From Lingula anatina (lineage: Eukaryota > Animalia > Brachiopoda): a DNA stretch of 64,000 bases. The DNA lies in the NCBI GenBank assembly GCA_051362555.1, contig CM120640.1:23546225-23610224 (forward strand). The letters are read 5' to 3'. Under the pieces are notes generated by a model that saw only the letters and a list, made by a program, of their open reading frames with translations, was not told where the DNA came from and did not search any database. Position 1 is the stretch's first letter. The number at the start of each line of letters is the position of its first letter. The position numbers and the translations under genes are program-made. Below, piece by piece: positions 1 through 64,000 of the stretch.

Positions 1-2581
1 TTAATGTTAAATTTATGGAATGATGGGGTAAAAAGTCACTGACAACTCTATATGAATATCTATATATGCAGGGTTTAAACGGTATTGCTAATACATGTAC
101 ACTTAAATCAATTTACAATATTTCTAGTCACAAATTTGCAAGTCAAAAAAATGCTTATACACTTTTTTGAAACATTTTGTATTTCTTATTGTTTGTCTTT
201 TAAAATGGTCAATTTTTATTAAATACATGGAATTTATTTTTTGAACGTGTCCATTTTTTTTTTTTTTTTTTTTTGAGAATGTGAATGTAAATAGGTATCA
301 TCCAGGATTGATACTTCATTTTCAAAAAGAATCTGATATGTGTATTCACAAATAGAGGCAGAGAAGTTTGTGTTCATTTTTTTATATCATGAAATCAATC
401 CAGTGCATTTAAACACACATAACCCAAAAGCATTTTAAGCTTGTTTAGGTGCTGTTGCCATATTAGTTTGGGAATACACTGAAATACTGTTTTGCATAAC
501 CTGCATTTTCTTAAGCACTGTACTACTGAAGTACTGGGTAGAGTGTGCAGAGCAAATAAACCAGTCCTTCATTACTACATTAATGCAAGGGTGAGATATT
601 GCTTTTTGTATTCTATTCTTTAAGTTTCACTGAAAGTTGTAGAACACAGAAAATGTAACAATATATAGTTTTTTTTAACTCGAGTTATTCATTTACAACA
701 AGTAAATTTTTATATGCCATTGATTATTTATACAGACAATCAAAACTGTTTATTTTGCCATTTAGCTAGTCACCCCTGGTATTAAAACTAAATCAGCGTA
801 CCAAAGTGATTTCACACAGACACAGAATTATTGTAGATGTCACTGGGTCAGTTTTATTTTATATTCTTACGTAGTTGTGTATTCCTCAGGTGCTGCAGGG
901 AGTTTGAAACTCCTTGGGTGCTAGTATTACTTTGATCTGCAATTTTTTTTCATTCATTAAGTGTGGAACTTAACATAGTATTTATTGGGAATTGATGGAC
1001 TTTCCTTTTTTCAAGCTGTGTGTATTCCAGTTGAAGCACATATACTCAGTATTTTTTCATGTGGAAGTTGTTGTATTATTTTTTCAAAGAAAGGGTCTTA
1101 CATTATACGTTTGCATTGTAGGGGGCACTTAAATTTTAATAGCTATTCATATATATTGAGTTGTCATCATTCAAAGACCACCATTAAAATATATGATATA
1201 TGGTAAACCCAACAGTCTCTTCTTAAATTTTCTAAAATATCCATTTCTATTTAGGTAGTACATGATCGAATTAACACACAGAGAGCATGCTTGTGTGCAT
1301 TTGTTTTGGAGATATTAACTAACCTTTTTACAGCATTTTTTAGACATTTAATATCATAGATATTATTTTGCATTCTTTTTTTCCTTTGGTCATTTATATG
1401 AAATACAATTTTCAAAACAATATATGTTTGAGGTCTTATTCTGATGGTCAAGGACATAACTTACACTGATGTGTCAAGTAATAATAAAAACCATTCATTT
1501 GTTGTTTCTCCATAGCTCGGGGTGTTTTTGGCACCTGAATTTTTTAAATTTCATTAATATAGTTGAATTTCAGATATATTGGAAATTATTATCTGTACCT
1601 GAAATATCTTGCCTAAATCCCAACTATTTGTGATGTCCATTTATTATTTTTTTTTTTAAGTTTCTTTCAAACCCATACTTTGGCTTAATTTATACCACCT
1701 TCCTGTTACCCATTTTTCTGCTTAGCTTACCTTTATTTCCTTGCAACACATTTAGTTTTTATTGAAAGTTGTTGGACCAAAAAGGTTAATTAAAGAGAAG
1801 TGACAAAGGAATCCATTTCATATTTTCAGTAAGATGTCATCTAACCATTGCATTTTCTTCATCTTTTTATTATCCAAATATGTTACTGTAAATTGTTATG
1901 GGGCAAAGGTTAATTTCATTTCTTTAGAAACTTACATATGTCAGCTGTCTCTCTCCGTTTAAATAATACACACACATAAAATTTATGATGAAAACATATT
2001 CACAGGTTGAGATTTAAGATTTAAAACTTACTTTTGATAAAGATGAGTGTGATACTGAGGAGTGTTCAAAAAGGGAAATGTTCAAATATTTGTTTTACTG
2101 TGACCAATAAAGCCTGGCAACACCACATTGACATATTTTACCAATCCGCAATTCATAAAAGTTGTCAACAATATATTTCAAGATAAGAGTAGTATGTGTA
2201 AAATGTTACATTTATATCCAAAAAGATGTAAAATATAGTATGCCTGGCTGACAAAAACCCAACAAGTTGACTAGAATGATTCAACTCAAGACAACTGCCC
2301 CTTTCTCTTTTCTTGCCTAATGAATTTACACGAAATTGTGTGTAAGAAAAGTATCTCTTTATTTTGATAATGATATGTTGCTGATACAACTGTTAAGGAA
2401 GAAAATATCGTATGACTTTAGTCTGAAAACAAAAATCAGTTTGGATTTTAATAAACAACAATTTCGGCATATGCCATCCTTTAAAGTTATTATTTTCATA
2501 CTATCTCTATAATCTTGTTTCTTCTCTCTATCTTTTAACACGACGGTGGGTGTGGTGTCCTGAAATGCCCCCTGGCGAGAG

Positions 2582-2631
2582 GCCATATTTCATGTGACGT
2601 AGTCACGTGACCCGTACACGCTGCCATATTT
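2582..2631 (+). promoter_or_regulatory. Proximal promoter of the NHERF-like gene: palindromic E-box/CLEAR-like GTCACGTGAC, an adjacent CATGTGAC and two GCCATATTT (YY1-like) motifs
   Basis: GTCACGTGAC at 2602-2611, CATGTGAC at 2591-2598 and GCCATATTT at 2582 and 2623, in a locally CpG-rich patch 60-110 nt upstream of the ATG at 2692. Confidence 0.5.
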
Positions 2632-2691
2632 GTTGTCATTGCAGACACGCTTATTACCGTGGTAAGTCCTGGAGGAATAACGTCGATAATA

Positions 2692-3073
2692 ATGAGTTCG
2701 TATGTGCCAGAAGACGCACCACAAGTGCGTTTATGTCACTTGCGTAAATGGAGTGACTTCAACGGCTATGGCTTTAATCTCCACGCTGAGAAAGGAAAAG
2801 CAGGCCAGTACATTGGTAAAGTGGATCCGGATTCCCCCGCAGAGGCGGCACGTCTCAAAGAAGGGGACAGAATCGTTGAAGTCAATGGAGTAAATATTGG
2901 CAACGAGAACCACCAGCAGGTCGTCAGCAGGGTGAAAGCTGGAGGGGATGAGACCAGATTGTTAGTGGTAGATGCTGAGGCGGATAACTATTACAAGGAG
3001 CATAAGATTGTCATCAGAAATGACCTTCCATCAGTAGTGGTATTTGCAACACCAGCAGACCGCAATAGTAAAG
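2692..3073 (+). CDS. NHERF1: NHERF-like exon 1 (PDZ domain)
   Basis: ATG at 2692 in ORF 2659-3087, GYGF carboxylate-binding loop, donor G|GTAAGC at 3073/3074. Confidence 0.92.
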
Positions 3074-6000
3074 GTAAGCTTCCCTGACTCATTTAGCCCC
3101 AAACTGAAGGGTAAGACGGGATCGAAGGCTACGCCCACAATTCACCTTCAGACTTAAAAAGATTCACACTTTTTGAATACAAGCAACAAGTGTCAGATAG
3201 TGCCCAAATGCTATTTGAAACGGCTGGGGAGTGGTAACTGTTGAGTAAACAAATAAAGTACTGAGGGCAGATTTTATCAGAAGATTTTATCTGACTAGAC
3301 TAGATTGAGAGTGGGTGTTCTTCATTTCACAGCTAGTTGACTTATCCCGGCTACTCAAGCTGGCAAATCCCTGTTTGCTATGTTTTTAATGTAGTGCCTA
3401 ATGGCATATTTGCAGCAAGAGTACACTGGAAAAAATAGCAATAAAAAAGTCAAATATAGCACTTTTAAAGCAAACAGTTGGGATCTCTAACCCATAGTGT
3501 TCAGGATCCTAAAATTGTAACTTGGACAAATAAAGTGAGTTATTCATCCCCAGTTGTAATTGGAATATCCCTTCCATGTGTGCCACATGGGAAGTTTGAA
3601 GTGAGAGGTTAATTAATTGAGAGTGAGATGATATTATATTTCCCACCCCTAAGGCACAAGCGTACTCTTTTTCCAATTTGTGTACCCACATTAAATAAAG
3701 GTGTCATGATACAACCTGAATATCCAAGTATAGTTTTTCCCAATTAATTCAAGCTCGACAAAAATAGGTGTGCTATACTTAAATTATTCTCATTTCCCTG
3801 GGGAGTGAACAACCCTAGCAAGTGATACAGTTCAACTTCAAATAAATGCACCATGACCAGACCTTCACCCCACCTTTTTAAACCGAGGAGATAGAAACAC
3901 CTCTTTCAGAATGAATTTTGTCATGCCTGAACTATTAGGGATCATATACCCGTGATTACCAAAGTTATGGGGACAACATAAAGCTTTATATAATAAAAAT
4001 GATGTATTGGGCACAGAAATGTTATTATAGTTGAAGGTTCTCTAACTACTATACAAAATACAGTGTTATGCAACATGCATTATAAAAAGCTACCAGCAAG
4101 TGAATAAGACCCCTTTATGGTGACTCGAAGTTTTATGGCCTGTGATATGTGCTTCTTTGAAGGACAGGAGATCTGCTGGATCTGTCCACTAACCAGGAAA
4201 GTTTTCAAAACTTCACTGGCAGAGTAATATAACACCTTCCTTAACAGCACACACTGAAAAGGCACCAAAAGCATTATGTACAAACAATACATATGGCACC
4301 TCTCCAGTTGTCTGTAGTAAGGAGATGACAAGGTGCTGGATTCACACGCCTGTTACACCAGACTAGATATGCAGGTATGTTACTCAACTGGAGTGTGATT
4401 GTGGCCTGCCTATTGAATCGATTGGGTCGATAGAGATCAACCAAAATAACTATTTGTTTGTTTTTCCTCTTTTTCCCCCCTAATTTCCCCCCCAAAAAAT
4501 GACTTTGCCATGCCTTATCAAATGATTGTGGATTTTGGAACAAACATGCCAATCTTCTGCTTTGAAGTCCATCAAACAGTATAGATAAATCCTGTCTGCC
4601 TTGACTCCTCAGTTATACCTACAACCTTTTTATGCCTCCCCCCAGCCTTATATGGCCCTACCTCAACAAAGAGGCTTGATACCACTGCTTAACGTGAGAA
4701 CTTTTTCCATAGTTTTTCTGTTATGTGACAAGAGATAAGCGAGTTGATATCTTCCACAAACATGGATGTTTCAGTGACTTGGTGATTAATGAACTGATTA
4801 TAACTCATCCGTGGTGGTGTATTTAGTGCCTAGTCTAGCATACTAGTCTATCAACAAAACATATTGTGACCTCAGCAGAGAAAAACAAGATTGACTGACC
4901 TGTTAAACACATATTTTATTACCCCTGATATGGTATGGGGGAAGCCATTTAGTTTTATTTAACATTTTTATGAGTGGATACAGCTAGGACTCGGTGATTG
5001 AGTCCTAGGATAAAGTGGTAAAAACATGAGATGTTATTTCTGTGAAATGTATATATTTGAAATATAATATACACTCTTTGCTTAGATTGCTGTAAAGATA
5101 ATTTGTTTTAGATTTGGTCAGTAAAATCAATTTTTTTTTATCGTATTGTAAGTAGAATTTGGTATTTAAAACTTCCTGGTACATAAAAATATGGTGACAA
5201 TAATGATGATAAATTGAGTTAAAAGATTTCAAGTTCTTTTACAGAAACAAGACTAGGGGATTGATCAAATTTATCAGAAGTGCCTTGCTGTGTATTTATT
5301 TACAGAAACAAGATTAGGGAATTGATCAAATGTATCAAAGAAAGAAAAAATTGGAAAAAAATAAGCAAAACTACAACCAAACAGATAATGGATATTTACC
5401 CTCTACCAGTAGGGCCAACTGACTGGTTTTTCACTAGATATACGCAGATAATGGCTCTGGCTAAATATGGTCAGTCTTTTAACTGGCTGGTGGAAAATGT
5501 GCTTCTACTATCTGCTGTCCTGGTAGAGGGTAATGGCTATTCATCAACTGAAGTGATATTTTGAGATATAGGCTTGATGCATTGGCTCCTTTCTATTCCT
5601 TTAATAATTTTCATCCGTGAATTAGATATAAATGCAATGCTGAATTAGATATAAATGCAATGCATGCACATAATTATTATTGCTGGTTAGTCAAGTCCCC
5701 TTGATATTGAGATATGTGACTAAAGTGGTCACTCTTTAGGTGTCAGTGATTAGAACGATTTGAAAGACATTTGTCTGCTTATCATTTCATTGTCTTTGAT
5801 GGTTTCCTATAAATGATCAATGTAACTTACACTTTGTCATGTAACTTAAGTGTACAAGGTTTAGCCTTACGTGTATATATTAACTACTTGGGGCCAATAA
5901 TTGTCACAGTAGAGGTCTTAACTCACACATACAAAGTTTGCGTATTGCCTTTGTGGTATATTGTATTCAAAAGATGGATGATGTCGGAATGGATGGCCAG

Positions 6001-9000
6001 GATATGGCAAACAATGAGAATATTCTGAAAGGTATTTGAATTAATTTGAAATAATTTTAGTGAAACCCTTTGGTTGTTGTTTTATCCTATATTGCACTAT
6101 ATATCCTTCCTTTTTTAATGCTCAGGTGATAGCAATTCATCAGTGGGATGGAATCCTTTCAGCATCATCTTCAAACAGACATTACATATTGATTACCTTT
6201 TAACCTATCCGAGACTGATATATTTCAATTGAATTTTGTTTCCACTAAGTAATTTTATTATGGTGAAACTTATGGTGTTATTGTGAGTTATCTGTATAAC
6301 TGAAATAGGAGAAATAAGTTGACTGATAGGCTGAGGATATTTCTAGGTAATTGCACTTGTCATCTCTTTTATTTGATGTCAGCCATGATATTATGATTAG
6401 GATTTTATGAAACAGTTCCTCCTGTGAGTTGGATACCTCCTAACTGAGATGTTTTAAACTCTCAAAAGGATACTGTTTGAGATGAATAATAAAAGGCAGA
6501 TCTGTGAGATTGCATTTAGCATTTGGAGGCTGTTAGGGGACACCAATTTGTGTGATTGATGAAATGGAAACAGCATGTACATGACAGATCATGAACAGCC
6601 TGCTGGTTCTAGTAATACCACTCCAGCAGCCCTTGTTTTACATCTTTTCAATATATATTCTTGTTAATACAGACACACAATACAAATTGTCATTGCATTG
6701 ATTTGTTCTGTGCATTTTAACTATTCCTTACATTTTGTTGTACGATGGTCTGAATGTAATTGATTTGGAAATGTTTAGTACATATTGTGAAATTTTTGCT
6801 CTGTTTTTATTTTATTAATCGCACTTTTCTTGTTGTCAGTGGTCTGTTAAAGAAGCATGATTGAGTCCATTTTGCCAAAAAGAAGACCTGCTTAGTATAA
6901 TTTTAGTAAAGGTTCTTATCTGTAGGAGTGAACTTTTTGTTAATAAACACCATTTCAGCCCACTCATCCATTCCACAGTACTTTGTGTGGTTTTCCTATC
7001 CCCCAAGTGACAACGCCATAGTGCGTGCTCTGTAGCAGTGGTAGTATAAGTCATGTCTCAGAGTTCACGTAATTTGTATACTGTCCCTTTGTAGGAGGTA
7101 ATGAAGGTGGTGTAAAAGGAGGCCCCACCTAGCAATCTGGACTGCACGGCCAATACTCTGACCCTTAACCTGTCTGACTCACACCTACTACTGCCATAAT
7201 GGTGGGCCACACCTACCCCCACAATATTCTGTGACACATCAAACATTGAAGTTCTACTGAAGTTATCTGATAAGGCTGCCAGTTATTACTGTATATATAT
7301 ATACAGTTTACAGGTGCTTGTCTATGAGAATAAACCCCCCTGTCTGCTGGCTTGGAGAATTTGAATGTTTACTTTGTATGGTTAAGTTGGGTGCAGTGAA
7401 GTACGTATTCCAGTAGGGTGCATAGTTTTGTGTTCTCAAGCTTTGAGCAGAGAATATACACACACCCGTCATGTAATTGTTGGGAAGCAACTTTTGTTAA
7501 ACCCTACAGTGGGTGTAGCAAAATGAGTAGATTAAGTGCTGCTTTATTGACTTAATGCAAGGCGATAACAGAATTTTAGCGATGTGTGTACTTACAGGGT
7601 GTATTCGAAGTATTAAAACTTTGGATCTTTGTGCTTCCTTTTAATTTTGCTATAGAAATTGAGTGCCAAGTCTTAACTGGCTGCTGAAAAAAGTTACTGG
7701 AATTTAATCATGGCAATAAAACTTGAGAAAAAAATCCTCCCTGGTATAGTTCCGGACACATCATCTGCTTTGAAATGTTAGACTGTTAGAAACTTAATTC
7801 ATCAAAGAAACAAACTGAAATTTCCATAATACGTAATGAGAAAAAAATGATGCAACTGTTTAATCACTTAAGTCCCCCTTTCCAAAATGATGACATGGAT
7901 GGACTTTAATATTATTTAGAGATAATATTTAATATTGTATTGTATGCTATCTGAATGATAAAATGGAGTGTTGTCCTTAATTTGTGTCAGTCATACAGTA
8001 ATGTCCATAACTGCCAAAATAGTAGAATTTGATTCTTTATTAGTTGCAGCTTTCTCATAATAAATGTACTTAGGGTCAGTGGGGAATGTTTTGATGGAAC
8101 ACCAGTGTGTGAGTTTTACTGAGTTCAGCCAGTACGAAATTCTAATCACTTACAACCCATACAGAAATCACTTCCCTGATGCATGCAGTGAGATTAGCGT
8201 TCATTATTATACTCGTTGCTTATGATTCCTATCCTAACTTTTCATTATTAATATTATCATATACATACAGTAGTTCCGTTGCTGTACAGTTTTTAGACCA
8301 ATTCACCATTGGTGTGATAAAAGCGACACTTTCAGTTAGAAAGCCATAGGGTATTTTGACCAGTTTTCTTATCAGAGCTTTCTGCCATGGAGTCTGTTTG
8401 GTAGTTGTGAACGGTTCTGTGAACCAGGAAGAAGTCTTTTGTGGGTCCATACAATATTTTCAGCAAAGAATTTGAAAAAGGAGAAAAAAATTATTTTGCA
8501 AAAAGATAGCAGTTAGATTGAACAAATGTTCATAAATGTGTTACTTATACCAGTCAGAAACAGTTGAACCATAAGGGATATTTGTTTGTAAATTGTTGGT
8601 CGATGTCTTCCCCCCCACTCTTATAGAGTCATATGTGAAAAAATGTGTATAAGAATAACTCGCATCTTGAAAAGTTCACTCTTTTGTTCTGACACACAAA
8701 AGAGTCGAAAAATGGGACTTCAGGTGCAACCAGGTATGCCAGAGATGCAAAGGGAAATACAATCCAGGTCTCTTTGACTGGGATATAAAAACATAAACAG
8801 ACCAATTTCAATATAATGTGCTTACATTCCACACTAAGAAACTCTTTAACATTATCAAGAAGAGGAAATGAAAATAATTATTAACTTAATTATTTCTCAA
8901 GTAGCAGTGATGAAATCCTCCTTGGTGTATCATAGGGAATTCTATTTGCCCAATGTTGAGTGCAGTCTGTATAAAACAACATATTTTTAAGCATATAAGC

Positions 9001-12000
9001 TGTATAATCAAATAGATCCCTCCATGAGGTTAAGTCGTCCACTTTCTGTACTATCATAACACAGTACCATTACAAGTAAAACTAGTAGGCCCATTGCACA
9101 CAGCTACTACTAGTGTGTAATATTTAAATTGTCCATCTTATAAGCTCACAGCCTGTAATGTAATGAAGTTGGCATATTTAGTCAAGCTCAGCAGGTTTCT
9201 CACGTTACCTGACTTTCAAGTGGTGACATTGACCCTTATTCAACTACTGATTTCAGAGTACCCTGTAATTTTTCTTCCATATTATATGAAAAAAGTATAG
9301 TCTATTCTGAAATCACTAGATTATTTATGATGAATACTAGTTTTGATGGAGTTACTTTGGTAATTAGATAAAGTAGTAGTGTCTTATGCATCATAAGGAA
9401 GTGCTTTTATTCCTTGATTTGGACATGAGTGATATGATATCCATTATATTGACTGACCAATATTTTCGGAATCATATTTTAATGCTGGAAGCTAAGGATA
9501 AATGTGAATGGGCATATAAATGAAAAATAAAAATTTGATCAAAGTTGAGATAAGTCTGCTTCTTCATTTCCTCTTTGCACATCAGATTTTGAACATTAAG
9601 CAAGTAGATTTATCTTAGGAAGTGGAAGGCGCATTCATTTGTCACATTTCCCCATGTTTTGTAGGTTATACCGTCTTCAAAAATAAATCCTCTTTCAATA
9701 AATGTGCTAATAATTAGTAAATAATGACTTGAAAGCATGTCAACCGTCTGTAGATGTGCTTGAGAGACTGTTGCCATATTTAAAGGCAACTCTTCATAAT
9801 AGTGAAGCATGCCTTCACATCTGTTTGTGGTGGAACTTCATGCATAATTCATGGCCAGTCCTGAGCGGAATTCTAGACTATAAAGATTGTACTAGAGAAT
9901 AACATAGTTGTGCTTAGCAGTTTGCAAAATAAAAATAAAAAATCTGAGCAAAGTTAAATTTAGGATTGCACGGTTCTGTGTTAAAAAGTAAAACCTTGTT
10001 TTAAAGAAGAATTGTGGAATGGAAGATTTATAAAAAATACCTGCATGCCATGGTGTAGTTTTGAATTCTAATATTAAAACACCCAGTGATAAGTGAGTAT
10101 AACCAGGCCCATTTTCCAGTCTCCAATGTACATGTAAAACTTGGTGTTTGGATTGTTGATTGTTGAAAGGGGCAGTAGAGATGACACACCTGTACTCTAG
10201 ACGTTGATAAGGATGGGGATTTGTGTGCATTAACAGCCTGTACAAACACTGCACATGCCTTAGACTCATGTTGATGGGTGTATGTATGTAAGAGATTAGA
10301 TACACTTATATCTGTAGACTATACTATCAAAGAACATCATTTTTTCAAAGAATTCAAGTGTACTGTATTTGTTGTTTAACTTTTCTTTCCACTCAACTAC
10401 CCTTTTGTTATCATGGCATTATATAATTATAGAAATTAGACAAAATAATGTAACAAATAAAGTACCAGTAATATGTGACATGTATTTTTTTTATTTTGCT
10501 GTTTAATTTTTTCACTTGAACGTCAAATTGAAGCCAAGGTCACACTGTCACAATGCTGAGACTCAATTCAGTTTTATTAGGAATTATTGGCTCACGATGA
10601 GTGGTGGCACTAGACCTAGTTTCAAGGACATGGAAGGATTTACTACAATTTCAACCTGTTAAGGTTCAAAAATCAAGTGCAGAATGGTCTAGAATGGCAA
10701 CAGAAAGAAATGCCTTGGTTCATTGCGGTCACATTGATTTATAAAGTACTGTGATAAAAGTACAAGTGATTGGGGCAACAATATTGTTGAAAATGGTACA
10801 GATGTTTCCACTGTGTCTGGACTACATGGCCGCAACATTGAGGACAATTCACATTTTTTCTACAGTTCCCACTAGTGTCCAGGCATGGCCATGAATGTGT
10901 GACCAGTGGAAGAACAAATATATGCAGATTGTGTCGAAGTTCTATTATGGGTTTACCACAACATGTCATGGCCACAAATGTTTCAAGGTGTTCAGTCAGA
11001 GTACTTTCAAAACATTCTTGACTGTTCATGGATCACTGTGCTTCAGGACTGTGTCTCCCACACATGAACAAAATTATTCCCCTGAAAATATTGGGCTAAT
11101 TTTTAGACTGGATCAGAAGTAGTACAATGGATAGGTTTTATAACCTATATATGGCCAATTATTAAGACCAATACTTGATTTTAAAGGGACTACCATGGCT
11201 TTGTTTTGAACTGTGGTAAACTTAATTCTTTAAAAATTGAGACCAATGAATCTTTGGGCTAATATTCTTTTGTGAAAAAAAAACTTCCTCTGGAGCAAGG
11301 ATCTAAAGGAGCCTTGTAAGTCTTACCAGAATACACTAGGATTAACCATGATTTGTAGAATTCAGAAAAATTCTCATCAGAGAAAAATTATCATAAGACC
11401 TGTGACAGTGTGACCTAAATTCAGTGGAAAATGTATAAAATGTAGGTGCAACAAATTATACGTTTTCTTTCTTTTCTTATAGAGCCTTCTACCAATGGCG
11501 ATGCAGGAGAAGTTGTGACCAATGGAACAGCAGCAGTGATTGCTGCAGAGACATCACACACTGTGGAGGTTTGTATTTGTCGTCTGATAAAGAAAATACG
11601 TCAATCTTATCGTAAGTGTTTTAAAATTGTAAGCAGAATGCAAAAACAGAGAAAGAAAACTTTCCCTAATTGACAGTGATTGTTTTGATCGGCAGTTATT
11701 GACCACTGACTATGTAGAACTATAAGGACTGGTGGATATGACTTTAGTCACTGGCCAAGTAATGGTCGCATGTGGGAAGCTCATCATTGTCTATCTAAAT
11801 GGACAATGTTAATAACTTTTCTCACCTAAGATCCCATTTGAATGATGAAGATGACATCAATTTGTCAGTGATATGGGAAATTACTGCTGTGAGATGATAA
11901 ATGGGTTATTATGTCATACATGGCTATTATTTCCATTTTTGGTAAATTAATCCTTGCTGTAAAGGCATGGATTTGTACAACACAAATCTGAATTTATTAC

Positions 12001-12212
12001 ATAATGGCAGAACTTTTTCAGTTTGTATATTCCCTATGTTATTAAGGCATCTGGATGGGGGGGGGGGGGGGGGGGGGCACTACCTAAAAAAAAGAGTTAT
12101 GTACTTGAGATTATGCTTAATTGCAACACATTAAAATGTCTTAGAGGGGAGCTTGAATTTTCCTGCAATCACATTCTAAACTTGCTAAGTTAATGATACC
12201 ACTGTGGACACA

Positions 12213-12243
<31 letters not shown>

Positions 12244-15200
12244 TCTGGAGAATAAATTTTCTAACAGTGATAATCCACTGCTTCAATTTTTTTAATCAGC
12301 AGGTTAAATACAGATGTTTGAATTAATTCTCTTGATTTAAATGGTGCTAAATATCCTTTTATTCCAGACATGTCGGTAAAGGTGATAGTGAAATTTCTTC
12401 ATTTGTGTTACTAATATACCATAATGAGTTTTATAACTTTTGTGCACTTTCATTTACTGGTTAAATTTTCTTTCATAGCAGAAATATGTTAAAACTAATT
12501 TTTGTAAAAACAGCATGTTTATTTCATGGTATTACCATATTAATATATACCCTGATAGGGTTTCATTTCATACTAATACGTGTGAAAGCAATGTTTTGTA
12601 AGGTGTAAAATAACATAAATCACTGTAGATGTCATTTCACTCTGAATGTAATCTGTTGATGCTCAGGATATGTATTCAGCAGAAAATACCCTCAGTGTTC
12701 GCTGATATGTTGTGTATTCATGAGGTGTAGATATTCTATGTTGTATGTTGTATGTGACTGTCCATTGCAGAGTCATGAGGATGAAGTGGAGGACCTTGCC
12801 AATGACTACGAACAAGTTGACATCAGTCCACCAGAGGAGGTAAAAGCCACTCCCGTGTGCAGTAGATTACAGCTTATAACCCACACCGTCTTTCTGCTGG
12901 ACACCTGTACTCTTATAATTGCACAAATCCAATGATTAATGACTTGTAACATTTCTTACTTCTAGAGATCTCAAGTTCTGATAATTGAATAACAATGTTA
13001 CTGACTCGTTTGTTACTGCCTAAGTTTGATCATGTGTCCTGTTGCTCAGGTTTGAGTGTGTGGAAAGCGCAGTCCAGAGACTGTGGTGCATGCTGTGGCA
13101 TTTGCTTTGCACACGTGCATGCACATCATGCGTACCTGTGATTATGCACTTGCACGTAGTAATAGAATCAAGATACCTAACTAAGTTCAACCTTTGCTTT
13201 CAGACTGTTTCATTTTTTAATCTAATTTATCTTCTTTATGATATAATATAACAAAACAGCACAGTAGCTGCCAAAACATTTTGATAAGCCCCTTTGTTTT
13301 GATGAGACAGGAGACTTTTTGATAGTAATACACTGTCCTTTGATATGTAACTTTTGTGTGGCCCAGACTTATCTTTTTGTTTTGAACTTTTTTCATATTA
13401 TATGGTTTGGCTTTATCACTCTGCTTTCCCTCCAGTCTCTCTGCTTGCTTCATTTAGTTCTGGCAGATAGTGTGCTATGAAACATGTTCTTATTAATAGA
13501 CTACAGTTCTAATTATTAACATGCACGGTAATCTTTTCTCATTTTTCCATAGGAAAACCAAGGGAGTCAGCATGATGCATTTTGTAAAAATATCCATGCA
13601 TTAAATATGACAAGGCCTATTATAATCATATTGTTTGATTAGACATTTAAGACATATATAATTTTGGGCTTCTTAAGGAACTTATAGCAACAGTCATTAT
13701 TATTTCATGTTATGATGCTTAATATTAGTTGCTGAATATGAAATATTGTCTTCATATAAAGATTCCCTTGTACTTATGGTATTGCATTCTTGTCTGTTGG
13801 GGATTTGAATGAATAATATGGCGGTAAATCTGTAAAACTTAGTTCTCATAGGCTCAGCGGTGCATGGTACTTCACAACTATTGTGTTGCGCAGGTGCCAC
13901 AATAGCTTGAATAGTCATACAATGGGAATACCTGTGCATTTTGAATACTGCCACCCCACTGGAGCAGAAAGAGTACTTGTAAAACTGAAACTAGGATGTT
14001 AATGCACCCATGTGCCATATTATGAGTCACATGATGAGGGAAGTTTTTTTTTCTCTCTTGAATCAGAGTTCAATATAGTCATGGGTCCTAATTTTGTGGT
14101 TATGTAAAATTGAAACTAGTTGATTATTTGCCACACAGACATGTACCTACATCTCCATGTATGTTGCTCTTATGCCTTTCATTGGCTATTTCATTGTAAA
14201 CAAAAAATTTTTGGAAAAAAAATTCAGTTTCATTTCAAATGAATGTAGTTTCAATCCAAAGCTTACAACAATGGGATTGGGCCATTAGACCTAGCTAACA
14301 GTAGTGACCCTCTTTGAGATTGAATAGTGCCCTTTGTGGCCAGTGAATATGAGTTTTTTATGGGCACTTGACCCCTAGATGGAAATAGTAATATCTCATC
14401 TTGTTTGGTCAGTTGAAAAAAATTTATAAAGTGACCTGTGAACCGTGCATGACTTCTCATGCACAACAGAGAACAATGCCCATTCTTTGCATCTTTTGGC
14501 CTTTTTTTTAAACCCTTGATTCTAGAGATGCTGGTACAGCTTAAAAGTTGAGGTACTCAGTAATTTGTGAAACTTGTACATTAACAAGTTTTACAGCTAG
14601 GATTTATTTTCATTTATGTATAAAGTTTGGGAATTCATTGGTAGCCATATATCTTCATTTATATATTAAATTTATTTCAAACAAGTGACAATTAGTAGCT
14701 CTTCTCTTTTCTCAGTTTATGCTAGCAGTTATAGTACATCATATTCATATGACGTGATATGATCTGGGTTTTGTTCCTGTGAGGTACATACCTTGCTGTA
14801 CTATCTGTGCAGTGGTTGATGTCTCGATGGTGCAGTGTTGCATGTACCACCGCAATCATCAGCCTGAAGACTGAGCACTCAAGATGGGGTTCCCTCCTCT
14901 GCTTTTTAAAAAGATAGAGAAGTTCTTCTAACTCGATCCACTTGGCTGCTTTTTATCATCTCTGAAAGATTAATATGATCTCTTGGCTGAAGATAACTTT
15001 CTGTAAAAAGCGCCTCCTGGCTTTTTGTCCTGTTTTTTGGATGTAAAACATCTTGCAGCATCTTGTTGTTGTGAAGTGCACTGTGATGTAAGACAAGGCT
15101 CCATGTTGTTGGAATTTCACATGGACAGCACAATGGCTCTAGGCAACTACAGTGTATGACTGTGAGGGTGTGTCCTGGATGAATAAAATCCCATCTCTTT

Positions 15201-18200
15201 CCTTCTGTGCCTCATGTTGTGTAGCACAGGGCGTACATTATTACACACGCCGTAGATTTAGGGTCCCATTTTTAGAGCAAATGACTACTAGGGACATCTA
15301 TCAAGATGACAATCGTACATTACATTTTGTTTATCAAAAACAATGGGGCCAATTCTTTATCCATATTAATGCAAAAAAGGAGATACATATCTGTAATGAC
15401 CCTCTGAACTTAGCCATCTAGCAGTACGTGAAGGACTGGTTGTCATTTGATTAGTTGGTCATCACAGAAGCCAGGGTTGACACTGTCACAGAAATTTGTC
15501 ACTGCTACTGGTTGTGTGTAGCATGCTCATGCCAGCTGGGTGTAGTATAGACTGCAGAAAAAATGGGGAACTCGTGCAACAAGGTAGGGTATGGTGCCAT
15601 ATTTTAACCTATTTTTATTCTCTTGGGAAGGGTATTGTGGAAGTTGTCCCTTTTTTTGGGTAGAAATAGGGGGGACAAGATGCATTTGGCCAGGTTAGCA
15701 GGGCAGAGGTCACTTGGTCAGTTATTTTGTTGTTGAGTTCCATATTTATGAGAGACAGAAGGTTGGTGTCTTTTAGGTGGCCAGCGTATAGAATAGATAC
15801 ATGCATGGTTACACAGAGGAATTTTGGTTGGGCAGATTGATTCTAAAACTTTAAGTCGCCTAATTAAAGACTTGATTTATACACCACAGGAATTCTGTTG
15901 TAGGCTAGGATTTATATTTCCATTTTCTTTTTATGTAGTTCCAACAGTTTTGTATACCCAAGGCCTATGGATACACTTTCAAAGAATGTGATTCCAATCA
16001 TGTCTTTTGAAAAAGAAAAAAAACTAAGCATTTTGCTCCTAAGACACCAGTGACATAGAGTTATCGCCAAAACTTTTTTTACATCACCAAGGATAACCTT
16101 TGATTTTAAGTGAGATTGTGGTTTTGGGAGTTTTAGATAGGGAATTTAGATATGGGTGTGTGCTCAAGTACTTCATAGGCAAAACATTCGAGTGATGGCA
16201 TTGGAGATATGTTGGAAGATGTGGGTGTGTTGCAATAGATAAGTATTAAGATGTACACCTTAAAGCACACACATATATACAGAAAAGATGCAAGTTAAAG
16301 CATGATAATGATGATGTTATTATTAGAGTAATAGAGTAAGCAGGAGACAGAAATGTCCTGTAAACTAAGAGGGTCATGCCACATGGTGTTTTTGATATCT
16401 TTGAATTTTAATACCACTTTTTTTTTTTTTGTGACATAGAGGTGAGGGGGTGGGGTCTTTGTTAAAAGGCTTCAATAAACCTCCCCAATTTATAAACTTT
16501 CAGAAAGACTGATATTTCATTTTTTGTGCAAAAATTTTAGATACAATATAAATAGCCATGTTTCTAGCAAAACTTTTGATGTTTCTTTTTTCAAGAATCC
16601 TGTTCAGATTTTTTCCCCTCAATTTTGATCATGTATACCATTTAATACATATATTCAAAGGTAGGTAGGCAGTGTGGCGCCTGTTTGAGCTCTTTTCCCA
16701 ATGAAACCACATGGACCTAAGGTGACTGACATAGCTACCCGTTACTATGACCAGGATGGTGTAGGTGATTGTCATCAAATGATACTATATGTGACAGTTA
16801 CCCTGGGCCTTTATTATACACCTAGAAGACTGACACCAGATGGATAAGTAGTCGATAAGGACAGCTGTGAAAATATATCTTTCTGTCACCAAAGAATAGG
16901 CGCCAAAATGAGGGCTACACCACATTGTTGTGGGTTTCTGTATAATTTATTGGATGTTTGTTATCTTCAGGATGGTATTTTGAAATACTGGGAGATAAAG
17001 CAGACAGACAGTAAAGCCCGATTATGCTTCGGTAGGACTATGGGGCAAAGCTTTACAGTAAAGATACCACAAGAGTCTATTTTGGAATAAAATGTCTTTG
17101 GTGTCTGTGTATGTTTCTCCCTTCTTTTACTCTCCAGTTTTTCTTGTGTCATACGGTGTCATCTTATCACTACTGGACAGGTAGTACAAATAACTCTGCA
17201 ATGCTGACAGGAGAAAAGCAAGGTAGACAACTAGTGCCTTAATTAGGGACTGTCTCGGTGCTCTTGCTTGTAGGTTGAGTGAATCGAGTGTGACTAGCAT
17301 ATAAAGATATGCTTAATAGATTAAAACAAGGTCCGCATAGTTTGTAATGAGTTAGACATTGTTTTGCCTGATACAACGGTTTGCTTGTCTGGTGTTGTGG
17401 TGGTTGTAGTTGACTTTGGATAGTTTTCTTAGAACATTTGTCAGGATATTAATTGAAAAACAAATCACTTTGGTGACACCAATCAATGAGGAAGGCAAAG
17501 AAACTTTTTCTTTCTTCTACAACTTGGTAAGAATTGCAGGTGTCAAGTGAGCCTTTGTTTTAGTGCTTGGTCAGTAAACACATTAATTTCAAAACCATTG
17601 TTTTGAGAAAGGCTGTTGTTTTTTTACTGCACTTCATAACCTAAGGGAAAAATTGATCTCGTGGTTTCCATTTCAAGAGAGGCTGACAAGAATATTCTCA
17701 AAAAAAAGTTTCTTCAAAGGTTAATAGTACTTGTAATAGTCTTGATGGTTCTGCTCTCTGCCTCCTGATGGCTACAGATAACATGTTTTCCAGTCCTTTC
17801 TGTTTGATGTTGATCTTGCAGTACTTTGAGTAGGATATGAAAGCTGCATGTTTTTTAATATGTGTATATGTTAGTAATGCTAAATTTCACATTGCCTGTA
17901 ATGTCATAAGTAAGAGTATTGATCTGAATATGACATTGCCCTTTCACATTGTTTTGTTATATTTTCTATTAAAGTTTTGTATATTTTAATACTTACTTAC
18001 TACAAGAATGCGAAGATACGATTATATTAAATCTAAATAAAGTAAATGTTAAATGTTGTGAAAATAGTTGCAGAACTATGTTTTGAAATGCTATGCACAT
18101 TCAGCATCAGCACCGCAATGCACACTGGCCCAAATAAGCACCCTGAGTTGCCAGTAGCACATATGCACCAGCCAAACAGCACACTGTATGATGATGATGA

Positions 18201-21200
18201 TGATGATGTGCCACTCTTTTGCTTTTGCCATGTTGTAACCCTGTGTTCTGTGTGCTTGTGTTATACAGCAGAAAGAGCCTGAGGTAGAGGAGCCCAAACA
18301 CACAGAGCCTGAGCCTGAGCTGCCTCCAGAGCCAGAGCCCGAGCCACCAGTAGAGACATCTGTAGAAGCTGAAGTTAAGGCGGAGGAGGTGAGAATTCAA
18401 CCCCCCTATTCCCCCCCCCCACCCCTCTTTCCTTTAACACCAGCCCAGGGATATCCTTGGTTTACTGTGCAAAACATCATAATATCCCAAGCAGGGTATA
18501 ACCAGGCTCAGGATGAATACTACCAGTTTGAACTGAAGGTGGCGATGTCAGGACCCAGCTCTACTAACCAGTTTCAAATACAATGCATGATTGTAATGTT
18601 CATTTCACCCCACTGCATTTGTTTTCTCTCTGACACAGATGACGAGTTTGAAAAGATGTTTAAGCTTGAACTAGTCCTTACGTCCTTACTAAGGATGGTT
18701 TCGGCATGTTTTTTTTTTTTTTTTTGGTTTCCACTGCAGGTGATGGTCATATTGTTAGCATGTTTTTTTTTTTCAATTACAAAATGAATTTGAATTAAGT
18801 TTCAGAACAGTTGTACTAACATGTTTGTTTTCAGTTCATAATCATGCATCTGACCTCCATCTTATGTTTTGGATATTCTTTTTAACCAGGTGTCAAGCTA
18901 TATTAGTTACTATATATATATAAACATTGTAAGGGTTATGGTACCATGTTTTGCCTATACCTAGCAAGTACATGCATCAGCACCAAGTGGGATAAAGGTT
19001 GTTTTTATATGATATTAAGGAGCATATAAGATATTTTAGTAGTGACAAGGTACCCTGCATGCTTAACATATTCTGGACTTTGAGTGGTAATAAATTTGAG
19101 GCTGACGTGCAGATTTTAGCTCTTCTCCTATATTATTTTTGTGATTTTTGTTTTAGAACTGAATGCAAAGATGAATAATGTTGTTTTGAGAAATAGAGAA
19201 CTATGATTATTTTTGTCACAAGTTGTTACTGGTTTTATCTCAGTGTATCATTACTTAAAATATGTCAGTTAAATGGTAATGCCTTGTGAATTTACATATA
19301 ATATTGTATATTCTTTGTACACAAGATAACTTGCATGTGGATGAAGGTTTTCAGTTTTAAGCACATATGGAATTATAGCCATTTAATCAAGGTGCCATTT
19401 ATGTTTATACTAACTGGAAAATCTATTTTTGAGCCTGACTTCTTAACATATTGCTTTCCCACGTTTACCTCCCCCCCCCCTCCCCTCCCCCCCTCCCCCA
19501 GCCCTTTATGTCTGAAGAAAGGTAAATAATATATAAACAATTCGTAATGGATTTAGTAAAAAGAAGAATGGAAAGGAAAAAAGGTTTCTTTGCCAGTGGC
19601 TGACAACACTAAACAGATGTTTCAGTTCTCCAAATAAAAATAATAGGAAAGAAAAAAAAAAAAGAAAACCTAAGCACAGTTGTTATGCAGGCAAATAAGA
19701 TCAGTAATAAAACCAGTGCCAGTTGGGAAAATTGCAGTTAGCAAGTTTAAACACATGCTATGGTTGCATGTTTTTAACTTGTCTGTGCTATGATTAACAG
19801 AAATTTGAAGTAAGCACATTGCTGCTTTTCATCAACAAAGTGGTACAGTGATAAAAAGCAAATAGTCGTAACATCTGCCATTCGGATTTTTTAGGAGGCC
19901 ATTTCTGTTGTTTTGACTTTTGTTTTTCAAACCATCTTAGTTCATGCTTATGGAAGTGGAGATGTGTTTGTAGACTAACAAGTACACTTTGTTTGCATGT
20001 TGTCTTGTTATTTGTCTTTTTTTCCAGTTCTTCATTTTTTGCATGCAATTCCCCACATATCAGCCTGTGTGCATGTCTGTTTTTTTATTTTGACAAATTA
20101 ACCATGGTACTGGTGGTTCGAAATTTTTTTTATATAAGGAAGACAGTAAAGATATTTTCCTTGTTTGCATGTTAACTTGGTTTTGGCAATAGTATTTAAA
20201 CTAGAAAATCACTCAGAGAGTGCAACACTTTGCCAAGGCAGCTCAATTCTGACTATTGATTTATTTAGTAATAGATCACCACCAAATTCTTATGAATTCT
20301 CTGTTAGTCCATTTCTTGCCTATCCTGAAAATTTTTATTGAAATCTGTCTGTAACTTTTTGAGCTAGGGTGTTAACTTACCAACAAAGGCAAAAAGATAT
20401 AAAGGTGAATGAGATTGTGAAAATACTACATTGGTTGATAGGAGGTGGAAGGAATGATATAATATTATACCATTATAGAATATTGTGAATATGATATTAT
20501 TCCATATTAGATCATATATCAGCCTGTGGCTTTGCCAGTAATCATAGGATGTGGTATGGTTCAGAGTCACTTACATTAAGTTATCCTTGAATTAACAGCA
20601 TGGGTGGAGAGATTTGGGTTGACATCAGATTGATTATCCTAGAATGCGTAGGATAATGACACATTGTTTATGTAATTGTAGCCTGTCCAGAATGGATCAG
20701 CTGTGCAGGAGGACCACTTGGAGGTGGAGAATGAGACAGGAGAGGTGAGAATTCTAAGGGAAAGAATATTAGATTTATTAGATGCCCTAGCCATTCAGAA
20801 CAGATATTATATGACAATTTTCCTTCCTCCCAGGGGTGAGGTGTGGAAATAGATTTTAATGAAATGGGTGACATTTTGTCATTTTATGTTAGTGATAAGA
20901 TTGTCCAACATTGGATTAATGAACCCTTTTGTGAATACTTCTATGGAACTTGCTTTTCAGTGATGTATGTGATCTTTGCTTTGTTCGTTTAACTTAACAC
21001 AGAAGAATTGTTATTTAACTTAACACAGAAAAATATTCTGAACACATTATGTGTTACATCATCAACCTGGTTGCTCTAATCACAGCTTTCTACAATGTGA
21101 TTTGCTTATAGATTACATTACTTACTGACCCTGACTGCTTGTTGTAGAGCACATTATGAAATATGTTTCAGTATCAGGCAGTGCAATAATTTGAGTCGGA

Positions 21201-24200
21201 AAGCTTTAATGCTGGGCAGGAATGGTATATTGTAACTGTACATGTAGTGTCCACTGTGGGCAAAATTGTAAAAAAAACTGATGCAAGATTGTTAGAAAGA
21301 CCACTTCTCTTAATTAAAAAGGGAAGTGCATTACAAAACTGAAACATGAAATGAGAGGCTTGAGCAAGTCTTGAGTTATTCATAAAGCAGCCGTGTTTGA
21401 TTGGAATACTTCAGTGTGATAATATATGTTTTTTCGGCTCTAAATATTTTTGTTTGAAAAGAATAGACAGTAAACAATTGGTTTTTAATAATGTTAGAAA
21501 TATTGAGATACTTATGATGGAGATAGAGATAGGTAATTATCTGGAGGAAGAGTTTAACAAAAAAGAAGATAATTAATTCCATTTTTCCTAATTATCATGT
21601 ACATTTTTTCCCCATAATATTCATTGCTTGCAAATACATTGTCTGTAGCAGATTGAGGTAGTGACTTTCCTTTCTCTACACAAAAAAATTGAATATTGAA
21701 CTTTGCACAGAATGTGTTCCTTCTAGCATGTTATAGATTATATTAGCCATGGCTGCAATGATTGATTGGGTGTCATAAAACAGCTTTCCTCGCAATTGAT
21801 ACTGTAATGTGATTTGTATTCAGTCTTCATGGGCAATTTACAGACATGTTTTAATTAACCTTTCTGTCTTCTTCCCTACCCAGCTGAGTAGCATTATCAT
21901 TTCCATGAAGTAATTCAAGAGAGAGGAAAATTTCCTTTCATGTAAGATTTAGGTTTATGTAATAAGGGAACGGAGGGAGTATTGCGTGTGTATATACTAG
22001 GACTTGGTTGGTAAATGAGTCCATCTATTTTTATTAACATTCATCTCTAATCATTTCACACCTGCCTCACAGGTGAAATGATTTAAAGATTGTACGTGGC
22101 ACTCAAATACACCTTTTGGTATGCTCTGTCATGAAATTTCCACGAGGAATTATGTAATCTTATTTTATTTGAGCAATTTCCCCTACTTGCGTGGGCACCT
22201 TTGAAATTCTGTTATATATTAGTTACAGCAATAGTTATCCACTGTATGTGATGTACAAGAGAGTAATTATATGAAAGTGTAGCCAAGATATAATTTGCTT
22301 ATGAGTCTGCTGACGTAACTTTTCCACCTGGTCAAAATGGTAACAAAAACTAATCAACAAAGTGGACATGACATAAGTTTTCATGTATTTAGAATTAACA
22401 TGTGATGCTTGGAAGTCAAAATTTTCATCATTTTAGGCAAACAGCAGGGCAAGCATTCCAAGGCAAAAACACCTTTTGTTAATAATGTTTTTTCCAGGTG
22501 TAAAATATAGTTTTAATGGGGTCAGTGATGTTAGTGAGCGATAAGATAAATAAAGGAATCTGATAGTAGGAATGGCGGAATAGAAAATAGCTGACTAACA
22601 TTGCAATCTCTATTAACTTCTGTTGGTTTCCTTTGCTTGACAAATGTTTGTGGAAAGACTGACTTCAGATAAATGAACTGTATTTCAGTCTGAGCCACAT
22701 CATCATACAGATACATCCTCCTCGGCTTCAACTCACACTGGTAGTGAGCAGGTAAAAAAATGACTATACTCAAAGTCATGAACAGTATGTCTATTGTATT
22801 TCTGGTAGAAAAAAATGTGTATTAGAAGTAGTTGTATTAACAGCGAAACCCTGTCTTCTTGGCAGCATGAATTCTCAGTAAATTTGATTTTTAAGTCAAC
22901 AGTATTTTCATTCTTGTTAGACTTTGATCGGTGACTAACTGTTCAAAGTCCTACAAACTGGATGTAATTTGTTTCGTTTTTTTTTCCTTCTTTCTATTTT
23001 GAGATAGTTTGTGTTTAACTGCATTGGATCCCATCTGAAGTATTGTACAGCTGAATAACACATATAACATGCTAATGGTTATCACTAACCAATAGAAATG
23101 GCAGCAGCATATAAAAGTGTGGATATATAATTATATAACATGATAGGCAGGGCCATTGGGATGTTCTCCAGTACTATAGATTTGGGCAGTGTCAATGTTG
23201 GTGTGACTCTGTGTTTGGCTCCTTACTATTTATATGACTTCAAGGCTGTTTCCCAGTGTGGCTGACAAGGACAGAGTACTAATACAGAGTTGAGACTGGT
23301 TGTACCAAAGACACATTGTTTTGTCTACCAGGTTTACTAAGTTCTGTTATTGTGGGTATAGGTTTAGATTTGGTGAGAATGCTTTAGCAGGGAATATTAC
23401 ATCTGATCACATGTGTGTTGTGGGGTTAAGGTTGCTCTACTGCAATAGTGGTAATGCAAAACCACATAATAGAGTGATATATGTTAAAGTCATGTATACT
23501 GTGATGTTTTTTGATCCCTTGGCGAGGCTAACATTTCTGTCTGTCCTAAACTGCTGATTATGACAGTGATGTCTTGAGAATGGTAATGGTATTATTCTCA
23601 AAGTTCATGTTTGGTACAACCCTAATATTCCGGTTTGAAAATAGAATTTATTTAATCCACATGGATAAGGGATTAGCTGGTGTTTGGGTAATGCACTATA
23701 GTGATCTCTTTTACAGCATAGTCTGCGTTCTGAAGCCAGTACATCTGAGAAGGAGCCTTCAATTCAGTCTGAACAGGTATTTGTGTGCTGTACCAGATAT
23801 AATGATAGTTTTTAATCTGTTTATATATAAAGTCTTAGATAGCCACTGCTTTTTAAATTTATTTATTTATTTATATTAGTGCAGTGATGTTTTGTGAAAT
23901 TCTGTTCAAATTTCTCTTTACAAGTACTATACATAATTTCTTCATTGTCTAACGACAGTGAAAATACTTTGTATCAAGTGTCATTCTTCCTCGCAGCACT
24001 TCCTGGTATTTGCGTTCATCTTCATCTGATGTACAGAGATCAAATGTTAATTGCATCTAATGGCGAATGGATGGCTGTTGTTACTAGATCAATTGTGTAG
24101 AACCCTCAGAGACCTGCAGCATCATTTTCTCATATCCTATCAATAAATCAGACTCTGAAGAATCAATTTGTGTGGTTGCCTTTCAGCATGAAGTGAGTGC

Positions 24201-27200
24201 TCCAGAGTCTGCTGGATCTGATAAAGAGCCTTCAGTACATTCTGATAGGGAACCCTCAATCTCTGACAAAGAGCCATCAGTCCATTCTGATAAGGAACCT
24301 TCTGTTCATTCTGATCACAACCAGGTACTTGCTCTTATATGTGATCTCTGCAAGTAATGGATCTGATCAAATATGGACACCTAATGCTTGTAAATTATAC
24401 TAATGAGAGTAAGCTTGGTTGGTATATATAGATATATTCAACAGGTTTTAGGTTCTAATATAATGTCATGCAGCATTCAAGTATTGTCTTCAGGGCAAGC
24501 ATGTGTGTGTTTATATTTTACTTAGAATCAGTTAATATAACAAGTTAGAAGTGGGTTACCTCTGGTTACCAATGCTAATTTTAAATATCATGACAGGTCA
24601 GTTGGTCACTTGCTTACTGTGTTGGTATATGTCTAGTGGTATAGCATATTTGGATGAAATGTTTGTCATTAGTGTGGTAGGTTTTGGTTAAAAAAAAGAA
24701 AAAATCTGGATGAGTTAAGAATAACAAGCCATAATTGCAGGACTGTTGTTGTTGTTGTTGTTGCTGTTGTTGTATTAGTGGGCAGTCAGATGGTTCAATT
24801 ACCTACTAACATTATATGTATGAAATGTGTACCTACTGACAGTGTTTGGAGGTGTTTTAAAATATAAATTCAAAATTGCCTTAGTCAGAAATTTAACAAC
24901 TGGGCTTGGATTATACTTCATGTGGGAGTGACTAAATTATCATGTTATTACACTAATTTCATTGTCTATAAAGTTTTTCTTTTATTATTATACACTGAAA
25001 TGTCAAGAATAGTCTTTACTGCTAGATTAAACATTTAAAATTTTTATCTTTAAGGTTGTATATTTGAATCAAAAAAGAGGATCATGAGTATTATCAACAG
25101 TGCAGCAGCATTTTAGCCTGTGTATGATTAAAGAGTTTGAACCATTTCTTGCATGTTGGTTTAAGCAGGAAGAAGAGGACCTGCCACCGCCGCCCCCACC
25201 CCCACCACTGGAGGAGGAAGTCGGTCATTCTGACCAGGTAGAGGACATGTCACCTGTCTGTTATGATTTACGCTTTAGAACTTATATAACAATTTACTAC
25301 TGATTTTTTTCTGAAAAAGTGCATGGTTTATTCTTGTGTATAGACAGAAAATGTATTTACATAAATATTTGATATGTTAAATATACATATATATATATAT
25401 ATCCAACAGATAGGTGTATTTGATCCGACGAGGGAAGTAAGTGGATTGATGTTAGTGATGTTAAATTCTTGGAGACTGCCTTTCTTAGAAGCAACATACA
25501 GAAAGCGAGTATTCTGATAATTCTTGTTAGACTGTAGAGTAAAAGTTGACATTTAGGGCCAGCCAGTTTTCTCCATCCTCAAATTTGTTTCCAGCAAGAG
25601 GAAGCCACAGAGACAGTAGAGGCTGAATATGAACCTCCAGTTCATTTAGAACAGGTACACAGGACCATGGTTTGAATAGTGTTAGGGTTTTCATTGTAGA
25701 TTTATGTATTTTTGGATGAATAAGAATTTACAAAACTAGTTTCTTAAAAGAGTGTGCTACTTTAAACTTGTTATACCAGGAATAGTTTTGACAACTTCTG
25801 ATATTAATAGTATCCCAAAGCATAGGCAATACAGGTCATGTAGGGTATAAATGTGGTAGAAAAGATTGACCCCACCTTTGATATGTTTTAAGCAAGAAGA
25901 GATGGCAGAAGAAATACTAGAAGTGGAACCTGAGGTTATAGCTGACACATCAGAACAGGTACCACCCAAAGCCAAGTTGTGAGGTGTAGAATTAGTCAAA
26001 TAGTCTATTTGTGGGCTTAAAAAGAATTTACAAAACTAGTTTCTTAAAAGGGTGTGCAACTTTTAATTTGTTATGCCAGGAAAAGTTTTGACAACTTCTG
26101 ATATTAATAGTATCCCATAGCATAAGCAATACAGGTCATGTAGGGTATAAATGTGGTAGAGAAGATTGACCCCACCTTTGATATGTTTCAAGCAAGAAGA
26201 GATGGCAGAAGAAATACTAGAAGTGGAACCTGAGGTTATAGCTGACACATCAGAACAGGTACCACCCAAAACCTAGTTGTGAGGTGTAGAATGAGTCAAA
26301 TAGTTCATTATTCCTAGTCAGGGCAGTTGAGAAATAACAATCAGGCAAGACAGAAGGGCCTTTTCAGGCAGATGAGGTATTTGGGAGTACAGTGTTACAC
26401 TAAATAGAGTGGAACTTGTAAAACAAAGAAGAAAGCATGGGAGACAACAGGTGTCATTTATTAATTATCGTTGATAAAGTTTACATTTGGAATGTGGGAT
26501 GGCAATACCAAAATTAATTGTAGTCACATGAATAGGAAGTCATTTTAGAAGTGGACATGGGATAGTAAGTCATAACTATTTATTGTGTCATTTTTGCAAG
26601 CATGCCTAACAAATCTTAAATATGTGGTTTACTTACAATGTGAAGGAGTTAGATTGTCTAGTCAAGGCTAGGTAAAGCCTCTAGTTTTGATGCTAGAATG
26701 GTATTAGTAAATAAGAGAGTTGGTGTCCATTAAAAATCAAAGATCTAACTGTTTGGATAGTCACCATATTTTTTTTTTTAATTAAAGAAATTCAGATGTA
26801 ATTTTATGGAGATATCATGCATGGAGATATGTGGTATATTTAAATGTGATGTAGAACTCACTTTTGAAGGTAGATGGGACAAAGAATGCTGATTGATAAT
26901 TCCAAAAATTGATCAGTGGAATTTAGAGAATCTTATGGTTATTAAGAAACTAGTCACTGGGGCACTTAGTTAACCTTTGACAAGGTGCTGGATTACTATT
27001 ACACTGAATTATGAGAATGCTTTTTCTTAGTGTGAGGATGTGCCACCACCCCCAGAGGAAGAAGAACTATCTACACACTCAGATGAGGTACATTAATCCT
27101 TTTTGAAATATTTAAAACCTGTTAAGGTATTATTAATTGACCAACATACACAGCAGCATTGCTGTGGAGAGTAGAGAAAAAAGTCAACTCTGGACATTGG

Positions 27201-30200
27201 GGCATAATTAATTTAAATACACTGCCATTATTTCTTTGTCATCAGGAATTGTCAGAAGTGGTACAAAATGAGACAGAAGTGGCCGTCCAGGCAGATGAGG
27301 TACATGTCATTTTAAGATGAGATGGTGCAGTATCAAAAATGTAGATTATTTCATCTATGATGCAGATGATTTTTATCAATTATGAAGATTTTTTTCTATA
27401 ATGTAATGACACATCTTCAGATCAAGTTTTGAATACTGATTTAGTCCATGGTATAAGGTTGTGTGAAAAGGACTAAAAAATATCTGTGTCTTACTTAGTA
27501 TGAAGGTAGGAATAATCTTACAAAACTAATAATAAATAATATGACAGCATGAGTGGTAGGTGGATAAGTTATGTAATCATATTTCAAAGGTTTTTGTAGA
27601 GTTATAGGAAGTTTGGGCAAGGTAGATCACATTGGTTAAAAATTTAGAAGAGTTGTGATAATGTACTGGTGCAGGGATAGGGATCATTTTCTGTCTGAAT
27701 TCAGAAGGGTTGTGATGTTTTCTGGTGTGTATGTTTTAGATGTTTGAACAGGTAGCTATTAATCCTCATTGTACAACAAGCAAAGGAGAAGTGAATAGGT
27801 AAAGTTAAGGTTGTATTGATTCTGTTAAGGTTTTGATGAAGTAGTTATGACACAGATCAGTGCATGAGGATGGGGCATTTGGAGATTTGATGTAATATAA
27901 TCTAACCAGTTTGTTTTATTGCAGTTGGACATGATAAGTAATAGATACAGTGTTGTATGAGGAGAGGTGATCCAGAATCTCTTAAAATTCCAGGAAATGG
28001 GCAGTGATTTGTAACTCAATGTTTCTTTTTGTCGTGAAATTGATGCAAAGGTATCGGATACACACAAAAGTCTAATACAAGCATGTACTGAATTTGATCA
28101 AAAATTTAATGACTTTGGCATTAACAAGACATGAATGATGAGTCATAAAAATATTTATATAATAGATGTCAAATGTTTTCACAGTGTGAACAGTTGCCTT
28201 AACAAGACATGAATGATGAGTCATAAAAATATTTATATAATAGATGTCAAATGTTTTCACAGTGTGAACAGTTGCCTTCACCTCCAGAGGAAGAAGACCT
28301 GTCACCACATTCAGATCAGGTATTGGTTATTATTTTTTTTCAGTTATAATTTTTTAAAACTTTTTTTTGTCTCTTAAAACAATATTGCCCTTTGGCAATT
28401 TCTGATAAATGCACAGAGTATGTTCCAGACCATGTAACTCACCCTTCATTATTCCCTTTTGTTATCAGGAATTACCAGAGCCACCAGCACCCGAGGCAGA
28501 GGTGCCTGTCCACGCAGATGAGGTATATAAATGTTGGTGGATTTGAAAGATGTGTAATCTTCATTAGATGTACAATGGTGTGGTGATGTAACTAACACTT
28601 TGAATTTGTTATCAGATGGTGTAGAGAGAGAAGATGCATTGGTTCTGCCATTTTGTGCAAGGGGACTAAATATGCTAATAATGGAATTATGATAGCAATC
28701 ATTGCTCAGCTTTTGTCTTTGTTTTTCAGGAGCCTTCACAGAATGATAATCATGACTAAAATTGATCAGTATAGCCTTTGAATTGACTAATCTCTTCATT
28801 GTCATGTTGTCTGGTATTTGTGGTATTGTGCAAAGTCTATTCATTGTGTCTTAAGGAGTATATCCTTTCACAGGGTTGAAATATAAGGTGTTTAGAACAG
28901 TTATTTTACTAACAAGACCGAGTTAATTCAGTCAGTAATACAGGGGATGGTATTCCTGGGTAAAAAAGTAACAAGGAGACAACTGCCAGGTTTGCCTTCC
29001 CAAAAGTTAAATGGTAATACTACTAGATCTAGCAGGAATGAAGAACCTACTGTTAATCCTTGGTGGCAAGTAGAGCAAGAACATAATTGATATGGTATAT
29101 TGAATTACTGTCCACTCATATGTGGCAATTTTACTCAGAATTTATAATCACACAATTCAAAGTATCACATTAATCATTCGGCCATTCCTTTGAAAGCAAG
29201 TGCAATGTTGTCTGTGTTCATGACATTTGGTTGATGCAAACATTTACATTATTGTGCCAGAGTGTCAGAGAACTTTTTTTAAACTCATAAGTGATTCTCC
29301 AAGTTGTTCTCTTCCAGCAGGAGGTAGCTGAGGAGGTGGCAGAAAAGACACCTTCTGTCCACTCAGAACAGGAGGAACAGGTACTGGCAGTGAGGATAAC
29401 ACTCATTCTATACGCTCTCATTTTATGTGTATCTCATATATATTTTCATACTGTACTATGAGAAATTGGTTCCAATTACTATTTGGATCAAAAGACTGGT
29501 TCTATTGTAACAAATGCATGCAAACACAATATATAAATTTTACCTTAAGTTATTTTCATCTTGAGTGCCCAGCTTTAGTTATAGGAATGATTCTTGCCTT
29601 TGTAGAAACAGTTATCTTCTGACAGTCAGTCAGAGAAGGAACCCTCAGTACATTCTGACAAGGTAAAAAGTCCAAAGGCTTGCTGATGCATGGGCCAGGC
29701 ATATTTTAACTAAATGCCACTAACAATGGTCAGAGATACTGGCATAATGATATTATTTTTTTGTTTTGTTTTAGCCATTGGTCAGGGAATATCAAGTTAC
29801 ATTATTTAACAGCATGTATTCTGATGAAAGATTGATTGTTGGTATTTTTTGTGGTCTTTAATTTGGGTATCAGTTCAGATTAACATGTTATTTATTGTTT
29901 TTGTTATTTATATAGAATTGATTTTTTTTGGCATTCATAGACTAATATTTGGATGCATTTAAGCATGTCTAAGATAAGGCCATATGTGTTTATATGTCAA
30001 GTATGTTTGGAAGCTAACCTTAAACCAGGGTCACATAAGAAAGCATGTATACAATCAGAATAGGAATATAGGAAGGGATTTTACACTATATGTTACAGGA
30101 AGGGATTTTACACTATATGTTATATATATTTAGACAATAATACCAGACATATGCAGTCAAAATAATATATGCTGATGCTTTCTGCTGAATGTTTTGCTAC

Positions 30201-32871
30201 GAAGCATTTTGAAATAATTATGTCGCTTACTAATGTCTGGTTTTGTACTCCAATATGTCAGCCAGGTAATCAACATGTTACAATTTGTTTCAGATCTTTT
30301 TCATAGACTGCATGTGCTTTATATCTGCTTTTTTGAAGCATTTTCATTGTTTTGTCATTTTGATAATGATGAATTTACTTAATGGACATTAACCAATGAT
30401 TACACGTCTTTTCTTTCAGGTGCACAAAAAAAAAAAAAAAAAAAAAAAAACTGTAATGAAAGTTTTACAAATAGATTAAAGGCAAATTTTTTCCTGTTAT
30501 TTTAGTCTGTTTGACAAAAGTGATATAAAAGCATTTTCAGAAGTAACTTTGTAAATGTATGAGATGTTTTACATTTGGCCTTGACTTTCCACCACTAGGT
30601 GTCGCCAGAGCCAGTAGAGGTGGTCCAGGATGAGGTGAGATAGCCACTGTGTGCTGTGTCTCTCTAGCTGACACTGCTTATCACTAACAGCATCTTCTAC
30701 AGCTTTTTTTTCACAGTGAAGATATGAATACCATTTTATGAAATTTGCAAATTGCTGTGTGGTTGTTTTCATCTTTCTGTGACTTAAAAGATCCAAAGGG
30801 GGGATATGAAAATATTAACACCACAAATGAATTTCAGTGGTGTGAACTTTGTGTGGAGTTTTCTTTGCTTGGGGTTGTTTACCCATGCTCAGCTTTTCAG
30901 AGTGCTCATAGAAATGAAATTTACAGGGTCATTTTAACATCTATGGTTTTAAGTTATGCATTTAGGCATACAAAACACGATAACTACCTGGTTTTATGAT
31001 AATTTTAACTCGATATTTGTTAAATTATTTAAACCTACATGTCATTGGTTTAAACAGTTTACAGTTGTACTTGTCAACAAACTTCGGCTTGCAGCTGCTT
31101 ACTGCTCTGCTCTGTGCACTATGTATTGAAAAATGTAACAGTTTTAATTGGCCAAAAACATTTCCTCAGCAGGAAGAGCAGAAACAAGAAGAGCCAGAAC
31201 CTGAGCTAACCAATGGCCATGATAAGGTGAAAAAATGACCGATATATTCACATTGTTTTTATCTTGACTTTATGAAGATCATTTCCTCTCAAAAATCCAT
31301 AACCTGTGAGTGTCATATGCATTGGTCCTAATTTCAAATGTAAAAGTCAAGTGTGGTGTTGTCTCAGAACTTTTGCTTTGATTAATCTCAAGTATTTCTT
31401 CACTGTAAAAAGTTAGTGGAAGAAATATCAGCCAATACAAGTTGCAGTTGGTTGCTGTGCTGTGTGCTTTAACATTTATGCAAAGTTGTCACAATTTCAG
31501 GAAGAGGAGGAACCGCCAGCTGCTGCTGTGGAGGTGAGACCAGTGCTGACATCTATGCCTGAGTTTGTCCTTTGCATGCTTCATTTTTTTTTCTTTTACG
31601 CCTCAAGTTACCATTTTAGGCATTCAAACATGCAAGTTACTAATTATGAGTAAATATTTTGAGATGTGGAAAGGAAAGATTCCCCCCAAGCCATGTTCAT
31701 TATTAAAATGATACCTTAAAAATTTCAAATTACTCTGAATATTAATTTTCCCATTTTTTTCCTGTCATTTATTTGAGACTTAAGTTTTTATTTTGGCTTT
31801 CACTTCACCAAGCAGCTTTATTCCCTGTCCAACTGCACTGATATATAGAAGTTTATGCACACACATTTTGTATCCTTTCACATCACAGTCGCAAGGCTCT
31901 CATTAAAGCATTTCAGCAAATGCTCAATCATGTTCACATTGCACATGGCACCAGTGTGGAATGAGAAATCCAAAACTGCTGTAATTAGTAGAACACATTT
32001 AATGCAAGAAGTCCTGCATGTATGAGTTGGCAGGGAAACTAACATCATTTACATTTGTTGATTTATTATGTATTAACCTTTTTGTTCCACCAGATGGCAG
32101 CAGGAGGTGGTGCATGAATATGTACTCAGGAGTACAGAAGAAGGCCTGGGGATACATACTTATTCTGGGCATGCGTTACCATGTTTCAGCTCTTGGTTAT
32201 TGCCCACTGTGTTTTTACCCTGAGTCATAGGTTGAGGGTGTCATGATCATTTTCAGTACTGTACTGAAAATGTACTACTAACATCTCTTGCATGAAATTA
32301 CTTCAAATGATGAGATGAAAACTGTGGTATATAAGATTTCAGCCTATTACCGGATGGGACGCCAAGGATAAAAACTGCATCTCTGCGATAAAGGTTTTGG
32401 AATTCATATGGTGAACTTTAGTGTTATAAGATTCCAACTGCATGAAGGTGAAGTATGGTTATGTGGGAAATGTAGCAGCATTCTGACTGATTGGTAACCG
32501 CATGCTGAAGGGAATGCTGCTTTGCTGTTTAACATGATATGACTTTTTCTCCTCCCTCATTCTAGGAGCCACAAAGGGAGCCCACTCCACCACCACCACC
32601 CCCTGCTGAACCCGAGCCAGAGCCCGAGCCAGAGCCAGCTCCTGTTGTGGAGCCACCACCTCCTGAGCCTGTACATGTAGAGGAACCAGCTCCTGTCAAG
32701 GCAGCAGCCCCCCAGCCTCCAGCCCCCTCTCCTCAGGCCAACGGGGACACTCTGAACTTACCCATGTCTGCCAAGGAAATGAGGGAAATGCTGAAAAAAC
32801 GCAAAAAGGCTGATCCCAAGTCACAGCATGTACCATTCCAGAAGAAAAATGAGATGTTCCAAAGATTGTGA
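2692..32871 (+). CDS. NHERF1: NHERF1/EBP50 (Drosophila Sip1-like) PDZ scaffold gene, up to 20 coding exons, ~257-630 aa depending on cassette use
   Basis: Exon 1 encodes a NHERF-type PDZ ([65 protein letters not shown]). The last exon ends in the EBP50/Sip1-type ERM-binding tail [23 protein letters not shown]...KKNEMFQRL*. Splice phases are consistent: exon 1 ends in phase 1, exon 2 restores phase 0, and all later exons are phase 0. The symbol is family-level only. Confidence 0.88.
11483..11568 (+). CDS. NHERF-like exon 2 (E)[28 protein letters not shown], phase 1 to 0
   Basis: Strong acceptor ttttctttcttttcttatag; 86 nt restores the frame; donor GAG|gtttgt. Confidence 0.8.
12771..12839 (+). 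CDS. Linker cassette exon, 69 nt, [23 protein letters not shown]
   Basis: ttgcag acceptor, GAG|gtaaaa donor, multiple of 3, acidic. Confidence 0.75.
18269..18388 (+). CDS. Linker cassette exon, 120 nt, [40 protein letters not shown]
   Basis: tacagCAG tandem acceptor, GAG|gtgaga donor, PE-rich, frame-preserving. Confidence 0.8.
23717..23776 (+). CDS. Linker cassette exon, 60 nt, [20 protein letters not shown]
   Basis: ctcttttacag acceptor, CAG|gtattt donor; shares the S(D/E)KEPS motif with the 24187 and 29606 exons. Confidence 0.72.
24187..24324 (+). CDS. Linker cassette exon, 138 nt, [46 protein letters not shown]
   Basis: cctttcag acceptor, CAG|gtactt donor; internal SDKEPSVH repeats with synonymous codon variation. 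Confidence 0.8.
25166..25237 (+). CDS. Linker cassette exon, 72 nt, [24 protein letters not shown]
   Basis: ttaagCAG tandem acceptor, CAG|gtagag donor; the poly-Pro uses mixed codons (CCA/CCG/CCC). Confidence 0.78.
25595..25654 (+). CDS. Linker cassette exon, 60 nt, [20 protein letters not shown]
   Basis: tttgtttccag acceptor, CAG|gtacac donor. Confidence 0.75.
25893..25958 (+). CDS. Linker cassette exon, 66 nt, [22 protein letters not shown] (copy 1)
   Basis: ttttaag acceptor, CAG|gtacca donor; lies in unit 1 of the 300-bp duplication. Confidence 0.68.
26193..26258 (+). CDS. Linker cassette exon, 66 nt, [22 protein letters not shown] (copy 2, identical)
   Basis: tttcaag acceptor, CAG|gtacca donor; exactly 300 bp downstream of copy 1. 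Confidence 0.68.
26304..26380 (+). pseudogene. Degenerate paralogue (pseudo-exon) of the 54-nt 27246/28469 exons
   Basis: Shares ttcattattcc...tcag upstream and ...CAGGCAGATGAG|gta at the end, but is 55 nt (26322-26376). It has TAA in the homologous frame and TGA when read from the acceptor. Confidence 0.6.
27031..27087 (+). CDS. Linker cassette exon, 57 nt, [19 protein letters not shown]
   Basis: tttttcttag acceptor, GAG|gtacat donor; paralogue of the 28263 exon. Confidence 0.75.
27246..27299 (+). CDS. Linker cassette exon, 54 nt, [18 protein letters not shown]
   Basis: tttctttgtcatcag acceptor, GAG|gtacat donor; paralogue of the 28469 exon. Confidence 0.72.
28121..28278. repeat. Perfect 78-bp tandem duplication spanning a 3' splice site
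   Basis: 28121-28198 is identical to 28199-28276 and includes ttttcacag|TGTGAACAGTTGCC. Confidence 0.93.
28263..28319 (+). CDS. Linker cassette exon, 57 nt, [19 protein letters not shown]
   Basis: ttttcacag acceptor, CAG|gtattg donor. Confidence 0.72.
28469..28522 (+). CDS. Linker cassette exon, 54 nt, [18 protein letters not shown]
   Basis: cccttttgttatcag acceptor, GAG|gtatat donor. Confidence 0.75.
29318..29380 (+). CDS. Linker cassette exon, 63 nt, [21 protein letters not shown]
   Basis: ttctcttccagCAG tandem acceptor, CAG|gtactg donor. Confidence 0.78.
29606..29662 (+). CDS. Linker cassette exon, 57 nt, [19 protein letters not shown]
   Basis: ttcttgcctttgtag acceptor, AAG|gtaaaa donor, KEPSVHSD motif. 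Confidence 0.72.
30599..30634 (+). CDS. Linker cassette exon, 36 nt, [12 protein letters not shown]
   Basis: ctttccaccactag acceptor, GAG|gtgaga donor. Confidence 0.7.
31170..31226 (+). CDS. Linker cassette exon, 57 nt, [19 protein letters not shown]
   Basis: tttcctcagCAG tandem acceptor, AAG|gtgaaa donor. Confidence 0.77.
31501..31533 (+). CDS. Linker cassette exon, 33 nt, [11 protein letters not shown]
   Basis: aatttcag acceptor, GAG|gtgaga donor. Confidence 0.72.
32566..32871 (+). CDS. NHERF1: NHERF-like terminal exon: P/E-rich segment plus ERM-binding (EBP50 C-terminal) helix
   Basis: Acceptor ctttttctcctccctcattctag. [24 protein letters not shown]...[35 protein letters not shown] resembles the KKNELFSNL end of human EBP50. 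Confidence 0.88.
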   Translation, partial: EPQREPTPPPPPPAEPEPEPEPEPAPVVEPPPPEPVHVEEPAPVKAAAPQPPAPSPQANGDTLNLPMSAKEMREMLKKRKKADPKSQHVPFQKKNEMFQRL

Positions 32872-34767
32872 GAGTGAAAAATGTACTTGTAAGAATGCAA
32901 ACTTTCTGGGGAAGATTGAGAAGAAATCAACTTCATTCAGGACTGTTGGATGATGGAGAAGTCTGAGGGGACCAAAAAGATTGTTCCAGTGTCGTGGAAA
33001 CCATCTTTAACAGTCATGGATTTATAGTAGTTTTGATTTACATTGCCTTATTGAAGGAAACGACTGGAAGATGTTAAAACTGTCAATATGAAGAACAATT
33101 AAGCTTGTGGTTGACATAATACTGTAACTGTTTTGTTTTGTTCTTTTACATCAAAAACAATTTAAGCAGGTTGATAACATTTCTATGCCTACACAGATTA
33201 CAAGTTAAATGTGAGCTATCAATCAAAGCCAAGAGATGTTTCACAATGAATAGATAAAACAATTAGTTTACATCAAAAACAAAATAGTTACAGTACAGAT
33301 ACTTAAATTAGTATTATTTCTAATGACACACACAGTTTTAACGTGTAAAATTGAAAACAGTGTTATAAGCTTTCATATGTAACTTCACCCAGCTGTGTGT
33401 ATGGACTGCCTGGTTGTACTTTTAATCACAGTTATCTGGTCACATGATTAAGTAAATCAATGGCAATATTTTTTGTTATTACAAATATATAATACCATTA
33501 TATGATCTTGAATTTATACAGATATTGGGTTTCTTCCATAAATGAATATTTCTTTCAATTCTTAGAATGTGGATTAGGGCTGTGAATGAGAAAATCGTGT
33601 GAACTGCCTTGATTGCAAGGCTTGAAGACGTGCATAATATGCATGGGTTATGACTTGGGCACAGTTTTAAGAAAAATTGTGATAATTACAAAGTTAGTAG
33701 TATTTGTGTAATCCAGTTTGCAATATGTAATAGATTTGATTGCCAGTATCCATTTGCCAAGTATGTCAGCTTTGAAAAAAGATGTGAAAATCTTGCCACC
33801 AAAGATTCACTTAAATTGTTTCTGATTCACATTTCAGCTTCTACATACTTTTGGTCATTAGAATTTGGAAAATAATCCAAGCAGTGGTTTTATAGTGGAT
33901 AGATCAGTAATTGTACACATTTGATTCTTTCTTTTTCGTTTTGTTTTTTTTTTTTTTTTTTTTTTTTTTTCTTTTTTACCAAAATGTATCCGGATAGGTG
34001 GTTATAACAGGACAAAAATGAGGTTGTGCATTTATTGGGTATAATTATACACGTTAAGCTTTTTTACAGGAAAAATAACTGTATATACATATATTTATGT
34101 AATGGTTGCTGCTTGTATAGAAAATCTGGATAAACTGCCAAAAAAGACCGATAGTGAAATGATGCTTGGCATGTTTTAAGATTCGAGCAGTTGGCTGCTG
34201 AAATTTCGCTTTTGTTTTCTATGACAAAAAAAGGCATGTTTGCATTGCTTCTTATGATTAATGATCTACTTAAACTTTGGTCAATTTCCCCTCAAGGTAA
34301 ACCTACTGGGGTTGCCTATATTTCACAAGAGGCATATCAAGGCAATAGTTTTTAATTGAAATGATGTTGCTCACTCGTCCTTGTATGAAATCCACCTGTC
34401 ACTGTCAGATATGCCGACCCTTTACAGGAACACATTTATGTGAAATGTAAGTGTTAATGTAAAGTTAAAGGTGTGTCTGTGATGGCTGTTTGTCTCCCGG
34501 CAGAAAAAATGTTATGGTAAATCCTCTGGAAGTAGGTATTTCTGTGACATGCTCTTGTTCTTTTGGTAGGTTTCCCTTTTTTTATGGTAAGGAGGGTGCC
34601 TTGGGGAACATCAATGGATTTGTACAATGGAACTCGCTGTAATTTAGTTTGGGAAAGTATTTACATTTTCATAAATATATTATATACAAATGGCAGTCTA
34701 TACTACTAAGTGCATATGAACAAATTCTGTAAATTTGATTCTTATCCAGTAGATATATAAATATATG

Positions 34768-34815
34768 AATAAAGTGATTATATTATTTTGATGACTGAGG
34801 TGTTGTTTTTATTTC
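34768..34815 (+). terminator. Probable polyadenylation signal of the NHERF-like gene (~1.9-kb 3' UTR)
   Basis: AATAAA at 34768-34773 followed by the GT/T-rich tract ggtgttgtttttattt at ~34799. Confidence 0.5.
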
Positions 34816-35548
34816 GTGTAAGTTGGATCTAAGATATTGGGTCTTAAGCCAGATGGAGTTTGCGTCAAAGTTATAAAATTACTATTTTCTAGTTAATGCT
34901 GGATTCGCTACAAACTGGTAAGGAAACTTGAATGTCAACAATTATTGCTAGGTTATGCAAAGTAAGAAATCCACGTAGCTAAAAGCTAACGTCGCTTGTG
35001 TTGCATCATAAGGTTCTGAACCCATGTGTACGATATGCCAAATGCCATTTCTACTTCCATAGATGAGTTTTTAGGGATTGTAATCTGAGCTTATCTTATC
35101 CTGAACATTTATATGTTAATTACATGAAAATCAACGAAACTTATTCCACAGTCCTCTGTACTTCAAGTCAAGTCACATAATCTTTTGCCGACATTCTTGA
35201 CAAGTTGTGCCACATTGATGTATGTTTTGTATTGAGAGCAAAACGATGATATGATAAATCACGTTTTTAAAAATCTAATCTGAGGAGGAATTATTTCGGT
35301 CGTTTTTTCAAGAAACACTCAAAAGAGTTTGAGTTAATTTATTATAAAACTAACTGCAATTGTGGTATAAACACTGCAAAGACCCAAACGGGATCTGACC
35401 TAATCCAGTTAGTAAGTGGAACTAGATTGGGATCTGGCCTGTGACACATACATGTACCTTGTCTGCTGCTTATATATACCTATGGCACTTAAGGTCAACT
35501 GTTGAGGTGATAAAGTTTACTTGTCCACTGACAGACAATTCGGAAATC

Positions 35549-37975
35549 ATGGACAATTTGGACGAAAAAGGTTTTTGCTCTCGATCCCTGTCTGTCAGAG
35601 GCAAGTGGTTCCAAACATTTGCAATATGTGCTGCGATGATGGCTTTGGTGAGTGAAGTGAGAGAAAATTCGTCAAGCACCAGCATTAGTATTTGTCCTTC
35701 ATGACATTATGTTTTGTCTTGGTGATAGTCACCCTTATCTACATGTAGTTCGAAGTCTGACTCGTAAGTTTTTGGCCGATTTCAAGGTGTTAAGTCGCTA
35801 TGAACTATACATGATTTATTATGAATTCATATGAATGTTTGCTGACAATTTTTTTCAGAACATTGAGTATATCGGGTGACTAAGAACGTTAATTTCAAAG
35901 TTCAATAATAATGTAATCATCGGACAATTTGATAATTGGATTCAAATCACTTTATGTTACTTCAACTTCAGATTCTATTTCTCCAGCACCATATCTCAAG
36001 AGAACCGATGACATCTGTTTTGGAAAATTGAGTAATTTATTCAGTGCTAAATTTGCTTAATTGAGGGGAGTGTGATTTCGATAGCCCACCATAGGAGAAA
36101 TTGAATTGCACATACTCAGAATTTTGGAATTTTAGTACAAGATAAACTTTATTTACTGACTTATTCCAGGCCTGGGGTCTAACCCAATATGCTAAGAACA
36201 GAACAATACATAAAAGAGTAAAATAACTTGACCTCATTTTTTATGTAGGGGACAAGCGTGTCTATCCCTGGACCCACGTTAATTGATCTGAGGAAACAAG
36301 TTGGTGCCTCCGTGGAATCGGTCACATACGCCATCAGTGGCCGTTCGGCCGGTTTAATTATTGGGTCCATTAGTGGCGGCATCTTCTTCGACCACATGAA
36401 CCATCACTTGATCCTCAGTTTGGTGATGATATTAACTGCTGTAACAAATGTTCTCATTCCGTTTGCTTCACACTTATCGGAACTGGCAGCATGTCTGGCA
36501 GGACAGGGTATAGTGATGGGATGCTTGGATACATGTTAGTATAAAGGTCCTCTGGTCATTTGTCTGTATATACTACCCTTAACTGTTGTCTTTGTTGGAG
36601 GGATTACGGGATTTTAACTATAGCTCTTTGGTGGGAGTAAGACTTAAGTAACATTTGGTTCAGTTGGTAAAGCCAAAACAATCAAAGGCAACCGTATGCC
36701 AGTCAATTCTGTAACTAGGATTATCGGTTGATTTTAAAACGTTCTGTTGAAAACTTACCTCTAATAAAAATATGATCTGGAGATAGAATATAAAAATTCT
36801 TTCTGTTCTTGACCATTTACATTTTAGGTGGCAATGCCATGATTCTGGAACTGTGGGAAAAGAAAAGTGGTCCATACCTTCAGTTGTTGCACTTCTCTTT
36901 TGGCGTTGGTGCATTTGTGGCCCCCATAATTGCAGAGCCTCTACTGTCCAAAAGAATGGACGTTACCAACAATGAAACGTCAAATGTATACGAGCTGCTG
37001 TTTACTGGAGAAGATAATGCATCTCTGCATCGTCATGTAAATGACACCCTGGACATTTGGAGCCAAAACGGAGAAACAATACTATTGAATGCGTATCCAA
37101 GTAACGTTACATATACATCGATCTTCCCCAACGGGTCAAGTGAAATCTCGATCATTAACACAGTGGAAATGTGGACAGAAACACGCATTATATTTGCCTA
37201 CATTAGTGTTGGCATGATTGCTGTACTTTGCACTATACCTTTTATTGCAATTTCTCATCAAGAACACAAATGTTTATACTGGAAAAAGGCAAAGGCACAT
37301 ATTCCAGAAGGAGCCCAAACAACTCGAGAAGATTCCATGTGGTTTAAAGTACCTTTCTTGCTCATCTTTGCATTATATATCCTATTGTATGTGGGCCTGG
37401 AAATTACTTTTGGAACTCTTGTAACCACATTTGGATTTGAGACTCTCCACTGGTCTAAACCTAAGGCGGCAAACCTGTCTACTGTTTTCTGGGGCTGCTT
37501 AGCCACCACAAGAGGCCTGTCAATCATAGTGTCAAAGTTTTTGAGCTCTACTGTAATGACCATGATAGATCTTGCATTAATGTTTCTTACAACGATGATT
37601 ATGTCATTTTTGGTTAACAGTTCGGAGGCAATAATGTGGATTTGCACAGCTCTATATGGGATTGGCATGGCTTCCGTTTCCCCTGCCGGAGTTTCATGGG
37701 CGAATAGGTATGTCCACATTACCGGGAAAGCTGCATCCTTGATTACTGTGGGATCAGCAGTAGGGATGCTTACTTTGCCTGCACTTTTTGGCCACTTCTT
37801 CCAAATCAACGGGATGTTTTTTGCATATATATCATTAGGTGGTGCAGTAGGTAATGTAGTTTTGTTCACTATCCTGTATATATTTGCTCGCTTCCATGGT
37901 GAACGATACCTTCCCGTCCCTCAACAAGTGCAGGATAATAAGGATGAACCTCACCAAGACACCACAGAATTGTAA
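35549..37975 (+). CDS. MFSD4B: MFSD4/NaGLT1-like MFS transporter copy A; exons 35549-35647, 36249-36534, 36828-37975 (510 aa)
   Basis: Family motifs GPTLIDL, GCLDTCGN, LQLLHFSFGVGAFVAPII and YVGLEITFG; multiple TM segments; GT-AG introns in phase 0 and 1. The symbol is family-level only. Confidence 0.88.
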
Positions 37976-40629
37976 CTATCAATATTAAAATTAATTTTTC
38001 AAATTATTTTCCGTCATAACCAAAATCCAGGCGTGTTGAATAAGGGACAACAGAGTAAGAATCAGCCGAGGAGTCAACGGCCATTTAAGAAGCAGTTTTC
38101 GTGATTAAAACGAATATCCTGCGAATATTTTGATTCTGAACACTGCCCCACGTTGCTATACTAGTTGCCAAAAATTTGGGACCTCAAGGACCTAAGATAT
38201 TCATCCCAATTGTTTTAAAGGGGGGAAAATTATTCAAGGTCTTGATATTTAAGGGCCGTTCAGAATGAAGGAGGTAGCACTAGCTATAATGCTCACTGAC
38301 TCAAATGCAATCAGTTTAACTGACTCATGACTGACATATCACGGCATGGCATCACTAGAAAATAAATTAATTGTAATTGTTTGTCAATCTTATATATATA
38401 TTACAAATTTGCAGCATTCCATAAATTTCTCATTTAAGGCCATCTTCTTTGTTAGTGAAAAAACTGAACTGTCATCAATCATCATCCTCACCTTCCACAT
38501 GTCATTGGGTTTTTGGCCATTCTGGCAAGCTTGTACAATATTCTTTCTCGTGTGACTACCCTGTATTCATTCCTAATATAAAGGTTAGTTGGTAACTTTT
38601 ATTATATAATATTATATAATATAATTTATTCTTTTGAGGTCAGAAGCTCCAATAAAACGTGGATTTCAAAACATTATTTATGAAGAAAGATGATAAAGAA
38701 TAGTTGCAACTGCTATTTATCGTTTGCCATAGATGAATTGTGCAACACTCTACAAAGCGTTTTGCTAAAGTATAACGTTAAAATGCATGTCAAAAACACA
38801 GGGACTATAATAGTGATAATGCTGAGCTAGATAACTTTTACCTGAATATTTATCCAACAGGTAATTTCATAATTATATTTCAAGTATTGTTGCTTCGATA
38901 CGTAGGGGAATGTAGTTAATACCATGGGTGATCGTAAAAATAGATGAAGCCCAGACTGCATGAAAAAAATTGAAATCCCACTAGATTAACATAAGATACA
39001 TGCAATGTAGCAACTAGCCCCGATTCAACGCCTGGTTCAATAGTTAAAGACGATAGGACAATACCTTGTGTTGTTAGTTTTTTTGTTTGTCAGGAATGCG
39101 TGATTGCCTGAATGTTTGTGTGAGAGAGAATTCTGGTCCAGAATATGTACACTATATGTTTTTGCCTTTGAACACCAGTAACTGGAGTTTCGCACACACA
39201 TCATTCACTTTAAAACGGGTGAATTGTTGAGAGGGCCAGTAACTAGAAGTTCTAAGATACTCCCCTAGCAAAAAAAGTGTCACTCCTAATGCAATGCGTA
39301 GAGTGATATAGAAAATCATTTAATGAACCAATGGTTATTATTCAACTTTAAAAAGGATTTTTTCCACAAAATGTTACTGATTGTACAACCAATGAAAAAG
39401 CTAACCAGTAGTAAAAAATCATAGCCATATTTTAGTATTTTGTATAGTATCCTCTGGATTGGAGGACGCACCTGACGCGTCTGTGCGTGCATGGAGTCAA
39501 AAAGTTCTGTAACGTGTGCGGAGTGACGACGTTCCACATATTGTGGTTATCCCACAGGTATCCCACAGATCCTTAATGAGGTTCTGATGTAGAGATCAAG
39601 CTGGCTATTGTGGACAGGGGGGGGGTCTGAAAAGTTTTGCATGTAAGCAGTCTGCTGTTTCATTGAATGTACGTGGAGTAGCATTATCATGCTAAATAAT
39701 AAATGGGTAGTCATGTTCCCCAAAGACATTTCCTTTCCAATTGACTTAGTTAAGGTTAATGTCTTTGACCACTGCCAGCTCACCTACACCATTGTAGTCA
39801 ATAGATTCCATACCATGAATTATGTGGGGTGCGTCCTGTCGACAAAAGACAGGAAATTGGGAAGTAACTTCTTACCATCTGTTCCCCAAACTCTTACGCG
39901 TCCATCATTTCTCAAAACGGTTATTCTACTTTCATCTAAGAACAGCTTCATTGCCCAGTTTTGGGCTGCAAGAGTTCTGGTATACCATCTAACTCAACGT
40001 AGACGTTGATCACGGGTCTCCAAGAGCAAAACCGCGCCAAAGTAACAGCGATTGTGGAGACGTCTTCTGACGATAAACTGGAACATATGGTTTGCCCTAT
40101 TCTTGTTAAATGTTGTAGTCAATTAAGTTCCTAAATGTCAGGAAACGTTTTCTACGAGGAAGGCTTGATAACACCATTTCTTATCTGGGTGTTATTTTCT
40201 TCGGTCGGCCTTACCCAGACCAGCTTGCCAATGGTCCCGTTTGGTTATAATATTGCCTTAACCTATAAATGGTTCTCTTCTGGCAATTCAGCAGGTCAAA
40301 AATCCCTCCTGTGTCAACCGCTCGCTAAAAATTGTCTCTCTCTCACTTTGGAGCCGCATATTAAAATAATTGGTGTTGGGGTATATTAATGGTCAAGCTA
40401 GATGTAGGAATGTTTTACTACTCACATCCCTGGTTTACATGATGATCGGTTGTTATATCTAAGTAAAATTTGGTTAACGGGTACCGTGTTGCAATGTACA
40501 TGAGGTAGGGTTGACACTTTTTTGTTAGAGGAGTATACATCATATATCATATGTCATTATTCGGGATATATTCGTCGGGGGATTCCTATACTACGTGATA
40601 CATAACTTCCTTGTTGTTTACATTTTTCA

Positions 40630-40805
40630 TTTTGGGTCACGTACTGAAATGATAAAGTTAACTTGTCTAATAACAAACTTTAAGTATGACATGGAGTTTT
40701 CGGGGGGGGGGGGGGGGGGGGACACTAAGCTCTCGATCCCTGTCTCTCAGAAGCAAGCAGTTCCAAATAGTTCCAACTGTCATTATGATAATGTTGCATG
40801 GTGAA
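40630..40805 (+). pseudogene. Relic first exon/promoter of a fourth MFSD4-like copy (closest to copy C)
   Basis: tttgggtcacgtactgaaatgataaagttaacttgtctaataac...ATGGAGTTTTC(G)n...AGCTCTCGATCCCTGTCTctCAGAAGCAAG..GTTCCAAATA matches ~47010-47140. It has a poly-G expansion and has lost the exon end and donor. Confidence 0.78.
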
Positions 40806-40993
40806 ACGAACTCGTCCCCGTAAATATTAACATCGACATTGAAATCAATTAAAAACAAAATAAAACTGCAGGCTACAGTGGCACTTGAATGCAGGCATGA
40901 ACAGAACGTACTAGTAGTCAGGGTAACCTATACGATGGAAAGGTTTCACTACGATAACAGATACGACCGAAAACTATTCCAGGTGCTAGAAAC

Positions 40994-41386
40994 TTACAGT
41001 TCATTCATGTAATAGATTTCTGCTAACACACATTTGAAACATTGAAAGAATATGTTGCTGTCAATCGAATCAGCTCCAAATCCCCATAGATACCATGTTT
41101 GTATTAAAAATAAATCCAGTCCGACGGCCTGTTTTAGCCAAGGGTACTGGTTCCGTAACCAGTCTGCGAAAGCAACCAACTCATCTTCGTGCAAATGGGA
41201 GTCCTTGTTTGTGTCTATGACGTTGAACCAATCTGAAACTATGTCAAACCAACCAGGACATAATTCAGTTGAATAACACGAACAAGCTTCGTCTATTCGT
41301 CTATCGCGTATCGATGGTGTGGTCTTACCGCTCATAAATAGTGCCGCATGAACCAACATTATTATTGCCACTGTAGTGCCGTTCAT
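40994..41386 (-). CDS. Small predicted secreted EF-hand protein (130 aa), with a 5' UTR intron at 41404-41509
   Basis: Hydrophobic N-terminus MNGTTVAIIMLVHAALFMSG, RDRR site, EF-hand loop DTNKDSHLHEDE and 5 Cys. A CAG|gtaatg donor (41510/41509) and a tttacag acceptor (41404/41403) lie upstream of the ATG. Confidence 0.65.
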   Translation of the reverse strand: MNGTTVAIIMLVHAALFMSGKTTPSIRDRRIDEACSCYSTELCPGWFDIVSDWFNVIDTNKDSHLHEDELVAFADWLRNQYPWLKQAVGLDLFLIQTWYLWGFGADSIDSNIFFQCFKCVLAEIYYMNEL

Positions 41387-41787
41387 GTTTACGGTCCTTA
41401 GATCTGTAAAATTTACATATGTTTCTAAATGTTTAAAATATCCTGACATAAACGCCATAAAACGAGGATTAATTTTAATTTTAACTAAATGCATTTTCAT
41501 TTTCATTACCTGTATATAACTCCTGAGGATGCAACTTGTATGACAGGCAGTTGCTGCAGCATGAAGGTTTCAATCTTTTGTTGGGAACAAGAAATGATAT
41601 AGTGATATTTAACTCTTCAGATAAATGTCTTTGAAGGCCTCATGCATACGGGAATCCATTAACTGGCTTTGAATTAGACGTTTTTGTATTAAAAGCATTA
41701 AAAAGAGAATATCTGATGCAGGTGGCAGTTAATGGCAGCGATGAAGACTTGGGGCGCGAAATGTTGGTGGGGGATCAAGGCGTATAA

Positions 41788-41922
41788 CAGGGGCGTATTG
41801 AGGCCGTCTTCTGGGTCTTCCGGAAGACGGTCAGATTTTACACATTTACATTGACGGGTGGAGGATGGATTAACAAAGATAATTTGGAAGACTGTCAGAA
41901 AATATATCTGGATCCACCCCTG
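41788..41922. mobile_element. Short MITE with CAGGGGCG(G)AT...ATCC(G)CCCCTG ends; internally deleted relative to the copy at 62227
   Basis: Shares aggccgtcttctgggtcttccggaagacggtcagatttt and the 3' end with 62227-62403; terminal inverted repeats. Confidence 0.8.
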
Positions 41923-42575
41923 CAACGTATATGACTTTCGAATGTGACAAGAAAATTCGACAAATCAGCTTTGTTTGTCTTTATTGTATACAGGAAACCT
42001 GTCTAGGCTTACCCAAGATTACGTTTATCGATTTTTACGTTTACCGCTATTAAAAATTTACCTGAATGAGTCTGCATACGAACGTTTCACTGTCTCGTAA
42101 ACTGATAGATAGTGCGCTGATGTTGTTCACGTGAATGTCAAAAATAAAAATGGATTAATATTGTGCGGTAAAATGTTGGAGATTTTTCGATTTTTTTCTC
42201 TCGTCATCGATAAGCCATTGACGTCAAGAGATTCCGGTGCCGAGACAGCAGGCCCAACAATTATTATGAGAGCAAAATGACGGTATGTTGAATCATGTTT
42301 TTTTAAAATATAAGCTGTGAACAAATTATTTCGATCGTTATTTCGAGAATTTCGAGATTCAAATGGAAGAAAAGCCCATAGTAATCACCTTAAATAAAAG
42401 TAAGTATTAGTGAGAGTCACATTCTAAAACAAAGTTTGGTCAACATCAATTTATCAGGGGATTCCACAGGCTTTGCCACGTGATGTATACCTTGTTTCCT
42501 GATTACCTATTACATTTCGAGTCAAGTGCTGAGATGATAGAGCTCACTTTTCCTCTGACGGATTTTAAGGAAAGC

Positions 42576-45500
42576 ATGGACTATTCGGACAAAAACAGTA
42601 TATGTTCTCGATCCCTGTCTGTCAGAGGCAAGCGGTTCCAAACATTTGCAATATGTGCTGCGATGATGGCTTTGGTGAGTGAAGTGAGAGAAAATTCGAC
42701 AAACACCAGCTTTATCATTTGTCCTGACTCCTATCATGACACTGTTTTGCCTTGGTGAAAATCACCCTTATCTACATGTAGTTTAAGTTCATTTACTCGT
42801 TAGTTATTGTTCGATTTCAAGGGCTCACTGAATCGTACAGTCTCTATGCTTTTGTTAAGTTGTAACTTTCGACAATTTTTTAAAAAATCTTAAGCCCGTA
42901 GACCGTAACAAAATCGAGATAGCATTGCGCAATCCACGCACGGGAATTGCACAGGCACTGCACGATCATTGTACGTTGGGCTTGCTGTTACAACAACGCA
43001 AGGCGATCCTACGATAAGCCAGGGTCCCAACTACGTTTTGGACGCACGGTTTTTAGGTTCCTTGCGTCCGGCTAGGACGTAGCTAGATCGCAGGGAAGGT
43101 TTAGGACCTAGGCTTTACAGAGCTGTCAAATGATAAGCCTTGATTACATTTGCCACGGGCGCCGCACGACTAAAGTGTATACGAATTTTTCAAAATCGTA
43201 AGAAGGTACGGGCTACATTTACATAATGTGCGGAGGCAGTGCTACTTCTCCAACATTACCTCGAGGGGAGAGGTGAAAACGTATTTTGTTAGAAAAATGC
43301 TCGTCCGGAGCCCTTTCAATCTCAGTGCAGTTGCCGCACGCCTTATGTACGGCTTCATTATAGATTGACACGCTGTCAGTGCACTATTATATACATTGCA
43401 GCGAGAAATATAAAGGGGGGTATTTTATATTTTCGAGGAGTTATTTTATTTTTTAAAATCAGCACAAAAATACGTGCATTATTAATTAATTAGATGCAGG
43501 AAGAAACAAATTTTTGGTATCTGGATGATAGTAAAGGGTAACAATATCCTTTAAAAAGCTTGTCAAAAGTTTCAGCTTGACAAAATCGTAGAGGCTACAA
43601 GATACAAGAAATCTGAACCAAACGGGACAAGCTCCGACCGATGACTGGACTATTATTCCTGATCAAACTCCAAGAAACCTGTCAAAAGGAATACCTTGCC
43701 GTTTTAGGACCTGGCAGCAGCTAGATGTGGCCAGTCGACCGCTGACCGTTGCAGTGACTCGACACCGATATGAGCGTCTTTTTTGGGCGTACCACTCTTT
43801 CATAGATGATAATTTGAATACTTGATATTACTTCAACTTAGAAAGATTCTTCTTCTCAGGCATCATATCTCAAGAGAACCGATATTGACGCCGTTATGAT
43901 AATATCTATTTTGGAAAACAATCCAATTTTTTTAATGAAACAATTTTGGTTGATAAATGTCACATTTTATTTTTACTGCTTACTTGAGTACTCCTTCGAT
44001 AGCCCACCATGAGACAAATTGAGTTGCACACATTTTGGCATTTATGTACAAAATAAACTTTATTACTCACTCATTTCAAGCCTGGGTCCAAATATGATAA
44101 TAAACATAATGCCATCTTTTTTGTAGGGAGCAAGCGTGTCAATCCCTGGACCCACGTTAATTGATCTGAGGAAACAAGTTGGTGCCTCCGTGGAATCGGT
44201 CACATACGCCATCAGTGGCCGTTCAGCTGGTTTATTTATTGGGTCCATTAGTGGCGGCATTTTCTTCGACCACATGAACCATCACTTGATCCTCAGTTTG
44301 GTGATGATTTTGACTGCTGTAACAAATGTTCTCATCCCGTTTGCTTCACACTTATCGGAACTGGCAGCATGTCTAGCAGGGCAGGGTATAGTGATGGGGT
44401 GCTTGGATACATGTTAGTATAGTGGTCCTTTAATCCTTCTCCTGTATAAACTGCCCTCTATTGTTCTCTTACGGAGGGCTTACGGGATTAGTAGACCTGT
44501 GGTGGGATTAATTAGAACTTATCTAATAGCTAATTGTGTTAATAAAGCCAAACTAGGCCAAAGGCAAGTTGCAGCAACCAGTTGGCCAGCCGATTCGGTA
44601 ATTTGGAATATCGCTTGATTTTAAACTGTGGTATTCCTTTGAAAACTTAGCTATAATCAAAATATGATCTGGATCTGGAATATTTACCATGCACCATTTA
44701 CATTATAGGTGGCAATGCCATGATTCTGGAACTATGGGAAAAGAAAAGTGGTCCATACCTTCAGTTGTTGCACTTCTCTTTTGGCGTTGGTGCATTTGTG
44801 GCCCCAATAATTGCACAGCCCCTATTGTCAAAAAGAATGGACGTTACCAACAATGTCACGTCAAATTTATACGAGTTGCCTTTTACTTTGGAAGAGAAAA
44901 CATCTCTAGATCGTCCAGTCAATGATTTCCTGGAAAACTCAAGCCAAAAAGAAGACCAGTTGCTATTGAATACGTTTTTAAGTAACACTACATACACGAC
45001 AATCTTCACCAACGAGTCCAGTAAAATCTCGATTATTAACACTGTGGAAATGTGGACAGAAACGCGCATTATGTATGCCTACATTGGTGTTGGTATGATT
45101 GCTGTACTTTGTACTATACCTTTCTTTGCAATGTCTCATCAAGAACACAAATGTTTATACTGGAAAAAGGTAAAGGCACATAATCCAGAAGGGGCCCAAA
45201 CAACTCGAGAAGATTCCATGTGGTTTAAAGTACCTTTCTTGCTCATCTTTGCATTATATATCCTATTGTATGTGGGCCTGGAAATTACTTTTGGAACTCT
45301 TGTAACCACATTTGGATTTGAGACTCTCCACTGGTCTAAACCTAAGGCGGCAAACCTGTCTACTGTTTTCTGGGGCTGCTTAGCCACCACAAGAGGCCTG
45401 TCAATCATGGTGTCAAAGTTTGTGAGTCCTACTGTAATGACCATGATAGATCTTGCATTAATGGTACTTACAACGATGTTGATGTCATTTTTGGTTAACA

Positions 45501-45865
45501 GTGCAGAGGCAATAATGTGGATTTGCACAGCTCTATATGGGATTGGTTTGGCTTCCGTTTTCCCTGCCGGAGTTTCATGGGCGAATAGGTATGTCCACAT
45601 TACCGGGAAAGCTGCATCCTTGATTACTGTGGGAGCTGCGATAGGGATGCTTACTTTGCCTGCACTTTTTGGCCACTTCTTCCAAATCAACGGGATGCAT
45701 TTTGCATATATATCATTAGGTGGTGCAGTAGGTAATGTAGTTTTGTTCACTATCCTGTATATATTTGCTCGTTTCCATGGTGAACGATACCTTCCCGTCC
45801 CTCAACAAGTGCAGGATAATAAGGATGAACCTCACCAAGACACCACAGAGACCACAGATTTGTAG
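42576..45865 (+). CDS. MFSD4B: MFSD4/NaGLT1-like MFS transporter copy B; exons 42576-42674, 44127-44412, 44709-45865 (513 aa)
   Basis: Same exon sizes (99, 286 nt) and phases as copy A; TM regions near-identical. Confidence 0.88.
42895..43800. mobile_element. CpG-rich insertion(s) in intron 1 of copy B, probably non-autonomous TE-derived
   Basis: Intron 1 is 1452 nt in B versus 601 nt in A, with homologous flanks on both sides. No clear TIR or TSD identified; boundaries are approximate. Confidence 0.4.
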
Positions 45866-47070
45866 CTTTCAATATTTGAAATTATTTTAGCTCACAATCG
45901 AAAATAGGGTGTGCAGAAGATTATGAAATATTGGCCAAGGAATAATATGGCCATTTTGGATACTGTTTTCATGACTGAAATGAATATCCTATTAGACTTT
46001 TGATCCGCGTCTCTGTCACACGTTGCTAAAAAAACTGGGAGCTCATCAACTTAACATATATTCACCCCGATTGTTATAAGGGGACAAAAGTTATTCAAAG
46101 CCTGGGCATTATGTAATATCTATGGTTCAACATTATATTTTCTTAAGTTGACCACCACTGAGAAATCGCCACATTTTTAAATGAAATAATTCCGTCCCCA
46201 TATTATCACAGACAAAAACCTTTTTGAGTTGCATTTCATTCTGAGATAGGCTTTGCAAGACCCGCATGTTGCATCGAGACACACAAACTGTGGATTTACG
46301 GTCACTACCTAATACATACCATATTTGCTTCCATAATCTAGGATTCATTAATTGATAAATAACCGTTTATTCGTTATTTTTCAATGACTAAACGTATTCA
46401 TGAGACATGTAAAGTAAAAAAAAAAGTCAGCCTGTCATAATTGATATATTGTGGTATGGTACCACGACAATATCACTAGAATTCAAGTGCATGTGTATGT
46501 AACTTAAATACACTTTTGCTAATCATATGGAATATTGATTTTGTAGCATTTTTTATACACAACTCGTCGCGCTGACATTGTAGGGATACAGTTAACGTAG
46601 TTTTTAGTGCTTCGTGATATGAGATTCTAATATTTAATTTTTTTTAAATGTCTTTTCTGAATGGACCCATAAATAAAAAATATTAGAATCACTTAAAATA
46701 CCATTGCATATTCTCAGGAAAAGTCGAAAGGGAGTACAAAGGCAACCAGTCGCTACTGGGGGTGGGTCATCTGTTTCTGCTCTTGTAAAAAGGGGTGGGC
46801 CATGGATTATGGTGGCAAATTAATGGGGGAGGTCCCATAAAAATAAATTTCTGTTATATGATTCCCCCTGGACTTTTTTAATCATTTAGTCTAAAAACAG
46901 GTGCTTAGTTGAGAGGGCCAGTAGGTAAAAGTTGTAATACATCATATAACATTATCTATCCACCATATCTTGTTTGCTTTTACATGTCTTGTTTGCCTTT
47001 ACGTATGTTATTTGGGTCAAGTGCTGAAGTGATAAGGTTCACTTGGTTAATAACGGATATTTCGTATGCC

Positions 47071-50000
47071 ATGGAGTTTTCTGGCGAAAAAACTTTCAGC
47101 TCTCGATCCCTGTCTATCAGAAGCAAGTGGTTCCAAATATTTGCTATATGTGCTGCGTATATGACTTTCGTAAGTGAAAGAAAATTCAACTGTGTTTTTC
47201 TGTCTAAAAACCTGTCTGGGTATCGCCAAGATTACGTTTATTAAGTTCGTTATTAAAAGGGAATGCTTCAATATCATGCCAGTTACCTTGAAGAGAAAAG
47301 TGAAGTCTTATATTTGATAGCTGCATCAAAGTTAAATGCTTAATTTTAGATGCGGGATCAGGCCAAATTTGTTGATGAATATAATTAATAGTTGCATTTG
47401 TAAAAGTTTTCCAATGTGTCTAATAACTCGCCACGAAAAGGATCGATATGTAAATATTGTAGTTTTCGATTTCTGATTATGAAGTGAATCTTAATTATTT
47501 ACTACGTGTGAAAGAAAATAAGATTTGTTGACACGGTAAAACGTCATCTTAACGTTTCATGTAGGGAGCAAGCATGGCAATCCCTGGACCCACGTTAATT
47601 GATCTGAGGAAACAAGTTGGTGCCTCCGTGGAATCAGTCACTTACACCATCAGTGGCCGTTCAGCCGGTTTAATTATTGGGTCCATTAGTGGCGGCATCT
47701 TCTTCGACCACATGAACCATCACTTGATCCTCAGTTTGGTGATGATTTTGACTGCTGTAACAAATGTTCTCATTCCGTTTGCTTCGAACTTATCGGAACT
47801 GGCAGCGTGTCTGGCAGGACAGGGTATAGTGATGGGGTGTTTGGATACATGTAGGTATAGGGACCATTCCTATCGCACTAACTTTGGTTGGATCTATCTC
47901 CAAGGGGATTCTCGCTAAATTGCAATCAACTTAAGCGGCTTGGATGTTTGTCACGCCTACTGAAACAGTTTTGGGGTAATTAAAAATCGTTTAGCAGCTT
48001 CAGTAGGCGTGGCGTGCCACACATCTAAGCCTCTTAAGCTGAAAGCAATTTAACGAGAAACCCTTTGGAGATGGATCGATCCTGTTAGATCGGTCTAAGT
48101 GTGGGAACCCAGTCAAATAGGTGCTCGGCAGATTTTGTACGTGCTGATACAGACTGACTTCCGATTGTTGTTTCGGTGGTAGGCCTATTTTGGCTAGATA
48201 ACGAAAATATGCTGTAGGCTGAAACAAACAGTAGGTCTGCATCTTGAAATATAATTTTCTTTTAAATGATGAGCATGTTTTTAGAGGACGCTGCCTTATG
48301 GCGCCGAGCAAAATATGATCAGATCAGGGCCCCGTATCTCGAAAGCTTCGCTATTTTGCGCACGTGCGCGAGCATGGCGAGCGTGCCCTATTTGGTAGTG
48401 CGATTGCACCCACCTGCTATCTCGAAGCCTTAGCAAACGCAACGCAATTATTACCTCAAACTCTACTAAAATTCGATTGCCGCACAAAGTGAAGACGTCA
48501 TAACACAATTACACAAAATGTAATTTTTTTCACCACGACGCAAATCAAGAGGTTGTTTTTATTTATAGGAATATCATAATTACAAATACTGATATTTGAA
48601 GTATTTGACACCAATAAACACACATTGGTGAGTAGTGTTCAGTCTCACAATAATAGACATTGAGGAAGGTCGCGGTGCGACCGAATGCTTTGTTTCTGCT
48701 TTTTCATTTTGTGTAGAAAATGACACTTTTAAATTTATTATTATTATTATCAATAGACTACAATTAAATTCACCAGATAATATAAAATGATGTATGAAAT
48801 GTTTAATTTTGAAATTTTTCTGCATAATAAAACATGACTTTAGCATTCTTCACGTGAATATTTACCGCAAGTTTTTCTATCAGAGGTACCAGTGATTCAA
48901 TCAATTAAAAGCTTCCATGTTTTTGTTATATGTTTTATTATATGCTATTATGACTAGCAACCCAAACCTGCCACCATGTTTAATTACATGTAAGACACAT
49001 TAAAATGACGAATTATGCATACGCAGAGGCGACTAGTTTGTATCGCCGCAAATAATAGCCTCGAAACTAAAGGTGATTTCGTCATTAGCGCACGGCCGGG
49101 ATTTGCGAAGCTTTCGAGATATGGGATAACGCACGCTCGCCATGCTTGCGCACGTGCGCAACATAGCGAAGCTTTCGAGATACGGAGCCCCGGGGATGTT
49201 TTCCTTATAACTATTAGTGACCATTTATCTTTTAGGTGCCAACGCCATGGTTCTAGAACTGTGGGGAAAGAAATGTGGTCCATACCAACAGTTGTTGCAC
49301 TTCTCTTTTGGCGTTGGTGCATTTGTGGCCCCCGTAATTGCAGAGCCTTTATTGTCAAAAAGAATGGACGTTTCCAACAATGAAACCTTAAATTTAGACA
49401 AGGATTTTTTTACTTTCGAAGAAAATACATCTTTATATCGTAATATAAATGATGTCTTGGGAATCTCAAGCAAAAAAGGAGACACGATAGTATTGAATCC
49501 ATTATTAAGTAACACTACCAGTACATATACATTAATGTTAACCAACGAGTCTAGTAAAACCTCGATCCTTAATCCAGCGGAAATGTGGACAGAAACACGC
49601 ATAATGATTGCATACATTGCCGTTGGCTTGATTTCTCTACTTTGTACTTTACCGTTTATTATAATTATTCATCAAGACGGCAAATGCTTATACTGGAAAA
49701 GACAAAAAGTAAATATTGAAGTTGGTGTTCCAACAACTCGTAAAGATTCCATGTGGTTTAAAGTACCTTTTTTGGTTCTTTTTGCATCGCATATCTTTCT
49801 ATTCGTGGGTTTAGCTATTGCTTTCGGAACCCTTGTAACAACATTTGGCTTTGAGACTCTCCATTGGTCTAAACCTAAGGCGGCAAACCTGTCTACTGTT
49901 TTCTGGGGCTGCTTTGCCACTGCAAGAGGACTGTCAATCATGGTATCGAAGTTTTTGAGTTCTACTGTGATAATCTTCACGGATCTTGCAATAATGGTAC

Positions 50001-50386
50001 TTTCAACGGCGGTCATGTCATTCTCCGTGAATAGTGTCGAGGAAGTAATGTGGATATGCACGTCTTTGTGTGGCATTGGCATGGCTTCCATTGCCGCTGC
50101 TGGGTTTTCATGGGCAGATAGATACGTGCACATTACCGGGAAAGCTACCTCCGTACTTTGCATAGGGGCTGCAGTAGGATCGCTTACTTTGCCTGCACTT
50201 TTTGGTCACCTCTTCCAAATCAGCGGGATGTATTTTCCGTACCTGTTATTAGGCGGTGCGCTATGTAATGTAGTTTTGTTCACTATCCTGTATATATTTG
50301 CTCGCTTCCATGGTGAACGATACCTTCCCATCCCTCAAGAAGTGCCGGATAACAAGGATGAACACCAAGACACTTCAGAATTGTAA
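47071..50386 (+). CDS. MFSD4B: MFSD4/NaGLT1-like MFS transporter copy C (most divergent); exons 47071-47169, 47565-47850, 49236-50386 (511 aa)
   Basis: Same exon architecture as A and B; intact ORF. Confidence 0.87.
47891..48077. repeat. Imperfect foldback/palindromic element (~75-bp arms) in intron 2 of copy C
   Basis: gatctatctccaaggggattctcgctaaattgc...cacgcctactgaa pairs with ttcagtaggcgtg...gcaatttaacgagaaaccctttggagatggatc. Confidence 0.75.
48325..49192. mobile_element. ~870-bp non-autonomous DNA transposon (MITE) with ~60-bp TIRs, possibly PIF/Harbinger-like
   Basis: The left end cagggccccgtatctcgaaagcttcgctattttgcgcacgtgcgcgagcatggcgagcgtgc is the near reverse complement of 49131-49192. 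The atctcgaa(a)gc motif is repeated subterminally and the core is AT-rich and non-coding. The superfamily is inferred. Confidence 0.82.
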
Positions 50387-51848
50387 AATTCAATTTTGAA
50401 ATCACTTTACTAGGATCCATAGACTGGTATTCTCTAGTTGTTCACTTTAAAGCACATCAAATTTTTAAGAAATGCACTGAAGAAGAAACTATTATTTTTG
50501 TTTAATTATGGCATTTTACTATTCAAAAAGTTGTACAATTTAATTTCATATTTTCTCCTTAGGCTCTACTGCTTATATATATATTTTTATCAAATATGTT
50601 TAGTCCGTAATCTTCAACTACATGTATCAAAAGTCAACCATTATTTTTATTCATATATCATTTATTTATTTATTTTTTGCAATGGGAAAAAAAAAAAAAA
50701 AAAAAAAAAACGAAAATTGACAAAACGTCAGCATATAGGAATTCCACTTCACCTCAACCTTACAAAGAAGCATCGTTTCTGTGTGCACAAGTTGATAACT
50801 TGCTGTACTAAGAGCAATTTTATCATGACATCAGCAAGTGTACTGCATGTGATGGTTAATGAAAAATTCCTAGCTTTATAAAAATCTTATTTGTTTAATT
50901 TTCATAAAACATTATACTCATCTTCCACAAAGATCAATGGCCATAGAGGAAATCTGGTAACAACCCAAAACAAAATTCAAATGCCAATTGCAATGTTATT
51001 TCATAATAAGGAATAATTTCCCCAAATACTTTTAACTCTTGAATTATGTGTGTGTATGTGAAAGGTTGCGCGTTATGTTGTGGGTTTTTAACAAACAGTT
51101 TTAACAGATGTTTCTCATCTATATCTCACAGATGGTAGTATTAACCATAATTATCATCATTTTTGAGTAGATATATCTTTATTACAACATATTTACATAC
51201 ATATATCTCTGTTTTAAGAGGTTCATGATAAGACATAAATATTTTGTTTCATCCTATATTCCCAATGGATAATACTTGGAATAAGAATTTACACTATATT
51301 AAGTACAGAGAGAAAAATTACCAACTTCTATACTTCTATAATGAATGAAATCGAACCGGTATCAATGATATTATGAGTTTGACACATAACTCCTTTATGT
51401 TCAAATATGCATAGTTTCATGTCCAAACAATGATAAACCCATGTTTTCATACAAGAGGACCACAAACATAATTCACCAGAGTACTGGGTGATGGTATGTA
51501 GTATGCTTTTCAGTGATTTAACAAGAGATCTCATATTCTTAACATTTATAATTTTGGCATTAGCACAGCACAAGAGTCCCTGCAATAATGCAAACACACG
51601 TTCACATTTGTTTAAGTACCAATGTCCTTACTGCTGTCTTTAATGCTTCAACTGGAGGCCACTTAAGGATTGAACACTTGGAGATAATAAAGAGGACAAG
51701 TTTTTATCTTATTCTGTCTGGTAGATGACCCCCATAGACCCCTTGAGCACCTTCAGATTTTAATATTACTTCATCCTTGTGTCACTGTGACTTTTATACT
51801 GGAATGCTTCCACGTGTCCCTTCAACAGCTATGATTCAACAGTAATGT

Positions 51849-64000
<12,152 letters not shown>

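What the first reader, a model, noticed from the sequence alone, without database searches (positions are those of the whole stretch)
12771..31533. NHERF/EBP50 scaffold with 17 symmetric mini-exons forming a splice-tunable, PEVK-like spacer between the PDZ and ERM-binding ends
Seen: 17 exons of 33-138 nt lie between exon 2 and the terminal exon. Each is bounded by AG/GT, is a multiple of 3, is phase 0 and stop-free, and encodes E/P/V/S/D-rich low-complexity peptide. They total 1119 nt (373 aa) on a 257-aa core, so any subset keeps the frame (2^17 theoretical combinations). Established: NHERF1/Sip1 link membrane cargo (PDZ) to ERM proteins and actin (C-terminus); EBP50 is regulated by head-to-tail closure; titin tunes its PEVK spring using many short symmetric exons. 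Inference: splicing here sets the length and charge of a disordered tether, and so the membrane-to-cortex distance or autoinhibition, per tissue. I do not know of this architecture in NHERF family genes.
Basis: partly seen in the sequence, partly recalled or inferred. Interest (0 to 1): 0.88.

Follow-up and report, generated by a model that had tools for sequence, protein, structure and literature searches.

The report
Splice-telescoping acidic tether in brachiopod NHERF
In a lamp shell, the gene for a membrane-to-actin linker protein carries 19 short in-frame exons, and RNA reads show them spliced in or out in blocks, which likely changes the reach of a floppy acidic spacer and would optionally add predicted docking sites for an actin-building protein.

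Summary
Observation confirmed and extended. The gene is the single-PDZ NHERF/Sip1 orthologue of Lingula anatina (100% hits). There are 19, not 17, phase-0 mini-exons (1245 nt, 415 aa). RNA reads from 7 runs give 22 junction types touching 14 of 19 exons. Splicing is block-wise, not free: 12-14 read-supported paths, not 2^17. Exons E-F-G-L-M behave as one module; H-I-J-K-K2 show no listed junction. The spacer is predicted disordered and acidic, but lysine-poor (3%), so only loosely PEVK-like. Head-to-tail autoinhibition is doubtful: the tail ends FQRL, and 0 of 63 invertebrate tails have Ser/Thr at -2. Novelty is partial. RefSeq lists 13 isoforms, an archived 644-aa model holds 17 of the 19 exons, and all 8 gastropod species examined have spliced acidic cassettes at the same place. 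New here: the block module, its three Ena/VASP-type FP4 motifs (3 vs 0.15 expected), Rbfox/Quaking motif enrichment in the introns, and signs of ongoing exon duplication. Function is untested; tissues are unknown.

The parts
2692..3073 (+). Exon 1 coding part: ATG and the single NHERF-type PDZ domain (phase 1 end)
   Evidence: folded with pLDDT mostly above 90
11483..11568 (+). Exon 2; brings the frame to phase 0
   Evidence: loose read ends e2>A and e2>B
12771..12839 (+). Mini-exon A (69 nt), mostly included
   Evidence: junctions A>B, A>P, A>N
18269..18388 (+). Mini-exon B (120 nt), alternative
   Evidence: A>B, B>C, B>N, B>P
20682..20744 (+). Mini-exon C (63 nt), alternative; entry to the central block
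   Evidence: B>C, C>D, C>E, C>N, C>P
22689..22751 (+). Mini-exon D (63 nt, Ser/Thr/His-rich), rare
   Evidence: C>D 3 reads in X7; RefSeq X13
23717..23776 (+). Mini-exon E (60 nt), first of the E-F-G-L-M block
   Evidence: C>E 13, E>F 19 reads
24187..24324 (+). Mini-exon F (138 nt), internal 24-nt repeat, six [ST]xx[DE] sites
25166..25237 (+). Mini-exon G (72 nt), Leu plus eight prolines in acidic flanks (FP4 motif)
   Evidence: F>G 21, G>L 22 reads
25595..25654 (+). Mini-exon H (60 nt), no listed junction
25893..25958 (+). Mini-exon I (66 nt), first copy of a 300-nt tandem duplication; no listed junction
26193..26258 (+). Mini-exon J (66 nt), identical peptide to I; no listed junction
26322..26376 (+). 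Dead exon copy X (55 nt, in-frame stop), paralogue of K2 and M
27031..27087 (+). Mini-exon K (57 nt), paralogue of L; no listed junction
27246..27299 (+). Mini-exon K2 (54 nt), paralogue of M; no listed junction
28263..28319 (+). Mini-exon L (57 nt), FP4 motif
   Evidence: G>L, L>M
28469..28522 (+). Mini-exon M (54 nt), FP4 motif; last of the block
   Evidence: L>M 25, M>N 22 reads
29318..29380 (+). Mini-exon N (63 nt), common re-entry acceptor
   Evidence: B>N, C>N, M>N, N>O
29606..29662 (+). Mini-exon O (57 nt)
   Evidence: N>O, O>P
30599..30634 (+). Mini-exon P (36 nt in the window, 48 nt in RNA); second re-entry acceptor, on every read-supported path
31170..31226 (+). Mini-exon Q (57 nt)
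   Evidence: P>Q, Q>R
31501..31533 (+). Mini-exon R (33 nt)
   Evidence: Q>R joint and R>terminal loose ends
32566..32871 (+). Terminal exon: proline/glutamate stretch, then two predicted helices of the EB-like tail ending FQRL
11569..32565 (+). Introns of the array, enriched in TGCATG and ACTAAY elements

Best explanation
This is the Lingula NHERF/Sip1 gene, whose 19 frame-preserving mini-exons are spliced in nested blocks, and this likely sets the reach of a predicted disordered, acidic tether between a cargo-binding PDZ domain and a tail that would bind ERM proteins. Shown: donors of A, B or C join acceptors N or P, skipping what lies between, while E-F-G-L-M go in together; read-supported paths add 69-297 aa. 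Shown by sequence: most of the array grew by tandem exon duplication. Inferred: Rbfox- and Quaking-type proteins control inclusion. Inferred: the PDZ-to-tail distance changes about 1.5-1.7-fold (roughly 8-12 nm to 12-20 nm rms), altering how far cargo can sit from the actin cortex and how tightly it is held near ERM. Inferred: the long form also brings in three proline motifs.
For: 22 junction types (17 joints, 5 loose-end groups) in 7 runs. 122 reads follow the chain C>E>F>G>L>M>N in three runs, with no listed skip inside it apart from H-K2. Use differs between samples: A>P 17 vs A>B 35 in X7, against 0 vs 21 in X1 (p=0.002); block joints 8 in X5 vs 0 in X4 of the same study, each with 14 N>O reads (p=0.013). 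Model with an 8-row alignment: PDZ confident, residues 121-383 without helix or strand; FoldIndex-type score -0.48. TGCATG 27 vs 10.3 and ACTAAC 14 vs 3.8, 0 of 2880 shuffles each, none of 26 ACTAAY in the branch zone. 8 of 8 gastropod species examined have in-frame acidic cassettes at the same position, with spacer net charge -0.14 to -0.26 per residue.
Against: No functional data. Counts are small, mates may double-count, only 6-30% of each run was read and the tests are uncorrected. Study P3 differs genetically from the window, so genotype and tissue are confounded. The block is a minority form (about 17% in X7 by junction ratio; no listed block joint in X1, X4, X6). Polymer scaling gives only a modest change in distance. 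Bivalves, ticks and Priapulus examined lack a spliced acidic spacer there, so it is dispensable in other lineages. Dead and duplicated exon copies suggest weak constraint.
Confidence: 0.5

Rival explanations
1. The central block is a motif switch, not a ruler: including E-F-G-L-M adds three Ena/VASP EVH1 (FP4) sites and a run of possible CK2 sites, so the long isoform recruits an actin-elongation factor to ERM-anchored cargo.
For: All three [FWYL]PX(hydrophobic)P matches in the 19 exons fall in G, L and M: 3 vs 0.15 in per-exon shuffles, p=0.0002. Skipping H-K2 joins them directly. G has extra prolines and acidic flanks, features reported to raise ENAH binding, as are multiple motifs (PMC8789275, passages). 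E and F hold 8 [ST]xx[DE] sites (assignment to CK2 recalled).
Against: The motif was chosen after seeing exon G, and shuffling breaks proline runs, so the p-value is overstated. The strict motif occurs in only 2 of 17 orthologue spacers (Babylonia, Aplysia); looser variants occur in Haliotis, Littorina and Dermacentor. Such motifs also fit SH3, WW or profilin partners (recalled). Binding is untested.
Confidence: 0.22
2. The array is mostly tolerated clutter: phase-0 acidic exons duplicate easily inside a low-constraint linker, and splicing variation has little effect on function.
For: I/J are a 300-nt tandem duplication at 93% identity; K-K2 and L-M are a duplicated unit (269 of 384 nt identical, introns included); X is a dead copy. 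Five exons have no listed junction. Unspliced reads hint at copy-number differences between populations. No sequence family was found for the spacer (a blank that proves nothing).
Against: Strand-specific enrichment of two known splicing-regulator motifs, coordinated block use, 19 of 19 intact frames, and the same spliced acidic spacer in gastropods.
Confidence: 0.22
3. Spacer length tunes head-to-tail autoinhibition as in human NHERF1, by changing the local concentration of the tail at the PDZ groove.
For: Human NHERF1 closes through its own C-terminal PDZ ligand (PMC10987488 and PMC7866199, passages). Estimated local tail concentration would fall about 4-fold from the shortest to the block-containing form.
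Against: Class I binding needs Ser/Thr at -2 (PMC7866199, passages); human ends FSNL, Lingula ends FQRL, and 0 of 63 invertebrate EB-like tails have Ser/Thr there (41 Q, 19 E, 2 D, 1 M, rows include redundant isoforms). Lingula keeps the PDZ1-like domain and has no PDZ2, the domain that closes in human.
Confidence: 0.06

Closest known systems
Drosophila Sip1 / C. elegans NRFL-1 / human NHERF1 (EBP50) and NHERF2
   Same: NHERF-type PDZ (best solved match 2KRG, E 1e-29) and a C-terminal EB-like tail; a single PDZ as in Sip1 (PMC8860247, passages).
   Different: Spacer up to about 500 residues built from 19 cassette exons; no class I ligand at the C-terminus; one PDZ rather than two as in vertebrates and gastropods.
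Gastropod NHERF isoform sets in RefSeq/GenBank (Haliotis x3, Littorina, Gigantopelta, Patella, Babylonia, Pomacea)
   Same: In-frame, acidic, lysine-poor segments of up to 115 aa differ between isoforms in the last-PDZ-to-tail spacer.
   Different: Two PDZ domains; only about 2-4 separable cassettes visible per species from protein data; no sequence match to the Lingula exons; exon counts not obtainable here.
Titin PEVK region
   Same: Many short exons, tandem-duplicated, encoding a disordered Pro/Glu/Val-rich segment (about 100 exons, mean 76-93 nt; PMC6469411, passages).
   Different: Lingula mean ratio 0.58 vs 0.79-0.84; lysine 3%; strongly net-negative; nothing shows that it bears load as a spring.
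CaMKII variable linker
   Same: Alternative exons set the length of a disordered linker between two functional ends (10.1101/721589, abstract).
   Different: There the readout is kinase activation in an oligomer, and linker length mattered for only some paralogues; here the readout is unknown.
CD44 variant exons
   Same: A tandem array of cassette exons included in runs (v8-10, v7-10) under ESRP1, with RBFOX2 and QKI also reviewed (PMC10722200, passages).
   Different: Extracellular stalk of a membrane protein (recalled), not a cytoplasmic scaffold.

Membership tests
NHERF/Sip1/NRFL-1 scaffolds | NHERF-type class I PDZ with GYGF loop | tested here: met
   Pfam PDZ E 1e-13; the top 18 solved-structure hits are NHERF1/2 PDZs; 74-82% identity to PDZ1 of 10 of 10 spiralian orthologues
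NHERF/Sip1/NRFL-1 scaffolds | C-terminal ERM-binding (EB) tail, by sequence | tested here: inconclusive
   Clearly shared with invertebrate orthologues (tblastn E down to 1e-7; an ant protein at E 9e-4); aligns with the human tail in 2KRG only at conditional E 0.0017. No EBP50 C-terminal Pfam family was listed for it or for 4 other invertebrate orthologues; tail-only PDB searches found no NHERF peptide
NHERF/Sip1/NRFL-1 scaffolds | Tail binds an ERM FERM domain | not testable with these tools
   Shown for C. elegans NRFL-1 (PMC8860247, passages); not tested for Lingula
Vertebrate NHERF1/EBP50 proper | Two tandem PDZ domains | tested here: not met
   Only one PDZ exon in the window by tblastn with 7 orthologues
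Vertebrate NHERF1/EBP50 proper | C-terminal class I PDZ ligand (Ser/Thr at -2) for head-to-tail closure | tested here: not met
   Ends FQRL; 0 of 63 invertebrate tails have Ser/Thr at -2
Titin PEVK-type spring | Array of many short, duplicated, alternatively spliced exons | tested here: met
   19 exons, mean 66 nt, paralogous groups
Titin PEVK-type spring | High P/E/V/K(A) ratio, lysine included | tested here: not met
   Mean 0.58; 3 of 19 exons reach 0.79; K 3.1%
Titin PEVK-type spring | Bears tension as an entropic spring | not testable with these tools
   No data
Ena/VASP EVH1 ligands (FP4) | [FWYL]PX[FWYLIAVP]P in a disordered, acidic context | tested here: met
   Three matches in G, L, M (pattern as in PMC8789275)
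Ena/VASP EVH1 ligands (FP4) | Measured EVH1 binding | not tested
   No binding test

The most novel reading that the evidence does not exclude
Brachiopods and gastropods have turned the NHERF linker into a splice-programmed device. An Rbfox/Quaking-controlled exon block both lengthens the cargo-to-ERM tether and installs three Ena/VASP docking sites, switching a passive membrane-cortex scaffold into one that recruits actin elongation, with the exon array still duplicating within the species.
Probability: 0.15. Interest if true: 0.75.

Novelty: new variant of a known kind. Interest (0 to 1): 0.42.

Why it matters
NHERF regulation is known mainly from vertebrates, where phosphorylation and head-to-tail closure control it. 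If some invertebrate lineages regulate the same scaffold by splicing the length and motif content of its linker, that is a different control layer on a core apical and microvillar protein. It offers a natural isoform series for testing whether tether length sets membrane-to-cortex spacing. The general principle (spliced disordered linkers) is established, and many isoforms are already in databases, which limits the surprise.

Tried and rejected
No whole genome was held, so paralogues elsewhere in Lingula and genome-wide motif backgrounds were not checked. The run search listed no indexed RNA holder; nine same-species raw-read runs were offered and seven were laid, X7 twice, X2 and X3 not at all. 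Neither stretch held exon 2 together with the last exons, so a full skip from exon 2 to P or beyond is untested; 6 joints and 14 loose ends and 15 loose ends were not shown. Artefact joints were set aside: 31534>18326 (terminal exon resembling B) and 24282>24238 (repeat in F). The single-sequence fold of the 644-aa model was uninformative, as even the PDZ scored below 50. The PDZ tree left PDZ1 as a polytomy; PDZ1 identity rests on BLAST identities. Tail-only searches reached few relatives. Alignment A3 held two unrelated fragments and was dropped. The ESM Atlas gave no usable hit for the spacer. MBNL and ESRP motifs were not enriched. My first coordinates for D and K2 were off by one and were corrected. 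The scan's earlier findings held nothing. Rejected: a second PDZ hidden in the introns; chance exons; all exons constitutive.

Full report
Gene and organism. Exon 1 (2692-3073) encodes a PDZ domain whose best solved relatives are NHERF1/2 PDZs. It matches Lingula anatina proteins at 100% identity. The terminal exon (32566-32871) ends in a basic, helix-forming tail shared with mollusc, annelid and priapulid orthologues. Only one PDZ exon is present. It is 74-82% identical to PDZ1 and 59-67% to PDZ2 in 10 of 10 orthologues. The layout is therefore like Drosophila Sip1, which also has one PDZ (PMC8860247, passages; its supplementary EB alignment was not seen).

The array. Nineteen phase-0, stop-free exons of 33-138 nt lie between exon 2 and the terminal exon: 1245 nt, 415 aa. 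The peptide is 26.5% E, 12.8% P, 10.8% S, 8.7% V and 3.1% K, with net charge -0.29 per residue. Controls found essentially no such exons on the other strand, in intron 1, downstream, or in resampled sequence; that rule was tuned on the exons, so it is descriptive. A fold of the 416-aa isoform with an 8-row alignment gives a confident PDZ, no secondary structure over residues 121-383 and two tail helices.

Splicing is real and block-wise. Seven of nine offered RNA runs were laid, 6-30% of each read. They show 17 junctions as joints and 5 as loose ends. Donors of A, B and C jump to acceptors N or P. In three runs 122 reads follow C>E>F>G>L>M>N. All 22 listed G-donor reads go to L, so H, I, J, K and K2 have no listed junction; the listing threshold is 3 reads. 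P, Q and R are on every read-supported path, though RefSeq models skip Q or R and one mixed loose end in X4 hints at Q>terminal. The read graph allows 12 paths (14 if D>E is added) and 126 with annotation-only junctions, against 2^19; paths are an upper bound, since short reads do not link distant choices. Use differs between samples (p 0.002-0.013, uncorrected, small counts). Tissues are coded, and study P3 carries many fixed differences, so only X4 vs X5 compares within a study. The block is a minority form: about 17% in X7 by junction ratio, and no block joint was listed in X1, X4 or X6.

What is already on record. RefSeq lists isoforms X1-X13. Together they use 11 of the 19 exons and none of G-M. 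An archived 644-aa protein holds 17 of 19, lacking D and R (the second half read by eye). None of these 14 proteins has the E-F-G-L-M form that the reads show. In all 8 gastropod species examined (6 genera, chosen because they had several isoforms), isoforms differ by in-frame acidic segments between PDZ2 and the tail; spacer ranges include 148-263 aa in Haliotis rufescens and 73-150 aa in Patella. Bivalves have a neutral spacer of about 50 aa, Priapulus 42 aa, and hard ticks a long neutral one with only 2-3 residue changes. Literature searches (listings only, open-licence PMC and bioRxiv) showed no paper on a splice-variable NHERF spacer; subscription journals were not searched.

Origin. I and J are a 300-nt tandem duplication at 93% identity. 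K-K2 and L-M align over 384 nt with 269 identities, introns included. A 55-nt dead copy sits at 26322-26376, and E, F, O and H share a repeat. Unspliced P3 reads include a joint from 28154 back to 26945, carry I-type alleles at two J positions, and leave the I bin thin. This suggests copy-number differences between populations; it is an inference from few reads.

Regulation. Array introns hold 27 TGCATG (10.3 expected) and 14 ACTAAC (3.8 expected); 0 of 2880 dinucleotide shuffles reached either, the reverse complements were unremarkable, and none of 26 ACTAAY lies in the branch zone. Densities are about 4-fold (TGCATG) and 6- to 11-fold (ACTAAY) above intron 1 and the downstream 30 kb. These are the RBFOX and QKI motifs (PMC12064062, passages). 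Against: I noticed them by eye first, the ACTAAY strand test gave p=0.22, and GCATG was mildly enriched downstream too.

Mechanism. Most likely, block splicing sets the length of an acidic tether between PDZ-bound cargo and ERM-anchored actin. Simple scaling gives 8-12 nm rms for the shortest read path and 12-20 nm with the block, a modest change. The PEVK comparison is loose: mean ratio 0.58 against 0.79-0.84 in titin (PMC6469411, passages). Autoinhibition is doubtful. Human NHERF1 ends FSNL, and class I binding needs Ser/Thr at -2 (PMC7866199 and PMC10987488, passages); Lingula ends FQRL and 0 of 63 EB-like tails among 120 hits have Ser/Thr there. A further lead: all three FP4 matches fall in G, L and M (3 vs 0.15 expected), with features that favour Ena/VASP binding (PMC8789275, passages). 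The strict motif is in only 2 of 17 orthologue spacers, and the test was post hoc. Tissue-specific exons often encode disordered, motif-bearing segments (PMC3437557, abstract), and CaMKII linkers and CD44 variant exons are precedents (10.1101/721589, abstract; PMC10722200, passages).

Verdict. The feature is real, larger than reported, and truly alternatively spliced, but in blocks. It is an extreme, partly annotated case of a known principle, paralleled in gastropods: a new variant of a known kind, interest 0.42.

Noticed in passing
window 36249-37975, 44127-45865, 47565-50386 (+): Three tandem MFS-transporter paralogues, each with a long final exon (Pfam MFS_1).
   Followed up: partly
window about 53900-62900 (-): Multi-exon DOCK-family gene; one exon hits DHR-2 Lobe A.
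   Followed up: partly
window 40994-41569 (-): 191-aa open frame with an EF-hand-like stretch, read by eye.
   Followed up: no
window 28730-28759 (+): Exon-like segment after a strong acceptor with a stop after 9 codons; possible dead copy or alternative last exon that would remove the tail. No junction listed.
   Followed up: partly
window 30599-30634: The window allele of exon P is 12 nt shorter than the form in the listed RNA junctions and annotated proteins: a haplotype deletion or an assembly error.
   Followed up: partly
window 25709-28154: Reads of study P3 suggest a single I/J unit and an extra K-K2 unit, plus a 507-nt intronic deletion (27411-27919): possible exon copy-number variation within the species label.
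   Followed up: partly
window 31170, 29318, 25166, 18269: Tandem NAGNAG acceptors; RefSeq X2, X9 and X11 use the shifted site at Q.
   Followed up: no
P0157/P0018 (Dreissena), P0175/P0051 (Ornithodoros), P0176/P0178 (Mercenaria): Isoforms with alternative C-termini; Dreissena has two different EB-like tails.
   Followed up: no
P0003/P0163 (Priapulus): NHERF-like protein with 11 PDZ repeats; isoforms drop whole PDZ units.
   Followed up: no
P0087, P0077 (oysters): The Glu/Pro repeat tract lies between PDZ1 and PDZ2 rather than before the tail.
   Followed up: no
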